Part shown: piece by piece, positions 1 to 64,000 of the stretch
How positions within the stretch are numbered: the stretch's first letter is position 1
How the letters are laid out: every line of letters starts with the position of its first letter
Assembly: GCA_037443085.1 (NCBI GenBank)
Contig: JBBIPA010000002.1
Coordinates: 79,658 to 143,657 of the forward strand
From: Chloroflexota bacterium
GTDB lineage: Bacteria > Chloroflexota > Dehalococcoidia > GIF9 > UBA5629
DNA: 64,000 nucleotides
Reading direction: 5' to 3'
Program-made: the position numbers and the translations under genes
Notes under the pieces: generated by a model
What the model saw: the letters and a program-made list of their open reading frames with translations, nothing else
Databases searched by the model: none
What the model was told of the DNA's origin: nothing

Positions 1-90
1 ATTCTCGTTCTCGCCGATCTCTACCTTGGTATCCATGACTTTGACTACGGGGCAGCAGGAACCTGCTTTGCATAATGATACGATTTTCAT
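1..90 (-). CDS. partial ORF (first 30 codons, MKIVSLCKAGSCCPVVKVMDTKVEIGENEN..., continues past window start); small Cys-containing protein of unknown function
   Basis: ATG at 88-90 (reverse strand) preceded by AAGGAG RBS; frame open to window edge. Confidence 0.3.
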   Translation of the reverse strand, partial: MKIVSLCKAGSCCPVVKVMDTKVEIGENEN

Positions 91-208
91 TTTCACTCCT
101 TACTTTTTAGATTTTTAGAAGTATGCATAGCCCCACCCGCGGGCAGAAACACTCTGTTAATTTTATACTAACTCCAACCCATAAGTACAAACTGTTTCAT
201 TTGCCAGC

Positions 209-481
209 TCAGCCGCCATGTATCAGCGCGACGATGGTAAGCTCGTCACCGTCCTTTACCGGTTTAGCCAGGTCTTCAGGATAGCAACTCGTTGAATTCA
301 CATAAACATCCCAGAGGTCAGCCAGCTTGCCCTCTTTATCATAAAGCTGTTCCTTTATCCCGGGACACTTCGCCTCTAAATCATCGAGGCATTCTCCAAC
401 CGTTTTTCCCTTCACGGCAATCGTCTTCTCCCCCACGGTATATTGCCGTAGAAAGGAATGTATCCGTATGGTCACGCTCAT
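209..481 (-). CDS. MoaD/ThiS-family sulfur-carrier protein (90 aa, C-terminal ...DGDELTIVALIHGG)
   Basis: Internal Met of ORF 209-628 gives a 90 aa product with beta-grasp ThiS/MoaD pattern and C-terminal Gly-Gly; longer ORF would overlap rel. Confidence 0.7.
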   Translation of the reverse strand: MSVTIRIHSFLRQYTVGEKTIAVKGKTVGECLDDLEAKCPGIKEQLYDKEGKLADLWDVYVNSTSCYPEDLAKPVKDGDELTIVALIHGG

Positions 482-558
482 TCTGATATTATACGCCAAG
501 TGCATGATATAACGCATTTGCATCGATTCGTGAATTTGCATTATCATAACCTTTACAG

Positions 559-2727
559 GTGGCGGATATGGATGCGACTCCTCTGATAGAAAAAGCCAAA
601 CAATACCTGCCTCAGGAGAAATTGGCATTAATCGAGGCAGCCTATCAATTTGCCGCTAAAGCGCATGAAGGACAGGTACGCAAATCGGGCGCGCCTTATC
701 TGGAACACCCTGTGGAAACGGCTTCGATTCTGGCAGACCTCCAGCTTGATGCCTCCACTCTAGCTGCCGCCTTGCTCCATGACGTCACTGAAGACTGCAA
801 AGTCCCTCTCTCTGAAATCGAGGCTAAGTTCGGCCCGGAGATAAGCAAGCTGGTGGAAGGCGTCACCAAATTGAGCAGACTGTCCTGGCATAGGAGCGCC
901 GCAGACAAAAAGAATTCCCAGGCGGAGAACCTGCGTAAAATGCTGATCGCCATGGCAGAGGACCTGAGGGTAATATTCATCAAACTTGCGGACCGATTGC
1001 ACAATATGCGGACGCTGTCTCCCCTGTCGCCTGAGAAAAGGCGCCACATTGCTCGTGAGACGCTGGACATATATGCGCCGCTCGCCCACAGGCTGGGCAT
1101 CTGGGAAGTAAAGTGGCAATTGGAAGACCTGTCCTTCCGCTATCTCGAGCCGCAACAGTATCGCCAGGTCGCCAAACTGGTATCGGCGCGTCGTACCGAG
1201 AGAGAAAATTACATGGCGGAAACTACCAGGACACTGGAGCAGGAGCTGGAGAAGGCAGCCGTCAAAGCCAAGGTATTCGGCCGCGCCAAGCACATTTACA
1301 GCATCTATAATAAGATAAACAAGTACGCTGCCCAGGGCAAAGATTTCGGCGATATTCACGACCTCTTTGCCCTGCGAATTCTGGTGGATACCGTCCCTGA
1401 CTGCTACAAAGCGCTCGGCGTCATCCACAATTTATGGCATCCCCTGCCCGAAGAGTTTTCTGACTACATCGCCAATCCTAAAGACAACGGATATCAATCT
1501 CTGCATACCACCGTGCTCCTTCGCGGCACTACCCCGCTCGAAGTTCAAATTCGGACTTACGAGATGCACCGAATTGCTGATTACGGCGTTGCTGCCCACT
1601 GGCGTTACAAGGAGAGCGGTAAACCGGACATACAGTTCGAGGATAAAATCGCCTGGCTGCGCCAGCTTATCGAATGGCAGAGCGAGCTGGACAGCGAGCA
1701 ATTCCTGGAATCGCTGAAAACAGATGTTTTCAGCGACCAGGTCTTTGCCTACACTCCCAAAGGAGAAATTAAGGCTCTGCCGAGAGGCGCTACCCCCCTC
1801 GACTTTGCCTATAGAATCCATACGGAACTGGGACATCGCTGCATCGGCACCAAGGTAAACGGCAAACTGGTGCCGCTGAACCATGAATTGAAAAATGGCG
1901 ATATTATAGAAATCATGGTAACCAAAGCCGACAGAGGTCCCAGCTTGGATTGGCTCAATCCAGACCTGGGCTATGTCAAAACTTCTCATGCCAAAGAGAA
2001 AATCCGCCAGTGGTTTAAGAAACAGGAGCGCACGCTTAACATAGAGCGCGGCCGGCAGCTTCTGGAGAGAGAGGTGAAGCGCTTAGGCATAATCCTGCCC
2101 AATACCGACGATATCGCTCGCTTAATGAACTATGAAACGTACGATGATTTTCTGGCAGCCATCGGCAGCGGCGGCGTCACCGCCCATCAACTGGTGCTCA
2201 AACTAACCGAGGAGCCGGAAGAACCACCGCTGCCCGTAGCCAAAGTCCTGCCTTCAGAAAAACCGAACATCCTGGGAATCCAGGTCCTCGGCGTCGGCGA
2301 TTTGCTTACCCGGCTGGGCGTCTGCTGTAATCCTTTGCCCGGCGATGATATAATTGGTTTCATTACTCGCAGCCAGGGGATTACGGTACATCGTAAAGAC
2401 TGCCCCAACATCATCAACTTAAAAGAAAAGGAACGCTTAATCGAAGTGAAGTGGGGCAAGGTGCACGAGGTATATCCGGTCAATATTGAAATTGAAACAT
2501 GGAACCGGGTAGGAGTGCTGAGGGACATTGCGGCTGTGATTGCTGAGGAGAATATAAATATATCTACTATCAACGTTGAGGAACACGGCGATACCAGCTT
2601 TATGTTTTTTGTCCTGGATATCAACAACATGATACAGCTTAACCATATACTATCGAAGATTCGCAGTGTGCGCGGCGTTATCAATGCCGCAAGGAGCAGC
2701 CGAACCAAGGCTGCCATTAATTCTTAA
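559..2727 (+). CDS. rel: bifunctional (p)ppGpp synthetase/hydrolase RelA/SpoT (HD, synthetase, TGS, ACT domains)
   Basis: 722 aa; HD hydrolase motif region, RelA_SpoT synthetase region, C-terminal TGS/ACT pattern. Confidence 0.95.
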   Translation: MADMDATPLIEKAKQYLPQEKLALIEAAYQFAAKAHEGQVRKSGAPYLEHPVETASILADLQLDASTLAAALLHDVTEDCKVPLSEIEAKFGPEISKLVEGVTKLSRLSWHRSAADKKNSQAENLRKMLIAMAEDLRVIFIKLADRLHNMRTLSPLSPEKRRHIARETLDIYAPLAHRLGIWEVKWQLEDLSFRYLEPQQYRQVAKLVSARRTERENYMAETTRTLEQELEKAAVKAKVFGRAKHIYSIYNKINKYAAQGKDFGDIHDLFALRILVDTVPDCYKALGVIHNLWHPLPEEFSDYIANPKDNGYQSLHTTVLLRGTTPLEVQIRTYEMHRIADYGVAAHWRYKESGKPDIQFEDKIAWLRQLIEWQSELDSEQFLESLKTDVFSDQVFAYTPKGEIKALPRGATPLDFAYRIHTELGHRCIGTKVNGKLVPLNHELKNGDIIEIMVTKADRGPSLDWLNPDLGYVKTSHAKEKIRQWFKKQERTLNIERGRQLLEREVKRLGIILPNTDDIARLMNYETYDDFLAAIGSGGVTAHQLVLKLTEEPEEPPLPVAKVLPSEKPNILGIQVLGVGDLLTRLGVCCNPLPGDDIIGFITRSQGITVHRKDCPNIINLKEKERLIEVKWGKVHEVYPVNIEIETWNRVGVLRDIAAVIAEENINISTINVEEHGDTSFMFFVLDINNMIQLNHILSKIRSVRGVINAARSSRTKAAINS

Positions 2728-2741
2728 GAAAGGAGACAGGT

Positions 2742-3059
2742 TTGCCTAAAAGTACATCAGCTGAAAAAGCAGCCCGAGCCAGCGAAAGGAAACGGTTACG
2801 CAACCGTTCCATAAAAAGTGCCTCGAAGACGTACGTTGCCAAAGCAGAGGGCATGATTCAAGGCAACGAGCTTGATTCAGCCCAAGCAGTGGTAACAGAA
2901 GCGATAAGTGTCTTGGATAAGGCAGCCAAGAAGAGGGTGATTCATCCACATACTGCCAGCAGACGCAAGTCCCGGCTCATGAAGAAACTGCAAAAGGCGA
3001 AAGCCGCTGCCAAAACCACTGCAACCACGGCTGAGGCCAAAACAAAGAAGAAAAACTAG
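2742..3059 (+). CDS. rpsT: 30S ribosomal protein S20
   Basis: 105 aa basic Ala/Lys-rich protein typical of S20; TTG start 6 nt after AGGAGA. Confidence 0.9.
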   Translation: MPKSTSAEKAARASERKRLRNRSIKSASKTYVAKAEGMIQGNELDSAQAVVTEAISVLDKAAKKRVIHPHTASRRKSRLMKKLQKAKAAAKTTATTAEAKTKKKN

Positions 3060-3070
3060 GCTATAAATTA

Positions 3071-3130
3071 AAGCCCGTTCTCAGAGTATTCGGTAATAAC
3101 ACCTTTATCGGAGAACGGGCTTTGATTTTG
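3071..3130 (+). terminator. intrinsic terminator after rpsT (12-bp stem AAGCCCGTTCTC...GAGAACGGGCTT then TGATTTTGG)
   Basis: perfect 12 bp inverted repeat 3071-3082/3111-3122 followed by T-rich tract; also lies 3' of convergent ilvE. Confidence 0.55.
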
Positions 3131-3145
3131 GTGATGATGAGACTG

Positions 3146-4065
3146 CTATCGATGTGACGCCTTAGACACTTTAGAGTATACCGGGCTGCACCAATCTCGA
3201 TATTTCGAATTCTTGCCCTGTATCACCTGGAAGTAAATCTTCTGTAGCTCCCCGGTGATTTTTCCGGTCTTACCATTGCCCACTGGCCGCTCATCAACCT
3301 CTATTATCGGAGTGACATGGGCGGCAGTGCCGGTGAAAAATGCTTCATCAGCAATATAAAGCTCACTGCGGTCAATAGACCTCTCTATGGTCTCTATGCC
3401 CAGCTCCTTCCTGGCCAGTTGCATCACCGTATCCCGGGTGATGCCCATCAATATATTATCAGGGCTTGGCGGTGTTACCAGCTTATCTTTAAGCACAATG
3501 AAAATATTCTCGCCACTACCCTCGGCAACATGACCGTCGTGACTCAACAGGATAGCCTCATCAAAACCTCTTTCGATAGCCTCGCTCTTTGCCAGGGCGC
3601 TGTTCACATAAATGCCGGTAATCTTGCCCCTGGCGGGAATCATGGTATCATCAACACGTCGCCATGAAGACGTGCAGCAGCGCACCCCCTTATCGGCATC
3701 GAGATATGCCGGCAAGATTACCACCAGGATGAAAAAATCATCTTCTATATCATGGAGACGAACTCCCACTCTCTCAGCACTTTTATATGCCAGAGGACGT
3801 ATGTACACATCCTCCTTGTACCCGCTTTTTTCCACCAGTTTCACGGTGAGGTCACATAATTCCTCGACGGTGTACGGCAGCCCTGATGGAGACGCTCATA
3901 ATGCTCTTTGGCACGGAATACAAAAACTTGCTCCTGTTCAGCATTCCAGTTACCGCGTATGCCCTCAAAGCAGGCAGTGCCATAATGCAGGGCATGGGTC
4001 AGAATTCCAATTTTGGCCTCCTCCAGAGGCATGAACTGTTTTCGGAAAAAAGCATACGGAGGCAT
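3146..4065 (-). pseudogene. ilvE: branched-chain amino acid aminotransferase (class IV) with disrupted reading frame (N-terminal 74 aa in one frame, C-terminal 232+ aa in another)
   Basis: ORF 3841-4065 encodes ...EAKIGILTHALHYGTACFEGIRG...FRAKEHYERLHQ; ORF 3146-3844 frame encodes LPYTVEELCDLTVKLVEKSGYKEDVYIRPL...SSWRR...NYVNS...EGSGENIF; frames switch near 3850-3880 with about 5 residues missing relative to E. coli IlvE. Confidence 0.7.
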
Positions 4066-4438
4066 TACCGTTCCTCCCCCCTTTCAATTTTGCTGCAAAA
4101 GTGAAAGTTATTATAGCTTTTGATTCTCACAAAAACAAGATTTTTGCCAGTTTTCCCTGCGGCAACCAAAGTCGCTGCCACTAACCTCAATCATCAGTTC
4201 AGAACCGCACAGCTTACTTTGATTCAGTGGGGGCAGACGAGTAACTGCCGGTATCAACATGTTGCAATAATCCTAAACCTATTGACTATGAGTACGTTAT
4301 GGCATATGATATGTTCAACATACATACGGTATTAGCCACATTAGTTACCATCAGGGGGCAAAAGCCGCAGCTTGCGGTAATGCTTTTTTAATCAGGGGGA
4401 ATGGGGGAAGTACTAGAAGTATTGGAGGGGTAAAAACG

Positions 4439-5515
4439 ATGATTACGATTAAATGTCCCAAATGCCAGACGGATAATCTTTATGATGCCGAATTCTGTCG
4501 CCATTGTGGCTTGAGACTAGCCAAAGACTGCCCCAGTTGCAGCGCCAGCAATCCTCATCAATTCACCTTCTGTACCCAATGCGGGCAGATCCTGGTATCT
4601 CCTCCACTAACCCCCGTAGTAGAGGCGAAGGAGGCAGCAAAGGCCGAAGTATCCGAAGAAATCAAAGAAAAAGTTCAGGTGGCCCCGGAGAAAGAAGCAG
4701 AGGCGCCGGAACCAGTTGCCCAAATAGCACCCCAAGAAATAATTGAGGAGGCGCCGAAGGCAGAAGTCAAAGAGGAAGCCAGAGAAGAAGTAGCCATAGA
4801 TGTGGTGATGCCTGACAGGGTATTGACCGGCATCAGCGGCCTCGACCCCCTTATTGGCGGGGGCTTCTTAGCCGGCAAAGTCTATTTAGTCAGCGGCGAA
4901 TCCGGCACCGGCAAAACCGTGTTCGGCATGCAGTTCCTGTACCAGGGGCTTGTCCTGGGTGAAAACGGCATCTATATTTCAGCAGAGGACAAACCGGCTC
5001 ACCTCATCGTTGATGCCGAGTCTTTGGGCTGGGACTTGAGGAAATACGTCCGGGAACGAAAGCTGGGGCTGATGGACATATCATCCTATTTTGCTGAGAT
5101 GCGTTCTGGCAGGGCAACAACTATTGATGTTGACGCTGTGATTATTGACCTCGCCCGTCAGGTCAGGGAGCTTAATGCCCAACGTATCGTCATTGATACC
5201 ATTGCACCTCCGGTATGCGCGCAGGAGCACTACTCGTATATACAGGAATATGTGCGGCATCTGGTAGCTGCTATCGAGGATAACCTGGGCTGTACCGTAG
5301 TGGTCACCTCCGGCATACCTGCCGGCTCCGCGGCTCTCTCCCGCTATGGCATTGAGGAGTTCGTGGCTGAGGGAGTCATCGTTCTGGGAATGGCTAGTTT
5401 CAACGGTTATTGGTTTCGCACGCTGTCTATCAGGAAAATGCGCAGCACTTTTTCCGACCTCAATAACCATTTCTTCGATATCCTTCCTCAAAGAGGTATG
5501 GTAATCAGGGGATAA
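4439..5515 (+). CDS. KaiC/RecA-superfamily ATPase with N-terminal double zinc ribbon and acidic Glu/Ala/Lys/Pro linker
   Basis: N-terminal CPKC...CRHC...CPSC...CTQC; Walker A GESGTGKT after GISGLDPLIGGG (KaiC/Rad55-like). Confidence 0.75.
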   Translation: MITIKCPKCQTDNLYDAEFCRHCGLRLAKDCPSCSASNPHQFTFCTQCGQILVSPPLTPVVEAKEAAKAEVSEEIKEKVQVAPEKEAEAPEPVAQIAPQEIIEEAPKAEVKEEAREEVAIDVVMPDRVLTGISGLDPLIGGGFLAGKVYLVSGESGTGKTVFGMQFLYQGLVLGENGIYISAEDKPAHLIVDAESLGWDLRKYVRERKLGLMDISSYFAEMRSGRATTIDVDAVIIDLARQVRELNAQRIVIDTIAPPVCAQEHYSYIQEYVRHLVAAIEDNLGCTVVVTSGIPAGSAALSRYGIEEFVAEGVIVLGMASFNGYWFRTLSIRKMRSTFSDLNNHFFDILPQRGMVIRG

Positions 5516-5638
5516 CCGTAGCAGTAAACTTCACCACCATCATCACCCGAAATAAGGGCTGGCATAGCTCTCCCCATCAATGCTATAGTATAGCCAGTTC
5601 ATGCCATAAATCAGGCAGCATAAAGCAGGAATCAACGT

Positions 5639-7081
5639 ATGGAACGTTACCCACTCATCGAAGAAATCAGCACACCCCTGGCTCCCCCTGCGGTTTTCGA
5701 CCTGTTTCATCAGGAGACGAATAGCTGCTTTCTCGATAGCGGCATGGACCCCCAGCGGCTGGGCAGGTATTCCTTCATCGGTGTCGACCCGTTTGTGGTG
5801 ATGCGGAGCTACGGCAGGGATATTGAGCTTTCTTGGAAACACAGTCGCAGGTTGGAGCAGGGCAATCCCTTCGATGTCCTGGACAGGTTGCTGAATCTGT
5901 ACAGTCTGGACCCCGCTCCGGCGCCGGTACCCTTTCTCGGCGGAGCCATAGGTTATCTCAGCTATGACCTGTGCCATTTCATCGAGCGCCTGCCGGCAAC
6001 TGCCAAAGACGACCTGGAGTTCCCCGAAAGCTATTTCGCCTTTTATGACACTATCCTCGCCTTCGATAACCTGGAAAACAAAGCGTATATCGTCTCCACC
6101 GGTTTTCCTGAGCTTCAGGAAGAGGCAAGGGTGAAAAGGGCCAGGGAGCGGCTGGAGGAGATGAAACAAAGGCTGACGGCGCCGCCGGCACCGGCCGCGG
6201 CAAGCAGCCTCCCCGCCGCCAGGGAAAACAGCGAGGCCGTGCTCAAGTCAAACTTCACCCATGAAGACTACATCAAGGCAGTACAAAAAGCCCGGGACTA
6301 TATTATCGCTGGCGATATTTTCCAGGTGAACCTTTCGCAGCGTTTCGAGACCGCTTTAACTGTCCCTCCCTACGAGCTTCACCAGCGCCTGCGGCAGATT
6401 AATGCCGTCCCCTTTGCCGCCTATCTTAACTTCGATGAGATTACTGTTATCAGCGCTTCTCCGGAAAGGTTCCTCCGCGTTGCCGGCGACCAGGTGGAGA
6501 CCCGCCCCATCAAGGGCACCAAACCGCGCGGCAAAGACCCACAGCAGGACGCCACGCTCGCCCAGGAGCTGCTCGAAAGCGTTAAGGATAGAGCAGAGAA
6601 TGTGATGATTGTAGACCTGGAGCGAAATGACCTGGGCCGGGTCTGCCAGTATGGCTCGGTGAAAGTTACCGAGCTGGCGATACTGGAAACATTCCCCACG
6701 ATTTTTCATCTCACCTCTACCGTGGTCGGCAGGCTGCGGTCTGATATTAATCGTATCGATTTGCTCCGCGCTTCTTTCCCCGGTGGCTCTATCACCGGCG
6801 CCCCCAAGGTGCGGGCTATGGAAATTATCGACGAACTGGAACCTACCCGAAGGAGCGTGTACACCGGGGCTATTGGATATTTGAGCTTCAGCGAGCATCT
6901 CGACCTCAACATTGTCATCCGCACCTTTTTGGTCAAGGGGAATAAAGTCTATTTCCAGCTTGGCGGCGCCATAGTGTATGATTCCGACCCGCAGGCTGAG
7001 TACGAGGAAACGCTGCACAAGGGCAAAGCGCTGATTCAGGCGCTCCGCCTGGCTCCCAGCGTAGCCATACAAACCAAATGA
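5639..7081 (+). CDS. pabB: aminodeoxychorismate synthase component I
   Basis: chorismate-binding enzyme; PIKGT motif (Lys, not Ala as in TrpE); followed by amidotransferase and class IV lyase. Confidence 0.8.
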   Translation: MERYPLIEEISTPLAPPAVFDLFHQETNSCFLDSGMDPQRLGRYSFIGVDPFVVMRSYGRDIELSWKHSRRLEQGNPFDVLDRLLNLYSLDPAPAPVPFLGGAIGYLSYDLCHFIERLPATAKDDLEFPESYFAFYDTILAFDNLENKAYIVSTGFPELQEEARVKRARERLEEMKQRLTAPPAPAAASSLPAARENSEAVLKSNFTHEDYIKAVQKARDYIIAGDIFQVNLSQRFETALTVPPYELHQRLRQINAVPFAAYLNFDEITVISASPERFLRVAGDQVETRPIKGTKPRGKDPQQDATLAQELLESVKDRAENVMIVDLERNDLGRVCQYGSVKVTELAILETFPTIFHLTSTVVGRLRSDINRIDLLRASFPGGSITGAPKVRAMEIIDELEPTRRSVYTGAIGYLSFSEHLDLNIVIRTFLVKGNKVYFQLGGAIVYDSDPQAEYEETLHKGKALIQALRLAPSVAIQTK

Positions 7082-7668
7082 TTCTGGTAATCGATAATTA
7101 CGATTCTTTCGTGTACAACCTGGCGCAGTACCTGGGTGAGCTGGGCTGGGAGCCGGTGGTATTCCGCAACGATATGATTACGCTGGACAAAATCCAGGCG
7201 CTGATCCCCAGCCACATCGTTATTTCTCCAGGTCCCAAGACGCCATCTGATTCCGGCATTTCCAATGACGTGGTAAAACACTTCGGCGGCAAAATACCTA
7301 TCCTCGGCGTCTGCCTGGGACATCAATGCATCGGTCATGTCTATGGCGGCATTATCGATAAAGCCATGGTGCCGGTGCATGGCAAGACCTGGCTCATCCA
7401 TCACGATGGTGAAACCATCTATCGAAACATACCCAATCCCTTCAGCGCAGCCCGTTATCATTCGCTGGTCATCAAGAAGGATAATCTGCCCTCCTGCCTC
7501 AAAATCACTGCCTGGACGGAGGAGGGGGAGATAATGGGCGTCAGGCATAACGAATTCGTGGTCGAGGGCATCCAGGTGCATCCCGAATCCATACTGACCC
7601 CTGCTGGGCATGACCTGCTCACCAACTTCCTCAGCTATACCGGGGCAACCTGGCCCAGAGGCGTGTAG
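7078..7668 (+). CDS. pabA: aminodeoxychorismate/anthranilate synthase glutamine amidotransferase component II
   Basis: class I GATase (GVCLGHQ catalytic Cys); ATGA start/stop overlap with pabB. Confidence 0.8.
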   Translation: MILVIDNYDSFVYNLAQYLGELGWEPVVFRNDMITLDKIQALIPSHIVISPGPKTPSDSGISNDVVKHFGGKIPILGVCLGHQCIGHVYGGIIDKAMVPVHGKTWLIHHDGETIYRNIPNPFSAARYHSLVIKKDNLPSCLKITAWTEEGEIMGVRHNEFVVEGIQVHPESILTPAGHDLLTNFLSYTGATWPRGV

Positions 7669-8550
7669 ATGGCAGAGATTGTGTACCTCAATGGGGTTCT
7701 GGTTCCGCTGTCACTGACGAACATCTCGCCGTTCGACCATGGCTTCCTCTACGGCTATGGCCTGTTTGAAACTATGCGTGCCTATAACGGTATTATTTTT
7801 CGCTTGGAACGCCATCTGGACAGGCTGCGCCAGGCTGCCGAAATGCTGGGACTGCATAGCCGGCTGGCTAACTTCGACCTGGAAAGTGCCTGTTACCATG
7901 TTCTATCCACCAACGAACTGAGCGATGCCCGCCTCAGGCTTACCGTATCGGCGGGCGAAGGCGACATCGTCCCCAACCCGACTGCCTGCCAGGGCATAAC
8001 TGTTTTCATCGTGGCTCGCAAGCTGACACCGCTACCACTGGAACAGTATGAGAAAGGCTACACGGCGATAGTCTCTTCGTTGCGACGCAATAGCCAGTCG
8101 CTGCTGTCACGACTCAAGACCAGCTGTTATCTGGAGAATGTTCTGGCCAGGCAGGAGGCTAAAGCTGCGGGTGCTGATGAAGCGGTGCTGTTAAATGAGC
8201 AAGAGCTGGTTGCCGAAGGTAGCGGCAGTAATATCTTCTTAGTGCATAAAGGGCAGCTAGTTACTCCCTCGATAGACTGCGGCGCACTTCCCGGCATTAC
8301 CCGCCAGGCGGTGCTGGAACTGGCATCATCACTGGGCATCAGGGCAACTGAAACTGAACTAAAACCAGAGAAGCTCTTCGAGGCCGATGAGGCTTTCTTT
8401 ACCAACTCCATCATCGAGATTATGCCGCTGACGCGCCTCGACGACAAACCAATTGGCTCAGGAAAACCCGGTGACCTGACCCTGCGTCTCATGGAAACCT
8501 ACACCAAGCTGGTGGCAGGGTATCAGCGTGCGCAAGCAGGCAATAGCTGA
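7669..8550 (+). CDS. pabC: aminodeoxychorismate lyase (class IV aminotransferase fold)
   Basis: 293 aa fold-type IV PLP enzyme immediately after pabBA; start codon abuts pabA stop. Confidence 0.7.
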   Translation: MAEIVYLNGVLVPLSLTNISPFDHGFLYGYGLFETMRAYNGIIFRLERHLDRLRQAAEMLGLHSRLANFDLESACYHVLSTNELSDARLRLTVSAGEGDIVPNPTACQGITVFIVARKLTPLPLEQYEKGYTAIVSSLRRNSQSLLSRLKTSCYLENVLARQEAKAAGADEAVLLNEQELVAEGSGSNIFLVHKGQLVTPSIDCGALPGITRQAVLELASSLGIRATETELKPEKLFEADEAFFTNSIIEIMPLTRLDDKPIGSGKPGDLTLRLMETYTKLVAGYQRAQAGNS

Positions 8551-8626
8551 CGTCAATAAAGGGGTATTTCAATCAACCGTTCAGTTTGATATACTACGTT
8601 ATCCCCGGAAAAAAAAGGAGGTATTG

Positions 8627-9193
8627 ATGGCGGATTCCACATCACTTATCAACAAAATGGTACGGGCGGCAAAATTAGATGTCAACCTCTACGAATCAGT
8701 CGAAGCCGATACAAAGGCAACCAAAGAAGCGTTAATCGTAGTCATCATCGTGAGCGTGCTCAGCGGCATTGGTGCTGGCATCGCCGGCCTTATCGGTGGC
8801 TCAGGAGCGCTCAATTTCATCTGGGGTCTGCTGGGTGGCATTGTCAGCGCGCTGATAGGCTGGATTATCTGGTCATGGCTGACCTGGCTTATCGGCACCA
8901 AGCTGCTGAAAGGTCACCAGACTTCAGCCACCTGGGGGGAACTGCTGCGCACCATCGGCTTTGCACATTCACCGGGCGTGCTCCGCCTCTTCGTCTTCAT
9001 CCCGGTTATCGGCGGCATCATCGCCTTCGCCGTGATGATATGGTCGCTCATTGCTGCAGTCATCGCAGTAAGGCAGGCGCTGGACTTTTCTACCTGGCGC
9101 GCCCTGGGCACCTGCATACTGGGATGGATAATCATGGTGGTGATTGTTGCGCTGGTGGGACTGTTGATACCAGGCGCCAGATGGCTTTTCTAA
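8627..9193 (+). CDS. Yip1-domain integral membrane protein
   Basis: ATG 8627 follows AAAAAAAGGAGG; 5 predicted TM helices rich in Gly/Ile/Trp. Confidence 0.6.
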   Translation: MADSTSLINKMVRAAKLDVNLYESVEADTKATKEALIVVIIVSVLSGIGAGIAGLIGGSGALNFIWGLLGGIVSALIGWIIWSWLTWLIGTKLLKGHQTSATWGELLRTIGFAHSPGVLRLFVFIPVIGGIIAFAVMIWSLIAAVIAVRQALDFSTWRALGTCILGWIIMVVIVALVGLLIPGARWLF

Positions 9194-9218
9194 ATCGCCG
9201 AGCATCACGCAGAAATAG

Positions 9219-11039
9219 CTAGCTGAGCTTGAGCACGCTGAGGAATGCCTCCTTGGGCACCTCGACGCGGCCGATGCTCTTCAACTTGCGCTTGCCCTCT
9301 TTCTGTTTCTCCAGCAGCTTGCGCTTGCGGGTGATATCGCCGCCATAGCATTTGGCCAGCACGTCTTTGCGCTTGGCTGGTATATCCGCCCTGGCCACAA
9401 TGCGCCCGCCCACTGCCGCCTGGATGGGCACATTGAACAACTGGCGGGGAATGGCTTCCTTCAGCTTATGCACCATGGACTTGCCCACGTCCTGCACCTT
9501 GTCTGGCGGCACGATGCGGCTGAAGGCATCCACCACCACCTGGTTGACCAGCACGTCAATCTTGACCAGTTTGGCTTCGCGATAGCCCACAAACTCATAA
9601 TCCAGAGAGGCATACCCCTGGCTGCGGCTTTTCAACTGGTCGTAGAAGGTAGTCAGCATCGACCGCAGCGGAATATCATACTCAAGCTGCACACGCTGTC
9701 CCAGTTCGCTTACTGTCCTGGCGTGCCCCAGGTATTCCGTGCGTTTATACACGCCTTCATACTCCATGACCAGGTCCATCAGGGGGCCGATAAACTTCGA
9801 TGGGGTAATAATCGAGATGCTGACCCAGGGCTCTTCCAGCCTTGCGATTTCCGTGGGCTGCGGCAAATCAGAGGGATTAATCACGGTCACTGTCTGCCCA
9901 TCGGTCCTGGTCACGATATAGCTCACGCCGGGTGCCGTCACCACCAGCGCCAGATTGAACTCCCGTTCCAGGCGCTCGGAGACAATATCCAGGTGCAATA
10001 GGCCCAGGAAACCGCAGCGGAAGCCATTGCCCAGAATAGGACTGGACTCCGGCTCATAGGACAGCGAGGCGTCGTTGAGGCTCAGCTTTTCGATAGCCTC
10101 GCGGAGTTCCTGATAGTCATTGGCATCAGCCGGATAAATACCGGCGAATACCATCGGCTTGGCCGGCCGGTAGCCGATGAGCGGCTCGGTGGCGCCATTG
10201 GCAATACTGGTTACTGTATCGCCGACACGGCATTCGCCCACCGACTTCAGCCCGGTGGCAATGTAGCCCACTTCACCCGCAGCCAGACTGTCTGCAGGAT
10301 ATTGCCGTGGCGCAAAATAGCCCACCTCGATTGCTTCCAGCTCGGTGCCCTGCCCCATCAAGCGAAGCCGGCTACCCCGGGCAATCTGGCCGTCAGCGAC
10401 GCGTACATAGGCAATGACGCCCTTATACGAGTCATAGTGTGAGTCGAATATCAATGCCCGCAGCGGCAGGCTGGCATCGCCCTTAGGGGGCGGCACCCGC
10501 CTTACCAGCTCCTCGAGCAACTGCGGCACCCCCTGCCCGGTCTTGGCGCTGATGGATACCACCGTGTCCGGGCTGTAGCCGAGCACGCTCTTGATTTCGG
10601 CTAATACATGCTCCGGTTCTCTGGACGGCAGGTCGATTTTATTCAGAACAGGAAGCACTTCCAGATTATGCTCCATTGCCAGATAGACATTCGCCAGCGT
10701 CTGCGCCTGTATCCCCTGGGTGACATCTATGACCAGCAGCGCCCCTTCGCAGGCAGCGATGGTGCGGGAAACCTCATAGGAAAAGTCCACATGCCCCGGC
10801 GTATCGATGAGATTGAGCCGATAGGTCTGACCATCCTTAGCCCGGTAATGGAGCCGGATGGCCTTCGCCTTGATGGTGATGCCGCGCTCCCGCTCCAGGT
10901 CCATGCTGTCCAGCACCTGCTCGCCTATCTCCTCCCGGCTCATGGTGCCGGTTAGCTCGATAAGGCGGTCAGCCAGCGTGGACTTGCCATGGTCGATATG
11001 AGCAATGATGCAGAAATTTCTGAGCATCGACTGGTCCAT
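9219..11039 (-). CDS. lepA: elongation factor 4 (LepA)
   Basis: 606 aa; N-terminal IIAHIDHGKSTL GTPase motif; LepA C-terminal domain. Confidence 0.95.
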   Translation of the reverse strand: MDQSMLRNFCIIAHIDHGKSTLADRLIELTGTMSREEIGEQVLDSMDLERERGITIKAKAIRLHYRAKDGQTYRLNLIDTPGHVDFSYEVSRTIAACEGALLVIDVTQGIQAQTLANVYLAMEHNLEVLPVLNKIDLPSREPEHVLAEIKSVLGYSPDTVVSISAKTGQGVPQLLEELVRRVPPPKGDASLPLRALIFDSHYDSYKGVIAYVRVADGQIARGSRLRLMGQGTELEAIEVGYFAPRQYPADSLAAGEVGYIATGLKSVGECRVGDTVTSIANGATEPLIGYRPAKPMVFAGIYPADANDYQELREAIEKLSLNDASLSYEPESSPILGNGFRCGFLGLLHLDIVSERLEREFNLALVVTAPGVSYIVTRTDGQTVTVINPSDLPQPTEIARLEEPWVSISIITPSKFIGPLMDLVMEYEGVYKRTEYLGHARTVSELGQRVQLEYDIPLRSMLTTFYDQLKSRSQGYASLDYEFVGYREAKLVKIDVLVNQVVVDAFSRIVPPDKVQDVGKSMVHKLKEAIPRQLFNVPIQAAVGGRIVARADIPAKRKDVLAKCYGGDITRKRKLLEKQKEGKRKLKSIGRVEVPKEAFLSVLKLS

Positions 11040-11072
11040 AACTTCTACTCTAGCTCTCCTAAAGAAATGTAG

Positions 11073-11115
11073 GGACAGGCCTTCAGGTCTGTCCGTCCGC
11101 CATTGGCGGAAAAAA
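11073..11115. repeat. structured repeat copy 1: 9-bp stem hairpin GGACAGGCC-TTCA-GGTCTGTCC plus mini-hairpin TCCGCC-ATT-GGCGGA plus A-run
   Basis: read directly; same architecture recurs inverted at 14782-14825. Confidence 0.5.
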
Positions 11116-11136
11116 TATGAGTACTTGTATCAAACA

Positions 11137-12336
11137 TCATATAGCACGTTCCGCTGGCAGAAACCGCCAGAACACCTCATTCCCCAATAACCTGCCCCGC
11201 CTCGTCAGGCGGATATTGTCATCCACAGATTCCAGCAGCCCCAGACCGGCGAGGGCATCGACCTGTTTTCCGTACCTGCCCAGCAAATCCATGCCAAACC
11301 TGCTGCGGATGCTGCCCGGGCTAATCCCCCGGCTCAGCCTCAAGCCCAGGATAACCGCCTCAGCCAGCCGCAGCTCCGGGCTAATCTCTTCATCCCAGTC
11401 CAGGGCTGTGCGGCTGCCGCCACGAAAAGCATTCAAATATTCATCCAGGTCCGCGGTATTAGCGCAGCGGTGACCATCAATATACGAATGTGCCGCCACA
11501 CCTGCGCCGATGTAAGGCAAACCCTGCCAGTAGACCAGGTTATGCCGGCATTCGTATCCCTGTTTCGCCCAGTTCGATATCTCGTAGTGACCATAGCCGT
11601 GCGCTGCCAGCAGGTCCTCCGCCAGCTCGTAATGCTCGGCGGCGAGGTCGGGATTGAGTGATGATAGCTCCCCCCTCTCGATGGCAACGCATATCGGCTC
11701 ATCGCCCTCAAGAGTCAATGGATACAGCGAGATATGTTCAGGGGCAAGTTCAACTACCCCCTTTAGAGTTTTTTTCCAGCTAGCCAATGATTGCCCCGGC
11801 AAGCTATAAATCAAGTCTACATTGAGATTAGCAAATCCAGCATTTCGGGCAAATTGCACTGCCTCCCTTGCCTCAGCCGCACTATGAATACGACCCAGCA
11901 TAACCAACCCGGTATCATCCAGGCTCTGCATGCCCAGGCTCAGCCGGTTGATACCCAGCTTCCTGACAACAGCAAGGTACGCCTCATCCACGGTGCCGGG
12001 GTTCGCCTCGATGGTTATCTCAGCGTCCTTATCAACAGGACAGAGCGAATGGATGGTTGACATGATGTCGTTCAACTGTTCATGAGCCAGCAGGCTGGGG
12101 GTACCCCCGCCGAAGTAGACAGTGTTCAGGCAATTGCCCGCCACCCGCAGCGTCAACTCCTTCTTCAGCGCCTCGACATAGGCTGAAATGTCAGCTTCGC
12201 GACCGGCGTGCGACACAAAGGAGCAGTAGCCGCACTTTTGCCGACAGAAGGGTATATGCAGGTAAAGCGATATGCCGCCGCTCATGCTATTCCATTGCTC
12301 ATTATAGTTGCCCATTCGATTCAAAACGACCTTCAA
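11137..12336 (-). CDS. hemW: radical SAM heme chaperone HemW (HemN-like, oxygen-independent coproporphyrinogen oxidase family)
   Basis: CRQKCGYCSF radical SAM motif near N-terminus; 399 aa HemN-like C-terminal domain. Confidence 0.8.
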   Translation of the reverse strand: MKVVLNRMGNYNEQWNSMSGGISLYLHIPFCRQKCGYCSFVSHAGREADISAYVEALKKELTLRVAGNCLNTVYFGGGTPSLLAHEQLNDIMSTIHSLCPVDKDAEITIEANPGTVDEAYLAVVRKLGINRLSLGMQSLDDTGLVMLGRIHSAAEAREAVQFARNAGFANLNVDLIYSLPGQSLASWKKTLKGVVELAPEHISLYPLTLEGDEPICVAIERGELSSLNPDLAAEHYELAEDLLAAHGYGHYEISNWAKQGYECRHNLVYWQGLPYIGAGVAAHSYIDGHRCANTADLDEYLNAFRGGSRTALDWDEEISPELRLAEAVILGLRLSRGISPGSIRSRFGMDLLGRYGKQVDALAGLGLLESVDDNIRLTRRGRLLGNEVFWRFLPAERAI

Positions 12337-12458
12337 TTATAACAGAGATACCGAACAGCACTCCAAAAGTGCACCTTCGCCGTTTGCTGAGGGGAGGTTG
12401 TAATAATTTCCCCACGAAAGCAACTGCACCCGGAATAAGGTATAATGTCTAGTGGAGG

Positions 12459-12677
12459 TTGTTGATGCTCATTAAAATAGAAACCTATTTCGATGGCGAA
12501 TTTTGGTGCGCTCGTGGTATAGGGGAAGATATTTTCACCCAGGGCAAAACCCTGGATGAGTTGCACCATAACATTAAAGAAGCTATTACAGTCCACTTTG
12601 GTGACACAGTCGAGCCTATTACCATCCTCACCCTGTCTGAGGTACAACTGACAAATGCCAAAACTCCCACAGGTTAG
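12459..12677 (+). CDS. hicB: HicB-family antitoxin (small UPF0150 type)
   Basis: 72 aa; overlaps hicA-like gene by 23 nt. Confidence 0.65.
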   Translation: MLMLIKIETYFDGEFWCARGIGEDIFTQGKTLDELHHNIKEAITVHFGDTVEPITILTLSEVQLTNAKTPTG

Positions 12678-12897
12678 TGGCAACTCAGTTATCAATCTTC
12701 TTAGAACTATGGGCGACGCAGTCCTGAGACAGAAAGGCAGTCATGTCAGACTGCAAAAAGTCACCCCTCTAGGAGAGCATAATGTTACCGTTCCTATTCA
12801 TAAGGTTCTTGCCAAAGGGACATTAAACGATATTCTTAATAAAGTGAGTCTGTGGAATAATGTCAGCAAAGACGAACTTCTAAGTAAGTTACGATGA
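12655..12897 (+). CDS. hicA: HicA-family mRNA interferase toxin
   Basis: 80 aa; ...LRQKGSHVRLQK...HKVLAKGTL matches HicA dsRBD-like pattern with catalytic His. Confidence 0.7.
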   Translation: MPKLPQVSGNSVINLLRTMGDAVLRQKGSHVRLQKVTPLGEHNVTVPIHKVLAKGTLNDILNKVSLWNNVSKDELLSKLR

Positions 12898-13109
12898 TTC
12901 AACATGATGTAGAAATGCCCAGCATTAATGCCTTCTTCACCAATATGTCCGTCCCCATGCCTGTTCATCGCAAACTGTACCTGGTGTTCCGCAATAACTT
13001 CATCAAGCTGCGGAATGGACAGAGCTGCTGCGGGCATCATGGCGAGCCCGGCTGCTGACAGGTGGCCGACGAGGCTCCTGGTCAAGGAGAAATCACCGGA
13101 CAACAATAG

Positions 13110-13784
13110 ATGACCACCACGGAACTGGAAGTAAACGGCAAGACGCTGACCTGCACCATACGGTATAAGCGCATTCGTCATGCCTATTTGAGGATAAAAC
13201 CGAACTTCCACCTCGATATCAGCCTCCCCCGCAACAACAGCATTACCGCCGATAGCATCCTCAGCGAGAAACGCCGCTGGCTGGAAAAGAAGGTTAGAGA
13301 GCTATCGCGGATAAACAAAATTTTCAAAGACGGCACGGTGCTGTTCCAGGGCGACTACGTCAAGGTGGTGATGCAGATGGCGGTGCAGCCTCATGCTGAG
13401 GTGAAGCTGGATAACAGGGCTCTTACTGTCTTCGGGAAGGCGGGGCAGAAAACCGATAAGCTATTAGCCGAGTTCATCACCAGCCAGACCCTGTCATATG
13501 TGAAGCCAAAAGCGGTGGAATACGCCAGGGAGCTGGGGGTCACCTATCATAACATTGCCACCAAAGAGACCCGGAGCTGGGGCTACTGCACCCGCCAGGG
13601 CATCTTATTCTTCAACTGGCGGCTGATTTGCCTACCGCCACGCCTGGTGGACTTCATCGTGTTCCACGAGCTGCTCCACCTCAAGCACTTCAACCACTCC
13701 AAGCGCTTCAAAAACGCCATGGCACAACAGTTTACCGACTGCAAAGAGCTGGAAGCTCTATTGAAAACGTATTCGGCACATTAA
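13110..13784 (+). CDS. YgjP-like metal-dependent hydrolase (DUF45/M48-like, HExxH)
   Basis: 224 aa with FHELLHLKHFNHSKRF zinc-binding motif typical of YgjP/SprT-like hydrolases. Confidence 0.75.
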   Translation: MTTTELEVNGKTLTCTIRYKRIRHAYLRIKPNFHLDISLPRNNSITADSILSEKRRWLEKKVRELSRINKIFKDGTVLFQGDYVKVVMQMAVQPHAEVKLDNRALTVFGKAGQKTDKLLAEFITSQTLSYVKPKAVEYARELGVTYHNIATKETRSWGYCTRQGILFFNWRLICLPPRLVDFIVFHELLHLKHFNHSKRFKNAMAQQFTDCKELEALLKTYSAH

Positions 13785-13793
13785 GGTTTTATA

Positions 13794-13828
13794 CTGTGGG
13801 GGTCACCTCTGGGGAGCGTGGCTCCCAC
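13794..13828. repeat. imperfect palindrome CTGTGGGGGTCACCT...GGGAGCGTGGCTCCCACA followed by A-rich tract
   Basis: left arm shares 14/15 nt with the perfect palindrome at 14611-14641. Confidence 0.45.
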
Positions 13829-13853
13829 AAAAAATAAATAAAAAGGGGGTAAA

Positions 13854-14588
13854 ATGAAAGGGATCCCAATTTTAGTCTTGATTATTATATTGTTGGCAGT
13901 CGGGATGATTTGATCTTGTGCTTCACCTCCGACAAGTACAAGCCCGTCTTCCACAGCCCCTACACCTGAACAAATACCTGCCCCAACTCCTATCCCTCCT
14001 ACACCAGATCTACCTCCAAAACAAGCTCCTTTGCCAAAAGAAATAGAGCTAAAGTATGATGACGGTGCGGGTAATATCCTCTCTCAGACTTTTGCAACGA
14101 CTTTGGCAGTCAGAAAAAACGGATATCTTGTTGATTTCGTGCCATCAGTCAAACCTTTTACAGTAAAGAAAGTTAAACTCTATGGAACTGTCAAACTATG
14201 CCCAATTTGACCTAGGCCTGCAACTGGCCTGGAAGGTCAGTTTTTCACAGTGGAGACTTGGGATAGAGACTTAAATTCACTAAATAGTACCAGTTATCCA
14301 CTAAATAAGCTTGTCGAAAATAATCTCACCTGGATAGAATTGGAGCTCCCAAATGTGGAGGTAAACGATAAATTCTATATTCACATACGTCCTGATTTTC
14401 GTCAAGACACATTCCCTCGGGTTATATTTATTGGAACTGACGATAGTATTCCGAACGACCATTCTAATTTTTCGGATTTGCAAAGCAGTGGTAGAAAAGG
14501 AAAAATCAGCGTCTGGCCCTATGAGACTGTGGATAAAAGCAAGGTTAACTGGATGATAAGAGTTGTAGGTACTTACTTGGAACCATAG
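13854..14588 (+). pseudogene. putative lipoprotein reading frame (244 codons) interrupted by two in-frame TGA codons (13911-13913 and 14208-14210)
   Basis: ATG 13854 after AAAAGGGGG; MKGIPILVLIIILLAVGMI-TGA-SCASPPTSTSPSSTAPTPEQIP... gives signal peptide plus lipobox I-X-S-C only if TGA is read through; second TGA joins ...KLYGTVKLCPI to PRPATGLEGQFFTVETWDRD...; all three segments share one frame. Confidence 0.45.
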
Positions 14589-14614
14589 CGCCACTAACAT
14601 TATTAACTTTCTGT

Positions 14615-14641
14615 GGGAGTCACCTGCCTCAGGTGACTCCC
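14615..14641. repeat. perfect 12-bp inverted repeat GGGAGTCACCTG-CCT-CAGGTGACTCCC
   Basis: read directly; lies 27 nt after the lipoprotein ORF stop. Confidence 0.6.
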
Positions 14642-14781
14642 AATCGCTACGCGGGAGCCGAAAGGCGACCCATTCCCAACCCAACAAACCAGGAATGGTG
14701 ATGGGAATGGGTGGGGTAGTGAAGTGAAGAGATCGCCACGCCCCGATTGCATCGTGGCCCACGATGATAGTGAGGGAAGGG

Positions 14782-14825
14782 TTTTTCTCCGCCGGAGGCG
14801 GACGGGCGGACCTTCAGGTCCGCCC
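14782..14825. repeat. structured repeat copy 2, inverted: T-run, CCGCC-GGA-GGCGG mini-hairpin, GGGCGGACC-TTCA-GGTCCGCCC hairpin
   Basis: reverse-complement arrangement of the element at 11073-11115, including the CC-TTCA-GG loop. Confidence 0.5.
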
Positions 14826-15350
14826 CTACACTATCTTAGGTTTCCCGGGGCGGCAGATTTCCATGAGGATGAAGCTGTAGCCGTCACGGACAAGCTGGCC
14901 GCAGGGGATAAAGCCGCATTTCTGGAAGCATTTCTGCGCCCGGGTATTCCATTTCAGCGTCTTGAGGTAAACCCTGTTCAGCCTGGTATGTGAAAATATA
15001 TAGTCCACAACCGTCTGTATGGCATCGGCACCATAACCCTGGTCCCAGTATGCTTTGTTGCCGAGCATGATGCCCATCTCTGTCTCGCCGTTCTCCTCGT
15101 CCATATCGAAACAGCTACAGTTGCCGATATGCTTGCCGCTGAAGGTTTCGATGGCAAAATGGCAGGAGCGGCTGGTCTGAGACGGCGCCTCCGCCGCCAG
15201 CCGCAAATACTCTTCAAAGGAACTGCTAGTAGGCTGCGTGGCATCAAGACGGCACAGCTCAGTATCCTGCCGCCACTGATAATCCTCGATGGCATCGTAG
15301 AGACGCTTGGGTCGCAGCTTGACTTTATTGCCAGTAAGTATCGGCAGCAT
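14826..15350 (-). CDS. GNAT-family N-acetyltransferase (RimJ/RimL-like)
   Basis: 174 aa with acetyl-CoA binding pattern ...GYGADAIQTVVDYIF... Confidence 0.75.
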   Translation of the reverse strand: MLPILTGNKVKLRPKRLYDAIEDYQWRQDTELCRLDATQPTSSSFEEYLRLAAEAPSQTSRSCHFAIETFSGKHIGNCSCFDMDEENGETEMGIMLGNKAYWDQGYGADAIQTVVDYIFSHTRLNRVYLKTLKWNTRAQKCFQKCGFIPCGQLVRDGYSFILMEICRPGKPKIV

Positions 15351-15352
15351 GG

Positions 15353-16285
15353 TTAAGAGCCAAATGGTAATGGTTCATCGTCAAAATCAAGGTCTTTCAG
15401 TGCCGTGCGGGCTGCCTGACGGACTCGCTGCTGTGAACTTTTGGCGAGCCTGGTCAGAGCCTGCCTGGCTTCCTCACTGCCGATTTCACCCAGCCCCTTG
15501 ATGGCTACCTCCTGCACCCGGCTGTCTTTATCGGCGGCCAGTTTGATCAGGTGTGGCAATGCATCCTCGGCGCCCAGCTCACTGAGGGCATGGGCTGCCT
15601 CATAGCGTATCTCGGCATTATCGTTGTCGAGCTCCCTGACTAATAGCGACAGCCAGGACTCATTGCAATTGCGTCCCATGGCACGGAGGGCGCATAGTTT
15701 ACGCTCAGCACTTTTGCTGCGGTAGGCTGCCTTTATCAAGTCAGGTACCCGCGGCAGGTTCAGCGTGGCGATGGCCTCCAGCGCCAGGCACTGCAATTCA
15801 CCGCCTGCCGAGGTATCATCCAGCACTGCCAGCAATGCCTGGTACACCTCATTGGTCGAGGCAGTGGACAGCTTTCCTATCTCCCCGAGCAGGGCGAATT
15901 TACCCAGAGCCAGCACGGCAGCCTCTTTCACGGCAGCCGAGCTATCCTTGGCTAATAACTGGGTCAGCGGTGCAATATGGCGATAGTCCTCCTCATCGGC
16001 TAAACCGGAAATAGCCTCGGCTCTTACCTGGGCATCGAGGTCTTGAAGGCAAAAGAAAAATATCTCGCTGAAGTTCACCCGGAAGTTGGTCTGGCTGAGC
16101 TTTACCAGTTGCATAATAACCTGCCGCCGGCGCTCTGTCATAGTTCTCGCCCAGGACTGTTTCATGAAGTCGAGGTCACTCTCATTGAGGTTGGACAGGT
16201 GAATCAGCTTAGACGGCACCAGCAGCTCGTTGGGGTCGAGGGTGGCGGCAATATACTTCTTATTGGAAGCGGCTTCCTGCCTCAC
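15353..16285 (-). CDS. HEAT-repeat (PBS lyase-like) protein
   Basis: tandem ~30 aa repeats with ...VRxxAAxALGxIG... pattern. Confidence 0.7.
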   Translation of the reverse strand: MRQEAASNKKYIAATLDPNELLVPSKLIHLSNLNESDLDFMKQSWARTMTERRRQVIMQLVKLSQTNFRVNFSEIFFFCLQDLDAQVRAEAISGLADEEDYRHIAPLTQLLAKDSSAAVKEAAVLALGKFALLGEIGKLSTASTNEVYQALLAVLDDTSAGGELQCLALEAIATLNLPRVPDLIKAAYRSKSAERKLCALRAMGRNCNESWLSLLVRELDNDNAEIRYEAAHALSELGAEDALPHLIKLAADKDSRVQEVAIKGLGEIGSEEARQALTRLAKSSQQRVRQAARTALKDLDFDDEPLPFGS

Positions 16286-17134
16286 CTAGTTCTCCTTGTG
16301 TTCCTCTTCGTCGTCCTCTTCATCTTCCTCCTCTTCTTCTTCGTACTCCTCCACATCTTCCGGCGGCCATACCGGCTTGGTATAGCTGGTGATGAACTCC
16401 TCCATGGCTTCAGCAGCTAATTTCTTCATCTCTTCATCCGTCTGTTTGGCCACCACCGCCAGCTCCGCCAGGTCGATATCGATGTCGAGTATCTTCACCA
16501 TGACGCCCAGGATAGCCAGCGCCGCTTTGGGATTGGGTATGCGCGTGGTATACATGGGTACCTCGCCTAGCAGGCAGATGCCATCCATCTCCCGCTCCTT
16601 GGCTACTCCCAGGAACAAGCCGTTGAGGCCGGCAATCTGAATGTCTCCGCGGAGCACCACGTCATATTTCTTTAGCTCGTCAACCAGATTCTGATTGGTC
16701 GCCGCCGCCCAGACACGGGGCATTTCAGTGTGATGAATCTTGGCAATGGCGGCGGCGCAGGTGTATACCCGCTTAATGCGGAGCTTTTTACCCATGTCCA
16801 GAACGCAGTTCGCCAGCTCATAGCCCTTGGTACCGGGCTGTTCATCGCTGATAAACAGCAGCAACCCCCGGTCCGATTTGGGATTGTGCCAGTAATAGAA
16901 TTTGCTTTCGGGAAACTGGGGAGCTTCGACGATGTTGTTCTTGACCATGACGCCAATGGGATTGTAGAACTCAAAGGGCTCGATAGTGCCGACCTCTTCA
17001 GCCTTCAGCTTATCCTTCAGATACCGAGCCAGTATCAGCGACACATTGCCGATGCCGGGCCATGAGGCAAACAGGTCGTAATCCTTTGACTTCAACTCCT
17101 TGGAGAGCCTGATGGCATTCTTCATGGTATTCAT
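16286..17134 (-). CDS. PAC2-family protein (archaeal PbaA/proteasome-assembly-chaperone-like) with poly-acidic C-terminal tail
   Basis: WPGIGNVSLILARYLKDKLKAEEVGTIE matches PAC2 N-terminal signature; C-terminus EDVEEYEEEEEEDEEDDEEEHKEN; no HbYX motif. Confidence 0.65.
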   Translation of the reverse strand: MNTMKNAIRLSKELKSKDYDLFASWPGIGNVSLILARYLKDKLKAEEVGTIEPFEFYNPIGVMVKNNIVEAPQFPESKFYYWHNPKSDRGLLLFISDEQPGTKGYELANCVLDMGKKLRIKRVYTCAAAIAKIHHTEMPRVWAAATNQNLVDELKKYDVVLRGDIQIAGLNGLFLGVAKEREMDGICLLGEVPMYTTRIPNPKAALAILGVMVKILDIDIDLAELAVVAKQTDEEMKKLAAEAMEEFITSYTKPVWPPEDVEEYEEEEEEDEEDDEEEHKEN

Positions 17135-17156
17135 GGTGATTGAAGCCAGCCTCTCA

Positions 17157-18458
17157 TTACTCTTTAGTCGCTACCGCTAGATTGGCACAGTAGATGCTGG
17201 GGGTCTTCAAGAACCCTTCCACCCATCTCACGTCGCTGCCGATGGTTTCAACCTGCTTCAGTACCTGGTATACATTACCAGAAACCATGGTATCTTTCAC
17301 CCTGCCGACTATCTCCCCGTTCTCAATCTTGTAGCCGAGCAGGACATTGCCGCTGAAGTCGCCGTTTAAGACATTGCCCTGAGTGGCGCCGATAAGTTGC
17401 TCCACCACCAACCCCAGCTTGATATCCGCCACCATGTCAGAGAAAGAGGTGTCATCTTCCTTAATAATCAGCGAATTGGTGGATGGTGACGGCAAACCGC
17501 CGTTGCGGCTGCCATTGCCAGTGCTCCTGGCATTGGCCAGCCCGGCAGTTTGCAGGTCATAGAGAAATTGCGACACCACGCCCTGTTCGATGAGCGGCGT
17601 CCGTTGCCCTGGCACTCCCTCGTCATCGCAGGGACAACTGGCTACCTGATAGGGCAGGGTGGCATCATCATACAGGGAAAGCCTGTTATCAAAAACCAGC
17701 GTTCCCAGTTTATCCTTCAATGGTGAAGCCCCCATAAACACTATCTTACCATTAAATGCCATCATCAGGGGACTGATTAAGGCGCTGGCCACGCCGCTGG
17801 GCTTGAAAATCACCGGCATGGGCTGGGTGGCTAAACGGACTTTCTTCTTGGCCAGCTCCAGTTGCAGGGTTACTTCGTCAGCCAGCTCTTTGCTATCCAG
17901 CAGCGGATGGCATGAGCTCTGGCTATTGCCAACAAAGAGCATATCGCTATCCTGTACCAGAATGCCTTCGATGCCCATGGAGAAAAAGCTTTTTTCGTAG
18001 CCGGCTTCGCCGCCCCGGGAGTTGATGATGCGCACTGAGGCCACGCCTTTGCCCACCGAAGCTTCGCATAAAATCTCCGGGGAATGATCCCTTACCGTGG
18101 CGATAAGCTGCTCGCCGAGCTGCACCATGGCATCTATAGGCACCTGCTCTACCTGCGGGTCATAGATGGCTACCTCGGGATAGGATTGTGCAGCGGGGAA
18201 ATCGAATTTAGCTACAGCACCGAAGCGGCACGTCTCCAGCGCCATGGTGACCAGCGCCTCGGGGTCAACCGGACCAGCCACCTGGGCGAAGCCCACTCTG
18301 CCATCCTTGATAAGCCGCAAGGCGGTGGTAGTGCTCTCCTTGGTCAGTATCTGTTTCAACTGGTTAGCTTCAAACTTGACCGGCGTCCTGCGGGAAGTAA
18401 CCTGAAACACCTCGGCCTGTTCAGCTACCTTTTTAGCTCTGGCCAGTATCTGTTCCAT
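17157..18458 (-). CDS. pmbA: TldE/PmbA metalloprotease subunit
   Basis: 433 aa TldD/PmbA family; adjacent to tldD. Confidence 0.85.
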   Translation of the reverse strand: MEQILARAKKVAEQAEVFQVTSRRTPVKFEANQLKQILTKESTTTALRLIKDGRVGFAQVAGPVDPEALVTMALETCRFGAVAKFDFPAAQSYPEVAIYDPQVEQVPIDAMVQLGEQLIATVRDHSPEILCEASVGKGVASVRIINSRGGEAGYEKSFFSMGIEGILVQDSDMLFVGNSQSSCHPLLDSKELADEVTLQLELAKKKVRLATQPMPVIFKPSGVASALISPLMMAFNGKIVFMGASPLKDKLGTLVFDNRLSLYDDATLPYQVASCPCDDEGVPGQRTPLIEQGVVSQFLYDLQTAGLANARSTGNGSRNGGLPSPSTNSLIIKEDDTSFSDMVADIKLGLVVEQLIGATQGNVLNGDFSGNVLLGYKIENGEIVGRVKDTMVSGNVYQVLKQVETIGSDVRWVEGFLKTPSIYCANLAVATKE

Positions 18459-19820
18459 CTAGCTGCCACCACCCACCAGGCAATGGCGGATTCTGATATG
18501 GGGGCTGCCATTGGAAACAGGCAACGGCGACTGGCCGCCTTTGCCGCAGCCGCCACCCTGGTTCATATCTAGGTCATTGCCGATGGCATCGATGTTATGG
18601 AGCGTGGTGAACACATTGCCGCTGAGTACCACCGGCTGCACCAGTTCAGCCACCTTGCCGTTGCGAATCATATAGGCTTCGGCAGCAGAAAAGGTGAACA
18701 TCTCCAGGCTGGTGGTGCCACCGTACCAGTCTTTGGCATAGATGCCTTCTTTAATGTCGCTGAGCATATCCTCAAAAGACATATCGCCCGGCTCGATGTA
18801 GGTATTGGTCATGCGCACGATGGGAGGAAAAGCATAGCTGATGGCGCGGGCATTGCCGGTAACCTCTTCCCCCATCTTGGCAGCAGTTTCGCGGGAATGA
18901 AGCCTGCCTTCCAGTATGCCCTCACGAATCAGATAGGTTTTGGTGGCGGGAACGCCTTCATCATCGTACTTATAGCTGCCGCGCAAGCCGGGAACCGCAG
19001 CGCCGTCGACGATATTGAGGTGGCTGCCGCCAAATTCCCGCCCCAGCACCATAAGCTCGCACAGTTTCTGGTTCTCATAGACATGGTCGGACTCGGATAA
19101 ATGCCCGAAAGCCTCGTGGACGAAGACGCCGGCCAGCACCGGGTCCAGCACCACGGTATAATCACCGCCAGCTGCCTGGGGTGCCGAAAGCAGGTTAACC
19201 GCCCGCTGCGCCATATCCCTGACCTGGTCTTGCAGACCTTCTACGGCGGCATAGTCGCCGCGGCTGCCCAAGCTCAATCCCACCTGCCTCACCGTGCCAT
19301 CCTGCGAGGCAATAGCAGTGAGCCGCAGGCTGAGGTCTACTCGGTTCTGCTCGATATAGGCGCCTTCGGAGCTGGCAAAGATGACCTTTTTTCGACCGTC
19401 AATGTAGCTGATATTCGATGTCTGGATTTTGGGTGTGCGCAGAATAAGGTCGTTGTACTCATCAAGCAACTGTTTTTTAGATTCCAGCGGGATAGCAGTG
19501 GGGTCTTTCCCGGTTTCCGCTGCCACCATGTCCACCGCTGGTTCCACCGGGCTGAGCTTGCTCTCGCCCCTGCCCACCAGCCTGGCCTGCTTTACCGCCA
19601 ACTCTACCTTACCCCGCAATTTTTCCAGGTTATTGAAGCTGACAAATCCCCAACCGCCCCTGACCAGAGCGCGGACATTGCCGCCGACGCCGGAGGTTCG
19701 GCCTATCTCTTCCAGCCGCTCGCCGCGGTAGACAATCCGCGTCGCCTGTCCCTCATCGAGCCGAATCTCGATGTAGTCAGCATCATGTCCTTTTAAGATA
19801 TTGGTAATTTCATCACGCAT
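18459..19820 (-). CDS. tldD: TldD metalloprotease subunit
   Basis: 453 aa; HEAFGH zinc-binding motif; start abuts pmbA. Confidence 0.9.
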   Translation of the reverse strand: MRDEITNILKGHDADYIEIRLDEGQATRIVYRGERLEEIGRTSGVGGNVRALVRGGWGFVSFNNLEKLRGKVELAVKQARLVGRGESKLSPVEPAVDMVAAETGKDPTAIPLESKKQLLDEYNDLILRTPKIQTSNISYIDGRKKVIFASSEGAYIEQNRVDLSLRLTAIASQDGTVRQVGLSLGSRGDYAAVEGLQDQVRDMAQRAVNLLSAPQAAGGDYTVVLDPVLAGVFVHEAFGHLSESDHVYENQKLCELMVLGREFGGSHLNIVDGAAVPGLRGSYKYDDEGVPATKTYLIREGILEGRLHSRETAAKMGEEVTGNARAISYAFPPIVRMTNTYIEPGDMSFEDMLSDIKEGIYAKDWYGGTTSLEMFTFSAAEAYMIRNGKVAELVQPVVLSGNVFTTLHNIDAIGNDLDMNQGGGCGKGGQSPLPVSNGSPHIRIRHCLVGGGS

Positions 19821-19957
19821 AGTGAGGTCTCCAGAATCTCTCTATTGTAGCCCGATAGACTATGCAGAGGCAAGATGCTTTCGTGGTTTTGAAGGGGCGA
19901 AGTCCCGGTGGAGAAAAAAACACCAAAATTATATACTTATAGATGGAGGGGGTCACC

Positions 19958-20215
19958 ATGCAATCAAGTCTCATCGGGAAGATCGAGAAAGCCAAGCGCT
20001 ACGCTCAAGAGCCGGAACGAATCACCTTCAATGACCTCGCCGTCGATTTCCGTGGAGAAAACAATACGTATAAGGTGAGCTATGAAGCTGGGAAGTGGCA
20101 ATGCGCCTGTTTATTCTTCTCGCAGAGGGGAATTTGCAGCCATACCATGGCATTGCAGCGACTGCTCGGCAGCATGTTGCCCAAGGAAGCCCTTACCGCG
20201 CCGATAACCGAGTAG
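19958..20215 (+). CDS. SWIM-type zinc-finger small protein
   Basis: ATG 19958 six nt after GGAGGGGG; CxC-x11-CxH (WQCACLFFSQRGICSH) matches SWIM motif. Confidence 0.5.
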   Translation: MQSSLIGKIEKAKRYAQEPERITFNDLAVDFRGENNTYKVSYEAGKWQCACLFFSQRGICSHTMALQRLLGSMLPKEALTAPITE

Positions 20216-20240
20216 CTTGCCTTCACACAGAACATTGGCA

Positions 20241-20645
20241 TCAGCCACTTTGGGCTAAGGCGAACTTCTCTATGCCCGCCTTTTTTATGGTCTTGATGTT
20301 TTTGAGATAGTCTTTCTTCAGCTTATCGCAAATGGCAAAATCGGCACACTCCCAGCAACCGACCAGTTCTTTTTTCTGGCAGCATTTTCGAATCTTGCAC
20401 CAGGGATTACCTCCTCCCCCACGACAAGCCTTAGGGCAATGCAACATGGCAAGGCCATCGAGAGCCTTCTTGAATGGCCCGTAGTCGCCCAGAAAGGGAA
20501 TCTCCGGCCAGGCTTCTTTCATCTTAGCAGCGCGCAGTTCTCGCCTCAGCGCTTTGGCTGCCTCAGAAACGGTCTGCCTGTAACCAAAACACTGGGTACA
20601 GTTCAAGCCGCAATACCCAATCAGAGTGATAGCTTCCTGACTCAT
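20241..20645 (-). CDS. DUF3795-family cysteine-rich protein
   Basis: 134 aa; GYCGLNCTQCFGY N-terminal motif and further Cys pairs typical of DUF3795. Confidence 0.6.
   Translation of the reverse strand: MSQEAITLIGYCGLNCTQCFGYRQTVSEAAKALRRELRAAKMKEAWPEIPFLGDYGPFKKALDGLAMLHCPKACRGGGGNPWCKIRKCCQKKELVGCWECADFAICDKLKKDYLKNIKTIKKAGIEKFALAQSG
20252..20288 (+). terminator. possible intrinsic terminator for SWIM gene (hairpin AAGGCG...CGCCTT then TTTTTTAT), embedded in 3' end of convergent DUF3795 gene
   Basis: stem 20257-20262/20277-20282 followed by T-run. Confidence 0.35.
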
Positions 20646-20661
20646 TTTTCAAAATACCTTA

Positions 20662-21978
20662 CTATCTCTGGTAGTAGCTTATGGTCTCAGCCACCACAAA
20701 CAGTGAGCCGGTAACCAGAATTAAATCGCTTTTTTGAGCCAGAGACAGCGCTTGAGCTATAGCCTCAGCAACGCTTTTGGCGATGGCAACTTCACGCCCC
20801 TGTTGGGAAAATGCTTCAACGATGACAGGAATTCGTGCTGCCCTGGGATGAGCCGAGCTGGTGACGATGATATGCGGAGTGAAAGCTGACAGCTCCTGTG
20901 CCATCCCCGGAGTATCTTTATCGCATGACGTGCCGAAGATGACGAAACACCTGTCATAGGTAAAATATTTCCTTGTTGCCTCGATAAGCTTCTGCATGGA
21001 ATAGGCATTATGAGCGCCATCAACCACCACCAAAGGCTTGTCTCGTAGAATCTGAAGCCGGCCCGGCCAGTCCACACGGTTGAGTCCCTGAATAATAGCT
21101 TCCCTGGGAATCTTTGCCCCGAGATGGTTTAATGCCTCAAGGGCAGCCACCGCCGCTGCGGCGTTTTCAAGTTGATAGTCGCCGATGAGCGGAATAGTGA
21201 GGCTATAGTCAGCATCTTTGCCGGTAACTAGCAACGATTGATGGCTGAGGTCTCCGCCGGTTCGGCGCCAGGTAATATCCCTGCCTACCTGTATCATTTT
21301 TGTTTTTTGCTGGTGGGAGGTCTGCTCAATTATTTCCAGTGCCTCCGGCTGCTGGGGGAAATTGACCACAGTACTTCCCGGCTTGATAATGCCCGCCTTT
21401 TCCGCAGCTATTTTGGCTATGGTATTGCCCAGCACTTCGGTATGGTCGAGGCTGATGGAAGTGATAACGCAGACATCGCCCCTGGCGACATTGGTGGCGT
21501 CAAGCCTGCCCCCCAGACCCACCTCCAGCACCTGGAAATCAACGCTATTCTGCTGGAAATAGGCAAAGGCGGCAGCAGTCAATATCTCGAAGGTGGTCAG
21601 GGCACCATAAGCAGCTTCTTTATTCATTCTCTCCACAAGCGGTTGCAGCCTGGTCACGATGGAGGCGAATTCAGCTTCAGAAATGAGAGCATTATTAATC
21701 TTGGCGCGCTCTCTCAGGGTGAGGAGGTGGGGGGAGGTGAACAGACCTGTCTTATAGCCAGCGGTGTGCAGTACCTGGGCGATCATTGCGGCAGTGCTAC
21801 CCTTGCCCTTGGTGCCGGCGATATGCACCGTCTTCGTGCTCAAATGGGGATTGCCCAGTGGCTCCAGCAGCTTCTCCATTCGCCTCAGGTCATAGTTCGC
21901 CGAGGTATAGGCAATGCCCGGAGTTTTTTCATAATCGGTGAAGCTCAAGACATAGGCTTCAGCCTGACGGTAATCCAT
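20662..21978 (-). CDS. folC: bifunctional folylpolyglutamate synthase/dihydrofolate synthase
   Basis: 438 aa Mur ligase family; GTKGKGS P-loop. Confidence 0.9.
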   Translation of the reverse strand: MDYRQAEAYVLSFTDYEKTPGIAYTSANYDLRRMEKLLEPLGNPHLSTKTVHIAGTKGKGSTAAMIAQVLHTAGYKTGLFTSPHLLTLRERAKINNALISEAEFASIVTRLQPLVERMNKEAAYGALTTFEILTAAAFAYFQQNSVDFQVLEVGLGGRLDATNVARGDVCVITSISLDHTEVLGNTIAKIAAEKAGIIKPGSTVVNFPQQPEALEIIEQTSHQQKTKMIQVGRDITWRRTGGDLSHQSLLVTGKDADYSLTIPLIGDYQLENAAAAVAALEALNHLGAKIPREAIIQGLNRVDWPGRLQILRDKPLVVVDGAHNAYSMQKLIEATRKYFTYDRCFVIFGTSCDKDTPGMAQELSAFTPHIIVTSSAHPRAARIPVIVEAFSQQGREVAIAKSVAEAIAQALSLAQKSDLILVTGSLFVVAETISYYQR

Positions 21979-22209
21979 GGTGATATTATAGCATGGTAGA
22001 AATAATAACGGGAGCTAAAGCCGTTTTGGCTCAGTGCAAAATGGCTATTGATTCAACCCCGCTCACCTCTGGTAACATGGCAATATTTGCTATAGAGTAT
22101 GGTAGGGATATACTATTTGTGATAACAGCAGGAAAAAGGATAACAGCTGAAAACTGAGATTGCTGTAGCAGGTTTATGCAGCCAGAGAAAGTCAGGAGAG
22201 AATTCGCCG

Positions 22210-22914
22210 ATGAACCCATGTATTAAGCTGGAACGAGTTTCTAAAATTTACCAGATGGGACAAGTGCAGGTGAATGCACTGAGAGATGTCTCCCTGGAGA
22301 TTTTCCCGGGTGAGTTCATCGTTATACTGGGGCCCAGCGGCTCAGGTAAAACCACGATGCTAAATATCATCGGCGGCCTCGATATTCCTACCTCTGGCAT
22401 GGTACAGGTTAATAACATTGACGTTTCCACATTGAAGAATCACCAGCTTACGATGTACCGTCGTACCCAGGTGGGCTTCATTTTTCAGTTTTTCAACCTG
22501 ATTCCCACGCTTACGGCGCGGGAAAACGTGGAATTTGCCGGCGAGCTGGTAAAGCGACGACGTGATGCCGACGAGTTGCTGGCGGAGGTAGGATTGAGTG
22601 AGAGAATAGACCATTTCCCCAGCCAGCTATCCGGCGGTGAAAACCAGCGAGTAGCCATTGCGCGGGCACTGGCTACTGACCCACCGCTCATGCTCTGCGA
22701 TGAGCCTACCGGCAGCCTGGACTTTGAGACCGGCAAACGTATTTTCAAATTGCTCCGTGAGCTGAACAAAACACATCAAAAAACGATAGTAATTGTTACT
22801 CATAATGCGCCGGTTGGTGAAATCGCCGACCGCGTTATCCGCATGCGTGATGGTCAAGTATTCCAGGAAATCACCCATGACCAGCCACTTGACCCAGAGG
22901 CGCTGGAATGGTAA
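22210..22914 (+). CDS. ABC transporter ATP-binding protein (MacB/LolD/FtsE-like)
   Basis: GPSGSGKTT Walker A, LSGGENQRVAIARA signature, Walker B DEPTGSLD. Confidence 0.9.
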   Translation: MNPCIKLERVSKIYQMGQVQVNALRDVSLEIFPGEFIVILGPSGSGKTTMLNIIGGLDIPTSGMVQVNNIDVSTLKNHQLTMYRRTQVGFIFQFFNLIPTLTARENVEFAGELVKRRRDADELLAEVGLSERIDHFPSQLSGGENQRVAIARALATDPPLMLCDEPTGSLDFETGKRIFKLLRELNKTHQKTIVIVTHNAPVGEIADRVIRMRDGQVFQEITHDQPLDPEALEW

Positions 22915-25370
22915 GAATTCCACGACTATATCTTAAGCTGTTCCGCGATATCAGGGCAGCCAGGATGCAATTCGGTGCGGTGATACTGATTATCTTCCTG
23001 GGCGTAGCCATCTTTATCGGCGCTTATGGCGCCTACCTCAACCTCCAGATTTCCTATAACACTACTTTCGAACGTCTCGCCATGGCTGACTACTGGATAA
23101 CAGTTGATGCTCTGGGAGAGAGCGCAGTACGCAAAATAAATGCCATTCCCGGCGTGCAGGCGATTGGTCGCATTACAGGCGAAGTGAGCATCGACCTGGC
23201 TAATGAACAGGGTGAAAAGGTGAGCGCCCGGGTAGTATCACTGCCTCTGCGCTCCTACCCTTCTATTAATACCATCAGGATAGTTAAGGGTAACTACTTC
23301 AGTGCTGCATCCTACCGCGAGATACTGCTGGAAAAACGTTTTGCCGAGTATCACAAGTTTCAACCCGGCGATTCGCTTACCATTCAACGGGACAACCTCA
23401 GGACTAACTTCACCATAGCCGGTATCGTCACCAGCCCCGAGTTTATCTGGGTGGTGAAGAATGAGCGTGAGGCAATGCCCTCACCACGCATCTTCGGCAT
23501 TATTTTCATGGCACAACCCATGGCAGAAAACATTTTCGATATGAAGGGAATGAACAATGAGCTGCTCCTCAGGATTGCCGATAACGGTGACCATGGCACT
23601 GCCATTGCCGAGGTAAAACAGGTACTGCATACTAATGCGATTTCCCGGGTTACCTCCAAGAACGACCTGACCGCAATAAAAACCCGGAAGCTCGATATTA
23701 TCAAAGGGGTACGTTCAGCCTATCTGGTAGCAAGAGAAGACCAGGCAACCAACCGCATGCTCCGGCAGGACCTGGAAGGATTGGCATCTATTGCCTTCCT
23801 CTTTCCGGTAATGTTCCTCTCTATGGCTTCGCTCACCATCTATGTACTGATGAACCGCATGATAGAGTCACAGCGCATACAGATAGGCATCATGAGAGCG
23901 ATGGGGTATACCCGGCTGCAAGTACTGTTTCATTACCTGGGCTACGGGCTTTTTGTGGGCATCATCGGCTCAGTAATTGGTGGCGTCCTGGGACATTTAA
24001 TGAGTGATGGCTGGACATCTGTGTACGTTGACCAGCTTAACATACCGTTTACGGTAACTGCGGTACACTGGGATATCATACTTATTGGTGTGCTCATCGG
24101 GGTGTCAGTACCGCTGATTGCTGGCCTTATACCTGCCTGGGCGACTCTGCGCATACGCCCTGTAGAAGCGATGCGCCCACCGGTCCCGGCAACGGGTAAC
24201 CGCGGCTTGCTTCGTATCAGCGAACTGCTACTGCACTGGCTTCCTCACACACTAAAACTGCCCCTGCGCAATATCTTTCGCAACGTAAAGCGCAGCCTGT
24301 TCATGGTGATGGGGATAGTATCAGCCATTGTTCTTATACTGGTTGTCATGTCCTTTGTTGATGCCATGGATGAACTTATTCGCGTCCAATGGGATACTAT
24401 CGAGGACTACGATGCCCGCATCATATTTCAGGGTACTGGTACTGCCTCTACGGCAAATTACATCAAGCATTTTGACGGTATCAGCGAAGCGGAGGCAATA
24501 CTGGAGGTCCCCTACCGCATACGATTTGGTAAGAACATTGTTGATAGCAGCGTTATGGGCATACCTGCAGGCTCATCGATGTATCATCTGGTCGCAGCAA
24601 ATGACGAGCCAATTGATGTGGTCAAAGATGGCATATTGCTGCCGGAATCGTTTCAGAAAAAACTCGGCGCCAGGGTTGGAGATATACTCCAGCTTGAGCC
24701 TATGGTGGGAACGGTCGGTGCTACAGAAAAAAAGCTCGCAGGCATCGCCAGGATTCCCATTGGCGCCAGGACTTTCATGCCGCTCGATGAAGTGCAAGCA
24801 TTGATACGGGAACCGGGAACCGCATCCAGTATCCTGGTCAGGTTTAATGGCGAACCTTCAGATACATTGATGAAACGGCTTTATAACCTGCCTAATGTCT
24901 CATCTGTAGAATTAGCCCGTGACACACGTGCCCTGATTGACGAACAGATGGGCTTCTTCTGGATATTTGTTACCGTCATGTTCATAATGGGGGCAACGTT
25001 AGGTGCCGCCATTATATTCAACGGGGTTACCGTGAATGTCTTGCAGCGTACCAGGGAGATAGCCATTATGCGCGCAATTGGTAAGAGCCGGGCTGGGATT
25101 GCCGCCATGCTTACCCTGGAGAATTTTGCCATCGGCTGCATCGGGATTTTGCTTGGCATCCCTGCCGGTAGGTATCTGGCTCAGCAATTTATGGATTCCA
25201 TGATGACCTCAACTGAAGACCTGTTCAGCTACACTATGATGCTGTTGCCCAGGTCATATATAATAGCGATTGCATTTGCACTCGTTGTTCTTTTTCTGTC
25301 ACAACTGCCAGCCATACGGCAGGTTTACAGGCTCAGCCTGGCTACCGCCACCAAGGAGTGGTGCGAATAA
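22908..25370 (+). CDS. ABC transporter permease with two FtsX-type domains (MacB/DevC-like)
   Basis: 820 aa; two 4-TM FtsX modules separated by large extracytoplasmic domains; 7-nt overlap with ATPase gene. Confidence 0.85.
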   Translation: MVRIPRLYLKLFRDIRAARMQFGAVILIIFLGVAIFIGAYGAYLNLQISYNTTFERLAMADYWITVDALGESAVRKINAIPGVQAIGRITGEVSIDLANEQGEKVSARVVSLPLRSYPSINTIRIVKGNYFSAASYREILLEKRFAEYHKFQPGDSLTIQRDNLRTNFTIAGIVTSPEFIWVVKNEREAMPSPRIFGIIFMAQPMAENIFDMKGMNNELLLRIADNGDHGTAIAEVKQVLHTNAISRVTSKNDLTAIKTRKLDIIKGVRSAYLVAREDQATNRMLRQDLEGLASIAFLFPVMFLSMASLTIYVLMNRMIESQRIQIGIMRAMGYTRLQVLFHYLGYGLFVGIIGSVIGGVLGHLMSDGWTSVYVDQLNIPFTVTAVHWDIILIGVLIGVSVPLIAGLIPAWATLRIRPVEAMRPPVPATGNRGLLRISELLLHWLPHTLKLPLRNIFRNVKRSLFMVMGIVSAIVLILVVMSFVDAMDELIRVQWDTIEDYDARIIFQGTGTASTANYIKHFDGISEAEAILEVPYRIRFGKNIVDSSVMGIPAGSSMYHLVAANDEPIDVVKDGILLPESFQKKLGARVGDILQLEPMVGTVGATEKKLAGIARIPIGARTFMPLDEVQALIREPGTASSILVRFNGEPSDTLMKRLYNLPNVSSVELARDTRALIDEQMGFFWIFVTVMFIMGATLGAAIIFNGVTVNVLQRTREIAIMRAIGKSRAGIAAMLTLENFAIGCIGILLGIPAGRYLAQQFMDSMMTSTEDLFSYTMMLLPRSYIIAIAFALVVLFLSQLPAIRQVYRLSLATATKEWCE

Positions 25371-25451
25371 AAAAGTAGTGGGGAAGAGGCAAGGGAGGAT
25401 TATTACTCTGATAACCCTGTGAAAATAATATGGCGACTCATCTGCATCAGG

Positions 25452-25853
25452 TCAGGCGCTTCGCCGCACCTCCATCCCATCGCCCGGGAATCGCTCATCT
25501 AGGGAGCAGACTACATGACTGCCAGCGGAACGTGCCGCCGCCCATACCATAGCATCGGCAAAGGACACCCTTCCCGAGGGGCGGCACAGGAGTAGAGCGT
25601 GGAGCACCAGGCTCTTGTCCAGGGCGAAAGTTGAGATATTCTCCTTCTGCAAGAAAGCTATCAAGTGGTCCACTGCTACTTCCCGGGGAACCTGGTATAC
25701 TGATGTCAGGACGTATGCTGTCTCGGTCAGCACCACATCAGTTATCAACAGGGCATCCACTTTGTCTATGATTTTGGCGGCTTGTTCCGCTAATTCAGGT
25801 GGGTTGCCGGTAAGGTAACGAACTACGACGCTGGTGTCCAGAAAGCCGCTCAA
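25452..25853 (-). CDS. vapC: PIN-domain toxin VapC
   Basis: 133 aa; N-terminal FLDTSVVV acidic PIN signature. Confidence 0.8.
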   Translation of the reverse strand: MSGFLDTSVVVRYLTGNPPELAEQAAKIIDKVDALLITDVVLTETAYVLTSVYQVPREVAVDHLIAFLQKENISTFALDKSLVLHALLLCRPSGRVSFADAMVWAAARSAGSHVVCSLDERFPGDGMEVRRSA

Positions 25854-25858
25854 GATAG

Positions 25859-26128
25859 CTACTCCCCCGCGCCCATTTTTTGCTTCGCTGCTTTGCCCCA
25901 GGCCATATCACGGGCTTTATCCCACTCCTGTCCCGGAGGCACATGCGCTCTCATGTGCTTTGCCAAACTACCTTTCAGGGATTTCCGGTGTTCCGGCGGC
26001 AGGAAATAGACCTCCACATGGTCATCCACTAGGCGCTGTAGAGCTAACCAACCGGCCCCTATACCGAGCCGGTCACGTATCTCCTTGGCAATAACAATCT
26101 GCCCTTTAAATCCTACCACATGTGCCAC
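25859..26128 (-). CDS. vapB: AbrB/MazE-type antitoxin VapB
   Basis: 89 aa; N-terminal swapped-hairpin pattern VGFKGQIVIAKEIRDRLGI; 5 nt upstream of vapC. Confidence 0.7.
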   Translation of the reverse strand: MAHVVGFKGQIVIAKEIRDRLGIGAGWLALQRLVDDHVEVYFLPPEHRKSLKGSLAKHMRAHVPPGQEWDKARDMAWGKAAKQKMGAGE

Positions 26129-26161
26129 AGTATTACCTTAATGTTTTCAGTATAACTTAGA

Positions 26162-26419
26162 TTAACACAAATACAATTGATGGTCAAGAGAAAAGTTGCT
26201 GCTGGCGACTGGGTAAGTTTGGGAGATGCCGTTATCTTGCATATTTTTCTTCACAGAGTCTAAGGCCGAGAGAGGCAGTTTCTCTCCAACGGCTAGAAAC
26301 AGCGGGTCTATATTTTGTGGTCTTCCACGGCTAGTAAGTTTCCCGCGGTGAATTGTCCACGATTCGTTGTCAGTCCATACCTGCTCTTTTAGGCTTTTGG
26401 ATGCATAGGTTTTGCTCAT
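26162..26419 (-). CDS. hypothetical protein (85 aa) within TA island
   Basis: ATG 26419 six nt after GGAGGTG; no recognised family. Confidence 0.3.
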   Translation of the reverse strand: MSKTYASKSLKEQVWTDNESWTIHRGKLTSRGRPQNIDPLFLAVGEKLPLSALDSVKKNMQDNGISQTYPVASSNFSLDHQLYLC

Positions 26420-26717
26420 ATGGTACACCTCCACACAATAGGTAATCGATTAGAATAATACCATCTAACCTTCAAGGCAACAATCGTCAGGGTCATATGC
26501 AGAGTAAGTATTTGCGGCACTACGATATTATCATAGGTTATAAATTGTAATAGTTAAATTCTATTTGGAACCAGCCATCGTGTTGCCATAGTGGGATAAA
26601 ATCACTATGAACATAATATCAGATATTCAAAAGCTTAGTTACACTTCACTGCACTTATAGCGTTTTCTCCAATCCCATCCATAAGCAGCCTTCATGTCTA
26701 GGATACCACGCTCGTAA

Positions 26718-26990
26718 CTATGTCTGATATGTAGTCTCGGAGCGGCGTGCCACCTGTAATATCAAGACCAGTTTCTGGTCATCATATATCTCATAAACGA
26801 TTCGATAATAACCCGCCCTTATTCTATAGGCTTTCTCGGCTCCCTCTATTTTCCTTGCCCCATAAGGACGTGGTTCTTGAGCTAAGTTATTGATAGTAGT
26901 GCGCAAACGGTCAAAATCATGGCGTTGAATATGCTTCTTCAGCTTATCCAAGTCGCGGTCAGCGGACGGTGATACCTCAAGCCTGTACAC
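26718..26990 (-). CDS. RelE/ParE-family toxin
   Basis: 90 aa with RelE/ParE pattern ...KAYRIRAGYYRIVYEIYDDQKLVLILQVARRSE. Confidence 0.8.
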   Translation of the reverse strand: MYRLEVSPSADRDLDKLKKHIQRHDFDRLRTTINNLAQEPRPYGARKIEGAEKAYRIRAGYYRIVYEIYDDQKLVLILQVARRSETTYQT

Positions 26991-27258
26991 CTTTTGCCCC
27001 GGCTGCTTTTTCTCGTTCGGCTATTGCTTCCTCCAGTTCACTCTCCACTTCAGACCAGGGACGTCCACCCTTTTGACGCCATTCGGCATGGGCGATTTCG
27101 ATTGCAGGGAGCAGCTCGGCGTCTTCCCGGCTCTCCAGCCATTCACGCACAGCCTCAGCCACAATATCACTTGCCGGCTTATGCCGTCTTGCCGCCTCCA
27201 CTTTTAAATAGGTGTAGAGGTCTTCATTATGAAATACTACAGTCATCTTTCTGCTCAT
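26977..27258 (-). CDS. antitoxin partner of RelE/ParE toxin (RHH/ParD-like)
   Basis: 93 aa acidic protein overlapping toxin start by 14 nt. Confidence 0.55.
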   Translation of the reverse strand: MSRKMTVVFHNEDLYTYLKVEAARRHKPASDIVAEAVREWLESREDAELLPAIEIAHAEWRQKGGRPWSEVESELEEAIAEREKAAGAKGVQA

Positions 27259-27384
27259 ATCCTATCTCCTGGACGTATGTACGCCTATATGTATGCATGG
27301 CATTTTAGCGGACTAATGGATAGAAGTCAATAGTTGTGCTCTGTTACAGTCGTCATATAGGGCGGGTGGCGGGGGTAAGCGAAC

Positions 27385-28641
27385 TTACTGGCTGTTTCTG
27401 TCAGGTCGCTTCAATAAAGCAGCGAGCACGGAGCCGGCAATGGCCAGAACGCCGGCGAAGAGAAAGGCAAGGTAATAGCTATCGGTGAGGTCAAACAAGT
27501 AGCCGGTAACATATGGCCCGGACGCACCACCAATGGTATAGGCGAAAGAGAGCAATCCCAGGAGAGCCGCCGGTGAACGCAAACCGAAAAGCTCAGCCAT
27601 CATCAAAGCCTGCAGTGACATGATGCCACCGTAGGCCAGGGCAAACAGGGCGCCGAACAGGTAAAACATCCACAACTGGCCTGTAGCGAATCGCAACCAG
27701 GCGAAGGCCAGGAATAGCAGCACGAAGCTGCCAATTAAAGAAGGCTTGACGCCCAGCTTATCGCTGCCGCTGCCGATGATGAGCTTGCCCAAAATGTTCA
27801 ATATGCCGATAAACGAGATAATGCTGGCGGCGGTCATCGCCGTGATGCCAAACTCCATAGCATGGGGTACGATATGCACCATGACCGAGTGGAGGCAGAA
27901 ACCGAAGCAAAAGTATATGGCGCACATGAGAGCAAATTGTCTGGTGCGGATTGCCTCTTTGAAATCGAACCCGTTATCTGCGGTAACAATAGCCTCTGTT
28001 GCCACCCTGTTTTCTCCAAAGGGATGCTGCCCTGCCTGTTTTGGTTCGTTCTTGAGAAATTGCGACGCCACCACAATCAATATCAACCCCATAGCCCCGA
28101 CGATGATGTAGGCCATGCGCCATCCCAAAGTGGCGATGAGCCAGCTTGCCAGAGGAGGAATAACAATGATGCCAAAACCGACGCCAGAGGCAAGGATGCC
28201 GCTCATTAGCCCTTTTCTGGCGATAAACCAGCGGGGCGCCAGTGGCATTACTATAGGCCAGCAGGCGCCTATGCCTGCCGCCACAATCACGCCGTAGACC
28301 AGATATACCTGCCATATGGTGTTCACCTGTGACATGAACATAAAACCGAGACCCAGGAAGATGCCGCTCCCCGTAGAGACTATCCGGCTGCCAAATCTGT
28401 CACTCAGCCTGCCGGCAATGATGCCCAGCAAGCCGGCTATAATCGTCATTATGGAATAAGCCGCCGATGTCACTGCCCGGGACCAGCCAAATTCAGCAAT
28501 CAGCGGTTTGAAGAAAACACCGTAAGTGTAGTTCAATCCAAAGACGGTGGTGAAGATGATGAAACCGGCAATAACTATGACATAGCCATAGAAAAAGCGA
28601 GGCTTACCCTGGGACGATCGGCCAGTTTTTCTGTCAGTCAT
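27385..28641 (-). CDS. MFS transporter (12 TM)
   Basis: 418 aa; GRLSDRFGSR MFS signature between TM2 and TM3. Confidence 0.85.
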   Translation of the reverse strand: MTDRKTGRSSQGKPRFFYGYVIVIAGFIIFTTVFGLNYTYGVFFKPLIAEFGWSRAVTSAAYSIMTIIAGLLGIIAGRLSDRFGSRIVSTGSGIFLGLGFMFMSQVNTIWQVYLVYGVIVAAGIGACWPIVMPLAPRWFIARKGLMSGILASGVGFGIIVIPPLASWLIATLGWRMAYIIVGAMGLILIVVASQFLKNEPKQAGQHPFGENRVATEAIVTADNGFDFKEAIRTRQFALMCAIYFCFGFCLHSVMVHIVPHAMEFGITAMTAASIISFIGILNILGKLIIGSGSDKLGVKPSLIGSFVLLFLAFAWLRFATGQLWMFYLFGALFALAYGGIMSLQALMMAELFGLRSPAALLGLLSFAYTIGGASGPYVTGYLFDLTDSYYLAFLFAGVLAIAGSVLAALLKRPDRNSQ

Positions 28642-28675
28642 TTGTCAGGTTCTTAGCTCAGCTAAACGATACTGG

Positions 28676-29824
28676 TTACGTGGGAATTTTAAGGGTGCCG
28701 TTCTCCTCCACTAAATCAAACCACCATTTCATTTTCTTGTCCGGTTTACCGTATCCCCAGACATCATCCATTTTGACAATGAGGCTATTCAATGCGGGAG
28801 CATGCTGAATGAGCCAGCGCACGGTATCGTGAATCCCTCCCTGCGGCTTGTTCCAGGGGCAGACCTTGATGCATACTCCACAGCTGGAGCCTTTCTGGTT
28901 GGTAACTCTAAATTTAGTGCAGCGCTCCACATCGAGCTTCCACACCTCGTAGCCATTGTAAACGACCTTATCGCCGGTCGAAATTGCTTTCGAGGGACAT
29001 TTATAGGCACACTTCAGGCATTTCTTGCAGAAGTTCTGGAGGCCGAAGTCGATTGGTTTATCTGGAACCAGGGGCAGGTCGGTAGTGACCACTGCTCCCT
29101 TAAACCGGGTGCCCAGGAAGGGGTTGAGAGCAGCATCACCCAGGCGGCATATCTCGCCCAGTCCTGACAGCACTACTAAAGGAGGCAAAATAACCTGGTA
29201 GTGACGGGCATGGTGAGCCCGTGCTGGATAGCCCAGCTTCCGTATGTAGTCTGCTACCGTGCAGGCGATAAAAGCAGTGGTGGAGTAGCTCATATAGCTC
29301 TGTGACCCGGAAATCCAGTCACGTCCGTTGGAGCCGAGCATGGTGCTGTAATCCTGGTCAACTATGATGACGATGGCATACTGGTGATTGAGCTCAATGG
29401 GCTTGCCATCTCTGGCATGCGTATACACAGCGTACTGAGGCAACTGGCAAATTCCGACCATATCCGCCCGGAGAAAGTAGCACAGACACTTGATATGACG
29501 GCTCAGCATTTCGGGGTCATCGGGAATCGGTGCTTTCTGTGCCGCTACCGGCCCGTCAATGACAGGGCTGAGGTAAGCACACATATTACGCAGGGCAGCG
29601 CCTAAAGGATGCTTCAGCACAAACCGGTCGCCTTCCCGTTTTGCTAGGGTGCCAAAGTCACCACGAATTGCCCGATTAAATCCAGTTTCCCGTTCATCCG
29701 TTCTCTGAATCGGTCCAACGATTCGGGTAGTAATCTGGTCCACCCGTCTCAGCTTTTCCAGTAGAAAGGGGCCTAGCTGCGTTTCCCCGGAGAGGATTTC
29801 GGGATAATCTGCTCGGTTTTTCAT
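28676..29824 (-). CDS. reductive-dehalogenase-family (RdhA/QueG superfamily) corrinoid/FeS protein, cytoplasmic type
   Basis: 382 aa; FCKKCLKCAYKCP and C-x13-CGVCIKVCPWN motifs; RdhA-like middle region (DPEMLSRHIKCLCYFLRADMVGIC); no Tat signal; no adjacent rdhB. Confidence 0.7.
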   Translation of the reverse strand: MKNRADYPEILSGETQLGPFLLEKLRRVDQITTRIVGPIQRTDERETGFNRAIRGDFGTLAKREGDRFVLKHPLGAALRNMCAYLSPVIDGPVAAQKAPIPDDPEMLSRHIKCLCYFLRADMVGICQLPQYAVYTHARDGKPIELNHQYAIVIIVDQDYSTMLGSNGRDWISGSQSYMSYSTTAFIACTVADYIRKLGYPARAHHARHYQVILPPLVVLSGLGEICRLGDAALNPFLGTRFKGAVVTTDLPLVPDKPIDFGLQNFCKKCLKCAYKCPSKAISTGDKVVYNGYEVWKLDVERCTKFRVTNQKGSSCGVCIKVCPWNKPQGGIHDTVRWLIQHAPALNSLIVKMDDVWGYGKPDKKMKWWFDLVEENGTLKIPT

Positions 29825-29942
29825 GAGGCTCTCCTTGGTTTGTGTGCCAGAGATTATATCTCAAAACACATTCAAAAGATAGAGAGCGCCCGTTTCTGCT
29901 GGGAACGCTGTTTCTAATCACGTGGTTGACACCAGCACAGGC

Positions 29943-29971
29943 TTGGATACCTTGACCTCATGAGCTATAAT
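29943..29971 (+). promoter_or_regulatory. candidate sigma70-type promoter for pyrF (TTGGAT, 17 nt, TATAAT)
   Basis: perfect -10 TATAAT at 29966-29971 overlaps ATG 29970; second ATG 29979 lies about 7 nt downstream. Confidence 0.35.
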
Positions 29972-30785
29972 GCAGGCTATGAAATTCGTGGATAAGCTGC
30001 TGGCTGTCAGCCGCAACAATAAAAGCCTGCTGTGCATAGGTCTGGACCCCGACGCAGTCCTGATGCCCAAGGTGAGCATTGCAGAGTTCAACAAGGCTAT
30101 CGTGGCTGCTACCAGCGAGCTGGTGTGCGCCTATAAGCCGAACCTCGCCTTCTATGAAGCACTGGGCATAGAAGGGCTGGAAGCGCTGCGGGAGACCATT
30201 GAATGTATACCCGACCATATCCCCATCATCGGCGATGCCAAACGCGGTGACATCGGCAACACCGCCAAAGCCTATGCCAGGAGCCTGTTTGAAAGCTTCG
30301 GCTTTGATGCTGCCACCGTCAACCCCTATCTCGGTTCTGATTCTATCGAACCATTCCTAAAGTACGAGGATAAGGGAGTGTTCATCCTGTGCCGCACCTC
30401 GAATCCGGGGTCCATGGATTTCCAAAATATAGTCGATGCCAGCGGCAAGCCGCTGTACGAGATAGTGGCGGGAAAAGCCCGGGAATGGAATGCGAAGGGC
30501 AATATCGGGCTGGTGGTCGGCGCCACCTATCCTCAGGAGTTGCAGAAAATCCGCCGGATATGCCCCGATATGCCGCTGCTGATACCGGGCGTCGGCGCAC
30601 AGGGAGGCGACCTGGCGCTGGCGGTGAAAGACGGCGTTGATGCTCATGGCGAGAAGGCTATTATCAATGTCTCGCGGCAGGTGCTCTACGCTTCGGCTGG
30701 CAAAGATTTTGCCGAGGCCGCCTGGCAGGTTGCCCGGGAGCTGCGCGACCGCATTAACTACGTTGTCGACCAGATAAAGGGCTAA
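29970..30785 (+). CDS. pyrF: orotidine 5'-phosphate decarboxylase (type 2); possible true start ATG 29979
   Basis: 271 aa; LCIGLDPD and IIGDAKRGDIGNT motifs. Confidence 0.9.
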   Translation: MQAMKFVDKLLAVSRNNKSLLCIGLDPDAVLMPKVSIAEFNKAIVAATSELVCAYKPNLAFYEALGIEGLEALRETIECIPDHIPIIGDAKRGDIGNTAKAYARSLFESFGFDAATVNPYLGSDSIEPFLKYEDKGVFILCRTSNPGSMDFQNIVDASGKPLYEIVAGKAREWNAKGNIGLVVGATYPQELQKIRRICPDMPLLIPGVGAQGGDLALAVKDGVDAHGEKAIINVSRQVLYASAGKDFAEAAWQVARELRDRINYVVDQIKG

Positions 30786-30796
30786 GTAACAGTATC

Positions 30797-31012
30797 ATGG
30801 ATATCAAGCCTGGCGATGTGGTTCGCCTGCGTAAACAGCATCCCTGCGGCAGCGCGGAATGGGAGGTAATCAGCGTCGGCATCGACATCAGGGTAAGATG
30901 CCTCGGCTGTCAGCGATATGTCCTCATGGACAGGTTTGTGCTGGAGCGCAAGATAAAGGCGGTGGTCTCCAGGAGCAGCCCGGCAAGCGATGGCGATAAA
31001 TCCTCTGCATAA
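30797..31012 (+). CDS. DUF951-family small protein
   Basis: 71 aa; PGDVVRLRKQHPCGSAEWEVISVGIDIRVRCLGCQRYV matches DUF951 pattern. Confidence 0.65.
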   Translation: MDIKPGDVVRLRKQHPCGSAEWEVISVGIDIRVRCLGCQRYVLMDRFVLERKIKAVVSRSSPASDGDKSSA

Positions 31013-31059
31013 ACCAGTGGTGCTTCGCTATGAGTAGGTAGAGCATCTTAGGAACTAAT

Positions 31060-32277
31060 ATGATTCGTGGTGTTCTCCATATCGACCTTGACGCCTTTTT
31101 CGTTTCGGTGGAGCAGGCGTTGACCCCTGAGCTCAAGGGCAAACCGGTTATCGTTGGGGGGCAGCCGGACCGCCGTGGTGTGGTGGCTTCGGCTTCGTAT
31201 GAAGCGCGCGCCTTCGGCGTACGCTCTGCCATGCCGCTGGCCAAAGCCTATCGACTCTGTCCGCAGGCTATTTTCCTGCAGGGTAACTTCTCCCGCTATC
31301 AGGAAGCATCGGATAAATTCATGGCAATCCTGGCTGACTTTTCCCCTTACCTGGAGCCGGGAGGGCTGGAGGAAGCCTATCTGGACGTTACCGGCTGTGA
31401 TATTTACGGTTCGCCGCGGCAAATCGCTTTAACCATAAAAGAACGCGTCAGGAAAGAGCTTGACCTCATCGCCTCAATAGGCATTGCCAGTTGCAAAGTG
31501 GTGGCGAAAATCGCCTCTGATATGAGCAAGCCGGACGGCTTGCTCGAAGTGCCGGCAGGACAGGAGAAGCAATTCCTGGCGCCACTGCCTATCAGCAAGC
31601 TGCCCGGCGTTGGTCCTAAAACCGAGCAGTCATTGAAAGCTGTGGGCATCACCACCATAGGACAGCTTGCCGCTTTACCTCCGAATTCCGCCAGGAGGCT
31701 TCTCGGCGATTCAGGTATGGCGCTGTATCGCCACGCCAATGGCATAGACAACCGGAAGGTAGAAGTGCGCGGTGAAGTGAAATCCATCAGCCGCGAAACC
31801 ACATTCGCCGAGGATACCCTGGACCGCCGCGTGCTTCATGCCATCCTGCGTTATCTCTGCGAGCGCGTCGGCGCGGAGCTGCGGCAACAGAATAAGCAGG
31901 CGAAAAGCGTGTCTCTGAAGCTGAGATATGCCGATTTCGACACCATTAACCGCAGCCATAGCACTAAAGAAGCCTTCGACTCCGACAATATCATCTTTGA
32001 CACCGCTGTGCACTTGCTGGATAAGGCTCTGGCGGGGAAGCAGAAACTGGTGCGGCTGATTGGTGTCGAGGTGGCAAACCTGGTCAGTGACGCCAAGCAG
32101 CTTTATCTGTTCGATTACCGGGCACAGCGCCAGGAGCGTTTAGACAAAGCCATCGACCGCATCCGCAACAAGTATGGATTCAGCTCCATCCAGACGGGAC
32201 GTACCCTGGCTCTCAAAGATATATTTGAATCCGATAAGAAAGGCTATTCGCTGCATACGCCGTCGCTGTCGCGATGA
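31060..32277 (+). CDS. dinB: DNA polymerase IV (Y-family)
   Basis: 405 aa; N-terminal HIDLDAFFVSVE catalytic motif, little-finger C-terminus. Confidence 0.9.
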   Translation: MIRGVLHIDLDAFFVSVEQALTPELKGKPVIVGGQPDRRGVVASASYEARAFGVRSAMPLAKAYRLCPQAIFLQGNFSRYQEASDKFMAILADFSPYLEPGGLEEAYLDVTGCDIYGSPRQIALTIKERVRKELDLIASIGIASCKVVAKIASDMSKPDGLLEVPAGQEKQFLAPLPISKLPGVGPKTEQSLKAVGITTIGQLAALPPNSARRLLGDSGMALYRHANGIDNRKVEVRGEVKSISRETTFAEDTLDRRVLHAILRYLCERVGAELRQQNKQAKSVSLKLRYADFDTINRSHSTKEAFDSDNIIFDTAVHLLDKALAGKQKLVRLIGVEVANLVSDAKQLYLFDYRAQRQERLDKAIDRIRNKYGFSSIQTGRTLALKDIFESDKKGYSLHTPSLSR

Positions 32278-32426
32278 ACTAATAGCTTCCCTGCAGGCGC
32301 AAAACATTATTAGCTTAACACTGGATTGTAACATTAGTTCTATCGTGTTTGGGTAATTTGGACTAATATTAGATTAATGAAAGCGATTTACTCGCAACGC
32401 CGTGAAATACGCCAGGAGGTAAAGTA

Positions 32427-32783
32427 ATGAACAAGAACATAAAGACAGCGGTCATCGTCGGCAGCATCGCCATCTTCATCCTGTTTGTGGTGCCAGCTAT
32501 CTGGGGAGCCGTAGCAGGTTGGAATGGTAGGAGCTGGGGTATGATGGGGCCGGGGATGATGGGTGGTTTTGGTTTTGGCTGGTTCATGCCCATATTCATG
32601 ATTATTTTCTGGGGTCTGATCATCTGGGGCATTGTGGCTTTGATACGTGGCCTGACATCTTCGGGAGGTTCCGGTGCATCAGGAGAGGCTGATTCTGCGC
32701 TGGAAATACTGAAGAGACGATATGCCCGTGGTGAAATCAGCAAGCAGGAATTCGAAGAGAGGAAGAAAGACCTGACAGAATAG
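32427..32783 (+). CDS. SHOCT-domain membrane protein
   Basis: two TM segments plus C-terminal LEILKRRYARGEISKQEFEERKKDL (SHOCT). Confidence 0.65.
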   Translation: MNKNIKTAVIVGSIAIFILFVVPAIWGAVAGWNGRSWGMMGPGMMGGFGFGWFMPIFMIIFWGLIIWGIVALIRGLTSSGGSGASGEADSALEILKRRYARGEISKQEFEERKKDLTE

Positions 32784-32811
32784 TAATAAGCGGCTGAGAG
32801 GCTAAAGAGCG

Positions 32812-33963
32812 ATGTTCCGTACCAATCAACCGATTTACCTGGACTATAATGCTACCACCCCCATCGACCCTCACGTTAGGGAGGCGATGCAGCCCTTTTT
32901 AGGGGAACACTTTGGCAATCCCTCCACCACCTATATCTATGGGTTACAGGCTCGGCATGCCCTGGAACATGCCAGGGGACAGGTGGCAGCTCTCGTTAAT
33001 GCTGCCCCCGACGAGATAGTGTTCACCAGCGGCGGGAGCGAGAGCGACAATCATGCCATCATCGGTGTGGCGCTGGCTAATATGCCAAGAGGCAAACATA
33101 TCATTACCTCTGGCATCGAACATCCTGCCGTCCTCAATGCCTGCCGTTATCTGGAACAGAGGCTGGGCTTCACCATTACCTATATCCCGGTGGACCAATA
33201 TGGGCTGGTGAATCCGGATGTGGTTCGCAGTGCTATCGGCAAAGATACCATACTCATTACTATAATGCATGCCAACAACGAGGTGGGCACAATTGAGCCT
33301 GTCGAAAAAATCGGTGAGATAGCTAGAGAGCATGGTATCCTGTTTCATACCGATGCCGCCCAGTCCTGTGGCAAAGTTACTGTAGATGTGAAACGACTGA
33401 ACGTAGATTTGCTGACCATAGCCGGCCACAAGCTTTATGCACCCAAGGGCATCGGGGTGCTTTTTATCAGCAAGGGAACTACTATCGACCCCTTTGTGCA
33501 TGGTGCCGGGCAAGAAAAAAGCAGGAGAGCCGGTACGGAGAACATGCCCTATATTGTGGGGCTAGGTGCTGCCTGCGAGATGGCTCAAAAATCCCTGCCC
33601 TATTTTGAGAACAGGGTTAAGCAGCTAAGGGACAGGCTGCATACCAAACTCGAGCTGGGACTGGTGAAAGTTCATCTCAATGGACATCCTGAGTACAGGC
33701 TGCCCAATACTCTTAATGTCAGTATAGAGGGAGTAATCGGAGAAGAGCTGCTCAGCCTGGTTCCGGAGATAGCTGCCTCCGCTGGCGCTGCCTGTCATGC
33801 CGGCTCCACGGAACCGTCCCAAGTGCTGCTGGAGATGGGTATCAGCCGCGATCTGGCTCTGGGTGCGCTGCGGCTATCCCTGGGACGCTGGACAACAGAG
33901 AAGGAGATTGACACTGCCAGCGAGCTTATCGTGCAGCGAGTCAAACAACTCCTGGAAATATAG
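32812..33963 (+). CDS. cysteine desulfurase (NifS/IscS, class V aminotransferase)
   Basis: 383 aa; SGGSESDN..., PLP-Lys region (HKLYAPKGIG), conserved Cys loop. Confidence 0.85.
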   Translation: MFRTNQPIYLDYNATTPIDPHVREAMQPFLGEHFGNPSTTYIYGLQARHALEHARGQVAALVNAAPDEIVFTSGGSESDNHAIIGVALANMPRGKHIITSGIEHPAVLNACRYLEQRLGFTITYIPVDQYGLVNPDVVRSAIGKDTILITIMHANNEVGTIEPVEKIGEIAREHGILFHTDAAQSCGKVTVDVKRLNVDLLTIAGHKLYAPKGIGVLFISKGTTIDPFVHGAGQEKSRRAGTENMPYIVGLGAACEMAQKSLPYFENRVKQLRDRLHTKLELGLVKVHLNGHPEYRLPNTLNVSIEGVIGEELLSLVPEIAASAGAACHAGSTEPSQVLLEMGISRDLALGALRLSLGRWTTEKEIDTASELIVQRVKQLLEI

Positions 33964-33998
33964 CACCATTGAGACAGGGAGCGTTGTTTACCTGGCGA

Positions 33999-34871
33999 CT
34001 ATTCTCCCAGTACCTTCTTAACTGTAAGACCTATATCAGCCGGTCCTTTAGCAATAGTGGCGCCGGCAGCTTCAAGCGCTGCCATCTTATCCCGGGCTGT
34101 ACCCGAACTGCCGCTGATGATGGCGCCGGCATGTCCCATTCGCTTTCCCGGGGGAGCTGTGGCGCCGGCGATGAAGGCAATCACCGGCTTGCTCATTTCC
34201 TCTTTGATGAACCTGGCAGCATCTTGCTCCATGGTGCCGCCAATCTCGCCGATAAGCACCACTGCCTCAGTGCCACGGTCTTTCTCGAATAGCTCCAGTA
34301 TATCGACAAAGGTGCTCCCCGGTAACGGGTCGCCGCCGATACCAACGCAGGTTGATTGCCCGATACCCAGTGAGGTGAGCTGAGCCACCGTCTCGTAGGT
34401 CAGAGTGCCGCTGCGAGAGACAACACCCACCGTGCCCGGCAGATGAATCTCTCCTGCCATCAGCCCTGCCCGGCATTTGCCCGGTGAAATGACACCAGAG
34501 CAATTGGGGCCGATGAACCGTGTCGACTTGCCTTTGAGATGCTCATGCACAATCACCATATCCTTGACCGGAATACCTTCAGTAATACAGATAACTATTG
34601 GAATACTGGCATCGACAGACTCCATAATAGAATCAGTAGCGAAGGGTGGTGGTACGAAAATCACGCTGGCATTAGCGCCGGTCTCTCTCACGGCACGCTC
34701 CACTGTATTGAACACTGGCACCCCCAATACATGGGTACCCCCTTTGCCTGGGGTAACGCCCGCTACCACATTAGTACCATATTCAATAGACCTCTGTGCA
34801 TGAAAAGTGCCTTCCCTGCCGGTGATGCCTGAAACCAGTAGCCGTGTTTTCTTATCGATTAAAATGCTCAT
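33999..34871 (-). CDS. sucD: succinyl-CoA synthetase alpha subunit
   Basis: 290 aa; CoA-binding and phosphohistidine loop (GHAGAII). Confidence 0.9.
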
Positions 34872-36041
34872 CTAGTTTACTCCCCTCGCTGCAGCCACTG
34901 CCCTGCGTGCTGCATCAAAGAAATCATTCGCCTCGATAAAGGGTATGCCTGATTCGACCAGGATACGTTTACCCTCATTCGCATTTGTCCCCGCCAGCCT
35001 GATCACCAGAGGAACCTTGACGTTAATTTCCCTGTGAGCCTCCACGATGCCCTGGGCAACGACATCCACACGTGCTATACCACCAAATATGTTTATTAGA
35101 ATCGCCTTAACATCATGGTCAGCAGCAAAAACCTTGAAGGCATGGACCACGCGCTTGGGGACGTTCACCGTGCCGATGTCGAGGAAGTTTGCTGGCCTGC
35201 CACCAGCCTGGGTAATCAAATCCATAACTGCCATAGCCAGGCCAGCGCCGTTGACCAGACAACCGATATCGCCATCTGTCTTGATATAGTTGTTGATGCC
35301 TAGTTTCCTGGCTTTTGCTTCCAGCGGGTCTTCCTGGTCCAAGTCTTTGAGCTGCTCGATGTCGCTGTGACGGAAAAGGGCATTATCATCGAAGTTCAAC
35401 TTGGCATCAAGGGCTAACAACTCACCGGAGGCAGTTATCACCAGAGGGTTGATTTCAGCCAGGGAGCAATCCTTCTCCATGAACAAACGATAGAGGTTTG
35501 CCATGAGATTGGTAGCCTGTTTGAGCTGTGATGCTTCCAGATTTAGCCCATATGCCAGCTTGCGCCCACGGTAACCCTGGAAGCCGGTGCACACATCAAT
35601 ATAAACTTTCTTAATCTTATCCGGGCTAACCTTGGCCACCTCTTCAATATCCATACCGCCATTTTCGCTGGCCATCATCATGGGCATACGGCTGGCACTG
35701 TCAATCACCATACTTAAATAGAGCTCGCGCTTAACATCCACTGCCTTTTCCACCAGCACCTTGTGCACTGGCACACCCTCTTTGGTAGTCTGAGGAGTAA
35801 CCAGTCTGGTACCGATGAGCTGGCCGGTTAGTTGCTCTGCTTCTTTGGGCGAGTTGGCGATTTTAATGCCCCCTGCCTTGCCCCTGCCCCCAGCGTAGAC
35901 CTGTACTTTTATGACCACTTTGCCGCCGAGGTCTTCGGCAATATGCTTCGCCTCTGTCGGAGTGAAAGCCACTCCGCCTCTGGGTACGGGTATACCAAAC
36001 GAAGACACCAATGTCTTTGCCTGGTATTCGTGGATTTGCAC
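34872..36041 (-). CDS. sucC: succinyl-CoA synthetase beta subunit
   Basis: 389 aa ATP-grasp; abuts sucD. Confidence 0.9.
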   Translation of the reverse strand: MQIHEYQAKTLVSSFGIPVPRGGVAFTPTEAKHIAEDLGGKVVIKVQVYAGGRGKAGGIKIANSPKEAEQLTGQLIGTRLVTPQTTKEGVPVHKVLVEKAVDVKRELYLSMVIDSASRMPMMMASENGGMDIEEVAKVSPDKIKKVYIDVCTGFQGYRGRKLAYGLNLEASQLKQATNLMANLYRLFMEKDCSLAEINPLVITASGELLALDAKLNFDDNALFRHSDIEQLKDLDQEDPLEAKARKLGINNYIKTDGDIGCLVNGAGLAMAVMDLITQAGGRPANFLDIGTVNVPKRVVHAFKVFAADHDVKAILINIFGGIARVDVVAQGIVEAHREINVKVPLVIRLAGTNANEGKRILVESGIPFIEANDFFDAARRAVAAARGVN

Positions 36042-36113
36042 CTCTTTTCCTCCTTCGCTACATCGAAAGGCTTACAGGTGGTTGCTGCGCATAATGCTAT
36101 CGCCTGGTCACTC

Positions 36114-36202
36114 TGGCGGAGGGGGTGGGATTCGAACCCACGTTCGCTGAAAGCGAAAACGGTTTTCAAGACCGTCGCCATCGTCCACTCGGCCACCCCT
36201 CC
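36114..36202 (-). tRNA. tRNA-Ser (anticodon UGA), type II with long variable arm, CCA encoded
   Basis: rc reads GGAGGGGTGGCCGAGTGGAC...ACGGTCTTGAAAACCGT...TTTCGCTTTCAGCGAAC...GTGGGTTCGAATCCCACCCCCTCCGCCA. Confidence 0.9.
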
Positions 36203-36377
36203 AGAGCCACTCCAGTATATAAAAATTAGGCTACACTTGACAACTTATTAGACATATTTCGCATTTACACGTAGACATTAAAACGAAAATAGCCTAATAA
36301 GCAGATCTGGATAATGGCAAATTGAGGCAATCAGGCAAAGGAAAGACGAATTATGCTAGCAATAAACTAGCGCTTGA

Positions 36378-38243
36378 TTACTGCAGCAGATTGAGGATGC
36401 TCTCTATGGCAGCCTTGCTGGCGAATGGCTGGTTCTTTTCTATCTTCCTGATGATGCCGGTACTATCGAGAAAGAAGGTTTGAGGCCAACTGGTGATATT
36501 ATAGGTGGATTTCACTACCCCGTCGGAGTCAAGCAAGACCGGGAAGGTATAGCTATTGCTAGTTATATAAGCCTGCGCCTGCGCCTGCGCTGCTGCTGCA
36601 GTCTCCCCAGACCTGACCAAATGAACTGTAAGTACCACCAATGGCTTGGCAGAATATGTTGTGGAAACTGATTGAATATGCGGCATCTCGGTTTTACATG
36701 GGCCACAATCCCAGTGCCAGAAATTAATCATCACCAGCTTGCCTTTGAAGCTGCTTAATGTTACATCCGCACCCTGAAGGTTTTTCAATTTAATATCGGG
36801 AGCTCGATTACCCACCTGGGTACCTACGGGAGTAGTATCTGGCGGTTGCCCTTGTTTCCCAGGAACAAAAGTATAGTCCATTTCATAGATGCCTTTATTG
36901 CCGCTGGCATCCATCGATTCAATGGTAATATGGTATTTTGTATTGAGCTGGATTTTAAGTTTATCAAAAGCTAACACTATAAAATGGTTTTTGACCAAGG
37001 TGGCATCAGGTTCTGCATAAATACACAATTTATCTGGATCACACAGCATGATTTGGCTGGTTGCCTTCTCGTTAGTAGTCCATTCGATAGTGGCAGAGGA
37101 AGCAGTAACATCGGTGACATTTACCTCTGAAACTACCGGCGGAGTTTTATCCAGGGTAGGCGTCGTTGGCGTTGACGGCGGGGAGATTATCTGGCTGACC
37201 ACGAACATTACCATGGCAACGAGCACTGCGGCAACCACAAAAACGGCAGCCAGAAGCCCTATGGGGAAACCACCCCTGCGCTCCCCGCGATACGGCCGTT
37301 CCTTCTTCTCTTTGACCTTAGCTTTTCTTTCTCTTTCAGGATATTCCCCCTCTGCAACAGGAGAGCCTCCCATTTCCGGCGCATACGGTCCATACAAATC
37401 CCGAACCAGACCGCCTGATGAGGCAGTTTCCATTGATGGTGTCATCTGCCCCATTCCCATTGGCGTACCACTTCTTGCCTTCTCTGCCGCGCCGATATTG
37501 TAGCCCTGGGCGCCTGTATGGCGGCTGGGGCCGGAATAGTTGCCGCACTGACGACAAAACCGAGAATCGGCGGGCACAATAGCACCACAGAAGGGACAGG
37601 GACGTCCCACATCCTGCGGATGGGAGAGCTGCTGTTGACCGGCAAAGCTTTGCTGCCGGGGCGGTGGTCCGGTGACATATCCCTGAGATGTGCCGCCAGG
37701 CGGGTGCTGTTGTGGTATCTCATATGTTAGCGAACCAATATAGCCACAATTCTGGCAGCTTCCGGTACGGGGGTCAGCTCTGGCGCCACACCTGGGGCAG
37801 ACATATGCCAGCTTGGCATCATGCGTGCCTGGATATTGCTGCTGAACCGCATACTGCTGGCCTGCCGGTGCAAAATGCCCACCCGTTCCGGGAGCTTGAG
37901 CCGGTGCTGGCTGCTGTTCTCCTCGGGATTGCCCCCCACCAAGGATAAAGCCGCAGTTATGGCAACGCCCGTAGGAAACTATGGTTTTAACCTTGCACCT
38001 GGGGCAAATATTTTCCTTCACTTCAGGAATGCCCGGGGCATGATGAACTGCAGACTCTAATGAGAAACCTCTTGCTTGAGGTTTCCAGGTACGGTCTTCA
38101 AAGCCACAGTAACGACAAATTTTAGAATCGATAATATGCCCACTGGGACATGACCTGGTACCGCACTGGCTACAGACTACCTCGCTGGGCTGCTTGGGCG
38201 CTCGGCAGGCGGGACAAAAGGCGACCTTAGGTCCCAGCGGCAT
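36378..38243 (-). CDS. membrane protein: cytoplasmic multi-zinc-ribbon region, one TM, FN3 domain, C-terminal TlpA/ResA-like thioredoxin (WDCGPC)
   Basis: 621 aa; about six CxxC...CxxC ribbons and a Gln/Pro-rich region; positive-inside TM; FN3 signature VTASSATIEWTTNEKATSQI; KLVMINFWHWDCGPCKTEMP. Confidence 0.7.
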   Translation of the reverse strand: MPLGPKVAFCPACRAPKQPSEVVCSQCGTRSCPSGHIIDSKICRYCGFEDRTWKPQARGFSLESAVHHAPGIPEVKENICPRCKVKTIVSYGRCHNCGFILGGGQSRGEQQPAPAQAPGTGGHFAPAGQQYAVQQQYPGTHDAKLAYVCPRCGARADPRTGSCQNCGYIGSLTYEIPQQHPPGGTSQGYVTGPPPRQQSFAGQQQLSHPQDVGRPCPFCGAIVPADSRFCRQCGNYSGPSRHTGAQGYNIGAAEKARSGTPMGMGQMTPSMETASSGGLVRDLYGPYAPEMGGSPVAEGEYPERERKAKVKEKKERPYRGERRGGFPIGLLAAVFVVAAVLVAMVMFVVSQIISPPSTPTTPTLDKTPPVVSEVNVTDVTASSATIEWTTNEKATSQIMLCDPDKLCIYAEPDATLVKNHFIVLAFDKLKIQLNTKYHITIESMDASGNKGIYEMDYTFVPGKQGQPPDTTPVGTQVGNRAPDIKLKNLQGADVTLSSFKGKLVMINFWHWDCGPCKTEMPHIQSVSTTYSAKPLVVLTVHLVRSGETAAAAQAQAQAYITSNSYTFPVLLDSDGVVKSTYNITSWPQTFFLDSTGIIRKIEKNQPFASKAAIESILNLLQ

Positions 38244-38315
38244 GCTACCGTCCCTCCCTGATCAGACTACTCTGGTAAACCGCTATTGGTTTAGTCGTTT
38301 TCATTTTCCTCGATA

Positions 38316-38708
38316 CTACTGGTTACTATTATTAATTACTTTCGCTGATTGCATGATACATCCACAGGTGGTGCAAAATCCAGAAGCCAGGTCAACAATG
38401 GCACCACATTGAGTGCAGGGAACACCCAATCTAGCGCCGCAACCGGTGCAGAACCGCCTACCTGAACTGTCCTGCAACCCACATTGGGGGCAGTTGACCA
38501 CTTTGTTAGTAGCTTCAACCTTATGCTGTGCTTTGCCAAACCGGCCTGAGCCACAGAGCGCAGCACAATACGGGCAGAATCTGGAATCCGGGGGGACAAT
38601 CTTACTACACTGAGGACAGGACAAACCCAATCTGGTGCCGCAATTAATGCAGAAATTCAAGCCTTTGGCATTCAAGGAATTGCAATTAGTGCATTTAACT
38701 TCTTGCAT
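38316..38708 (-). CDS. multi-zinc-ribbon protein (four ribbons, 130 aa)
   Basis: CTNC...CINC, CPQC...CPYC, CPQC...CTGC, CTQC...CTTC. Confidence 0.6.
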   Translation of the reverse strand: MQEVKCTNCNSLNAKGLNFCINCGTRLGLSCPQCSKIVPPDSRFCPYCAALCGSGRFGKAQHKVEATNKVVNCPQCGLQDSSGRRFCTGCGARLGVPCTQCGAIVDLASGFCTTCGCIMQSAKVINNSNQ

Positions 38709-38929
38709 TGTACTAGCTATCGTACTTTGATACTTTCCCTCTCCCGATATTCATATCTCCGCTCTTTGTATTAGTATATACCATAATACCACATGACTGT
38801 ACTACAATAAATACAGGCAAAGCAAATTGGTCAACTATTTTATCAGACTCTTGACAACCTTAACTAAACTGTGGCATCAGTGCTTACTAATACAGAATGC
38901 TGAGAGGTGAAACTGGCAGCAGCGGTAGA

Positions 38930-40699
38930 TTAGGGGAGAGCATCAAGTGCCTCTTTTATTTGCTGCTGGTTATCGAAACTCCCCAGTTGTATTTTCCGGA
39001 TGATACCGCTGCTATCGATGAAGAAGGTTCGGGGGATTAGGGAAATCTGGTAGTCCCTGACTGCAGTCCTATCAGGATCAATGAAGATGGGCAGGGTCGT
39101 TTTCTGTTCCTGGATAAAATTCCGAATATAGATAGGATGGTCACCAGCATTAATCGCCAGGATTCTTAACCCCTTGGTACCTGCCCATGTTTTATAGACT
39201 GCTTCAATATCAGGCATCTCGGCAACGCAGGCGCCACAGCCTATTGTCCAGAAGTTGACCATCACTATCTTGCCCCGCAACTGGCTCAAGGTGACCGCAG
39301 CACCATCGATGGTATAGACGGTGAAATCGGGGGCACGCTTGCCTACCTCAGGACCTGTGGGAACGGGCGCTTGTGTTCTGAATGGCTGGCTGGCAGCGGC
39401 CACTGCCTCATTTTTCTTAGCATCGCTGGACTTCACTTTGAAGTAGTAGCTTTTGTCAGACTCAAGACCGCTGATAGTAACAGTATGATTGGTAACCAAG
39501 TTTTCATTGGCAGACGTGGTGGAACCGTAAGAAGTGCTCGTTCCGTATTCAATCTGGCTGGTGGCTTTTTCATCCGTCATCCAGGCGATGGTGACGGTAG
39601 TGTCAGAAACATCGATAATCTTAATCCCGGTAATCAGCGGTGGCGTGGTATCGGGAGGCGCAGCGGTGGTAAAATTTCTATCGGTACTGGATTCAGCTTT
39701 CCCACTAGCGTTTTTTGAACTCACTTTGAAATGATACAGCGTATTAGGATTTAGGGCGTTCAGTCTCATTCTATGCTCAGTTCGTAGTTCGGCATCAATC
39801 TCTGTCGAAATACCATAAGTAGTAGTGGTGCCATATTCCACCTGGCTGGTAGCCTTCTCATTGGTCACCCAACTGATGACCACACTCGACTCAGTAATTT
39901 CGGAAACCCTGATGCTGCTGATGGTGGGTGCCGCTATTTCTACAATCGGTGGCTTTGTTTGTGGTGAGGGGGTAGGGCTAGATGGGGTTGACGAAGCAGT
40001 TTGCGGGATATTAGGTCTCACCATAAAAAGGAACATTACCACCGCAATAACGACCAGCGTAAGCACGCCAGAAACAATCGCCTTTTTTACTTTAGAACTT
40101 TCTGTGGATTGGTAATCCCAATCTCTCCTGGGCTGAGCACTTGTTTTCTCGAATACAGAGGCATCCTTGGTAATAGACTTAAGGAAAGGTTCTTTTGAAG
40201 CCACATCTTGCAGTTGAGACGAAGCATACTCTCTATGGTGCGAAGATGATGCTGGCTGAGGCTGTTGTTGGCTTTGAGCTGGTATTGAATGTGATTTGGG
40301 AGTTGATGATGCCACATCCTGAGGAGTCGTTACAGTTGATAACTGGGTCTTATCGTAAGCCCTCCTGAAACGATGGGGCCCCATGTAGCCGCAATTAACA
40401 GCGGTGCACCTTACGCCATATTTATCTGCGACTGGAGCACCACAGCGACCGCACTCGTACTCTATCTTGTGTGTGGTAGCTTCGCTTTCGGAGCCGGTTA
40501 AACCTGCTCTTGATTGTTGTCTGAAGCCAAGGTCTTTCCATCCGCAAGATGAACAAATTCGGGAAGTCATGATATGGCCTTTGGGGCATGACCTGACACC
40601 GCAATTGGAGCAGGTGACATCGTTAGGGCTTTTAGGCTTGCGGCAACTGGGGCAGAAAGAAACATTCGGTCCTGGCGGCAGATTGGATTTCGGCTGCAA
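38930..40699 (-). CDS. paralogous membrane protein: cytoplasmic zinc ribbons, TM, two FN3 domains, TlpA-like thioredoxin (CGAC)
   Basis: 589 aa; same architecture as 36378-38243; FN3 repeats (VISWVTNEKATSQVEYG / VTIAWMTDEKATSQIEYG); KIVMVNFWTIGCGACVAEMP. Confidence 0.7.
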   Translation of the reverse strand: MQPKSNLPPGPNVSFCPSCRKPKSPNDVTCSNCGVRSCPKGHIMTSRICSSCGWKDLGFRQQSRAGLTGSESEATTHKIEYECGRCGAPVADKYGVRCTAVNCGYMGPHRFRRAYDKTQLSTVTTPQDVASSTPKSHSIPAQSQQQPQPASSSHHREYASSQLQDVASKEPFLKSITKDASVFEKTSAQPRRDWDYQSTESSKVKKAIVSGVLTLVVIAVVMFLFMVRPNIPQTASSTPSSPTPSPQTKPPIVEIAAPTISSIRVSEITESSVVISWVTNEKATSQVEYGTTTTYGISTEIDAELRTEHRMRLNALNPNTLYHFKVSSKNASGKAESSTDRNFTTAAPPDTTPPLITGIKIIDVSDTTVTIAWMTDEKATSQIEYGTSTSYGSTTSANENLVTNHTVTISGLESDKSYYFKVKSSDAKKNEAVAAASQPFRTQAPVPTGPEVGKRAPDFTVYTIDGAAVTLSQLRGKIVMVNFWTIGCGACVAEMPDIEAVYKTWAGTKGLRILAINAGDHPIYIRNFIQEQKTTLPIFIDPDRTAVRDYQISLIPRTFFIDSSGIIRKIQLGSFDNQQQIKEALDALP

Positions 40700-40774
40700 T
40701 CTATACTCTTCCTTGGATTATCACCTTGTTACTATTCTACAACAAAAAAATCATTTTGGGCAGCATACAGTGCT

Positions 40775-42040
40775 CTAATCCCGCCTGATGACATCAGTTC
40801 CCATATATGGTCTCAGCACCTCGGGTACTGTTATGCTCCCGTCAGCCTGCTGATAGTTTTCCAGTATGGCGATAACCACCCTGGGTAGAGCCAGCCCCGA
40901 GCCATTAAGAGTGTGTACTAGTTGTGGCTTGGCATTGGCTTCTGGGCGGTAGCGAATGTTGGCACGGCGGGCTTGAAAATCGCCGCAGTTGCTGCAGGAG
41001 CTTACTTCCAGCCATTCACCACAACCCGGTGCCCACATTTCCAGGTCAAAGGACTTGGTAGAGGCAAATCCCAGGTCGCCGGTACATAATTGTACTATCC
41101 GGTAAGGGATATAAAGCTGGCGGCAGATATCCTCGGCATCGTTCACCATTTTATCCAGCTCGGCTACAGAGGTTTCTGGCTCAACGAACTTGTACATCTC
41201 GACCTTGTCGAACTGATGTCCTCTTTTAATACCCCGGGTATCTTTGCCTGCTGCCATTTTCTCGCGGCGGAAACACGCGGTATAAGCAGCATAGTAAATA
41301 GGTAACGTCCCCGGCGGCAATATCTCGTCACGGTGCAAGTTGGTCAAAGGCACTTCGGCGGTGGGCACAAACCACAAATCATCTTCAGTATCGCGGTACA
41401 GGTTGTCGGCGAATTTAGGCAAATTACTGGAGCCTACCAGGCACTCTCGTTTCACCATAAAAGGTGGATAAATCTCCTGATAGCCATGCTGTTTGACGTG
41501 GAGATCGAGCATAAAGTTAATCAGCGCCCGCTGCAGACGAGACCCCAGTCCTTTCAATACATAGAACCGCGTGCCGGAAAGTTTCACGCCGCGCTGAAAA
41601 TCAATAATGTCCAGCTTCTCGGCCAGCTCCCAATGGGGTAGTGGGGTAAACACAAAGCTCTTTGGCTCACCCCAGGAGCGCACTGTAACATTTTCTGTAG
41701 AATCTTTGCCCACCGGCACAGACGGATTAGGGATATTGGGTAGCCGCAGGAGGTAGTCCTCCAGCTCAGACCACATTCTGGCTGTTGCTGCCTCCAGGGA
41801 ATCGATCTGCTCTCCTACCCGGCGCATTTCAGTGATAAGCTCAGGTGGTTTTTCCTTCATCTTGCTAATCTGCCTGCTCACCTCGTTGCGCTTTGCCCGT
41901 AGTGCCTCTGCTTGCTGGAGGGAGTTACGATAGTGCTCATCAAGAGCCAGTATTTCATCCAGCGGCGCATTATCGTTACGGTTTTTTAATGCCTGGCGGA
42001 CTAGGTCTGGCTTTTCCCGGATGGTCTTTATGTCGAGCAT
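40775..42040 (-). CDS. serS: seryl-tRNA synthetase
   Basis: 421 aa; N-terminal coiled-coil arm plus class II core. Confidence 0.95.
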   Translation of the reverse strand: MLDIKTIREKPDLVRQALKNRNDNAPLDEILALDEHYRNSLQQAEALRAKRNEVSRQISKMKEKPPELITEMRRVGEQIDSLEAATARMWSELEDYLLRLPNIPNPSVPVGKDSTENVTVRSWGEPKSFVFTPLPHWELAEKLDIIDFQRGVKLSGTRFYVLKGLGSRLQRALINFMLDLHVKQHGYQEIYPPFMVKRECLVGSSNLPKFADNLYRDTEDDLWFVPTAEVPLTNLHRDEILPPGTLPIYYAAYTACFRREKMAAGKDTRGIKRGHQFDKVEMYKFVEPETSVAELDKMVNDAEDICRQLYIPYRIVQLCTGDLGFASTKSFDLEMWAPGCGEWLEVSSCSNCGDFQARRANIRYRPEANAKPQLVHTLNGSGLALPRVVIAILENYQQADGSITVPEVLRPYMGTDVIRRD

Positions 42041-42057
42041 AATGAAACGTCTCCCGG

Positions 42058-43536
42058 CTACCTTGTCTTGAGCTGTGGGAACAGGATGACATCACGGATT
42101 GACTGTTTATCAGTGAGCAACATCACTAAACGGTCTATGCCCACGCCCAGACCTCCTGTCGGTGGCATACCATATTCTAAAGCCAGCAGGAAATCATCGT
42201 CAATGACCTCTGCTACTTCATCTGTCTGAGGGCGTCCCTCAAGCTGGTGATGGAATCTCTCTTCCTGCTCCAGGGGATTATTAAGCTCAGTGAAGGAATT
42301 GGCTATTTCCATGCCGCCGATAAAGGCTTCAAAACGTTCCACCAGATTCTGGCTACCTGGCTTCATTTTAGCCAGGGGTGACATCTCCACGGGATAATCT
42401 ATCAAAAAGGTAGGCTGTATCAGATTAGGTTCCACAAAAGTTGATACCAGCTCATCTATGAGCCGGCCCCTATCTTTTTTCGGGTCCACCTCGATTCCTT
42501 TCTGCTCCATCTTCTTTCTCAAGGAATCAGTGTTGGGATATTCTTCGAAATCGACGTCCCCGAATTTCTTGACGGCTTCACGCAGGGGAAGGCGTTGCCA
42601 GGGAGGTTCCAGCTTAATGATGTCAGCGGCGAATGCTATTTCAGCTGTGCCAACAACGTCTCTGGCAATTGCGTACACCATGTTCTCGACCAGCTTCATC
42701 ATGACGTCATAATCGGCGTAAGCCTGGTAACATTCCATCATGGTGAACTCAGGATTATGCTTGATGGATATACCCTCGTTGCGGAACACGCGCCCTACTT
42801 CGTACACTTTATCAAAACCACCCACTATCAGGCGTTTGAGGTAAAGCTCTAGCGCAATACGCATGTAGAGGTCCTGGTCAAGCGCATGGTGATGGGTGAC
42901 AAAGGGTCGAGCCAGTGCACCGCCAGCCATGGGCTGCAATACTGGCGTTTCCACCTCAATAAATCCCTGTCCATTAAGGAAACTACGCAAGGCGTTAATG
43001 ACCCGGCTGCGGCAGACGAACACAGGTTTGGTTTCCTCATTGGATATCAGGTCCAGATAGCGTTGCCGGTAGCGTTTCTCGACATCTACCAGTCCATGCC
43101 ACTTCTCAGGTAACGGGTGAAGAGATTTGGAGAGCAGACTGAAATCGGCTGCCTGCAGCGTTATTTCACCGGTTCTGGTGCGGAAGAGCTTACCGGTAGC
43201 ACCGATAATATCTCCGATATCCAGGTCATGGAGCAACTGATATTTCTCATCACCAAGGAGGTCACGGCCGAAAAGGACCTGAATTTTGCCGGAACCATCG
43301 CGGATATCCATAAAAGCTATCTTGCCCATGAAACGGCTGGCAGTAATCCGCCCGGCCAGGCTAAATTCCAGTTTGGAAACTGCTTCAGCTTCTTTCTCTT
43401 GCTCGGTGAACAGAGCCACTGCTTCCTGCGTGGTGTGACTGCGGTGGTATTGGTTGGGGTAAGGGTTTACGCCCTGAGACTGAAGCTTCTTCAGCTTCTC
43501 CAAGCGCTGCTCGACAATGCGCTCTAACCTCGACAT
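42058..43536 (-). CDS. lysS: lysyl-tRNA synthetase (class II)
   Basis: 492 aa; OB anticodon-binding domain plus class II motifs. Confidence 0.95.
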   Translation of the reverse strand: MSRLERIVEQRLEKLKKLQSQGVNPYPNQYHRSHTTQEAVALFTEQEKEAEAVSKLEFSLAGRITASRFMGKIAFMDIRDGSGKIQVLFGRDLLGDEKYQLLHDLDIGDIIGATGKLFRTRTGEITLQAADFSLLSKSLHPLPEKWHGLVDVEKRYRQRYLDLISNEETKPVFVCRSRVINALRSFLNGQGFIEVETPVLQPMAGGALARPFVTHHHALDQDLYMRIALELYLKRLIVGGFDKVYEVGRVFRNEGISIKHNPEFTMMECYQAYADYDVMMKLVENMVYAIARDVVGTAEIAFAADIIKLEPPWQRLPLREAVKKFGDVDFEEYPNTDSLRKKMEQKGIEVDPKKDRGRLIDELVSTFVEPNLIQPTFLIDYPVEMSPLAKMKPGSQNLVERFEAFIGGMEIANSFTELNNPLEQEERFHHQLEGRPQTDEVAEVIDDDFLLALEYGMPPTGGLGVGIDRLVMLLTDKQSIRDVILFPQLKTR

Positions 43537-43539
43537 ACG

Positions 43540-44007
43540 CTAGCTTACTTCCATTACAAGCAACTTCAGCAATCCTGCGGGAGTTTTGACTTCAACTTTA
43601 TCACCTGTTTTCTTGCCTAACAGGGCACGACCAACGGGTGACTCATTGGAGATCTTTCCCTCCACAGGATTGGCTTCAGCGCTACCAACAATGGTGAATT
43701 GTTCAATCTTCCCATCCTGGTTCTGGATAAGTACTTTATCGCCCAACTCTACCATGCCGGGAGCAGCAGGCGCCTCTATGATAACGGCATTCTTGATCAG
43801 ATTTTCCAGCATGAGGATTCTACCTTCAACAAAAGCCTGCTCATTCTTGGCATCATCGTATTCAGCATTATTCTCGGTACCGCCCACCTCACGCGCCCGC
43901 TTAATCTTTTCAGCAACCTCGGCGCGCTGAACTGTGGTGAGCTGTTTTAGCTCCGCTTCCAGTTTGGTCAGCCCCTCTTTAGTAAGGTGTATTTTTTTCT
44001 GTGCCAT
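43540..44007 (-). CDS. greA: transcription elongation factor GreA
   Basis: 155 aa from ATG 44005-44007 (after GGAGGCAT); coiled-coil N-terminus with acidic tip, FKBP-like C-terminus. Confidence 0.9.
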   Translation of the reverse strand: MAQKKIHLTKEGLTKLEAELKQLTTVQRAEVAEKIKRAREVGGTENNAEYDDAKNEQAFVEGRILMLENLIKNAVIIEAPAAPGMVELGDKVLIQNQDGKIEQFTIVGSAEANPVEGKISNESPVGRALLGKKTGDKVEVKTPAGLLKLLVMEVS

Positions 44008-44153
44008 GTAATGCCTCCGCTTGACAGGTAGTAAAAAAGACTGAGAGCACAAAGCTCTCAGTCGGCGGATAAAACTTGCCTAACATTATAGGCCGCTTTA
44101 AGTTAATTGTAAAGAGTGATATAATACCCAAGCTTTTCTCACAGGAGGATTCC

Positions 44154-45206
44154 ATGGTCAATCTGCTCATAGCTTCTAAGGAAAGCTACGGGAAAACAGC
44201 TTTATGTGCTGGCATCGCCAAGAAGCTGGTCAACCAGGGTAAAAAAGTAGGTTACTTTTTGCCAGTGCGGCTCTCTGAATTCAGCGCGCTGAACGACTAT
44301 AAGGATGCTACCTTTGTGAAGGGAATTCTGGAGCTTGAGGAGTCCCCTGAGCTGATTTCTCCGGTTAGCCTGTCCAGCAGCGAGCTGTGGAAAAGCCTTA
44401 CCGAAACTACCGGTGATTTTATCCAGCAGGTTAAGAAAAACTACGCTCGTATATCGCGGGGCAAAGATGTTGTTGTTATCGAAGGGCTAAGCGGTTTAGC
44501 GATGGATAATGTGGCTACCCTGGCATGCTACCGGATTGCTGAAGCACTGGATGCCAGGGTGGTTGCCGTGCTGCCTTATGCGGCCACCTTATCTCCTTCG
44601 GAGGTGGGGCGGGTTGCTGAGGAGCTGAGGCAAAAATTGCTGGGAGTGGTCATTAACTTTGTGCCTGAGTTCAAAATCGAAGCCGCCAGGCAAAATCTGG
44701 CAGACTCATTCCAGAAAGCTGGAATAAAGGTTCTGGGTGTACTACCGGAAACGCGAAGTTTACTGGGAATCAGTGTTAAAGAATTAGCCGCAGCACTGAA
44801 CGGAGATATTGTAACCTGTCCGGAAAATGCTGACGAGCTAGTAGAAAACATCATGCTGGGAGCGATGACTCTCGACTCAGGAATCGACTATTTCAGTCGT
44901 AAAAAAGATAAGGCAGCTATCATCCGTGGTGAGCGACCTGACATGCAGTTAGCCGCTTTGCAGACTCCCACGAAATGCCTGGTACTGACCAACGCCACGA
45001 AGCCCATCGCCAATGTAGTTGCTGAGGCTGAGAATAAAAAGGTACCGGTAGTGGTTGTGCCCAACGATGCTTCTAGCGCCCTGGCTAATATCGAACAAGC
45101 CTTGGTTCACAGCGCGTTTAATAGTCCTACGAAGCTGAAGAAGCTGGAAGAACTGCTGGATAAATACCTGGACTTTAAATCTCTGTCAGCGGCGCTTGGT
45201 CTCTAG
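44154..45206 (+). CDS. DRTGG-domain protein with CobQ/MinD-like nucleotide-binding domain (phosphotransacetylase N-terminal-domain-like)
   Basis: ATG 44154 after AGGAGGA; SKESYGKTALCAGIAKKL P-loop-like start; DRTGG-type C-terminal domain. Confidence 0.65.
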   Translation: MVNLLIASKESYGKTALCAGIAKKLVNQGKKVGYFLPVRLSEFSALNDYKDATFVKGILELEESPELISPVSLSSSELWKSLTETTGDFIQQVKKNYARISRGKDVVVIEGLSGLAMDNVATLACYRIAEALDARVVAVLPYAATLSPSEVGRVAEELRQKLLGVVINFVPEFKIEAARQNLADSFQKAGIKVLGVLPETRSLLGISVKELAAALNGDIVTCPENADELVENIMLGAMTLDSGIDYFSRKKDKAAIIRGERPDMQLAALQTPTKCLVLTNATKPIANVVAEAENKKVPVVVVPNDASSALANIEQALVHSAFNSPTKLKKLEELLDKYLDFKSLSAALGL

Positions 45207-45424
45207 TTTCCTTGTAGAATTTGTCTCGCCTCGTCGGCAAGAGCAGAGGGTACCTGTACCTCCACCTGCCCCAATCCATCCACAGTAATACCATAGATTA
45301 GGCCGGCGCTCTCATAGCGTAGCACTGCGGGGACCCCTTCGTTCTCCAGACGCCCCTTGATAATTTCTGCTTCTGGCTGCCCTGCGGCAACATATACCGT
45401 GGTCAGCTTGGTTTCTTCAGGCAT
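45203..45424 (-). CDS. DUF2007-family small protein
   Basis: 73 aa; ...VYVAAGQPEAEIIKGRLENEGVPAV... pattern. Confidence 0.5.
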   Translation of the reverse strand: MPEETKLTTVYVAAGQPEAEIIKGRLENEGVPAVLRYESAGLIYGITVDGLGQVEVQVPSALADEARQILQGN

Positions 45425-45574
45425 TTCTAAATATCCGTTTTGATGCTAGTAGTATGAGATAAGGTGGAAACTGTAAACGCTGCATGAAACTGTTATCGAA
45501 AAAGCATAAGCCGTAGCTGGGATGTTTGAATCCCAACTACGGCCTCACTATTCTAAAATGCTTGAAACTGGAAT

Positions 45575-46246
45575 TTATTTCGCGGTGCAAGCAGCATTTT
45601 TATCCAGATTGCACTGGAGGGCCCAGATGTCAGCTTTACACTCTGAATGTGGAGCCCCGGTGATTCCCCAATCGCCACCACCACCGGCACTGCGGCGGTC
45701 GCTGTTGCCGAAGTGGTTCGGATGCTTGTCGGAGAATTTGGGGGTGCTGTTAATGAAGTCACCTTCACTCTTGCCGCCCCAGCTCTTGTTGGCGAAAGCC
45801 AGGCTCACGCCCCAGCACTTGGCACAATGCGCAAAGCCAACGATTGCCTTGGGAGCGCAGCCCTTGTCAGCGGGGGGCAACTGACAGTCACCGGTGCCTG
45901 GGCATTCTTTGGATACTTTGCAGACAACGGGGTCAGTGCAGCCTCCGAGGTTGCCAAACTGGTCATTGCAAGCGGCACAGTTGCCGAAGCAGGAACCGGG
46001 ATTGGGTTCCAAGGTACACCCGGTAAGAACCGCGGGATAGGCACCTCCGGCTAGTCGGGACATGGCAGTGATTGGAGTTTTACCCCAGTTATCCAGATAC
46101 AAGAAGCAGGAAAGAGGGTTATTCTCCCACTTTACAGTCTCCCAGTTGCAATCCTTATCCAGCGAACTCTGCGCCAGGACAGGAGCAGGGAGCACTACCA
46201 GAGACAACGCCAGCACAGCAAACAGAATGCCAGCAACTTTCCTCAT
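45575..46246 (-). CDS. secreted cysteine-rich protein (about 20 Cys) of unknown function
   Basis: ATG 46246 after AAAGGAGGTGA; N-terminal signal peptide MRKVAGILFAVLALSLVVLPAPVLA; many CxxC/CxC spacings. Confidence 0.5.
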   Translation of the reverse strand: MRKVAGILFAVLALSLVVLPAPVLAQSSLDKDCNWETVKWENNPLSCFLYLDNWGKTPITAMSRLAGGAYPAVLTGCTLEPNPGSCFGNCAACNDQFGNLGGCTDPVVCKVSKECPGTGDCQLPPADKGCAPKAIVGFAHCAKCWGVSLAFANKSWGGKSEGDFINSTPKFSDKHPNHFGNSDRRSAGGGGDWGITGAPHSECKADIWALQCNLDKNAACTAK

Positions 46247-46435
46247 GGTTTCGTCACCTCCTTTCATATGGTGTCGCCATTTTACAGGGTAAAAAAACGC
46301 TTGTCAATAGGCGAAGTGGGATTTGTTCTTGAAAATCACAGTAACAAAAGATACAATTACGGCTTGCCGTGTGCAATTTGCCTGCCAGTGAGTTTGAAAC
46401 CTGATCAGGCAAAAATCTTAAGGAGGGAAGGTGAT

Positions 46436-46813
46436 TTGAATGCTCTCGGACGACACTTACTACTAGAACTGAAAGATTGCAACCAGGAGTTAATTAACGA
46501 TGTAGAATCTCTTAAGAATCTTCTTTGCGAAACTGCCGAGCATATCGGTGCCACTGTAGTCAATCAGGCTTTCCATAAATTCAGCCCACAGGGGGTAAGC
46601 GCCGTAGTCGTTATTGCCGAGTCCCATATTTGTATTCACACCTGGCCAGAATATAATTACGCTGCCGTAGACGTTTTTACCTGTGGTAATTCAATTGACC
46701 CCACAGATGCCATAGATTTGCTGGTCGAACGATTAGAAGCCAAAGAGTCGTCGTTCATCGAGCTAAAGCGGGGATTATTGCAGGATGATAAGGTTATTTG
46801 TGGCATAAAATGA
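46436..46813 (+). CDS. speH: S-adenosylmethionine decarboxylase proenzyme (small SpeH type)
   Basis: TTG start 8 nt after AAGGAGGG; ...AESHICIHTWPE... processing-site Ser motif; followed by speE. Confidence 0.8.
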   Translation: MNALGRHLLLELKDCNQELINDVESLKNLLCETAEHIGATVVNQAFHKFSPQGVSAVVVIAESHICIHTWPEYNYAAVDVFTCGNSIDPTDAIDLLVERLEAKESSFIELKRGLLQDDKVICGIK

Positions 46814-47733
46814 GCCATTCAGATAATTTTGATAGTGCTATTTGGCTGCATGATAAGGTCACTCCTGACCTCATTCAGATTCACAGCATCAAGCAGGTGC
46901 TGTACTCAGGACGTACCGACTTTCAATCGGTAGAGATTATCGATTCTACCACCTTCGGCATTTGTCTGGTGCTGGATGGTAAAATCCAATCGAGCGAGCG
47001 TGATGAGTTTATTTACCATGAAGCACTGGTGCACCCTGCCATGCTCAGTCACCCCAATCCTGAGACTGTGTTCATTGCTGGTGGTGGCGAGGGCGCTACA
47101 TTGCGTGACGTGCTCTACCATAAGAGCGTAAAAAAAGCGGTCATGGTGGATATTGATAAACAGGTAGTGGAGATTTGCCGCCGCTCTCTCCCCGCCATAC
47201 ATCAGAATTCCTTTGACGACCGCCGAGCAGAGATTCATTTTACTGATGCCCGGAAATATCTGGAGGAAACCAAAAATAAATTCGACATTATCATCATTGA
47301 CCTGGTCGAGCCTCTGGAAGTCGGACCTGCCTGCTTGCTTTATACTCAAGAGTTCTACCAGCTAATAAAAGACAGGTTGCATAATGGAGGCATTATGTCT
47401 GTCCAATCTGGAGCCTCCGGCTGGACCAACCTGGAGAACTTTATTGCTATTGTGAACACTCTGAAAAGTGTCTTTACTACAGTCTGTCCCTACCAGGTTT
47501 ATGTTCCGTCATTTGTTGACCTGTGGGGTTTTGCCACTGCTTCCCAGAGCCTCAATCCAGCAATGCTTTCGCCAGACGAAATAGACCGCAGAATCTCTCA
47601 AAGGCTCTCTCAAGAATTGAAATCTTATGATGGGCTTAGCCACCGATCGCTGTTTGGTCTCTCCAAGCATCTGCGCCAGATGCTGGCGAAAGCAGATAAA
47701 ATCATCACCGATGCCAATCCGCTTTTTATGTAA
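46798..47733 (+). CDS. speE: spermidine synthase
   Basis: 311 aa; GGGEGATLR and VDIDKQVVE motifs. Confidence 0.85.
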   Translation: MWHKMSHSDNFDSAIWLHDKVTPDLIQIHSIKQVLYSGRTDFQSVEIIDSTTFGICLVLDGKIQSSERDEFIYHEALVHPAMLSHPNPETVFIAGGGEGATLRDVLYHKSVKKAVMVDIDKQVVEICRRSLPAIHQNSFDDRRAEIHFTDARKYLEETKNKFDIIIIDLVEPLEVGPACLLYTQEFYQLIKDRLHNGGIMSVQSGASGWTNLENFIAIVNTLKSVFTTVCPYQVYVPSFVDLWGFATASQSLNPAMLSPDEIDRRISQRLSQELKSYDGLSHRSLFGLSKHLRQMLAKADKIITDANPLFM

Positions 47734-47868
47734 GGCAGCACAAGCTTCTTGAGCTGCCCCTTTGTAGTTGAGGTATTTCATCTGATAGCATCATGTCATG
47801 TTCCTGCTTCAAAATGGTTAAGCCAGTGAATACTACATAACATAAATAGTAAGATAATCGTTTTTGTA

Positions 47869-47898
47869 TTTGACAAAAGCCTAATATAAAGGCTAATA
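47869..47898 (+). promoter_or_regulatory. candidate sigma70 promoter of the 13-gene operon (TTGACA, 18 nt, TAATAT); direct repeat CTAATATA x2 in spacer
   Basis: -35 at 47869-47874, -10 at 47893-47898, about 75 nt before ATG 47975 (RBS GGAGAA). Confidence 0.35.
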
Positions 47899-47974
47899 TA
47901 TGTCGGTTTTCGTGGTCTCTGTATTTCAATAATACGCCTTACGTACTAACCCATACCAGAACCCGGAGAATTGT

Positions 47975-49294
47975 ATGGATTGGAAAACGCAACATAAAGA
48001 AAAACTCACCACCGCAGAAGAAGCCATTAACATCATCAAGTCGGGAGACTATGTTGCTTTTGCCTATGGGGTCGAACCTTTCGCCCTGGGGCTGGCGGTG
48101 CTTAACAGAGGCATAGAACTGGGTGGTCTGAAGGTATTGGTGCCAGCGCCGGGAAGAGATTTCGGCTGGTATGACCCCGGTATGGAGAGTCTCTTTCAGG
48201 TAGAAGTGGCTCACGTGCTTCCCGTAATGCAGCAAACAATGGCGGAGCGAAGGTGCGACTTCGTGGTCGGCTCCTTATCCTGGTCACATGAGCCTGGTGT
48301 CCGCAGGCGACCGGACGTGCTGATAACTCAGCTTTCGCCTCCCGATGAGCATGGCTATTGCAGCATGGGCGCCTCGCTGTGGAACAAGAAGAAAGCCATC
48401 ATGGACGCTAAGGTAGTGCTGGCTGAAATCAACGAAAGCCTGGTCAGAACCTACGGAGATAACTTTATCCATATCTCCGAAATCGACTACTGCGTGGAGC
48501 ATATTCCCAGTGGTCGAGTGCCCGGTGCTACTGATATGCTGGGGCGTAAGACTACCGAGCCGGGCGAGAGAGAAAAAAATATTAAGAAGTATGTCGCTTC
48601 TTTAATCCAAGATGGCGATTGTTTGGAGATCGGCGTTGGCGGCGTTGCCGAATGGCTATTTAAGCTGGATGCCTTCGAAGGCAAGAATGACCTGGGGATT
48701 CACTCGGAGAATCTGCCGCCAGGGATTGTTGATTTGGTCCGACGGGGCATTATCACCGGCCAGAGAAAGCAAATCCATAAAGGTAAGGTAGTATCCACTG
48801 CCTGCGGTGGCAGCAGTAAAGAGGACATGGATTTCATCAATATGAACCCTACCTTTGAACTCTATAGTTCAGACTATGTCCTCGACCCCAGAGTGATCTC
48901 AACGAATGACGATGTAGTGGCAATTAACAGTGCCCTCTCCATAGACCTGACCGGCCAGATTGCTGCGGAATCCATAGGCTCCCGCATGGTCAGCAGCACC
49001 GGAGGGCAACTGGCTTTTGCCATTGGCGCTAACCTATCCAAAGGCGGGCGCAATGTCACCTTGCTCACCTCCACTGCCAGCGGAGATACTATCTCACGCG
49101 TGGTACCCTCGCTCACGCCGGGCACAATCATTACTGTCCCTCGGACTCTTGCTGACATAGTGGTTACGGAGTACGGCATAGCTTATCTCAAGGGCAGGAC
49201 GCAGCGGGAGCGAGCGGAGGCGCTCATTGCCGTTGCCCACCCCAAATTCAGGGACGGATTGAAGGAACAAGCGCAGAATCTGTTTTATCCTTAA
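47975..49294 (+). CDS. acetyl-CoA hydrolase/transferase-family CoA-transferase (4-hydroxybutyrate/succinyl-CoA:acetate type)
   Basis: 439 aa; paralog at 59927-61183 (shared ...ITAHPKFR... C-terminus). Confidence 0.8.
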   Translation: MDWKTQHKEKLTTAEEAINIIKSGDYVAFAYGVEPFALGLAVLNRGIELGGLKVLVPAPGRDFGWYDPGMESLFQVEVAHVLPVMQQTMAERRCDFVVGSLSWSHEPGVRRRPDVLITQLSPPDEHGYCSMGASLWNKKKAIMDAKVVLAEINESLVRTYGDNFIHISEIDYCVEHIPSGRVPGATDMLGRKTTEPGEREKNIKKYVASLIQDGDCLEIGVGGVAEWLFKLDAFEGKNDLGIHSENLPPGIVDLVRRGIITGQRKQIHKGKVVSTACGGSSKEDMDFINMNPTFELYSSDYVLDPRVISTNDDVVAINSALSIDLTGQIAAESIGSRMVSSTGGQLAFAIGANLSKGGRNVTLLTSTASGDTISRVVPSLTPGTIITVPRTLADIVVTEYGIAYLKGRTQRERAEALIAVAHPKFRDGLKEQAQNLFYP

Positions 49295-49323
49295 GCTAAT
49301 ATTATCAGGAGGCTATAAACTAT

Positions 49324-49500
49324 ATGAAATGTCCATTCTGCCAGGAAGAGGTCGATAATTTTATCGAAAAGACCAAAGGCAATGTCACTGAATGTCGTTG
49401 CCCTCGCTGCAGCAGCGTGACAGCAGCTTATCAGAAAGGGATGGAGGAGAAACTGAAGAATCTGGTATCACTGGAAAGGTTTGAAAGGAGTGCCAAATGA
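49324..49500 (+). CDS. small zinc-ribbon protein (58 aa, CPFC...CPRC), translationally coupled to next gene
   Basis: not in ORF track (<60 aa); ATG 49324 after AGGAGG; stop TGA overlaps ATG 49497 (ATGA). Confidence 0.5.
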   Translation: MKCPFCQEEVDNFIEKTKGNVTECRCPRCSSVTAAYQKGMEEKLKNLVSLERFERSAK

Positions 49501-50669
49501 CACGGGAAACCACCGCTCAAATCTCGGAAGGACATATCACCAGCGAAGCTCTTGAGGAGTGGGAGAAGCGCATCGGAGTGAAGCTTCGTATTGGTAACAT
49601 CTTTAATCAGTATGTCTCCAAAGAAGCAATTAGGAACTATGCCTGGGGCGTAGGAGACCCCAATCCACTATGGCTGGATGAAGAATATGCCAAGAAGACC
49701 CGGTATAAAAGGCTGGTAGCTCCGCCTAACTGGCTCTATAGTGTTTTCCCAACCTGGGTTCTCCAGGGCTTGCCCGGGGTTCATGCCTTTCATTCAGGAA
49801 ATGATTGGACATTCCTCAAGCCGGTGTTTATGGGTGATACCATTACACCGGAGGCCATTTTCACCGGCTTCGACGTCAAGGCCAGCAAATTTGCTGGCAA
49901 AATGGTCAGAGAATACCAGAGAGCAAACTTCTACAATCAGAGGGGTGAGTTAGTTGCCTATACCGACCTGTGGCTGGTCCGTGCCGAGAGGGCTGCTGCC
50001 AGAAGCACTGGCAAATATTCAACCCTGAAACTCCCCCATCCCTGGACAGAAGAAGAGCTGAAAAATGTTGACCAGGAAGTGCTCAACGAGCAAATTCGCG
50101 GCAGCAATCCCAGATACTGGGAGGACGTCAATGTGGGAGATGAATTGCCACCGGTAATCAAAGGTGTTTTTGGCTTAACAGACATGATCGCCTATACGCT
50201 GGGTGCCGCCCCGGTGCAGGTAATGGCACATAGAGTATCACTGGAGCTTTATAGCAAACATCCCGCCTGGGCACTGCGCGACCCCAATACCTATGCCTGG
50301 GAACCAGTCTATGCCGTCCACTATAACAAATCAGTGGCCAATGCCGTTGGTTTACCTTATCCCTATAATGCTGGCGCTCAAAGCCAGAGCTGGTTAATCA
50401 ACCTGCTCACCAATTGGATGGGCGATGATGGCTGGCTGAAGAAAAATTACGCTCAGTACAATCACTTTGTCTACCTCTCCGATGCCGTCTGGTTCAGGGG
50501 CAAAGTTGTCAGAAAATATATCGATGACGAGGGCGAATACTGCGTCGATATTAAAACCAGTGCCATAAACCAGAGAGGCGAGGATACAGTGCCCGGCTTT
50601 GCCACCATTGCACTGCCATCGCGCGACAAAAAGGTCTGGCCAGTGGATAGAAGGATGCCTAAGAAGTAA
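49497..50669 (+). CDS. MaoC-like double-hotdog (R)-hydratase/dehydratase
   Basis: 390 aa with two hotdog-fold halves. Confidence 0.65.
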   Translation: MTRETTAQISEGHITSEALEEWEKRIGVKLRIGNIFNQYVSKEAIRNYAWGVGDPNPLWLDEEYAKKTRYKRLVAPPNWLYSVFPTWVLQGLPGVHAFHSGNDWTFLKPVFMGDTITPEAIFTGFDVKASKFAGKMVREYQRANFYNQRGELVAYTDLWLVRAERAAARSTGKYSTLKLPHPWTEEELKNVDQEVLNEQIRGSNPRYWEDVNVGDELPPVIKGVFGLTDMIAYTLGAAPVQVMAHRVSLELYSKHPAWALRDPNTYAWEPVYAVHYNKSVANAVGLPYPYNAGAQSQSWLINLLTNWMGDDGWLKKNYAQYNHFVYLSDAVWFRGKVVRKYIDDEGEYCVDIKTSAINQRGEDTVPGFATIALPSRDKKVWPVDRRMPKK

Positions 50670-50719
50670 GAATTGCAGCAGGGCGCTAAATCATTAAATA
50701 AATTAAAGGAGGAGGCATA

Positions 50720-51733
50720 ATGACAGCAGAGCGTGTCGTCAAGGATGATTACTTCAAGTTTGACGTCGAGGCGCATTTATGGCCGGATACCAGTGATATA
50801 AAATTTTATCCTGGCTTCCAATGGGAAGAGCCGGCATTCCAGGGCGTCACCCGTATTTTAGGCATTTCCAAGGTGTGGGAAACTAAGACCAAACACGGTG
50901 ATGTGGAGTTTCCCAAGTCCAATGACCCCGAGGTACTCATTGAACGGATGAACAAGTACGGAGTGGATATGGCATGCATTGTTCCCGAATCAGGCTGGGG
51001 GAAAACCCATACGCGAGCCATTTCCACCAATGGTTACATTTTGCAGGCCTACGAGAAATTTCCTGACAGGTTCGTCTTTACTGCCAATGTCGGCCCGATA
51101 ACTGTCAGGGGCATCGACCATGCTATGTGGGAAGCCGAGTTCCTGGTTAAAGAGAAAAACTGCAAAATGATAAAAATGTATACCCCTGAGGATACCTATA
51201 TCGATGACAGGCAACTATGGCCCTTTTACCAGAAAATTTCCGACCTGGGCGTGCCAATTGCCGTTCACCTGGGCTGGTGCTGGGTGCCGCCTAACTTATC
51301 CAAATATTGCCTCACCGAACAACTGGATGAGGTAGCTACTGCTTTCCCCAAGTTGAACTTTATTGCTTACCACGCTGGTTGGCCCCGTTTTCATGAGTTG
51401 AACATGATTGCGGCTGTCCATCCCAATGTGTACATCAGCCTGAGCGTATTGCTGGCATGGTGCATCACCGCGCCGAGGAGAATAGCCGAGATTATCGGTG
51501 AAGCCATTCAGTTTGCTACTGCCGACAAGGTTATGTTTGGCACTGACTACTGCAATTCCGAGATTATGATAAAGTATGCCGTGGAAGGCTTCCGCAACTT
51601 CCAGATTCCCAAGGATATGCAGGAAGGCTATGGATTTGAACCAATTACCGAGGAGGATAGGCGTAAAATTTTTGGTCTTAACCTGGCTAAATTGATGGGC
51701 ATTGATCCCAGAAGGAGGGTACCGAAGATATAG
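50720..51733 (+). CDS. amidohydrolase-2 family metal-dependent hydrolase/decarboxylase (ACMSD/LigW/LigJ-like)
   Basis: 337 aa TIM-barrel metallo-enzyme pattern with His/Asp ligand positions. Confidence 0.7.
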   Translation: MTAERVVKDDYFKFDVEAHLWPDTSDIKFYPGFQWEEPAFQGVTRILGISKVWETKTKHGDVEFPKSNDPEVLIERMNKYGVDMACIVPESGWGKTHTRAISTNGYILQAYEKFPDRFVFTANVGPITVRGIDHAMWEAEFLVKEKNCKMIKMYTPEDTYIDDRQLWPFYQKISDLGVPIAVHLGWCWVPPNLSKYCLTEQLDEVATAFPKLNFIAYHAGWPRFHELNMIAAVHPNVYISLSVLLAWCITAPRRIAEIIGEAIQFATADKVMFGTDYCNSEIMIKYAVEGFRNFQIPKDMQEGYGFEPITEEDRRKIFGLNLAKLMGIDPRRRVPKI

Positions 51734-51780
51734 TCTTGGACAAGGTAAATTGCTATTTGTTAGTTTAGAGGAGGCAGGAA

Positions 51781-53007
51781 ATGGCTTACGAAAGTTTATT
51801 TAAACCCATAAAGATAAAGGATGTGGAAATACCGAACCGGCTGGGCATGGCCCCCATGAATATCAATTTCACCAGAGAAGGCCATATCAGTGAACAGCAC
51901 ATGGCTTATTTCGGTGCCAGAGCCAAAGGTGGAACAGGTCTGATCATGACCGAGGCGGTCAGAACCAGTGAAGAGGGTACCAACCGGACATTTTATGATA
52001 ATCCCCATATGTGGAAACCAGCACATCAGAAAGGCTTGGCGGAGCTATGTGAAACGGTGCATTATTTTGGTGCCAAAATATTTGCCCAGATGAATATTGG
52101 CCCAGGACCCCAGGGCTCTTCCAAGAAGATGGGCTTGCAGCCCAGGGCAGCATCTGCCAGGCCATTCAACGTAGCTAAGGAAATGGTGCCCAAACAAATG
52201 CTGCCATGGATAGAACGCGGCCAGGTATATATTAGTTTCCAGGGCGAAATGCCGCGTGAGATGACCAAAGATGAAATTAAAAAGGAAACTGAACAGTTTG
52301 CCAAATCAGCCAGCATGGCATTTGTAGCCGGGGTTGACGGCGTCGAGATTCATGCCGCACATGGCTATCTCCTTCATAGCTTTCTGTCACCCCTGTTTAA
52401 CCTCCGTAAAGATGAGTACGGCGGCAGCCTGGAAAACCGTATGAGATTCTTGATGGAGGTGGTCAAAGCAGCCAGAGAGCTATGTGGCTCCAAGGCAATT
52501 ATCGGCGTCCGCGCTAGCTCAGATGAACATATGCCTGGAGGCACTACACTGGAGGACATGAAATTTGTAGTCAAGGAGCTGGAGAAAGCCGGTATGGACT
52601 TTTTCCATCTCTCCGGCGGTTCTTATGAAGCCATGAAATACCTCTTCCCCGATGAAGACGGTACTATGATGGCAGACGGCAAAGCGCTCAAGCAGACAGT
52701 GAAAATCCCTATCATTATCTCCAGCATTCATGACCCCGATATGGTAGATAAGGCGGTAAGAGAGGGGTATTGTGACATAATGGCTCATGGTCGCCCGCTT
52801 ATTGCTGACCCGGAATGGGCGAATAAGGTAAAAGAAGGTAGAGTGAAGGATATTAATAAGTGCACTAGAGACCTCATGTGCCTGGTCAGACTGTTCCAGG
52901 GGTTGCCTGGCAGGTGCACGGTAAATCCCAACTTTGGCAGAGAAAAATACATGCCTGAGTACTGGCGTGGTCCCACCAAGCCAATGCACTGGCGGCGTGT
53001 CGCTTAA
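51781..53007 (+). CDS. Old Yellow Enzyme-family NAD(P)H:flavin ene-reductase
   Basis: 408 aa; OYE TIM barrel (HAAHGYLLHSFLSPLFNLRKDEYGGSLENRMRF). Confidence 0.85.
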   Translation: MAYESLFKPIKIKDVEIPNRLGMAPMNINFTREGHISEQHMAYFGARAKGGTGLIMTEAVRTSEEGTNRTFYDNPHMWKPAHQKGLAELCETVHYFGAKIFAQMNIGPGPQGSSKKMGLQPRAASARPFNVAKEMVPKQMLPWIERGQVYISFQGEMPREMTKDEIKKETEQFAKSASMAFVAGVDGVEIHAAHGYLLHSFLSPLFNLRKDEYGGSLENRMRFLMEVVKAARELCGSKAIIGVRASSDEHMPGGTTLEDMKFVVKELEKAGMDFFHLSGGSYEAMKYLFPDEDGTMMADGKALKQTVKIPIIISSIHDPDMVDKAVREGYCDIMAHGRPLIADPEWANKVKEGRVKDINKCTRDLMCLVRLFQGLPGRCTVNPNFGREKYMPEYWRGPTKPMHWRRVA

Positions 53008-53026
53008 ACGGAAAACAAAAGCTATA

Positions 53027-53063
53027 ATGATAAACGGGCAATTTGCCCGTTTATCATTATAAG
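53027..53063. repeat. perfect 37-bp palindrome ATAATGATAAACGGGCAA-T-TTGCCCGTTTATCATTAT between OYE and mutase genes (terminator/attenuator or operator)
   Basis: 18-bp arms exact reverse complements around a single T. Confidence 0.55.
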
Positions 53064-53101
53064 ACTATGATTGGGAACCAGTTCTAAAGGCTGCAAGCGG
53101 T

Positions 53102-54775
53102 ATGAAAGACAATTTGCGAAAGCTCAAGGAAGCATGGGAGAGGGGACCTGCAGAGGAAGCTAAGAAGCAGCAGAAGGAACGCCAGGATAGATTCCAAACC
53201 GACTCCGGTAATGAAGTTAAAGCTCTTTATACTCCCCTTGACCTGGAAGAGAACGGTTTTGATTATGTAGACGCCCTCGGTTTTCCCGGCAGATTCCCTT
53301 TCACCAGAGGTCGTGATACTCTCGGCTACCGGCAGAAATTCTGGCAGTTCGGTCAATACGCAGCCTACGGAAATGCTGAGGAGACCAATAAAAGATATCG
53401 TTTTCTTTTGGAACATGGTGGCACCAATATTAGTGTAGCGCTGGACATGCCCACCCAGATGGGCTATGATTCCGACAACCCCTTAGCTGAAGGCGAGGTG
53501 GGCAAAGTGGGAGTTTCCGTTGATTCCCTGGAAGATATGGAAACTCTGTTCCAGGGTATTCCCCTCAACAAGCTGAGCCAGATAAGCACCACTGCTAACT
53601 CTATTGCTCCTATCTGGATAGCCATGATTCTGGTGCTCGCTGAAAAACAGGGGGTATCTCCCAAAAGCTTTGTTATCAGACTTCAGAACGATATTTTGAA
53701 GGAATATGTTGCCAGGGGCACCTATATCTTTCCTCCCCAGCCATCGGTTAATATGGCTACCGACGTTATCGCTTATTGCGTAAAAAACCATCCGCACTGG
53801 TTTCCTATGAGTGTTTCCGGCTACCATATTCGGGAAGCTGGCGCCAGCGCCGCACAGGAGATCGCCTTTACCATCGCCAATGCTATTGCCTACAGCGATG
53901 ATTGTGTGGCAAAAAGGATAAAAGCAGAGGACTATCTTTCTAAGCTGGCGGTGTTTTTCAACTGCGGCATGGATTTCTTCGAGGAAATTGCCAAGTTCCG
54001 AGCCATGCGCCGCCTCTGGGCACGAACGCTCAACAAGCGATACAGCATCTCCGACCCCAATGTACTAAACTATTTTATGAGCTGCATGACCGCTGGCAGC
54101 AGTCTGACTGCCCAGCAGCCGATGAATAACACCGTCCGCGTCGCTATTGAATCGCTGGCAGCCGTTTTAGGTGGGGTTCAGGTGCTGTATCCCTGCTCAA
54201 TGGATGAAGCCTATTGTACCCCTACTGAAAAGGCAGTGAAGGTGGCACTGAGAACCCAGCAGATTATCGCCCATGAGTCCGGGGTAACCAGAACAATCGA
54301 CCCGATGGCAGGCTCATATTTCGTAGAGCACCTCACTTCGGAACTGGAAAGGAAGGCTCAGGAATATCTGGACAGGATAGAGAAAATGGGTGGGGCGGTT
54401 CGAGCTGTGGAACTCGGCTATTATCAGGATGAAATTGCCAAGTCCTCTTACCGGATCAAGCAGGATATCGAGAAAAATGAACGCATCATCGTCGGAGTGA
54501 ATCAATACATAGATGAGGAAGAGTTGCCCATAGAGATTTTGAAGGTCGACCCTGCTCTGGAAGAGAAGCAGAAACAAAAGTTGAAAAAGCTACGAAGTTC
54601 TCGAGATAATACAGGCGTCAAGAATGCTCTTAAAAAAGTGAAGCAGGCTGCCGAAAACAATGAGACACTGATTCCTTCGATTATCGATGCAGTAAGAGTT
54701 TATGCTACACTTGGTGAGATGTGTGACATCCTCAGAGGCGTATATGGCGAATATACCGCCCGTAGCGGTTTCTAA
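53102..54775 (+). CDS. methylmalonyl-CoA mutase-type acyl-CoA mutase, large catalytic subunit (split form)
   Basis: 557 aa; FPFTRG motif; Tyr (GQYAAYG) and Arg (VARGTYIFPP) at positions aligning with MCM Tyr89/Arg207. Confidence 0.85.
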   Translation: MKDNLRKLKEAWERGPAEEAKKQQKERQDRFQTDSGNEVKALYTPLDLEENGFDYVDALGFPGRFPFTRGRDTLGYRQKFWQFGQYAAYGNAEETNKRYRFLLEHGGTNISVALDMPTQMGYDSDNPLAEGEVGKVGVSVDSLEDMETLFQGIPLNKLSQISTTANSIAPIWIAMILVLAEKQGVSPKSFVIRLQNDILKEYVARGTYIFPPQPSVNMATDVIAYCVKNHPHWFPMSVSGYHIREAGASAAQEIAFTIANAIAYSDDCVAKRIKAEDYLSKLAVFFNCGMDFFEEIAKFRAMRRLWARTLNKRYSISDPNVLNYFMSCMTAGSSLTAQQPMNNTVRVAIESLAAVLGGVQVLYPCSMDEAYCTPTEKAVKVALRTQQIIAHESGVTRTIDPMAGSYFVEHLTSELERKAQEYLDRIEKMGGAVRAVELGYYQDEIAKSSYRIKQDIEKNERIIVGVNQYIDEEELPIEILKVDPALEEKQKQKLKKLRSSRDNTGVKNALKKVKQAAENNETLIPSIIDAVRVYATLGEMCDILRGVYGEYTARSGF

Positions 54776-54793
54776 CATAATTGCGGAAAGAAA

Positions 54794-55195
54794 ATGGCGA
54801 AGAAGATCAGAGTCTTGGTAGCCAAGCCGGGACTGGATGGGCATGACCGTGGTGCCAAAGTAGTGGCACGTTCGCTTGCCGATGCCGGCATGGAGGTTAT
54901 TTATACCGGCATCAGGCAGACTCCAGAGCAGATTGCCAATACGGCAATACAGGAGGATGTGGACGTTGTTGGTTTGAGCATTCTTTCTGGTGCTCATAAT
55001 ACACTATTCCCCAGAGTGGTAGACTTATTAAAGAAGAAGGGGCGAGAGGATATCGCTGTAATTGGTGGTGGCATTATTCCCCCCGATGATGCCAGAAAAC
55101 TAAAAGAGCATGGCATCGCCGAGGTCTTTGGTCCGGGAACCGACACACGGCGAATAGTAGATTTTATTAAGAAAACGGTTATCAGAGGCAGCTAG
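54794..55195 (+). CDS. acyl-CoA mutase small subunit, cobalamin-binding domain
   Basis: 133 aa; DxHxxG motif ([10 protein letters not shown]), Rossmann B12-binding fold. Confidence 0.85.
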
Positions 55196-55239
55196 AATAT
55201 AGTATTTATCCAAAATATATCAGCTAACGAAGGGAAACA

Positions 55240-55653
55240 ATGTTCCAAAAGATTGACCATATTGGCATAGCGGTCTCAGACTTGAATAAAGCGGTAGAAG
55301 AGTACCAGCAGAAGTTTAGTATAGCTACAAAATACATAGAGGAGCTGGCAGACATCTCCGTGCGAATCGCCTTTATGCCAGTGGGAGAAGTGATGCTGGA
55401 ATTGATTGAGCCGCTCACGCCGGGTGAGGGGCGCGTTGCTGAATTTCTGAAAAAGCACGGTGAGGGGCTTCATCATATAGCCTACAGGGTTGACGACCTG
55501 GAAGCCGTGTTAGCCAAAATGAAGAAAGAAGGTGTTAAGCTAATAGATGAAAAGCCCAGACCCGGTGGTGGCGATTCCTGGATTGCTTTCTTAAGTCCCC
55601 AAGAAACCAATAATGTGCTGACAGAGCTGGTGCAGAGGGAAAGAGAACTGTAA
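55240..55653 (+). CDS. methylmalonyl-CoA epimerase (VOC/glyoxalase family)
   Basis: 137 aa; IDHIGIAV...HHIAY metal-ligand pattern; directly after mutase subunits. Confidence 0.75.
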   Translation: MFQKIDHIGIAVSDLNKAVEEYQQKFSIATKYIEELADISVRIAFMPVGEVMLELIEPLTPGEGRVAEFLKKHGEGLHHIAYRVDDLEAVLAKMKKEGVKLIDEKPRPGGGDSWIAFLSPQETNNVLTELVQREREL

Positions 55654-55672
55654 AGCAGAAAGGAAAAAGCCT

Positions 55673-57259
55673 ATGAACATCCGAGAGCTGCTGGAAAGCC
55701 GTGCCAAATCGACTCCACAAAAGGTCTACCTCTATTTCCAGGACAAGAAGATAACCTATGGCGATTTCAACCAGCAGGTAAACAGGGCGGCAAATAGCTT
55801 CCTGCGCCTGGGGATTAAAAAGGGAGACAATTTCGCCATTATGGCCCCCAATTCTCCTGAATTCCTTTATGCCTGGTTTGGCTTGAACAAAATAGGCGCT
55901 GTGGAAGTGCCGGTAAATCTCAACCTGAAAGGTCCGGAACTGGCGTATATCTTCAATCATTCTGAGGCAAAGGGAGTTGTGATACACTCCAACTATATTG
56001 CTACCTTCGAGGAAATTCTGGCGCATCTTCCTGGGGTGAAACACATAATAGTGGTGGGAGGTGAAACGCCAGCGCCCAGAGGGGCAACTCTCTACAAGGA
56101 CTGGGTAGCAGGAGCATCTGGAGAACTCCAGCAGGTCACTATAGCAGACGATGACCCGGCGGTTATCATTTACACTTCAGGAACCACCGGTAATCCCAAA
56201 GGTGTTCTCCTATCTCATCGTGGTTGGGTGCTCACTGGAGAATCCTGGGCATATATGATTGGGGCTAAATCAGATGACCGCATCATGACCTCTAACCCTC
56301 TATTCCATGCCAATGCTCAATGCTACTCTACCATGGGCAGCCTGGCGGCAAATGCCAGCTTAATTCTCCTAGAGCAATTCAGCCGGTCTCGTATTCTAGA
56401 GCAGTCACGACACTACGGTTCAACAATTGTTGTCTTGGTTGGACCAGCCATGCCGATGGTCTGGAGTCGACCGGTTCAGACTGACGATGGCGATAACCCC
56501 ATAAGGACAATTATGGCTGGAGGGGTGCCTGCGGAATATTACTATGACTTTGAAAAGCGGTTTCAGGTGAAGATTCACACGGCATATACGCTAACCGAGG
56601 CAACCTATGCTATCATGTCGCCACGGGAAGGCACCCAGCCCAGAAAACCCACTCCCGGCGTGGGCTTTGCCATGGAGCATCCTGACCCTTCTATCCGTAA
56701 TGAAATCAGGATTATTGATGATAATGATGCTGATGTGACACGAGGTTCGCAGGGGCAGTTTATTGTGAAAAACCCGGCAGTGATGCTTGGTTACTTTAAG
56801 GATGCCGAAAAAACTGCCGAGGCCAAGCGTAATGGCTGGATTTATACCGGTGATATCGGCTATCAGGACGCGGACGGTTACTATTTCTTTGTGGGGCGGA
56901 GCAAGGATGTGCTCCGCAGGAGAGGAGAGCTTATCTCGCCAGCTCAAATAGAAGGAGTCATTAATACGCATCCAGAAGTGGCTGATTCTGCAGTCATCGG
57001 TGTTCCCTCGGGACTGGGCACCGCCGAGGAAGAGGTCAAAGCCTATGTGATTCTAAAACCCGGCGAATCGGTGACGCCGCAGGAAATAGTTGCCTGGTGC
57101 CAGAAGAGCCTGGCTGATTTCAAGGTGCCCCGCTACATTGAGTTTCGCACCGAGTTTCCCAGAACGCCTCTGGGGAAAATACAAAAGAATGTTTTCAAGA
57201 CCGAGAAGAAAGACCTCACTGAAGGCTGTTACGACCGCGAGAAAGACATTAAGAAGTAG
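55673..57259 (+). CDS. AMP-forming acyl-CoA synthetase/ligase
   Basis: 528 aa; IYTSGTTGNPKGV AMP-binding motif, YTGD hinge, C-terminal catalytic Lys. Confidence 0.85.
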   Translation: MNIRELLESRAKSTPQKVYLYFQDKKITYGDFNQQVNRAANSFLRLGIKKGDNFAIMAPNSPEFLYAWFGLNKIGAVEVPVNLNLKGPELAYIFNHSEAKGVVIHSNYIATFEEILAHLPGVKHIIVVGGETPAPRGATLYKDWVAGASGELQQVTIADDDPAVIIYTSGTTGNPKGVLLSHRGWVLTGESWAYMIGAKSDDRIMTSNPLFHANAQCYSTMGSLAANASLILLEQFSRSRILEQSRHYGSTIVVLVGPAMPMVWSRPVQTDDGDNPIRTIMAGGVPAEYYYDFEKRFQVKIHTAYTLTEATYAIMSPREGTQPRKPTPGVGFAMEHPDPSIRNEIRIIDDNDADVTRGSQGQFIVKNPAVMLGYFKDAEKTAEAKRNGWIYTGDIGYQDADGYYFFVGRSKDVLRRRGELISPAQIEGVINTHPEVADSAVIGVPSGLGTAEEEVKAYVILKPGESVTPQEIVAWCQKSLADFKVPRYIEFRTEFPRTPLGKIQKNVFKTEKKDLTEGCYDREKDIKK

Positions 57260-57294
57260 CTATACAATTCACTCTGGCGAATTAGGGAGATAAC

Positions 57295-58704
57295 ATGATA
57301 GGGATAACATCATACGGAGCTTATATACCCTTCCACCGCCTGGGGAAGGAAACCAAAAACTGGAACTCAGCCACAGAAAAAGCCGTGGCTAATTTTGATG
57401 AAGACAGTATCACCATGGCCGTGGCTGCGGCCAATAATTGCCTTAATGGCTTTCCGCTCGAGGGTGTGGGCACAGTCTTTTTCGCCTCGACCACTGCCCC
57501 CTATAAAGAAAAGAGCAATGCCGGCATTGTTGCCATCGCCAGCGACCTTCCCTCTGATACATTCTGCCTGGATGTCACCGGTTCGCTAAGAGCAGGAACC
57601 AATGCCCTAAAGTCCGCTATTGATGCTGTGAGCAGCAAGCCAGAGAGGCAAGCGCTGGTAGTTGCCTCAGACCTGCGTATTGCGCAACCTCGCTCTGACA
57701 TGGAAGGGGTTATCGGCGATGGGGCTGCTGCCCTGTTGCTGGGGGACGATAACGTCATTGCTGAGTTTATAGATTGCTGCTGCACCTCCCAGGAGATAGT
57801 GGATGTCTGGCGAGCCGAACAGGATAGTTACATCCGCACTTGGGAAGATCGGTTCGTTGCCGAGCAAGGTTATTTGAAGTTACTGCCCGAGGTTGTCACC
57901 CATCTCATGAATAAGCACAAACTGAGCGTCAAGGACTTTGCCAGAGTAGCGCTCTATGGTATGGATGTTAGAAGGCATCAGCAAATGGCTACCAAGCTTG
58001 GCTTTGACGCCAAGACACAGGTGCAGAATCCCCTGCTTAATTCGGCAGGCAATACTGGCGCTGCCTCGGTTCCGATGATGCTGGTGGCTGCTCTGGAAGA
58101 GGCTAAACAGGGAGACCTGATTCTGCTGGCAAACTATGGCAATGGCGCTGACGCATTTATTTTCAAGGTAACAGAGCAGATCGAAGCGATTAGGAAAAAT
58201 AGACGCGGTGTGGGAGCTTATCTTAATTCTAAGAGGATACTTCCTGACTATGAAACCTATCTCACCTGGCGGGGATTGTTTGATAAAGCACCGCTGCAAC
58301 GGCGTCCCCCCATGCGCACACCATCTCCCGCCGCTATGGCGAGGGAAATCAGCAAAAACCTGCGGTTTCACGGCACTAGGTGTCAACACTGTGGCTATCC
58401 ACAGTATCCGCCGCAAAGAATATGTACCAGATGTCATACCAGAGACAAGTTCGAAGACTATCGCTTTTCCGACAAACGAGCCAGCGTATTTACTTATACC
58501 ATGGATGCTCTGGCTCCTACTCTGGACCCGCCTATGGTGGTGGCGGTGATTAACTTTGAAGGCGGCGGCAGGGCATTTTGTGTCATGACCGACCGTGACA
58601 CCAGCAAATTAGAAGTGGGCATACCAGTCGAAATGAGCTTCCGCAAATTATCTTCTTCGGAAGGAATTCATAACTATTTCTGGAAATGCTTACCCATAAG
58701 ATAA
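57295..58704 (+). CDS. HMG-CoA-synthase-like (KAS III fold) domain lacking catalytic Cys/His, fused to C-terminal DUF35 zinc-ribbon/OB-fold domain
   Basis: residues 1-330 align with HMGCS but nucleophile position reads GSLRAGT (Leu) and His position reads ALYGMD (Tyr); C-terminal CQHCGYPQYPPQRICTRCH plus OB fold. Confidence 0.7.
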   Translation: MIGITSYGAYIPFHRLGKETKNWNSATEKAVANFDEDSITMAVAAANNCLNGFPLEGVGTVFFASTTAPYKEKSNAGIVAIASDLPSDTFCLDVTGSLRAGTNALKSAIDAVSSKPERQALVVASDLRIAQPRSDMEGVIGDGAAALLLGDDNVIAEFIDCCCTSQEIVDVWRAEQDSYIRTWEDRFVAEQGYLKLLPEVVTHLMNKHKLSVKDFARVALYGMDVRRHQQMATKLGFDAKTQVQNPLLNSAGNTGAASVPMMLVAALEEAKQGDLILLANYGNGADAFIFKVTEQIEAIRKNRRGVGAYLNSKRILPDYETYLTWRGLFDKAPLQRRPPMRTPSPAAMAREISKNLRFHGTRCQHCGYPQYPPQRICTRCHTRDKFEDYRFSDKRASVFTYTMDALAPTLDPPMVVAVINFEGGGRAFCVMTDRDTSKLEVGIPVEMSFRKLSSSEGIHNYFWKCLPIR

Positions 58705-58713
58705 GGAGACTCT

Positions 58714-59907
58714 ATGGCAGAAGGAATCAAAGATAAAGTCGCTGTAATCGGCATGGGTTGCGTGAAATTTGGCGAGAACTGGGAACAAAGCGCTGCCGAT
58801 ATGATCATTGAGGCTGCCTACGAAGCCTATGAGGATGCCGGTGTAGATTCTAAAGATATTAAAGCTGCCTGGGTAGGAACCACTCAGGCTGGGGTCCGCG
58901 GCAATCAACTGGCAGTCCCGCTAAAATTAGAGTATATACCCATAACCAGGGTAGAAAACGCGTGCGCTACCGGAACCGATGCCTTTCGCAATGCCTGCTA
59001 TTCTGTGGCCGCCGGGGTATATGACATGGCTCTGGCTGTAGGCGTAGAAAAGATTAAAGATACCGGCTACAGTGGCCTGGAAACATCCTTTGCCCGCCAT
59101 AAGGCGCAGGATACCTGGGTCGACCCCGAAGCCTTTATGGGTATGCCGGCTCAATTCGCCATGGCAGCCACCCGGTATTTCTACCGTTATAAATTGGGTT
59201 ATGATGAAGGCAAGCGAATACTGGCTAAAATCTCGGTCAAGAGCCATCACAATGGAACTCTCTCACCTAAAGCCCATCTCCACCGCGAGATCACCGTGGA
59301 ACAGGCGGTGAATGCCCCCATGATTGCCTGGCCTCTGGGGCTATTTGACTGCTGCGGCGTCAGCGACGGCGCTGCGGCGGCCATAGTGACCACTCCTGAG
59401 ATAGCCAGGAAATACCGTGATGACTATATTCTGGTAAAAGGTCTGGGCTTCTCCTGCGGTGCTGACCAGGCACAATTGCAGGATGACTATGACTTCACCC
59501 ATTTCGAAGAAACGGTAACCGCTGCCAAGCTGGCATATCAGGAAGCCGGCGTGAAGCAACCTCGCAAAGAAATCAGCCTTGCCTCCGTCCATGACTGTTT
59601 CAGTATCACCGAGCTGATAACCTATGAAGACCTCGGCTTCAGCCCTGCCGGCAAGGGAAAAGAAGATGTGGACGCTGACACCTTCACCTTGCAAGGAGCA
59701 TTACCCGTGAATACTGACGGTGGACTCAAGTGTTTCGGACATCCCGTGGGCGCCAGCGGCATACGCATGATTTACGAAATCTACAAGCAGCTTCAGGGCA
59801 AGGCTGGACCACGTCAACTGAAAGACCCCAAGCTGGGCTTAACCCATAATCTGGGCGGTTTGCCCGGTCGATTTGTTTGCTCGGTGGCTATATTCGGTCG
59901 GAAATAG
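58714..59907 (+). CDS. thiolase (SCP2/archaeal type, the kind that partners DUF35 proteins)
   Basis: 397 aa; N-terminal VAVIGMGCVKFGE; catalytic Cys in ENACATGTDAF; C-terminal GHPVGASG. Confidence 0.85.
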   Translation: MAEGIKDKVAVIGMGCVKFGENWEQSAADMIIEAAYEAYEDAGVDSKDIKAAWVGTTQAGVRGNQLAVPLKLEYIPITRVENACATGTDAFRNACYSVAAGVYDMALAVGVEKIKDTGYSGLETSFARHKAQDTWVDPEAFMGMPAQFAMAATRYFYRYKLGYDEGKRILAKISVKSHHNGTLSPKAHLHREITVEQAVNAPMIAWPLGLFDCCGVSDGAAAAIVTTPEIARKYRDDYILVKGLGFSCGADQAQLQDDYDFTHFEETVTAAKLAYQEAGVKQPRKEISLASVHDCFSITELITYEDLGFSPAGKGKEDVDADTFTLQGALPVNTDGGLKCFGHPVGASGIRMIYEIYKQLQGKAGPRQLKDPKLGLTHNLGGLPGRFVCSVAIFGRK

Positions 59908-59926
59908 GCCGCTCTGACTGACTTCC

Positions 59927-61183
59927 ATGTCCAAATTTGTCAGCGCTCAACAGGCTATACAAGCTATAGAGCCGGGAGGGACCGTCTTCCTGGGCGAGTC
60001 CTGCGGTGAACCCCAGACGCTGGTAGAAGCATTAGTTGAAGACAGAGAGCGGCTGAGAGGCACCCGTATCCTCGACTCCAGGCGCATCAATGGTTCCAAG
60101 CTGATTCCCTTCTGCTATTACTTCAAGGTTATTAGCTTCCAGTTCGCTGCTGATATTGCCCGGGCAGCCGAGAAAGGTCTGATTGACCACCTGCCGCTAA
60201 AGCTTTCCGAAATGCACCGACTGTTCTCACCAAAGGGTCCTGTTCAGGTTGACGTTGCCCTGGTGCAGGTTTCTCCTCCCGACAGCGAAGGCTACTGCAG
60301 CTTTGGAGTCTGCGTGGGATACACCTTGGAAGCAGCGCTGAGCGCTAGGATGATCATCGCTGAGGTAAATCAGCAGATGCCCAGAACCTATGGCGGTAAT
60401 GCACTGCCCATAGAGAAGTTCGACTATGTCGTTCGCTCCTCCCGACCGCTGCTGGAATATCCTGTGCCCAAAGTCGAGGATGTGCATATGGAAGTGGCTA
60501 AAAATGCGGCGCGGCTTATCGGCGATGGAGCTACCCTCTGCCTCGGCCTTGGTTCAGTACCGGAAGCGATATTAAAGTGCTTACAGGGGAAGCGCGATTT
60601 AGGGCTGCATTCAGGGTTGATAACCGATGGCATTATCCAGCCTATCAAGGATGGCATCATCACCAACAAAAAGAAGAGCCGGGATAGAGGAAAAACAATC
60701 TCGGCGCAGGCAATGGGCAGCAGAGAGCTGTTCCAGTTTCTGCATGAAAATCCACAGGTAGAAATGCGACCCTATTCTTATACGCATGATATCAACATAC
60801 TGGCAAAAACGAACAACTTTACCCTGATTAATTCAGCAATCGAGGTTGACCTCACCGGACAGCTCAATGTCGAGTCTATCGGTGATGTCCAGTTTGGCGC
60901 CGTGGGTGGACAGGCTGACTATATCCGGGGAACCGCCTTATCCCAGGGCGGCAAGAGCATAACCGCCCTCACCTCTACCACTAAGAACGGCAAAACCTCC
61001 AGAATCGTGCCCCAGTTCAGCGCCGGCACCGTGGTTAGCATCCCGCGCTACGATGTCCAGTACGTGGTCACTGAATATGGCATTGCCGAGCTATGGGGCA
61101 AAACGCTCGCCGAAAGACGTGAAGCCCTCATCACCATCGCCCACCCCAAATTCCGCGGCGAACTCTATCCCCCTGCCAGTTAA
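59927..61183 (+). CDS. second acetyl-CoA hydrolase/transferase-family CoA-transferase
   Basis: 418 aa paralog of 47975-49294. Confidence 0.8.
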   Translation: MSKFVSAQQAIQAIEPGGTVFLGESCGEPQTLVEALVEDRERLRGTRILDSRRINGSKLIPFCYYFKVISFQFAADIARAAEKGLIDHLPLKLSEMHRLFSPKGPVQVDVALVQVSPPDSEGYCSFGVCVGYTLEAALSARMIIAEVNQQMPRTYGGNALPIEKFDYVVRSSRPLLEYPVPKVEDVHMEVAKNAARLIGDGATLCLGLGSVPEAILKCLQGKRDLGLHSGLITDGIIQPIKDGIITNKKKSRDRGKTISAQAMGSRELFQFLHENPQVEMRPYSYTHDINILAKTNNFTLINSAIEVDLTGQLNVESIGDVQFGAVGGQADYIRGTALSQGGKSITALTSTTKNGKTSRIVPQFSAGTVVSIPRYDVQYVVTEYGIAELWGKTLAERREALITIAHPKFRGELYPPAS

Positions 61184-61516
61184 AAGAGCAGCCCGTTGCC
61201 GATTGAGCTACAGGGATTCGTACCCATCAGAGATACGCCTATACTGTCACCATAGCCCTGATGAATAGCGACCTTGCCCTGAAGCAACATTCCGATGTAT
61301 TGTTATTCTTGGGTACTGGCTATCGAGACTGTTAATAGCCCGGCCTCGGTTGAGGGTAATTTGTTGAACCTTTGTTTTGGAGCTGCGGTTGTCTGTCTAG
61401 TGAATAATAACTTGGAACGTTGACCAATTGTCTAACTACCCGGTCGAGATGCTACCAGGAAACTATTGGCATGGGGAACGAACCTGGTTTAGGAAGAATG
61501 GCTGGAGGTATGGCAT

Positions 61517-62176
61517 ATGAGAAAGCTTTTCAAAATTGAGGGGATTCCCAGACCCGGCGCCATAGTCTATTCGGCAGTCGTGGCCAAGAGCCCTGTCATG
61601 CAGGACTTCTACCACATAGTGGCGGAAGAAGTGCTATCAAAGATATCTTCTGGCAGAATACTGGATATAGGAACAGGTCCAGGGTATCTTCCGCTCGAGA
61701 TTGGTCAGAAATCCAAAGACATCGAGATTAAGGCTATCGATATTTCACCTGCCATGGTAGAGATAGCCAGGCGGAATGCCCGGGAAATAGGGTTACAAGA
61801 GCGTGTGGAGTTCCTCTTCGGCAGTGCTGATAACATGCCATTTACCGAGGGATACTTTGATTTAATCGTGAGCACCGGCAGTTTCCATCATTGGGCGGAG
61901 CCTGAAGCGTGTCTTAAGGAAATATATCGGGTACTCAAGAATGGCGGCGAAGCCTGGATTTACGACCTGAGGCGAGATATCTCGAAAGAGGCGAGGCTGG
62001 AGGCGAGAAGGAGGTATGGCTGGCTATTATCTTCTCTGTTCTTGTATGTTGTCAGACTCCATTCCTCAATAGGCGCAAAGGAGGTACAGGAACTCCTTTC
62101 CTCTCCAGAGCTATATTTCTCTTCAAAGAGGGTGGAAGATAGAGGAGTTATCCTCAAACAAGCACTGCAGAAATGA
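61517..62176 (+). CDS. class I SAM-dependent methyltransferase (UbiE/COQ5-like)
   Basis: 219 aa; ILDIGTGPGYL SAM motif I. Confidence 0.8.
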   Translation: MRKLFKIEGIPRPGAIVYSAVVAKSPVMQDFYHIVAEEVLSKISSGRILDIGTGPGYLPLEIGQKSKDIEIKAIDISPAMVEIARRNAREIGLQERVEFLFGSADNMPFTEGYFDLIVSTGSFHHWAEPEACLKEIYRVLKNGGEAWIYDLRRDISKEARLEARRRYGWLLSSLFLYVVRLHSSIGAKEVQELLSSPELYFSSKRVEDRGVILKQALQK

Positions 62177-62184
62177 AATATCAG

Positions 62185-62994
62185 CTACGATAATGGTATA
62201 TCGCCTAAGTTCACGTCCTTTTCAGTGTTGATTGAATCTATGGCCTTGGTTTTGCCGCCCTTCTCTATCTTCAAGGAAAAGGTGCCTGTCTTCAATCCTT
62301 CAAACCAGAAGTCTCCGAAGCCATCTGTGGTGGTAGTCAGCTTTTCTCCGCTCTTGGCATTTGTCAAAGTGCATGTTGCGCCGATGACAACATCCTCCTC
62401 AACGGGATAATAAACCGTACCAGCCACAAATTTCTTGGGAATGTTCAAATAATATACCTTTGGCTGGGCGTTAAGCTCGGGATGCAGTACCTCGGCTTTG
62501 CTTATCAGGGTGCGCAGTTCGAACTCTTCGCCGAATTTTATCGCTTCGTGGGGGCAGGCATCGGCGCATCTGGGCTCCTGCCATCCCTTATCGAGTAGAT
62601 GAGCACAGCCGGTGCACTTTTGAGCCAGGTTGAGGTCCTCGTTGAAGTAGATGACGCCGTAGGGGCAGGCGTCCACGCAGAGCTTGCAGCCGGTACACTT
62701 GGCCGGGTCGATGATAACCAGTCCGTCGTCTCTGCGGTATATAGCACCCTTGGCAGGACATGCCGGGATACAGGGAGCATTGGCGCAATGCATACATATC
62801 CTGGGGACATAGTGCATCTTGACCTTGGGCACGGTTCCCCTGACAAACTCATTAATCTTCAGCCAGAACTGCCCGGTATCGGGTTGAGGCTTGGCATAGG
62901 GTGCCCAGTCATTGCCCACATGCTCGTCCTTGCAGGCAATCTGGCAGTTGTAGCATCCGTTACATTTGGAAACATCGATAACAAAGGCTTTCAT
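62185..62994 (-). CDS. FeS (beta) subunit of a DMSO-reductase-family molybdoenzyme: four ferredoxin-type Cys motifs plus C-terminal beta-sandwich domain
   Basis: 269 aa; CNGCYNCQIAC, CMHCANAPCIPACP, CTGCKLCVDACP, CTGCAHLL...CADACP; about 100 aa extra C-terminal domain. Confidence 0.85.
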   Translation of the reverse strand: MKAFVIDVSKCNGCYNCQIACKDEHVGNDWAPYAKPQPDTGQFWLKINEFVRGTVPKVKMHYVPRICMHCANAPCIPACPAKGAIYRRDDGLVIIDPAKCTGCKLCVDACPYGVIYFNEDLNLAQKCTGCAHLLDKGWQEPRCADACPHEAIKFGEEFELRTLISKAEVLHPELNAQPKVYYLNIPKKFVAGTVYYPVEEDVVIGATCTLTNAKSGEKLTTTTDGFGDFWFEGLKTGTFSLKIEKGGKTKAIDSINTEKDVNLGDIPLS

Positions 62995-64000
62995 TTATTC
63001 CATCCCTCCTTCGACCCAGGCGTTGAAGCGTAATCCAGAAGCCGGGTCATACTCTCTTTCGAATGCTGCAGGGTGTTGCTGCCGCCACTCTTCCATCTGA
63101 GCCATGCTGACCCTCTCCACCTCGACCAGGTAGCCACTGGTAGCCATGCCGCCACAATGCTTGGAGGTTATTCCTTTGGGAGATATTAGGTTAATGGCTC
63201 CGCCGCGGTCGAGCTTTCCCGGCATGATATAGTCGACCCGTGCTCCGTGGTCCATGGACAAAACGCCGGGCATTATCCTTTCCCACACCAATGCGCCGCC
63301 AAGAACCGCTCCTCTTTCGTTATATATCTTCACGATGTCGCCATTCTTTATGCCTCTCCTGGCGGCATCTGAGGGATGCATCCACAGAGGCTCGTACATG
63401 TATCCATCAGGCCCTTTCACCTTGCAGGTTGGGGCTTCCCTTGACCATGATATGTCATCACATTGAGCATGAACACGCCACCTGCCGTGATTGGAGATAA
63501 TGAGCAGTGGATACTTCTTAGCTCTTTCACTGGAGAGCCTTTCATCGTGCGTTTCGCTTTTTTCAATCCACTTCGGCACTGGCGGTCTTTCCTTGTCATC
63601 GGGGAAGTGCTTGGCCAGCCTCTCGGAGTAGAACTCTATCTTGCCGCTGGGTGTTTGCAGTGGATTCTTTTCAGGGTCTTTATAGAATGCTATCAGACCG
63701 GCCGGGTCATTTTCCCAGTCAGTTCTCTGCGGAATCACGTAGTATCCTTTTTCGTTAAGCTCTTCCCAGCTAATCAGGTCGGCCACTCTGGACTTCTCAT
63801 AGCCGAGTTTTATCCATTCCTCAACAGTCTTGCCTTCGGTCATCTCATCATACATATCCAGCTTCTTGGCTACTTCGCAGACAATGTCATAGTCGCTCTT
63901 GGACTCCCCCAGGGGTTCAATGCATTTGCGTTCCGGGAAGAGTAATGAATATTGCATGCTGCCAGTGTCTCCACCGATATCCTCTTCTTCGAATTTAGTA
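62995..64000 (-). CDS. molybdopterin (Mo-bisPGD) oxidoreductase catalytic alpha subunit, C-terminal part only (gene continues beyond window end)
   Basis: frame open to 64000; C-terminal molybdopterin dinucleotide-binding barrel pattern; stop abuts beta subunit start. Confidence 0.8.
   Translation of the reverse strand, partial: TKFEEEDIGGDTGSMQYSLLFPERKCIEPLGESKSDYDIVCEVAKKLDMYDEMTEGKTVEEWIKLGYEKSRVADLISWEELNEKGYYVIPQRTDWENDPAGLIAFYKDPEKNPLQTPSGKIEFYSERLAKHFPDDKERPPVPKWIEKSETHDERLSSERAKKYPLLIISNHGRWRVHAQCDDISWSREAPTCKVKGPDGYMYEPLWMHPSDAARRGIKNGDIVKIYNERGAVLGGALVWERIMPGVLSMDHGARVDYIMPGKLDRGGAINLISPKGITSKHCGGMATSGYLVEVERVSMAQMEEWRQQHPAAFEREYDPASGLRFNAWVEGGME

Follow-up and report, generated by a model that had tools for sequence, protein, structure and literature searches.

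Described selenoprotein systems and their relation to the locus

The closest described systems are bacterial selenoprotein genes of the E. coli fdhF type, in which an in-frame UGA is accompanied by a downstream hairpin of the bSECIS type, after the consensus model of Zhang and Gladyshev that PMC13188914 summarizes. The bSECIS rules call for an apical loop of 3-9 nt with a G in the first two loop positions, an upper stem of 4-16 bp, a distance of 16-37 nt from the UGA, and a minimum free energy of at most -7.5 kcal/mol (PMC13188914). Nearly all known selenoproteins possess Cys forms (PMC13188914), and certain Dehalococcoidia rank among the most selenoprotein-rich bacteria known, with 46-49 selenoproteins per genome (PMC13326102). 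We analyzed a 64,000-nt stretch of a Dehalococcoidia contig (JBBIPA010000002.1, referred to below as the window) that contains a putative lipoprotein gene with two in-frame TGA codons. At the second TGA, the gene shares with the fdhF-type genes an in-frame UGA that is conserved across homologues, a hairpin whose start lies 11 nt downstream of that UGA, an apical loop that begins with GG at 17-20 nt from the UGA, a stem of 5-9 bp, and a Cys three residues upstream. The family departs from typical bacterial selenoprotein genes in that no Cys counterpart was found at the selenocysteine (Sec) position, and in that the predicted Sec is placed on a loop inserted into a lectin-like beta-sandwich instead of a thioredoxin-like or metal-cofactor active site.

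Seleno-lipoproteins outside the cytoplasm have a precedent in the Rcas_1661 family thioredoxin-like (seleno)lipoprotein NF041057 ("DsbG-like protein"; PMC13188914), which, like the proposed product of the window gene, is a lipoprotein able to carry Sec. In contrast to the window protein, NF041057 combines a thioredoxin fold with a UxxC motif; the two proteins share no homologous domain, and the similarity is confined to the signal peptide and the Pro-rich linker (E=0.019, 14.5 bits, cut-off 190). The Rcas_1661 name derives from a Roseiflexus locus tag, so this family occurs in Chloroflexota. Some secreted or envelope proteins whose folds are not of the redox kind also have the CxxU motif, namely the FCYXU-motif type of TonB-dependent receptor, the UshA-like selenoprotein family 2, and BtuF, all of which are computational predictions (PMC13188914, Table 1); no sequence similarity to them was found, and their NCBIfam models do not score on the window protein.

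A homologous group is formed by TGA-less lipoprotein paralogues of the Dehalococcoidia, often with a CARDB domain, such as P0025 (ISS51_04245, from a Dehalococcoidales MAG) and P0087 (Chloroflexota bin905). They have the same architecture and the same C-terminal domain (ELKYDDG ... DDSxxNEHS ... KVNWMIRVVGT) at 33-45% identity, but neither the inserted C-P-x-U loop nor the TGA nor the hairpin occurs in them. The lectin-like domain of Cwp84 from C. difficile (PDB 4ci7), PHR domains, and CBM32/35-type modules are alike in fold at only 7-13% identity; the likeness does not go beyond the fold, and function cannot be transferred from them. The first TGA recalls the pseudo-pseudogenes of Salmonella enterica (PMC9122581), where a lone in-frame stop absent from relatives likewise interrupts an otherwise intact gene, although read-through there mostly concerns UAG. 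Of the selenoprotein families catalogued so far (119 are given in PMC13188914), none has an NCBIfam or Pfam model that fits the window protein. Searches of Pfam and NCBIfam gave no domain match for the window protein or for L095, L099, L100, P0001, P0002, and P0031, and the CPxU lipoprotein family is apparently undescribed, because no model in either collection matches.

Reading frame and predicted lipoprotein

The lipoprotein reading frame extends over positions 13854-14588 of the forward strand and would encode a lipobox-containing signal peptide followed by a Pro/Thr linker and a beta-sandwich domain. Re-reading of the sequence bore out the single frame with two in-frame TGA codons reported in the initial annotation: ATG 13854, TGA 13911-13913 (codon 20), TGA 14208-14210 (codon 119), and TAG 14586-14588 share one frame, in which an I-X-S-C lipobox is followed by the linker and a globular domain, as had been proposed. 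The 112 codons that had been counted after the second TGA are in fact 125 sense codons, 112 being the length of a mechanical ORF that begins at GTG 14250.

The N-terminal signal peptide ends in a lipobox of the form [LVI][ASTVI][GAS]C, which is interrupted by the first TGA in the window copy. The predicted lipidation site, Cys22 (positions 13917-13919, forward strand), matches in the alignment the lipobox Cys that all family members share. Of 53 highly conserved columns, the window protein differs from the family in 5, a number inside the range of intact members (0-10), and the gene appears free of further signs of decay. According to structure prediction, the beta-sandwich domain extends over both sides of TGA 14208; its fold matches no thioredoxin-like or other known redox fold, which is a caveat on any reading that involves Sec. 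The concern that the TGAs are assembly errors was addressed with an independent Logan assembly of SRR11582151 (L087), which is 100% identical over window positions 11353-16492, both TGAs included. Assembler error is therefore unlikely, although the reads underlying the two assemblies are probably the same.

Conservation of the second TGA

The C-P-I-U motif (positions 14199-14210, forward strand) consists of Cys116, Pro, Ile, and the proposed Sec codon TGA 14208-14210, which is conserved in homologues. In the DNA of L095 (also L096-098), L099, L100, and L101 there is exactly one in-frame stop apiece, always a TGA and always directly after C-P-[S/V/I], with a CCN directly 3' of it and a reading frame that runs on to TAG or TAA. 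UGA-CC is kept in all five TGA-bearing genes, that is, in the window copy and in these four. The proteins of these four homologues have a mutual identity of only 33-63%. The Cys three residues 5' of the TGA is invariant, giving a CxxU spacing. A phmmer search of 1.84 billion representatives recovered N-terminal fragments that end exactly at window residue 118 in LCPS, YCPV, YCPS, PCPI, and HCPI, as well as C-terminal fragments that begin just past the TGA position; with three further protein clusters that end at CPI, the total ending at C-P-x is eight. One C-terminal fragment, P0248, carries a Leu in frame directly before PRPANGLEG. The informative TGA-bearing relatives surfaced only in this exhaustive search; in genome and metagenome scans, every homologue returned was a paralogue that lacks the TGA, with at most 45% identity.

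Among about 240 family proteins, no CPxC loop with Cys in the proposed Sec position was found, and the TGA-less homologues also lack the whole C-P-x loop insertion. The initial annotation allowed that orthologs might turn out to be split into separately initiated genes. The relatives are evidently not so organized, because none of the homologues has a start codon 3' of the TGA and the beta-sandwich, as predicted, takes in both halves. A +1 frameshift of the prfB type at AUU-UGA-C was also considered and rejected: the +1 frame meets a TAA after 21 codons, and the zero frame carries the family homology.

A SECIS-like hairpin downstream of the second TGA

The SECIS-like hairpin AACUGGCCU-GGA-AGGUCAGUU occupies positions 14222-14242 of the forward strand, starting 11 nt after the UGA. 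With its GGA loop, 9-bp stem, 20-nt spacing from UGA to loop, and folding energy of -10.9 kcal/mol, it satisfies the bSECIS rules. Under SECIS-type rules, only 3.1% of the 2215 TGA trinucleotides in the window reach this energy, whereas the 89 TGA-less homologues never fold below -8.4 at the hairpin position. The hairpin is not accounted for by the amino-acid sequence, as judged by synonymous-codon resampling (P=0.004-0.014). All five TGA-bearing genes have an invariant CUGGAAGG core, with a GGA loop at a distance of 17-20 nt from the UGA. In the alignment of these hairpins, pairing extends to 90% of the cells and compensatory changes occur in 3 of 8 pairs, whereas pairing falls to 20-60% in slid controls. 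This evidence comes from five sequences, in which the hairpin core also codes for a conserved Leu-Glu-Gly, and the L101 hairpin meets the energy cut-off only as an extended fold. No relevant Rfam match was obtained in positions 13000-15500 at E values up to 10. A template-switch inverted duplication, suggested by the left arm TGACCT.AGGCC being the reverse complement of GGCCT(GGA)AGGTCA, was considered as a source of the hairpin and TGA 14208 and found insufficient, the hairpin being conserved with compensatory changes where the loop sequences differ.

The conservation of the TGA at C-P-x in four homologues, together with the conserved SECIS-like hairpin, argues for programmed Sec insertion at 14208, and TGA 14208 is very probably a conserved Sec codon. 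The conservation of codon, motif, and hairpin is observed directly, and from it we infer the insertion of selenium itself. The leaky TGA-C context to which the initial annotation drew attention is present, in that a C follows the second TGA and a T follows the first, but leakiness fails as an explanation given the conserved TGA and the hairpin. In the 64-kb window, selA, selB, selD, and tRNA-Sec were not found, and the two thiol-disulfide oxidoreductase domains encoded there use CxxC.

Proposed interpretation

We consider it probable, on the whole, that the second TGA is the Sec codon of a horizontally acquired seleno-lipoprotein and that the first TGA inactivates the window copy. The gene would have been acquired horizontally and would specify a surface lipoprotein of a Sec-bearing subfamily within a Dehalococcoidia lipoprotein family, the hallmark of this subfamily being a short Cys-Pro-x-Sec loop insertion in a lectin-like beta-sandwich. 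UGA 14208 would be read as Sec, with the hairpin at 14222-14242 recruiting SelB that carries Sec-tRNA. The CxxU spacing suggests a selenol-thiol pair that may be redox-active or metal-binding, situated at the cell surface.

Gene callers split every member of the subfamily into two "hypothetical proteins" at the TGA. Reading this TGA as Sec would mend the annotation and add a family to the bacterial selenoproteome. Such a family would be unusual in being extracytoplasmic and lipid-anchored and in having a lectin-like beta-sandwich, not a redox fold, as its scaffold, and its Sec-bearing loop, unlike nearly all selenoproteins, has no Cys counterpart. It may therefore be a useful case for the origin of Sec sites and for the use of selenium outside classical oxidoreductases, for example, in surface metal binding.

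The first TGA and the fate of the window copy

The first TGA (positions 13911-13913, forward strand) lies at lipobox position -2 (I-X-S-C) in a UGA-U context and is private to the window copy. The nearest relative, P0353 (70% identity), has a Cys at this site (MICSCASP vs. MI*SCASP in the window), and the corresponding residue is Ala in L095 and L101 and Leu in L099 and L100. Across 82 homologues, G, T, V, P, L, C, and A were seen at lipobox position -2, with Gly the commonest, and no TGA was found there in other family members. No SECIS-like hairpin with the required spacing and loop G was found after TGA 13911. A local hairpin of -8.9 kcal/mol begins at this TGA, and the local structure ranks 14th to 31st among about 230 gene positions. 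The Cys/TGA pair between P0353 and the window at this site is, by itself, a classical hallmark of Sec.

Comparison with relatives, which the initial annotation had recommended, gave opposite results for the two codons that it had treated alike: site 13911 holds a sense codon in five of five relatives, whereas site 14208 is TGA in all four with DNA, where it follows C-P-x in divergent homologues and precedes a SECIS-like hairpin. The suggestion of a decaying gene is hence plausible for the first TGA, given the sense residue in these five relatives, but not for the second. TGA 13911 is private, no recoding signal for it was found, and the remaining gene shows no further decay. We conclude that TGA 13911 is most likely a Cys-to-stop nonsense mutation that inactivates the window copy. 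A single third-position change from TGY to TGA would halt translation after 19 codons, at a site that belongs to the cleaved-off part of the signal peptide and has no insertion signal, and the window copy would be a freshly inactivated selenoprotein gene. More generally, identical stop codons in one gene may differ widely in meaning.

With the rest of the gene intact, TGA 13911 could still be decoded somehow. In a functional copy both TGAs would be decoded, the second as Sec and the first either as Sec via a non-canonical signal or, at a low level, by a near-cognate tRNA (Trp or Cys), and production of the lipoprotein would continue, if perhaps weakly or only under certain conditions. At the first TGA the nearest relative, P0005, and P0034 (ICSCA) have a Cys, a classical Cys/Sec pairing; lipobox position -2 tolerates many residues, the remainder of the gene is without decay, and the -8.9 kcal/mol hairpin sits at the codon itself. 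In addition, 12.6% of catalogued bacterial selenoprotein entries have no canonical SECIS (PMC13326102), and low-level translation of nonsense-disrupted genes occurs in Salmonella (PMC9122581). However, no correctly spaced hairpin with a loop G follows the first TGA, and its local structure is no better than 14th to 31st of about 230 positions. The residue would leave with the signal peptide, so Sec there has no evident use, and no other family member has a TGA at the 13911 site. UGA-U is not known to be a leaky context in E. coli, which also counts against decoding. We therefore regard a functional copy as unlikely, though worth keeping in mind.

A more far-reaching version, in which C-P-x-U represents a new kind of selenoprotein, a surface-anchored lectin-like beta-sandwich with its Sec in a loop peculiar to the selenium form and without a Cys ancestor, and the first TGA is also decoded (as U-S-C) without a canonical SECIS, seems to us decidedly improbable. 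If true, it would imply a two-selenocysteine lipoprotein with Sec beside the lipid anchor and a SECIS-independent or non-canonical insertion event.

Readings of the TGA codons without selenium

Near-cognate decoding of the second TGA, promoted by the hairpin and the UGA-C context, could in principle yield truncated and full-length products without selenium. The UGA-CC of all five genes, the stable structure close 3' of the TGA, and the lack of a Cys homologue for the loop would all fit, and 3' structures promote read-through in several viruses (PMC3159437). Such read-through does not account for the invariant Cys three residues upstream, which makes up the CxxU typical of selenoproteins (PMC13188914, Table 1), or for a hairpin geometry and GG loop that fit the bSECIS model exactly, and its truncated product would be half of a predicted beta-sandwich. 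We consider it very unlikely. To our knowledge, hairpin-stimulated read-through of UGA has no precedent on a bacterial chromosome.

An ordinary pseudogene, that is, an accessory gene in decay in which each TGA arose independently by nonsense mutation, is scarcely credible. In its favor, TGA truly terminates translation in this genome, the gene is a foreign one situated in a variable islet, degraded family members are known (e.g., the frameshifted L033), another window gene is truncated (the class IV aminotransferase at 3146-3844), and an orthologue of more than 70% identity that is intact at the two sites was not seen. Independent mutations nevertheless cannot explain the same C-P-x TGA in four divergent homologues, implied in eight clusters, or a downstream hairpin that is conserved and covarying. 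If two nonsense mutations struck at random, the chance that each gave TGA would be P of about 0.05, and both would fall within 3 residues of the gene's only two Cys with P of about 0.002. For site 14208, random nonsense mutation is refuted by the same TGA in the DNA of homologues.

An alternative genetic code with TGA as Trp or Gly, in the host or in the donor, can be dismissed as practically negligible: the foreign low-GC composition and the prevalence of Gly at the first site among homologues would agree with it, but host TGA codons end genes at orthologous stop positions, which excludes it for the host, TGG encodes each of the four conserved Trp, homologues carry a single TGA apiece and always in the same conserved place, and no relatives occur in viral contigs. 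TGA is a genuine stop in this genome, since DinB ends in TGA exactly where its L092 orthologue has TAA. Six real window genes terminate in TGA and no other window gene is split by one; reassigned codes (tables 4 and 25) were accordingly rejected, TGA acting as a stop and not as a sense codon across the window genes. No suppressor tRNA was found in the 64-kb window.

The cassette, its flanking hairpins, and the insertion site

The gene lies in an inserted cassette (positions 13835-14642, forward strand) that comprises a leader with a ribosome-binding site, the lipoprotein ORF, and a closing hairpin. Its composition is foreign, with a GC content of 0.415 and an ORF GC3 of 0.34 vs. 0.65-0.73 in neighboring genes, and matches that of the L095 and L099 loci. 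The cassette is absent in L093 and L094, where the spacer is 45 nt, and probably also in L092; the same position between YgjP and GNAT holds a HEPN gene and a 171-aa gene in L089 and other genes in L090.

Hairpin 1 (positions 13795-13829, forward strand) is the ancestral hairpin of the space between the convergent YgjP and GNAT genes. It begins 10 nt past the YgjP stop codon and is kept in the same place in L089, L092, and L093, with the L089 homology reaching window position 13834. Its folding energy is -24.8 kcal/mol (z -3.9). Hairpin 2 (positions 14614-14642, forward strand), which closes the cassette, is perfectly palindromic, its arms measuring 13 bp and its loop 3 nt (-26.5 kcal/mol, z -4.3), and is an inverted copy of hairpin 1. 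For each hairpin, none of 200 shuffles folds as well. Read as its reverse complement, hairpin 2 can be aligned to hairpin 1 and also to the hairpins of L089 and L090, CCCACA(A/G)AAA flank included, and a 33-nt inverted repeat joins 13809-13841 with 14600-14632. The similarity first noticed, between the 15-mers CTGTGGGGGTCACCT (13794) and CTGTGGGAGTCACCT (14611), was confirmed at 14 of 15 bases; taken alone, this match is borderline (0.25 expected; two or more matches in 3 of 100 shuffles). By comparison with the relatives, hairpins 1 and 2 are homologous copies.

The cassette delimited by palindromes that had been suggested is thus supported, in that relatives have nothing or other genes between the same flanks and the palindromes are inverted copies of one hairpin. 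The gene occupies an insertion hot spot between the convergent YgjP and GNAT genes, with inverted hairpin copies bracketing the insertion. Three other origins were considered and rejected. Dispersed REP-like palindromes do not fit, copies being confined to the YgjP-GNAT locus across the 64-kb window and 775 kb of fetched loci together. An integron attC cassette does not fit either, as the hairpins lack GTTRRRY core sites and are conserved in sequence and no integrase was found among the scanned window proteins, a scan that left out five ORFs at 57295-63957. A phage origin of the gene was ruled out by the lack of relatives in viral contigs. In Dehalococcoidia, the locus also marks a hairpin between convergent genes as a small hot spot of insertion. 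Among the TGA-bearing relatives, the L100 gene is located inside a hyp cluster for [NiFe]-hydrogenase maturation.

Reading frame of the lipoprotein gene and use of TGA

The lipoprotein frame with two in-frame TGA codons described in the initial annotation was present at 13854-14588 on the plus strand. It begins with the signal peptide MKGIPILVLIIILLAVGMI, followed by the first TGA (13911), continues through S-C-A, a linker rich in Pro and Thr, and a globular segment to the second TGA (14208), and then encodes a C-terminal half of 125 sense codons followed by TAG at 14586. The 112 codons initially counted after the second TGA correspond to a mechanical ORF starting at GTG 14250. An assembler error at either TGA is unlikely, as the Logan assembly of run SRR11582151, probably built from the same reads, is identical across 5.1 kb that include them.

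TGA is a normal stop in the source genome. It terminates six real genes in the window, and the DinB gene, which ends with TGA in the window, has TAA at exactly the same place in its orthologue from the related locus L092. Within the window there is no second TGA-split gene, and tRNA-Ser is the sole tRNA. Of the three stops, this clade uses TGA least, which is unusual for a genome of ~51% GC: window ORFs of at least 200 codons end with TAA (28), TAG (20), or TGA (8), and 38 called genes of relatives (L089-L093) with TAG (16), TAA (14), or TGA (8).

The lipoprotein family

The encoded protein belongs to a family of ~90 to 200 members, found mostly in Dehalococcoidia/Chloroflexota MAGs and metagenomes, that combine a lipoprotein signal peptide, a Pro/Thr linker, and often a CARDB domain with a conserved C-terminal domain of ~180 residues (ELKYDDG ... 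DDSxxNEHS ... KVNWMIRVVGT). This domain matched no Pfam or NCBIfam model. An AlphaFold model based on 92 sequences predicted a beta-sandwich (pLDDT 85). Among solved structures, it comes closest to the lectin-like domain of C. difficile Cwp84, PHR domains, and carbohydrate-binding modules. The frame deviates at 5 of 53 highly conserved family columns, which is no more than some intact members do. Across 86 loci, the domain was free of in-frame stops in ~100 family copies. Two TGA-less members are degraded, namely a frameshifted copy with an internal deletion in the Dehalococcoidales MAG b3.sp3_bin.43 (L033, 6001-6391) and a remnant of 33 residues with a stop (L037, 3183-3281), indicating that pseudogenization of this accessory family occurs elsewhere.

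The second TGA as a probable selenocysteine codon

The second TGA sits within an insertion missing from the TGA-less family members. An exhaustive phmmer search recovered protein fragments that the earlier word- and pattern-based searches had missed. The N-terminal fragments stop precisely at window residue 118, with the endings LCPS, YCPV, YCPS, PCPI, and HCPI (LCPI in the window), and the C-terminal fragments start just past it; later searches added three further clusters ending in CPI. Four independent homologues were examined as DNA: L095 (with copies L096-098), L099, L100, and L101. They share 33-63% identity among themselves and with the window. Each contains exactly one in-frame stop, in all four a TGA directly after Cys-Pro-x and followed by a Pro codon (UGA-CC), past which the frame stays open across the conserved C-terminal half up to a regular TAG or TAA. 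Each of the four had been divided into two genes by gene callers.

The most stable RNA structure of the entire gene starts exactly at the second TGA, with a hairpin of 9 bp and a GGA loop beginning 11 nt downstream. Of all TGA trinucleotides in the window, ~3% are followed by a comparable hairpin; such hairpins occur in 0.4-1.4% of synonymous recodings and in none of 89 homologous copies. The hairpin NNUGGCCU-GGA-AGGCCANN is common to the window and the four homologues, its loop lying 17-20 nt past the UGA. In the alignment of these five sequences, 90% of cells are paired and three of eight pairs show compensatory double changes, and pairing breaks down in controls with slid partner columns. 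The hairpin fits the bacterial SECIS model, which calls for a 3-9 nt loop whose first two positions include G, a stem of 4-16 bp, a distance of 16-37 nt from the UGA, and an MFE no higher than -7.5 kcal/mol (PMC13188914). Among selenoprotein motifs, CxxU belongs to the two most frequent (PMC13188914), and few catalogued bacteria are as rich in selenoproteins as Dehalococcoidia MAGs (PMC13326102).

Codon, motif, and hairpin are thus conserved, and the second TGA is very probably a recoded codon. The SECIS-like hairpin, CxxU, and the lineage further suggest that it is likely read as selenocysteine, and CxxU may have a redox or metal-binding role. Against selenocysteine, the predicted beta-sandwich is no known redox fold. 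We found no Cys-containing version of the Sec loop in the family, which is atypical for selenoproteins, and the hairpin is supported by just five sequences, with a core that doubles as code for a conserved Leu-Glu-Gly. None of the domain models in the table of 119 families in PMC13188914 matches the subfamily, which appears to be an undescribed selenoprotein family of surface lipoproteins and would add to a well-established type of recoding.

P0248 (94 aa; LPRPANGLEG...) represents the C-terminal portion of a C-P-x-U subfamily member. Its upstream in-frame part has Leu in place of the stop before PRP, no N-terminal half is recognizable, and the copy may have been frameshifted or rearranged. 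In L100 (1-5534; JGI 3300038952), the long C-P-I-U lipoprotein gene, which includes CARDB, is embedded in a cluster for [NiFe]-hydrogenase maturation in the order hypF, hypC, CARDB/DUF553 protein, selenoprotein gene, hypD, and hypE, a possible functional lead from a single locus.

The first TGA as a private change

The comparison with orthologous codons, proposed initially for both sites, yielded TGA at the second site in all four homologues, whereas the first TGA corresponds to sense codons in relatives. It occupies lipobox position -2, which is variable in the family (Ala in L095 and L101, Leu in L099 and L100) and lies in the portion of the signal peptide that would be removed. The nearest relative found, P0353 (70% identity over residues 1-118, with the same KLCPI end), reads LLAVMMICSCASP opposite LLAVGMI*SCASP of the window, which places the window codon one third-position change from a Cys codon. 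Downstream of the first TGA there is no hairpin with SECIS-like spacing or loop, and the surrounding RNA structure is unremarkable within the gene. In the simplest reading, a Cys-to-stop mutation at 13911 would end translation after 19 codons. We consider it rather likely that the first TGA inactivates this copy, which would then be a recently inactivated selenoprotein gene.

The main alternative is that the copy is still expressed. The Cys/TGA pair is also expected from a Cys-to-Sec conversion at the first site, low-level read-through is possible, and the rest of the gene is free of other decay. At first sight, the TGA-less family copies and the variable or insertion sites pointed to a pseudogene with nonsense mutations at both TGAs, a reading that the homologue DNA overturned for the second TGA. 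For two nonsense hits at random, P is ~0.05 that both are TGA and ~0.002 that each falls at most three residues from one of the protein's two cysteines (X20-S-C22 and C116-P-I-X119). The decaying gene suggested initially is contradicted at the second TGA, conserved and accompanied by a hairpin, and is plausible at the private first one.

A cassette at a hairpin between convergent genes

Relatives of the locus were reached via the neighboring HEAT-repeat protein. In L093 and L094, convergent GNAT and YgjP genes are separated by a 45-nt spacer with a single hairpin, the ancestral arrangement; L092 looks alike, with a spacer of ~37 nt and its downstream gene cut by the contig end. L089 (84% identity in the HEAT-repeat protein) retains YgjP and hairpin 1 (13795-13829 in the window) but, in place of the lipoprotein, encodes a HEPN protein and a protein of 171 aa. 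L090 contains different genes again and, near GNAT, a hairpin in inverted orientation, and in L088 recJ adjoins GNAT. Homology between the window and L089 stops at 13834 and restarts at 14646, which defines the insert as 13835-14642.

The 15-mers at 13794 and 14611 are identical at 14 of 15 bases, as first noted, and both sit inside highly stable hairpins. Hairpin 2 (14614-14642), reverse-complemented, aligns with hairpin 1 and the L089 and L090 hairpins, including the CCCACA(A/G)AAA flank. The search for further palindrome copies suggested at the outset found arms of this type only at this locus, with no others in the combined 64 kb of the window and 775 kb of fetched loci. The proposed palindrome-delimited cassette was upheld: relatives differ between the same flanking genes, hairpin 2 is an inverted homologue of hairpin 1, and the palindromes mark the insertion site. 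The insert has a GC content of 0.41 and a GC3 of 0.34 (0.65-0.73 in neighboring genes), matching the L095 and L099 loci (0.40-0.43). This foreign composition and the variable site indicate that the gene arrived by horizontal transfer into an insertion hot spot at the convergent-gene hairpin, the donor probably being a lower-GC relative. The scan of window proteins, which covered all but five ORFs at 57295-63957, detected no recombinase gene.

A conserved non-coding block at 14646-14770 is 82.7% identical to L089 3543-3418, and both of its flanks differ. Within the block lies a perfect inverted repeat of 11 nt (14668-14678 with 14702-14712), and Rfam gave no match to the block; its L089 counterpart is bounded by two small hairpin copies, CCCCGAT-NNN-ATCGGGG.

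Other features of the window

Three toxin-antitoxin pairs, HicB/HicA, PIN (VapC-like) with an AbrB-like partner, and RelE/ParE with an antitoxin, occupy 12459-12897, 25452-26128, and 26718-27258. HicAB, located between HemW and YgjP, is missing from L089 and L093 and thus constitutes a second lineage-specific insertion adjoining the lipoprotein locus. The class IV aminotransferase ORF at 3146-3844 (minus strand) is probably a truncated pseudogene: its Pfam PF01063 match begins only at profile position 48, the upstream frame (3845-4438; ~600 nt, gene-free) contains several stops of all three kinds, and an intact paralogue is present at 7669-8550. Two large paralogous membrane proteins are encoded on the minus strand at 36378-38243 and 38930-40699, each combining several zinc-ribbon CxxC pairs at the N terminus with a transmembrane segment and, at the C terminus, a TlpA/AhpC-like domain containing CxxC. 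The second additionally contains fibronectin-III repeats, and another zinc-ribbon ORF lies immediately upstream of 38243.

Follow-up and report, generated by a model that had tools for sequence, protein, structure and literature searches.

PbaB of Pyrococcus furiosus, an archaeal PAC2-family protein, is a homotetramer that acts as an ATP-independent proteasome activator and holdase, its flexible C-terminal 'tentacles' docking on the protease and holding unfolded clients (PMC3605417). PbaA, also of the PAC2 family, does not associate with mature proteasomes and has another protein as its assembly partner (PMC6992696): in P. furiosus, the PbaA pentamer and PF0014 together build a cage (PbaA-PF0014, PDB 3WZ2/5Y9N). 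This complex is a precedent for PAC2 scaffolds with non-proteasome partners, and no protease partner of PbaA is known. The proteasome assembly chaperones of archaea are not encoded in one operon together with the alpha and beta subunits of the proteasome, and Chloroflexi, in which PAC variants occur, 'do not contain a proteasome', in agreement with the preliminary description of the locus studied here, which had expected a lineage devoid of a 20S proteasome; the Chloroflexi homologs were interpreted as what is left of an ancient proteasome system (Fuchs et al., 2017; PMC5666114). In the heterodimeric TldD/TldE metalloprotease of Escherichia coli (PDB 5NJ5), encoded by adjacent genes, HExxxH and a C-terminal Cys zinc ligand are present in TldD and not in TldE, and a narrow channel admits only unfolded chains, N-terminus first (PMC5810440). 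While PAC homologs of proteasome-less Chloroflexi are already published, no paper was found that links them to TldD/E.

Organization of the operon

The window, a stretch of 64,000 nucleotides from a Chloroflexota bacterium of the class Dehalococcoidia, contains five co-directional minus-strand genes between 14826 and 19820. These genes and the associated sequence elements are, in the direction of transcription:

19928..19956, minus strand: promoter-like site, GTGACC-17-TATAAT, 10/12 by consensus scan (a consensus match only)
18459..19820, minus strand: TldD-like catalytic subunit, 453 aa, three PmbA_TldD Pfam domains (1st/2nd/3rd)
17157..18458, minus strand: TldE/PmbA-like non-catalytic partner, 433 aa, the same three PmbA_TldD Pfam domains
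16286..17134, minus strand: PAC2-family, PbaB-like protein, 282 aa, PF09754 E=5.9e-40 over the full 215-position profile
16289..16360, minus strand: coding tract of the poly-acidic tail, an imperfect GAR/GAY codon repeat
15353..16285, minus strand: HEAT-repeat (PBS-HEAT/alphaRep-type) protein, 310 aa, HEAT_2 E=2.5e-33
14826..15350, minus strand: GNAT acetyltransferase, Acetyltransf_3 (RimJ/RimL/SpeG-type), 174 aa, PF13302 E=4e-23
14804..14825, minus strand: hairpin with a perfect 9-bp GC-rich stem, GGGCGGACC-TGAA-GGTCCGCCC

The five-gene arrangement first described was confirmed, the gaps from TldD to GNAT being 0, 22, 0, and 2 nt (0-23 nt in the preliminary description). Stop codons abut start codons at the TldD/TldE (TAG followed by ATG) and PAC2/HEAT (TAG followed by GTG) junctions, and the HEAT/GNAT junction reads TAA-cc-ATG. 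The putative promoter lies in the 122-nt intergenic region upstream of tldD, and a weaker promoter-like site was detected by the same kind of scan at 19844-19873. The hairpin begins at the first base past the GNAT stop codon and is unique within the window (chance expectation, 0 matches); it likely marks the end of the operon, but no T-run follows it.

TldD carries the zinc motif HEAFGH (HExxxH at residue 235) and a conserved C-terminal Cys ligand in GGCGK, its C-terminal PmbA_TldD domain matches Pfam with E=8e-62, and alignment to E. coli TldD (E=1.7e-44) shows the His, His, and Cys ligands to be conserved; HExxxH is absent from the TldE protein of the window. By analogy with the E. coli pair, the two proteins are expected to form a hollow-shell protease that would degrade unfolded chains N-terminus-first. 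Compared with E. coli TldD, the window protein is nearer the archaeal type (NCBIfam, 279 bits for the archaeal against 164 bits for the E. coli-type model, both below cut-off) and does not keep the basic residues R232, R305, and K446 of the channel mouth, which are replaced by N, L (with an adjacent R), and D. The operon also differs from the E. coli genes in its extension by PAC2, HEAT, and GNAT, and full-text literature searches returned no paper tying this extension to TldD/E.

The PAC2 protein and its acidic tail

The nearest solved relative of the PAC2 protein is PbaB (PDB 3VR0; profile E=1.9e-28, residues 5-259), which is also its best fold match by Foldseek (TM 0.79-0.81, 30% identity to the AF2 model, pLDDT 75.9). 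Both proteins have an alpha/beta/alpha three-layer core, a beta4-beta5 hairpin (residues ~57-78 in the window protein), a long peripheral C-terminal helix (223-247 in the window protein) and a disordered tail, which in PbaB too has an acidic patch (...PHEEED...). The match to the archaeal NCBI equivalog TIGR00162 reaches 123 bits, under the 200-bit cut-off. The hairpin is near-invariant in sequence yet modeled with a pLDDT of 42-54 in the monomer, a structural hint that agrees with what would be expected of an interface. Unlike PbaB, the window protein is bacterial, belongs to a phylum reported to be proteasome-less, is encoded with TldD/E, and has no C-terminal HbYX (hydrophobic-Tyr-X); the last residues are KEN, and a poly-Asp/Glu tail of 6-45 residues across orthologs takes the place of the motif. 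PbaA, which retains HbYX, matches the fold at E~1e-15 and is less similar in sequence than PbaB (E=2.2e-13). The actinobacterial PAC2-family proteins Rv2125 (5UN0), Rv2714 (2WAM), and Cgl1923 (2P90) are bacterial like the window protein but much further removed from it than PbaB (17-20% identity, E no better than 9e-14), and they lack both the YTKPVWP motif, invariant in the subfamily of the window protein, and the acidic tail. Their hosts do possess a proteasome, their function is unsettled, no support was found for the earlier statement that such homologs are established proteasome chaperones, and we know of no linkage of their genes to TldD/E.

In the window protein, the conserved ...YTKPVWPP is followed by EDVEEYEEEEEEDEEDDEEEHKEN, 24 residues ending in ...HKEN. 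The preliminary description had reported a 24-residue Glu/Asp run in place of HbYX; the length and the replacement are correct, but the run is interrupted, 19 of the residues being Asp or Glu. An acidic tail was found in 120/120 close homologs, its composition being conserved throughout the clade.

Conservation of the linkage

As the preliminary description had proposed to verify, the association of PAC2 with tldDE is conserved in relatives and not unique to this genome. After removal of redundancy, the Dehalococcoidia loci have TldE immediately upstream of PAC2 in 73/73 cases and TldD upstream in 66/67, the sole exception (L009) being a scaffold gap; HEAT follows PAC2 in 72/74 and GNAT in 67/70. 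The linkage was also recovered in 13 of the 14 assessable metagenome loci. From TldD to GNAT the median gaps are 0 (60 loci for TldD-TldE), 7, 0, and -8 nt, the HEAT and GNAT genes overlapping in the majority of orthologous loci. Natural variants devoid of HEAT, GNAT or both still keep TldD-TldE-PAC2, with 12 loci having neither, and where HEAT is missing GNAT is directly 3' of PAC2. The metagenome loci show TldD-TldE-PAC2 to be the invariant gene core. HEAT and GNAT extend the PAC2 gene, to which they are translationally coupled, and each can be lost without the other, which supports their earlier designation as accessory parts. The HEAT protein, whose PDB matches are alphaRep designs and MTH187 and which has an N-terminal segment of ~75 residues with no family match, is the least conserved of the five (42%); TldD has a mean identity of 74% over 63 orthologs.

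No proteasome- or HslV-like gene was matched in the 1.2 Mb comprising the window and the loci, and none of the loci examined has a proteasome-type gene close to PAC2. Two other groups of PAC2 proteins have in common with the window protein WPGxG, Q, T, GNG, and CxxGE (25-45% identity) and differ from it in their C-terminal peptides: a class of ~320 aa ending in 'ELDRxGxFxxYEDRFLDLF', found in Omnitrophota, Dehalococcoidia and others, and a short-tail, P0123-like class. TldD/E, HEAT or GNAT were adjacent in 0/3 loci of the former and in 0/7 short-tail loci (six P0123-like plus L110), which ties the TldD/E context to the acidic tail and not to the PAC2 fold in general.

Possible role of the PAC2 protein

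The presence of PAC2 beside TldD/E in a class reported to be proteasome-less suggests that a close relative of an archaeal proteasome activator may have been re-used as helper of an unrelated chambered protease. On balance we lean towards a conserved Dehalococcoidia operon in which TldD/TldE would be produced together with a dedicated PAC2 partner, resembling PbaB and now serving this protease as adaptor or regulator. The PAC2 protein would oligomerize through its highly conserved beta4-beta5 hairpin, by which the PbaB tetramer is put together, and would assist TldD/E independently of ATP, as adaptor, as holdase or as regulator of the gate; a factor for delivery or gating would make sense because the channel is narrow and takes only unfolded chains. 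The acidic 'tentacles' may capture unfolded, plausibly basic, polypeptides or dock on the protease, the HEAT solenoid could serve as scaffold or second adaptor and, as the most speculative step, GNAT might modify substrate N-termini or another amine. The four partner proteins have pI values of 5.0-7.5, none being basic; together with the loss of the basic channel-mouth residues, this leaves the tail with no evident electrostatic receptor.

A minor but real probability is assigned to a PAC2 protein that is adjacent and functionally independent, a proteasome relic or generic holdase kept by synteny in streamlined genomes and perhaps only co-expressed with tldDE, in line with the ancient-system view of Chloroflexi PAC homologs (Fuchs et al., 2017; PMC5666114). 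All linked loci belong to one class, so that the linkage may have arisen once and the loci are not independent events, and synteny is likewise seen for FolC and for a SWIM gene across much of the clade of the window, which shows that synteny alone can persist there. Furthermore, the TldE-PAC2 gap exceeds 30 nt in 16/60 complete loci (up to 932 nt), with unrelated inserted genes in the seven loci that were read, and in locus L131 PAC2 is accompanied by GNAT but, over 6 kb, not by TldD/E, so that PAC2-HEAT-GNAT can be a transcription unit of its own. Against independence, the adjacency outlasts full turnover of both flanks (at least 10 upstream and at least 16 downstream families) and extends to a second deep Dehalococcoidia sub-lineage where PAC2 is only 44% identical and the flanks are unrelated, and it is restricted to the acidic-tail subfamily, the nearest unlinked relatives being located elsewhere. 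PAC2 is also strongly constrained, with 22% of its core in columns conserved at >=97% and a mean distance of 0.35, as slow as TldD (0.34; FolC, 0.60). PAC2 distances track those of TldE (r=0.87) and TldD (r=0.86) far better than those of the neighboring FolC (r=0.59), the positive control TldD-TldE giving 0.94, and controlling for FolC leaves partial correlations of 0.84 (TldE-PAC2) and 0.78 (TldD-PAC2).

It is improbable, in our estimation, that PAC2-(HEAT)-GNAT constitutes an acetylation/polyamine module of its own, in which for example the tail would bind polycations and a SpeG-like GNAT acetylate them, TldD/E being a pathway-level or regulatory neighbor. PAC2-HEAT-GNAT is the tightest sub-block, GNAT stays behind PAC2 after loss of HEAT and in L131, one sub-lineage has the module between REP-like repeats apart from tldDE, and tails are longer where HEAT and GNAT are present (median 18 vs 9 residues). 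The nearest solved relatives of GNAT are SpeG spermidine acetyltransferases, spermidine synthase is the largest downstream-neighbor family (32/53 loci scored), and an AdoMet decarboxylase gene accompanies it in L001-L004. However, GNAT resembles SpeG only weakly (33 bits; 26 bits in NCBIfam, where the cut-off is 218), the spermidine genes lie on the other strand and are missing from the window and from L086/L087, no small-molecule function is known for PAC2-family proteins, and the 12 loci having only the core indicate that GNAT is unneeded for the role of PAC2.

The unusually high conservation, with H134, H135, E137, C187, and E191 as subfamily-invariant polar residues, might instead reflect an enzyme (a hydrolase or amidase of phosphorylase/hydrolase-like fold) acting on TldD/E products or substrates, and MTA/SAH nucleosidases, uridine phosphorylase, and peptidyl-tRNA hydrolase are among the distant Foldseek neighbors (ranks 39-49). 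This is very improbable: with TM values of 0.33-0.43 these fold matches are weak, PbaB, which has no known catalytic activity, possesses most of the invariant motifs as well (PGIG, Q99, T125, G..G, LLGE), and the HH.E triplet is not conserved in the wider PAC2 family. GNATs are present in some peptide-antibiotic clusters. A RiPP-like maturation cluster, with TldD/E removing a leader, as in the processing of the microcin B17 precursor by the E. coli enzyme (PMC5810440), and GNAT modifying the product, is hardly credible and already disfavored, given that the conserved block has no precursor-peptide gene, cyclodehydratase, radical-SAM enzyme or exporter, the flanking genes are variable and housekeeping, and PADLOC matched only generic HEAT repeats.

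The tail-coding repeat

The tract encoding the tail had been considered a GAA/GAG-rich, slippage-prone repeat. Tandem repeat analysis (TRF) gave periods of 6/12/15/18 nt with 72-92% matches at 16301-16352, GAA, GAG, GAT, and GAC codons being mixed, and so the repeat is only imperfect. Tail length does vary among orthologs, which agrees with the earlier proposal, but nothing beyond evolutionary length variation was seen, with no sign of phase variation in the homologs and loci examined. In all of them the tail remained in-frame and acidic, and its variation in length fits codon-wise expansion and contraction, probably under selection for composition.

Organization of the operon

ORF calling combined with Pfam searches delimited the following genes in the window.

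14826-19820, minus strand: five ORFs
Within 14826-19820, minus strand: TldD-like protein, 453 aa, all three PmbA_TldD Pfam domains
Within 14826-19820, minus strand: TldE/PmbA-like protein, 433 aa, all three PmbA_TldD Pfam domains
16286-17134, minus strand: PAC2 protein, 282 aa, PF09754 over the whole profile (E=5.9e-40)
Within 14826-19820, minus strand: HEAT-repeat protein, 310 aa, Pfam HEAT_2
Within 14826-19820, minus strand: GNAT acetyltransferase, Acetyltransf_3 type (Pfam), 174 aa

The five co-directional genes with short gaps described preliminarily are borne out: all lie on the minus strand and are separated by 0, 22, 0, and 2 nt, the ATG of tldE abutting the stop codon of tldD and the GTG of the HEAT gene abutting that of PAC2. 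A promoter-like site was detected by consensus match within the 122-nt intergenic stretch preceding tldD, and a perfect 9-bp GC hairpin begins directly after the GNAT stop codon.

Conservation of gene order

With the PAC2 sequence as query, a protein search retrieved 2366 relatives, the top 120 of which (68-95% identity) belong to Dehalococcoidia or Chloroflexota wherever the source names them. When one genome of each GTDB species was scanned, 300 genomes had a PAC2 relative; of the 80 best loci nearly all bear a title of Dehalococcoidia, Dehalococcoidales, Chloroflexota or "Chloroflexia," and one is titled only "bacterium." In total 150 or more loci were gathered, and the cluster is found on the complete chromosomes CP070642.1, OY970123.1, and CP070842.1. 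Among the loci with enough flanking DNA, TldE was found directly upstream of PAC2 in 73 of 73 and TldD upstream in 66 of 67, while HEAT comes after PAC2 in 72 of 74 and GNAT follows in 67 of 70. The single locus without a visible TldD (L009) was discarded as a counter-example because a gap of N bases interrupts its scaffold. Median gaps over the 60 loci with five complete genes are 0 (TldD-TldE), 7 (TldE-PAC2), 0 (PAC2-HEAT), and -8 nt (HEAT-GNAT). The order of the block is kept among variable surroundings, with at least 10 families represented by the nearest upstream gene (most commonly FolC, 31 of 48 loci) and at least 16 by the nearest downstream gene. Moreover, a second deep sub-lineage, with a PAC2 44% identical to that of the window, carries the same five genes next to wholly different neighbors. 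The arrangement is confirmed and the linkage of PAC2 to tldDE, whose conservation the preliminary description had left to be checked, is robust; as relatives display the same arrangement, the adjacency is not unique to this genome; a unique adjacency would have counted against the original proposal.

The closest alternative holds that PAC2 is near tldDE only by shared descent, without any functional relation, since all linked loci may stem from one event. This explanation is weakened by the turnover of the flanks, by the specificity of the linkage for one PAC2 subfamily and by the strong constraint on PAC2.

Core and accessory parts

Natural variants separate the parts of the operon. TldD-TldE-PAC2 alone occurs in one locus of the scan (L081) and eleven metagenome loci, GNAT is missing in L072 and L078, and HEAT is missing in L041 and several metagenome loci, in which GNAT is located directly behind PAC2. 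In the assessable metagenome loci encoding an acidic-tailed PAC2, the gene is followed by HEAT and GNAT (17 loci), GNAT only (3) or neither (11). These variants indicate that TldD-TldE-PAC2 constitutes an invariant core and that HEAT and GNAT are accessory genes associated with PAC2, in agreement with the accessory role initially suggested for them. The link between PAC2 and tldDE is strong, not absolute: the tldE-PAC2 spacing exceeds 30 nt in 16 of the 60 complete loci (up to 932 nt), the seven wide-gap loci that were read contain unrelated genes in this space (lipoproteins, a phosphoesterase, a DUF262-like gene), and in L131 a PAC2-GNAT pair occurs without tldDE within 6 kb.

The HEAT protein scores 114.6 bits with HEAT_2 in three stretches and shows strong matches to alphaRep consensus designs; it does not reach the NCBIfam equivalogs NblB and CpcE/F. 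A relation to anti-phage defense was discarded, as PADLOC gave only generic HEAT repeat matches. The GNAT domain scores 83.1 bits (cut-off 25.4; Acetyltransf_3, RimJ/RimL/SpeG type), and its matches to NCBIfam equivalogs are far below the cut-off.

It could be argued that PAC2-(HEAT)-GNAT is a separate module centered on acetylation or polyamines, considering that the nearest solved relatives of the GNAT are SpeG enzymes (weakly, the best PDB match scoring only 33 bits), that spermidine synthase is the largest downstream-neighbor family (32 of 53 scored loci), and that the module is enclosed by REP-like repeats in one sub-lineage. However, core-only loci lack GNAT, and the spermidine genes, which many loci do not have, are encoded on the opposite strand.

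The PAC2 protein and its relation to PbaB

The PAC2 protein is a member of the PAC2 family, as it matches PF09754 with 137.8 bits (gathering cut-off 25.8) along profile positions 1-215 of 215, and its AF2 model (pLDDT 75.9) displays the three-layer alpha/beta/alpha fold of PAC2/Pba proteins, a Foldseek search with it returning PAC2-family chains as all of the top 21 PDB matches, including PbaB with TM 0.79-0.81 and 30% identity. The best solved relative by sequence profile search is likewise PbaB of Pyrococcus furiosus (3VR0, E=1.9e-28), with Rv2125, PbaA and other PAC2 proteins giving far weaker matches. The protein remains below the cut-offs of the archaeal NCBIfam equivalogs (TIGR00162, 123.5 vs 200 bits; TIGR00161, 70.5 vs 199 bits), which places it in a subfamily that is related to them but separate.

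The homotetramer of PbaB is built via the beta4-beta5 hairpin, and its flexible C-terminal "tentacles" mediate both HbYX docking on the proteasome and ATP-free holding of unfolded clients (PMC3605417). Just as PbaB terminates in helix alpha6 followed by 19-23 disordered residues, the model of the PAC2 protein shows a confident core, a peripheral C-terminal helix at 223-247 and a disordered tail (residues 248-282, pLDDT <50). The hairpin at residues ~57-78 is nearly invariant and modeled with low confidence in the monomer (residues 57-75), and its conservation would suit an oligomer or partner interface.

The C-terminus reads ...YTKPVWPP followed by EDVEEYEEEEEEDEEDDEEEHKEN, 24 residues of which 19 are acidic, and ends in ...EEEHKEN with no HbYX motif (hydrophobic residue, Tyr, any residue); the Glu/Asp tail noted at the outset stands except for minor wording. 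An acid-rich tail follows the invariant YTKPVWP in all 120 close homologs, with differences in length and in the last residues (e.g., KEN, EEN, EED, EEF, EEY, DKN), and none of them has a penultimate Tyr. The tract encoding the tail had been regarded as slippage-prone; phase variation by this mechanism was discarded because the codon repeat is imperfect and the acidic tail is maintained in frame in every homolog examined. The median tail has 18 residues (13 acidic) where HEAT and GNAT are present, against a shorter 9 residues (7 acidic) in core-only loci, a comparison that is confounded by phylogeny.

PAC2 subfamilies

A profile search over 1.84 billion cluster representatives produced 1799 PAC2 relatives. 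The largest bacterial class among the representatives (69 of 122 full-length ones), of ~320 aa, has the strongly conserved C-terminus ...ELDRxGxFxxYEDRFLDLF... (in full, ...A.xLKxELDRxGxFxxYEDRFLDLF[KR]...), which is neither an HbYX motif nor an acidic tail. It includes the proteins P0125, P0127, and P0136-P0139, some members being named by their sources as Omnitrophica or Dehalococcoidia. The "YEDRFLDLF" motif resembles a peptide for docking on a partner; neither TldD/E nor a shared partner was found in three contexts of this class (L088 8001-8972, L089 8001-8963, L090 8001-8978), two of which have an HhH-GPD glycosylase gene near PAC2. The closest outgroup of the acidic-tailed proteins is the class of P0123, with the short tail WERPxEEExx. 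In one metagenome scan TldD/E was detected at 0 of 7 short-tail loci (P0123-like plus L110) vs 13 of 14 acidic-tail loci.

The motifs WPGxG, Q99, T125, GNG, and CxxGE are common to all PAC2 classes and largely to PbaB as well, and sequence comparison indicates that it is the C-terminal peptide, not the family-wide motifs, that changes with genomic context. The invariance of H134, H135, E137, and C187 within the subfamily might suggest that the PAC2 protein is an enzyme, but most of its invariant motifs are shared with PbaB, for which, to our knowledge, no catalytic activity has been described.

The TldD/E protease

The HExxxH motif is present in TldD only (HEAFGH at residue 235) and absent from TldE, and alignment with E. 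coli TldD (5NJ5, E=1.7e-44) evidenced conservation of both His residues and of the C-terminal Cys zinc ligand. Both proteins score below their NCBIfam equivalog cut-offs (TldD 279 vs 635, TldE 89 vs 438) and are therefore divergent members. The TldD/E heterodimer of E. coli is hollow, a "molecular pencil sharpener" with a narrow channel entered N-terminus-first, in which only fully unfolded chains reach the active site; its physiological role is still unsettled (PMC5810440). As TldD/E engages N-termini, we infer that the C-terminal acidic tail of the PAC2 protein probably serves in capture or docking and is less likely to be a substrate. The basic residues at the E. coli channel mouth, R232, R305, and K446, are replaced in the window TldD by N, L (with an adjacent R), and D, respectively, and the region of the acidic "plug" loop described in E. 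coli aligns poorly. Docking of the tail on a basic TldD channel mouth was discarded given that these three residues are not conserved and no partner protein is basic.

The PAC2 core is as slow-evolving as TldD: mean corrected distances are 0.35 for the PAC2 core, 0.34 for TldD, 0.56 for TldE, 0.60 for FolC, 0.73 for GNAT, and 0.82 for HEAT. Pairwise-distance correlations across 38 loci, which are confounded by shared history and have a single control gene (FolC), were 0.94 for TldD-TldE (a known heterodimer), 0.87 for TldE-PAC2, 0.86 for both TldD-PAC2 and PAC2-HEAT, and 0.59 for PAC2-FolC; controlling for FolC, the partial r values were 0.85 (TldD-TldE), 0.84 (TldE-PAC2), 0.78 (TldD-PAC2), and 0.78 (PAC2-HEAT). 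These values are supportive of a partnership between PAC2 and TldD/E, not decisive.

Possible function of the PAC2 protein

No proteasome- or HslV-like match to approximate query sequences was obtained in the window and 90 loci (1.2 Mb), and the annotated PAC2 neighborhoods contain no PF00227 gene. Chloroflexi have been reported to lack a proteasome, and bacterial PAC2 homologs, functional orphans above all in phyla devoid of a proteasome, have been interpreted as evolutionary relics (Fuchs et al., PMC5666114). That Chloroflexi without a proteasome possess PAC homologs is thus not new; no searchable paper was found to describe the operon with TldD/E, the signature of the acidic tail or the extension by HEAT and GNAT. 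As HbYX is absent and no proteasome partner is evident in the loci examined, the PAC2 protein is not a strict PbaB-type proteasome activator. By analogy it may still act in a PbaB-like manner on a different protease, and PbaA, which has the non-proteasome partner PF0014, is a precedent within the family (PMC6992696).

Judging from gene order and sequence, a helper of TldD/E is the best available interpretation of the PAC2 protein. It could function as a holdase or adaptor presenting unfolded chains to TldD/E, or as a channel-gating factor, in analogy to PbaB on the 20S proteasome. The acidic tails might alternatively serve as polyanionic tentacles that catch basic unfolded clients. A RiPP cluster is improbable, as the conserved block holds no precursor or modification genes.

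In a broader and rather doubtful reading, taken as a whole, the PAC2/PbaB family would comprise general tail-addressed adaptors of self-compartmentalizing proteases in which the C-terminal peptide picks the partner: HbYX would address the 20S proteasome, the poly-acidic tail TldD/E and "YEDRFLDLF" some other partner. The otherwise orphan TldD/E protease of Dehalococcoidia would then be equipped with a cap or holdase resembling a proteasome activator, and the GNAT might control which N-termini enter the N-end-first channel. If the partnership with TldD/E is real, the PAC2 protein would be the first dedicated regulator of this protease, bacterial PAC2 proteins would gain a function outside the proteasome and a proteasome-accessory scaffold would be re-targetable to an unrelated chambered protease by a swap of the C-terminal tail, with implications for the evolution of protease regulators as well as for the use of Chloroflexi PAC homologs as evidence for an ancestral proteasome.

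Genomic surroundings

Divergently from tldD, the window encodes a 90-aa SWIM zinc-finger protein (19943-20215, plus strand; PF04434 barely above the cut-off). Most loci in the clade of the window have a homolog situated between folC and tldD, which the second sub-lineage lacks; the gene may be related to the operon or simply syntenic. The genes on both flanks are:

20241-20645, minus strand: Cys-rich DUF3795 protein
20662-21978, minus strand: FolC-type Mur ligase
12655-12897, plus strand: HicA-toxin-like protein
13110-13784, plus strand: YgjP-like metallopeptidase
14250-14588, plus strand: 112-aa ORF without family match

As most relatives have spermidine synthase at the downstream position, this flank has been replaced in the window's genome. 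An AdoMet decarboxylase gene lies beside spermidine synthase in the annotated loci L001-L004, and polyamine biosynthesis genes are convergent to GNAT in many loci (e.g., L001 10357-11705; L004 10431-14606). L004 also contains a pyruvoyl arginine decarboxylase gene and a spermidine synthase gene that is split by an IS (rve integrase).

In 6 of 7 loci (L092, L094-L097, L102), the short-tailed P0123-like PAC2 gene is followed by genes for acyl-CoA dehydrogenase, ETF beta and ETF alpha, and such a trio is also found immediately ahead of the PAC2 gene in the unrelated "YEDRFLDLF" locus L089 (4949-7910). This context may reflect synteny within a lineage, or it may be another recurrent neighborhood of PAC2.

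A repeat of ~90 nt made up of a pair of strong GC hairpins (predicted -46.7 kcal/mol, z=-4.1) was detected in one Dehalococcoidia sub-lineage and is missing from the window. It brackets the PAC2-HEAT-GNAT module, with one copy immediately before PAC2 and another immediately behind GNAT. The loci with this repeat also hold unrelated genes between tldE and PAC2. Further copies occur elsewhere in these loci, for which reason the repeat resembles an element of the REP/MITE type. Copies lie at:

L071: 7904-8000
L077: 3750-3841, 6257-6334
L079: 110-182, 2633-2725
L124: 5912-5991, 8282-8339
L168: 1943-2022, 4350-4434

Follow-up and report, generated by a model that had tools for sequence, protein, structure and literature searches.

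A gene block in a 64-kb stretch of Dehalococcoidia DNA (the window, here the whole stretch analysed) encodes two paralogous membrane proteins, A621 and C589, in which zinc ribbons predicted to lie in the cytoplasm are joined to a thioredoxin-fold domain predicted to lie outside. The question raised by this locus is whether the two parts form a transmembrane redox-sensing or redox-relay module, as the initial annotation suggested, or whether the ribbons serve another purpose.

The gene block and its conservation

The three ORFs are co-oriented on the minus strand downstream of greA-lysS-serS, as first described. The features of the block and its boundaries are as follows.

43540-44052: greA, beyond lysS, further upstream
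42058-43536: lysS, beyond serS, further upstream
40775-42040, minus strand: serS, conserved upstream boundary of the block
38930-40699, minus strand: C589, zinc-ribbon / TM / two FN3 / TlpA-ResA-like thioredoxin; paralog 1, 'C-type'; TTG start
38773-38828, minus strand: block of ~55 nt upstream of B130, near-invariant in five relatives, with an extended -10-like TGTGGTATTAT
38316-38708, minus strand: B130, soluble protein of four ribbons (2x DZR), paralogous to the cytoplasmic module but free-standing
36378-38243, minus strand: A621, five zinc ribbons / TM / FN3 / TlpA-ResA-like thioredoxin; paralog 2, 'A-type'
36114-36202, minus strand: tRNA-Ser(UGA) (ARAGORN and Rfam), conserved downstream boundary of the block

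BLASTP aligned A621 with C589 at 33% identity across the FN3 and thioredoxin domains (E 2e-41), and their first 100 residues are 43% identical (E 5e-23). The locus was rightly called a paralogous triad, since hhalign detected homology between B130 and the cytoplasmic module shared by both long proteins (probability 98.8%, E 1.4e-16). This 130-aa protein consists of ribbons only: it has two DZR units (E 7e-22 in Pfam) with eight CxxC motifs in all, and its sequence contains no hydrophobic segment.

The architecture is not a one-off and is instead a conserved feature of Dehalococcoidia. The arrangement of serS, a small soluble ribbon protein, two ribbon-anchored redoxins and tRNA-Ser(UGA) recurred at more than 20 loci of Dehalococcoidia-type MAGs; serS adjoins the cluster in more than 25 loci, and a free-standing ribbon module adjoins serS in ~20. 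At 12 other loci a co-oriented tRNA-Ser(UGA) gene lies within ~70-1,400 nt of the final redoxin gene (70 nt in L042, ~1.34 kb in L012); in L010, L015, L029 and L044 it is 2-6.5 kb away. Databases label the homologs merely 'redoxin domain-containing protein', and JGI pipelines annotate some of them 'CcmG/DsbE'. The databases and literature searched held neither a family name nor a characterised member for this architecture, so it was not found to be a named cytochrome c maturation family.

B130 shares 79-80% identity with its orthologs; for SerS the figure in those genomes is 83-85%. The same comparison gave 49-56% for the two flanking paralogs and 80-87% for SerS, LysS and GreA. By sequence identity, then, the conservation of B130 is close to that of SerS. 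All 20 orthologs share the invariant linker motif GSGRFGKxQHK, which the AF2 model leaves unfolded. The 34-nt core of the block upstream of B130 was matched exactly in L001, L002, L003, L005 and L006, and near-identical copies with 1-3 substitutions were present in L007 and L085. The block occurs once in the window, with 0 occurrences expected by chance, and is probably a dedicated promoter/operator of B130.

Topology and cytoplasmic ribbons

The order of ribbons, TM helix, FN3 and TlpA-like thioredoxin holds in both paralogs.

37269-38243, minus strand: A621 cytoplasmic region, aa 1-325 (Cys pattern and AF2)
37188-37262, minus strand: A621 single TM helix, aa 328-352, no Cys (hydropathy/charge and AF2)
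36864-37151, minus strand: A621 FN3-like beta-sandwich, aa ~365-460 (BLASTP to C589 FN3-2; AF2)
36381-36836, minus strand: A621 thioredoxin-fold domain, active site C513-G-P-C516, E519, cis-Pro P587
40088-40699, minus strand: C589 cytoplasmic region, aa 1-204, N-module, third ribbon, then Q/P/S-rich linker
40016-40087, minus strand: C589 single TM helix, aa ~205-228, no Cys (hydropathy and charge)
39380-39943, minus strand: C589 two FN3 (Pur_ac_phosph_N-type) domains, extracytoplasmic stalk (Pfam)
38933-39361, minus strand: C589 thioredoxin-fold domain, active site C488-G-A-C491, E494, cis-Pro P556

Hydropathy, K/R charge and AF2 supported a topology with the ribbons inside and the FN3 and thioredoxin domains outside; 11 K/R residues precede the A621 helix and 1 follows it, indicating that the N-terminus is in. 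The host is presumably monoderm, by analogy with cultured Dehalococcoidia, so 'extracytoplasmic' suits the outer domains better than the original 'periplasmic'. The earlier estimate of ~300 aa for the cytoplasmic part fits A621 (~325 aa), whereas that of C589 spans only ~205 aa. Of the one or two FN3 domains anticipated, two were recognised by Pfam in C589 (residues 258-437; fn3 E 1e-12, Pur_ac_phosph_N E 4e-19). The single domain of A621 was not detected by Pfam and was identified by alignment and AF2, with strands at 371-458 and pLDDT 91-97; its Cys pair C401/C407 is lineage-conserved in A-type orthologs. Orthologs of A621 are P0104, P0105, P0093, P0086, P0108 and P0135, and full-length orthologs of C589, 44-54% identical, occur in Chloroflexota/Dehalococcoidia MAGs.

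In the cytoplasmic part of A621, the N-module (aa 10-55) is followed by three further ribbons (77-100, 146-175 and 213-240); disordered Q/P/G-rich linkers separate them, and a K/R/E-rich juxtamembrane stretch comes last. Its zinc sites are four C4 ribbons (C10/13/24/27, C80/83/94/97, C149/152/163/166 and C216/219/230/233) and one C-H-C-C site (C32/H36/C43/C46). DZR scored above the Pfam threshold, and AF2 pLDDT was 91-94 for the N-module, 80-91 for the ribbons and below 50 for the linkers. In C589 the two sites of the N-module (C16/19/30/33 and C38/H42/C49/C52) are followed by a third ribbon (C83/86/98/103). All of these ligands are invariant or nearly so across 22 homologs, although the cytoplasmic region as a whole is only ~36% identical between orthologs.

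Persistence of the zinc ligands while the linkers diverge argues that the ribbons are an autonomous module. The same is suggested by their other settings: they occur free-standing, they are fused to a DnaJ J-domain in P0177, and they are retained in a sister subfamily of pseudo-redoxins in which the CxxC is lost and replaced by FWQNVQQCRNELS or FWQDIQQSRNELS. The N-module has the pattern CPxC...CxxCGxRxCPxGH...ICxxCGWED, with two fused zinc sites, and by its sequence is a distinct, lineage-specific family. Among 1.84 billion representatives, specific matches to its profile were almost exclusively FN3-redoxin proteins, which points to a functional coupling of ribbon to redoxin tighter than that of a generic anchor and counts against the scaffold interpretation favoured below.

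Thioredoxin domains and CcdA

The thioredoxin domains matched Pfam Redoxin/AhpC-TSA with E-values of 1e-18 to 1e-24 (AhpC-TSA/Redoxin at residues 476-605 of A621, E 8e-23; Redoxin at 452-584 of C589, E 3e-24). The active sites are WDCGPC (residue 513) in A621 and GCGAC (residue 488) in C589. Two motifs are invariant in 22-27 homologs: the signature FW-x2-4-C-x-x-C-x-x-E-x-P, in which the Glu corresponds to Glu80 of ResA, and P-x-T-F, which holds the cis-Pro. The nearest solved sequences by phmmer against the PDB were B. subtilis ResA (1st9, the best match of C589, E 6e-21), S. pneumoniae Etrx2/Etrx1 and StoA, and Foldseek aligned the AF2 thioredoxin domain of A621 with ResA 1su9/1st9 at a TM-score of 0.91 (E 1e-12). 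Both proteins therefore share the thioredoxin sub-fold of ResA, StoA and rhizobial TlpA. Like ResA, they have the conserved Glu three residues after the CxxC, the cis-Pro, an N-terminal membrane anchor and a catalytic domain outside, for which reduction by CcdA is expected. However, ResA is ~180 aa long with a short signal-anchor only, whereas A621 and C589 add a multi-zinc-ribbon cytoplasmic region of 200-325 aa and one or two FN3 domains; the active-site dipeptide is EP in ResA and GP or GA here.

A second comparison is with the Etrx1/Etrx2-CcdA-MsrAB2 system of S. pneumoniae, in which a CcdA-fed pair of surface TlpA-like proteins repairs oxidised surface proteins (PMC3914529). These proteins and SdbA/SdbB of S. 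gordonii are paralog pairs of surface TlpA-like thioredoxins in monoderms, as A621 and C589 are predicted to be in their presumably monoderm host, and they act on non-cytochrome substrates. The Etrx proteins are 32-33% identical over the aligned thioredoxin domain and are among the top structural matches, but they are lipoproteins without a cytoplasmic domain or FN3, and no msrAB gene was seen adjoining the clusters described here. Against dependence on CcdA, no such protein is encoded within the 64-kb window. In its favour, 13 loci have a CcdA gene (DsbD_TM by Pfam, E 4e-18) directly preceding a sister ribbon-FN3-redoxin cluster, and CcdA and the serS-type cluster occur together in at least 6 MAGs; CcdA-redoxin fusions of 547-655 aa were found in Anaerolineae-type loci.

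Possible roles of the ribbons

A relay, in which electrons or a redox signal would pass from the ribbon cysteines through the protein to the outer thioredoxin, is suggested by the presence of Cys-rich parts on both sides of the membrane in one polypeptide and by the near-exclusive pairing of the N-module with these redoxins. DsbD, CcdA and DipZ do transfer reducing equivalents through the membrane to a TlpA-like partner domain, but they do so with a multi-helix core and two essential TM cysteines; the separate CcdA genes of these loci encode such a pair, whereas A621 and C589 have one helix with neither Cys nor any other redox-active residue. Moreover, the ribbons persist where the CxxC is lost, stand alone or on a J-domain protein, and have cysteines regularly spaced as CxxC-x(10-13)-CxxC, as in structural zinc sites, and confidently predicted to form knuckle folds. 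We therefore consider the relay extremely improbable. E. coli thioredoxin 2 (TrxC) has an N-terminal two-CxxC zinc finger, proposed to be redox-sensitive, in the same polypeptide as its thioredoxin domain; however, both parts are cytoplasmic and contiguous, whereas in A621 and C589 the membrane lies between them. A further idea, drawn purely by analogy with Hsp33 and Ruc, is that the ribbons and disordered linkers work as a redox switch or as a holdase activated by oxidation, with zinc release under oxidative stress unmasking chaperone or clustering activity at the membrane; this too is very unlikely. M. tuberculosis Ruc, an oxidation-activated zinc ribbon with a disordered tail, is ubiquitous in Chloroflexi (PMC7448276), the A621 ribbons likewise alternate with long disordered segments, and one relative has the J-domain fusion, but Pfam and NCBIfam scans revealed no similarity to Ruc or Hsp33 and no chaperone genes lie in the neighbourhood of the block.

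That the proteins are ResA/CcsX/TlpA orthologs for maturation of cytochrome c (or of a Cu centre, as for Sco), with the ribbons an irrelevant add-on, is improbable, in agreement with the initial view that this is not a plain cytochrome-maturation TlpA. ResA is the top NCBIfam and PDB match, the 'CcmG/DsbE' labels and the CcdA genes beside sister clusters fit such a role, and genes for succinate dehydrogenase with cytochrome b in a related MAG show that there is a respiratory chain of some kind. However, the thioredoxin domains score 85 and 105 bits against the NCBIfam ResA cut-off of 170 and also fall below the StoA, TlpA and DsbE cut-offs. A scan of 86 loci, including the flanks of ~55 Dehalococcoidia-type loci, by regular expression rather than profile found no CcsA/ResC/CcmC/F-type WWD ORF and no resBC/ccs context; the sole two multi-CxxCH ORFs in Dehalococcoidia loci were the ribbon-redoxin genes themselves, with no cytochrome-like ones nearby. 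Genomes with these clusters also encode 4-8 TlpA-like paralogs each, far beyond such a need. A partner switch appears unlikely as well: the outer domains would sense thiol-redox state or a substrate, and the tails would sequester or release B130 to act on a core machine (transcription or translation), like a sigma factor held by a membrane anti-sigma. Consistent with this idea, B130 is a paralog of the tails encoded between A621 and C589, it combines conservation at housekeeping level with an invariant, unfolded linker and a promoter-like block of its own, the A-type fifth ribbon resembles B130 ribbon 2 plus an SGSGR motif, serS and tRNA-Ser bracket the block in many genomes, and the CxxC-less subfamily would suit a sensor or receptor. 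On the other hand, the proteins lack a recognisable output domain, neither a sigma factor nor a regulator is encoded next to the block, a single helix with long disordered linkers is a poor carrier of conformational signals, and in many genomes a different small ribbon protein occupies the place of B130.

We favour, with moderate confidence, the interpretation that A621 and C589 reduce disulfides at the cell surface and depend on CcdA for this, standing on FN3 stalks and held by a cytoplasmic scaffold of zinc ribbons. Both would be type-II (N-in) membrane-anchored extracytoplasmic enzymes of the TlpA/ResA-like thioredoxin family, with the stalks raising the thioredoxin domains above the membrane of the presumed monoderm host. 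TlpA-like domains can also be oxidants or isomerases, and sequence alone leaves the redox direction unfixed. We infer that reducing equivalents arrive via a separate CcdA-type membrane protein and not through the proteins' own helix. The paralogs, one with CGPC and one FN3 (A621) and the other with CGAC and two (C589), probably have distinct extracytoplasmic substrates or working distances from the membrane.

The cytoplasmic parts of these putative reductases may resemble beads on a string, in which small structural zinc ribbons alternate with disordered Q/P/S-rich linkers. As a scaffold for protein interactions, they would hold the enzymes in place or gather them into clusters, and would bind a putative cytoplasmic partner. 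An N-terminal zinc ribbon with a TM helix has precedent in B. subtilis YdjG and PspC homologs (PMC11237479), and cytoplasmic ribbons serve as membrane-linked adaptors in H. volcanii CdpC, where they mediate FtsZ1 binding and membrane tethering (bioRxiv 10.64898/2026.07.16.738847). What these proteins have in common with A621 and C589 is small C4 or C3H ribbons facing the cytoplasm, in many cases joined to long disordered linkers; the likeness is one of analogy rather than demonstrated homology, the N-module being a separate family. B130 most likely binds the same putative partner or the tails themselves, and its strong conservation and promoter-like block make it the most intriguing unexplained part of the locus.

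Domain composition and topology of A621, B130 and C589

Three co-oriented genes downstream of greA-lysS-serS encode the paralogs C589 (C-type) and A621 (A-type), separated by B130, a small soluble zinc-ribbon protein. All three ORFs described in the initial annotation were found, each on the minus strand:

38930-40699, minus strand, C589, ORF with a TTG start
38316-38708, minus strand, B130, ORF
36378-38243, minus strand, A621, ORF

The gene order in the window is greA-lysS-serS-C589-B130-A621-tRNA-Ser(UGA). Pfam searches identified an AhpC-TSA/Redoxin domain in A621 (residues 476-605), two fn3/Pur_ac_phosph_N domains in C589 (258-437; 48 bits for fn3 and 69 bits for Pur_ac_phosph_N) together with a Redoxin domain (452-584), and two DZR units in B130 (E 7e-22). 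The DZR (PF12773) scores of B130 (77.7 bits) and A621 (34.4 bits) were both above the gathering threshold of 27.3; C589 gave no DZR match at E values up to 0.1. The eleven Cys ligands of C589 are nevertheless fully or almost fully conserved, H42 only in part. From the cysteine map, A621 has five zinc sites, of which four are C4 and one is C-H-C-C; B130 has four and C589 three. The thioredoxin (Trx) active site reads WDCGPC in A621, and in C589 it reads GCGAC. The proposed paralogy of A621 and C589 was confirmed, as the proteins share 33% identity across the FN3 and Trx domains (E 2e-41) and 43% identity over the first 100 residues (E 5e-23).

Each of the two paralogs contains a single hydrophobic helix that is preceded by a basic stretch and has no Cys inside. 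In A621 the helix is flanked by 11 K/R residues before and 1 after, a positive-inside bias. An AlphaFold2 (AF2) model of A621 based on an alignment of 27 homologs contained a compact N-module of two fused zinc sites (residues 10-55, pLDDT 91-94), three more ribbons (pLDDT 80-91), disordered stretches (58-76, 103-144, 178-210 and 242-325), a helix (328-352) and a thioredoxin fold (470-621, pLDDT 92-96). From the helix, the charge bias and the folded zinc domains before the helix, the Trx domain is predicted to be extracytoplasmic behind an N-terminal membrane anchor with the ribbons inside, in agreement with the topology proposed initially.

The FN3 domain of A621 was without a Pfam match; it aligns with the second FN3 domain of C589 and was modeled as a beta-sandwich (371-458, pLDDT 91-97). 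A lineage-conserved Cys pair (C401/C407, LCDPxGxCxW; 37023-37043 of the window) is present in A-type FN3 domains where other FN3 copies have EYG...YG. Located in a beta-hairpin, the two Cys probably form a structural disulfide within an otherwise reducing enzyme.

Thioredoxin family and conserved gene blocks

The Trx domains belong to the TlpA-type fold with a central insertion (Pfam E 1e-18 to 1e-24). Foldseek comparison of the A621 model with ResA gave a TM-score of 0.91 (E 1e-12), and among solved sequences B. subtilis ResA matched best (E 6e-21), ahead of pneumococcal Etrx2/Etrx1 and of StoA. The active-site residues are C513-GP-C516-KT-E519 and P587 in A621, and C488-GA-C491-VA-E494 and P556 in C589. 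The CxxC, the Glu at the third position after the second Cys (corresponding to ResA Glu80), the cis-Pro within P-x-T-F and the signature FW..C..C..E.P were conserved without exception, or in ≥90% of sequences, among the 22-27 serS-linked A-/C-type homologs aligned. NCBIfam scores of A621 and C589 were below the cut-offs for ResA (NF002854; 85 and 105 bits, cut-off 170), StoA (64 and 62 bits, cut-off 210), TlpA (42 and 37 bits, cut-off 230) and DsbE (28 and 34 bits, cut-off 123). The two domains are thus TlpA/ResA-like, yet by these cut-offs they are not orthologs of ResA, StoA, TlpA or DsbE. A regular-expression scan of 86 loci (>1 Mb) for ORFs with the heme-handling WWD motif (resBC/ccsBA/ccm type) found none, including in the window, where the neighbors are greA, lysS, serS, sucCD and tRNA-Ser. 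The scores and the scan both uphold the earlier proposal that these proteins are not plain cytochrome-maturation TlpA.

Several other assignments were rejected. A selenoprotein link raised by weak NCBIfam matches (WAxxUGC and SelL-like) was dropped because both active sites contain Cys and the tRNA gene encodes tRNA-Ser(UGA) rather than tRNA-Sec. A zinc-binding anti-sigma factor (ZAS, zf-HC2) was also rejected: the spacing is H-x6-C-x2-C rather than H-x3-C-x2-C, zf-HC2 was unmatched, and no sigma factor gene was present among the called neighbors of the triad. The ribbon motif F.GKICPYCGWEDP, picked up as a thioredoxin site, was a false positive of a Trx regular expression.

Full-length homologs with 44-54% identity occur in many metagenomes and Chloroflexota MAGs, where 'redoxin domain-containing protein' is their sole name unless they are mislabelled as CcmG or peroxiredoxin. 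Relatives were searched in GTDB using one genome per species and full-length alignment. Those matching past the Trx domain were all from Dehalococcoidia-type MAGs except for one locus (L052) on a short contig in a Saccharibacteria bin, and matches in genomes outside the Dehalococcoidia-type group were limited to the Trx domain. This search across genomes, which the initial annotation had suggested as a check, established that the architecture recurs in Dehalococcoidia-type MAGs with a conserved neighborhood.

Profile searches over every ORF of the fetched loci defined two gene blocks. Block 1, seen in ~20 loci, comprises serS, a small soluble zinc-ribbon protein (110-143 aa), a ribbon-TM-(InlB-repeat)-FN3-redoxin of ~560 aa and a ribbon-TM-FN3x2-redoxin of ~620 aa; in the clade of the window (L001-L007, L085/L086) the order is serS, C-type, B-type, A-type. 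A co-oriented tRNA-Ser(UGA) gene follows the block in 16 of the 24 loci checked, 12 of them with the tRNA gene within ~70-1,400 nt of the last redoxin gene; the distance is 2-6.5 kb in 4 of the 24. The bracket formed by serS (40775-42040) and tRNA-Ser(UGA) (36114-36202) in the window is present in at least 12 other loci (L007, L008, L012, L013, L015, L018, L019, L020, L025, L038, L042 and L045), the tRNA gene being farther off in L010, L029 and L044 and absent in L002/L005/L006. This synteny could reflect co-transcription or an ancestral serS-tRNA-Ser pair that was split by insertion.

Block 2 comprises ccdA (Pfam DsbD_TM, E 4e-18), a 167-aa redoxin, a ribbon-TM-FN3x2 pseudo-redoxin, and one or two further redoxins. 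In 13 Dehalococcoidia-type loci the ccdA gene lies ahead of a redoxin cluster, with this exact order in 11 of the 13, and both blocks are found together in at least 6 MAGs. No CcdA is encoded in the 64-kb window. The ccdA-linked pseudo-redoxin contains QQCRNE or QQSRNE in place of CxxC and is likely a pseudo-enzyme or adaptor of the CcdA pathway. Active-site readings of this subfamily, which has a zinc ribbon-TM-FN3x2-redoxin fold, were FWQNVQQCRNELS and FWQDIQQSRNELS (L032:9362-11005, L009:7054, L016:9359, L028:9401, L030:9098, L034:9362, L035:9302 and L041:1086).

DipZ-like CcdA-redoxin fusions (547-655 aa), with another redoxin of ~185 aa encoded after them, occur in Anaerolineae, Aggregatilineales and Phototrophicaceae (L060, L065, L066, L068, L070, L073-L075, L078, L080, L082 and L083). 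The fusions in these sister Chloroflexota classes are a different solution for the same pathway. A 798-aa multi-TM 'fusion' in L019 was an ORF-calling artefact over a masked X run.

The N-module, B130 and the B130 upstream block

The N-module at the N-terminus of A621 and C589 has the motif CPxC..PK.PN...C..CG.R.CP.GH...S.IC..CGWED, which is followed by a third ribbon, Y.CP.CGA....C.NCGY.G. The eleven ligand Cys residues of the N-module and third ribbon are invariant or nearly so in both the A- and C-type lineages, the putative His ligand is missing in some members, and the alignment contains no conserved stretch of 7-10 columns. A word-indexed search with the N-module returned only 12 proteins, the majority of them fragmentary members of this family, and an exhaustive HMMER search was used instead. 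Against 1.84 billion representative proteins the profile gave 106 matches below 1e-10, and nearly all proteins matching end to end at the N-terminus were FN3-redoxins. The exceptions were a 383-aa metagenomic protein (P0177) with a J-domain, the N-module and then C-terminal TM segments, and a 309-aa protein (P0197) combining an unrelated N-terminal domain with the N-module; these contexts hint at a chaperone or protein-interaction setting. Other matches were generic multi-ribbon proteins, and stand-alone versions of the N-module adjoin serS in relatives. Judged from its sequence, the N-module represents a distinct, lineage-specific family.

B130 is homologous to the N-module (hhalign probability 98.8%, E 1.4e-16 over 112 columns), and its ribbon 2, together with the SGSGR motif after it, has a counterpart of similar sequence in the fifth ribbon of A-type proteins. 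Conservation of B130 greatly exceeds that of the two long proteins beside it. Identity to orthologs in the two closest genomes was 79-80% for B130, 50-56% for A621 and 49-51% for C589; the corresponding values were 83-85% for SerS, 80-82% for LysS and 86-87% for GreA. The inter-ribbon linker of B130, GSGRFGKxQHK, is invariant in 21 sequences and is the lowest-confidence part of the AF2 model, a pattern typical of a binding motif, which suggests that the linker may serve as one.

A conserved segment precedes B130:

38773-38828, minus strand, ~55-nt block upstream of B130

This block is near-invariant in five related loci (L001, L002, L005, L007 and L085), contains an extended -10-like element, TGTGGTATTAT, and includes the sequence …TTTGCTTTGCCTGTATTTATTGTAGTACAGTCATGTGGTATTATGGTATATACT. 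It is conserved amid spacer that is otherwise unalignable among relatives, and the window holds no second copy; B130 therefore probably has a promoter or operator of its own here. An Rfam search of the window identified tRNA alone, and hence no T-box or riboswitch. A generic promoter scan of the window was not above shuffled background, and the 15 terminator-like sites, a number somewhat higher than background (7.9 ± 3.0), included none relevant to the triad.

Proposed function and significance

The initial annotation had proposed that the triad is a transmembrane redox-sensing or redox-relay module. Relays of the DsbD/CcdA type have a multi-helix core with two essential TM Cys residues, whereas A621 and C589 have one helix with no Cys within. 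A relay is disfavored because this helix is without a redox-active residue, because ribbons are kept where the CxxC has been lost, because ribbons also stand alone or on a J-domain protein, and because these lineages encode CcdA, a bona fide relay protein. B130 might conceivably take part in redox sensing or in a partner-switch. In one such arrangement, A621/C589 and B130 would form a membrane-tethered partner-switch, with B130 and the cytoplasmic ribbon regions (tails) competing for or binding a core cytoplasmic machine, thereby coupling the surface thiol-redox state to translation/transcription. The bracketing of the block by serS and tRNA-Ser, the housekeeping-level conservation of B130 and the invariant promoter-like block of its own are consistent with this arrangement, which we nevertheless consider improbable. 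An Hsp33/Ruc-like oxidation switch (PMC7448276) might be envisaged by analogy only.

The best supported of the explanations that we weighed is that A621 and C589 are stalked, membrane-tethered extracytoplasmic TlpA/ResA-type disulfide reductases that would be recharged by a separate CcdA and would act on non-cytochrome surface proteins. The domain identities, topology signal, paralogy, gene-block conservation and lack of TM Cys are direct observations. We infer the reductase direction, the dependence on CcdA in this genome and any contact between B130 and the tails. The cytoplasmic ribbons would be structural zinc modules with flexible linkers, which we read as a protein-binding scaffold. The nearest functional analogue of A621/C589 is the pneumococcal Etrx-CcdA-MsrAB2 system (PMC3914529). 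Precedents for ribbon scaffolds are Haloferax CdpC (bioRxiv 10.64898/2026.07.16.738847) and B. subtilis YdjG and ZnR-PspC (PMC11237479).

Other genes in the window were also noted:

45575-46267, minus strand, 230-aa protein with a signal peptide and 16 invariant Cys, without a Pfam match
32427-32783, small TM protein with a C-terminal SHOCT domain
46268-46813 and 46798-47733, ORFs at the positions where L001 has genes called as AdoMet decarboxylase and spermine synthase
28676-29824, minus strand, 382-aa protein with a C-terminal 2x[4Fe-4S] ferredoxin domain, otherwise without a Pfam match

The 230-aa protein (also at L002:4427-5083 and L004:1880-2536) is ~71% conserved and keeps its place in the gene order, with the speE/speD genes on one side and a DUF2007 gene on the other. 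It lies ~5 kb from the triad and may be a disulfide-rich substrate for extracytoplasmic thioredoxins. SHOCT, AdoMet decarboxylase and spermine synthase domains have been reported together in PSP-type envelope-stress neighborhoods (PMC11237479). The 382-aa protein could be a QueG-like or reductive-dehalogenase-like enzyme.

The catalytic domain is of a known kind with no surprise in its enzymology, and zinc ribbons are promiscuous fusion partners; the triad reveals no new way of moving electrons across membranes. What is new is that this domain is fused to a specific multi-ribbon cytoplasmic module, that the module has a soluble paralog, B130, and that a conserved bracket of serS and tRNA-Ser encloses the genes across Dehalococcoidia-type MAGs; a full-text literature search found no description of the ribbon-redoxin fusion, B130 or the bracket. 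The labels 'CcmG/DsbE' or 'peroxiredoxin' for these genes are corrected by our analysis. B130 is the strongest thread of the locus, and the triad provides three defined candidate proteins for interaction studies and redox biochemistry, as well as a concrete case for asking what role is played in monoderm bacteria by the very common but functionally opaque 'N-terminal zinc ribbon + TM' modules. Dehalococcoidia are abundant and mostly uncultured; the members in culture are bounded by a minimal S-layer envelope that lacks peptidoglycan. Our results indicate that these bacteria possess stalked surface thioredoxins as a conserved set of several paralogs, with a cytoplasmic zinc-ribbon module whose soluble paralog is about as conserved as aminoacyl-tRNA synthetases.
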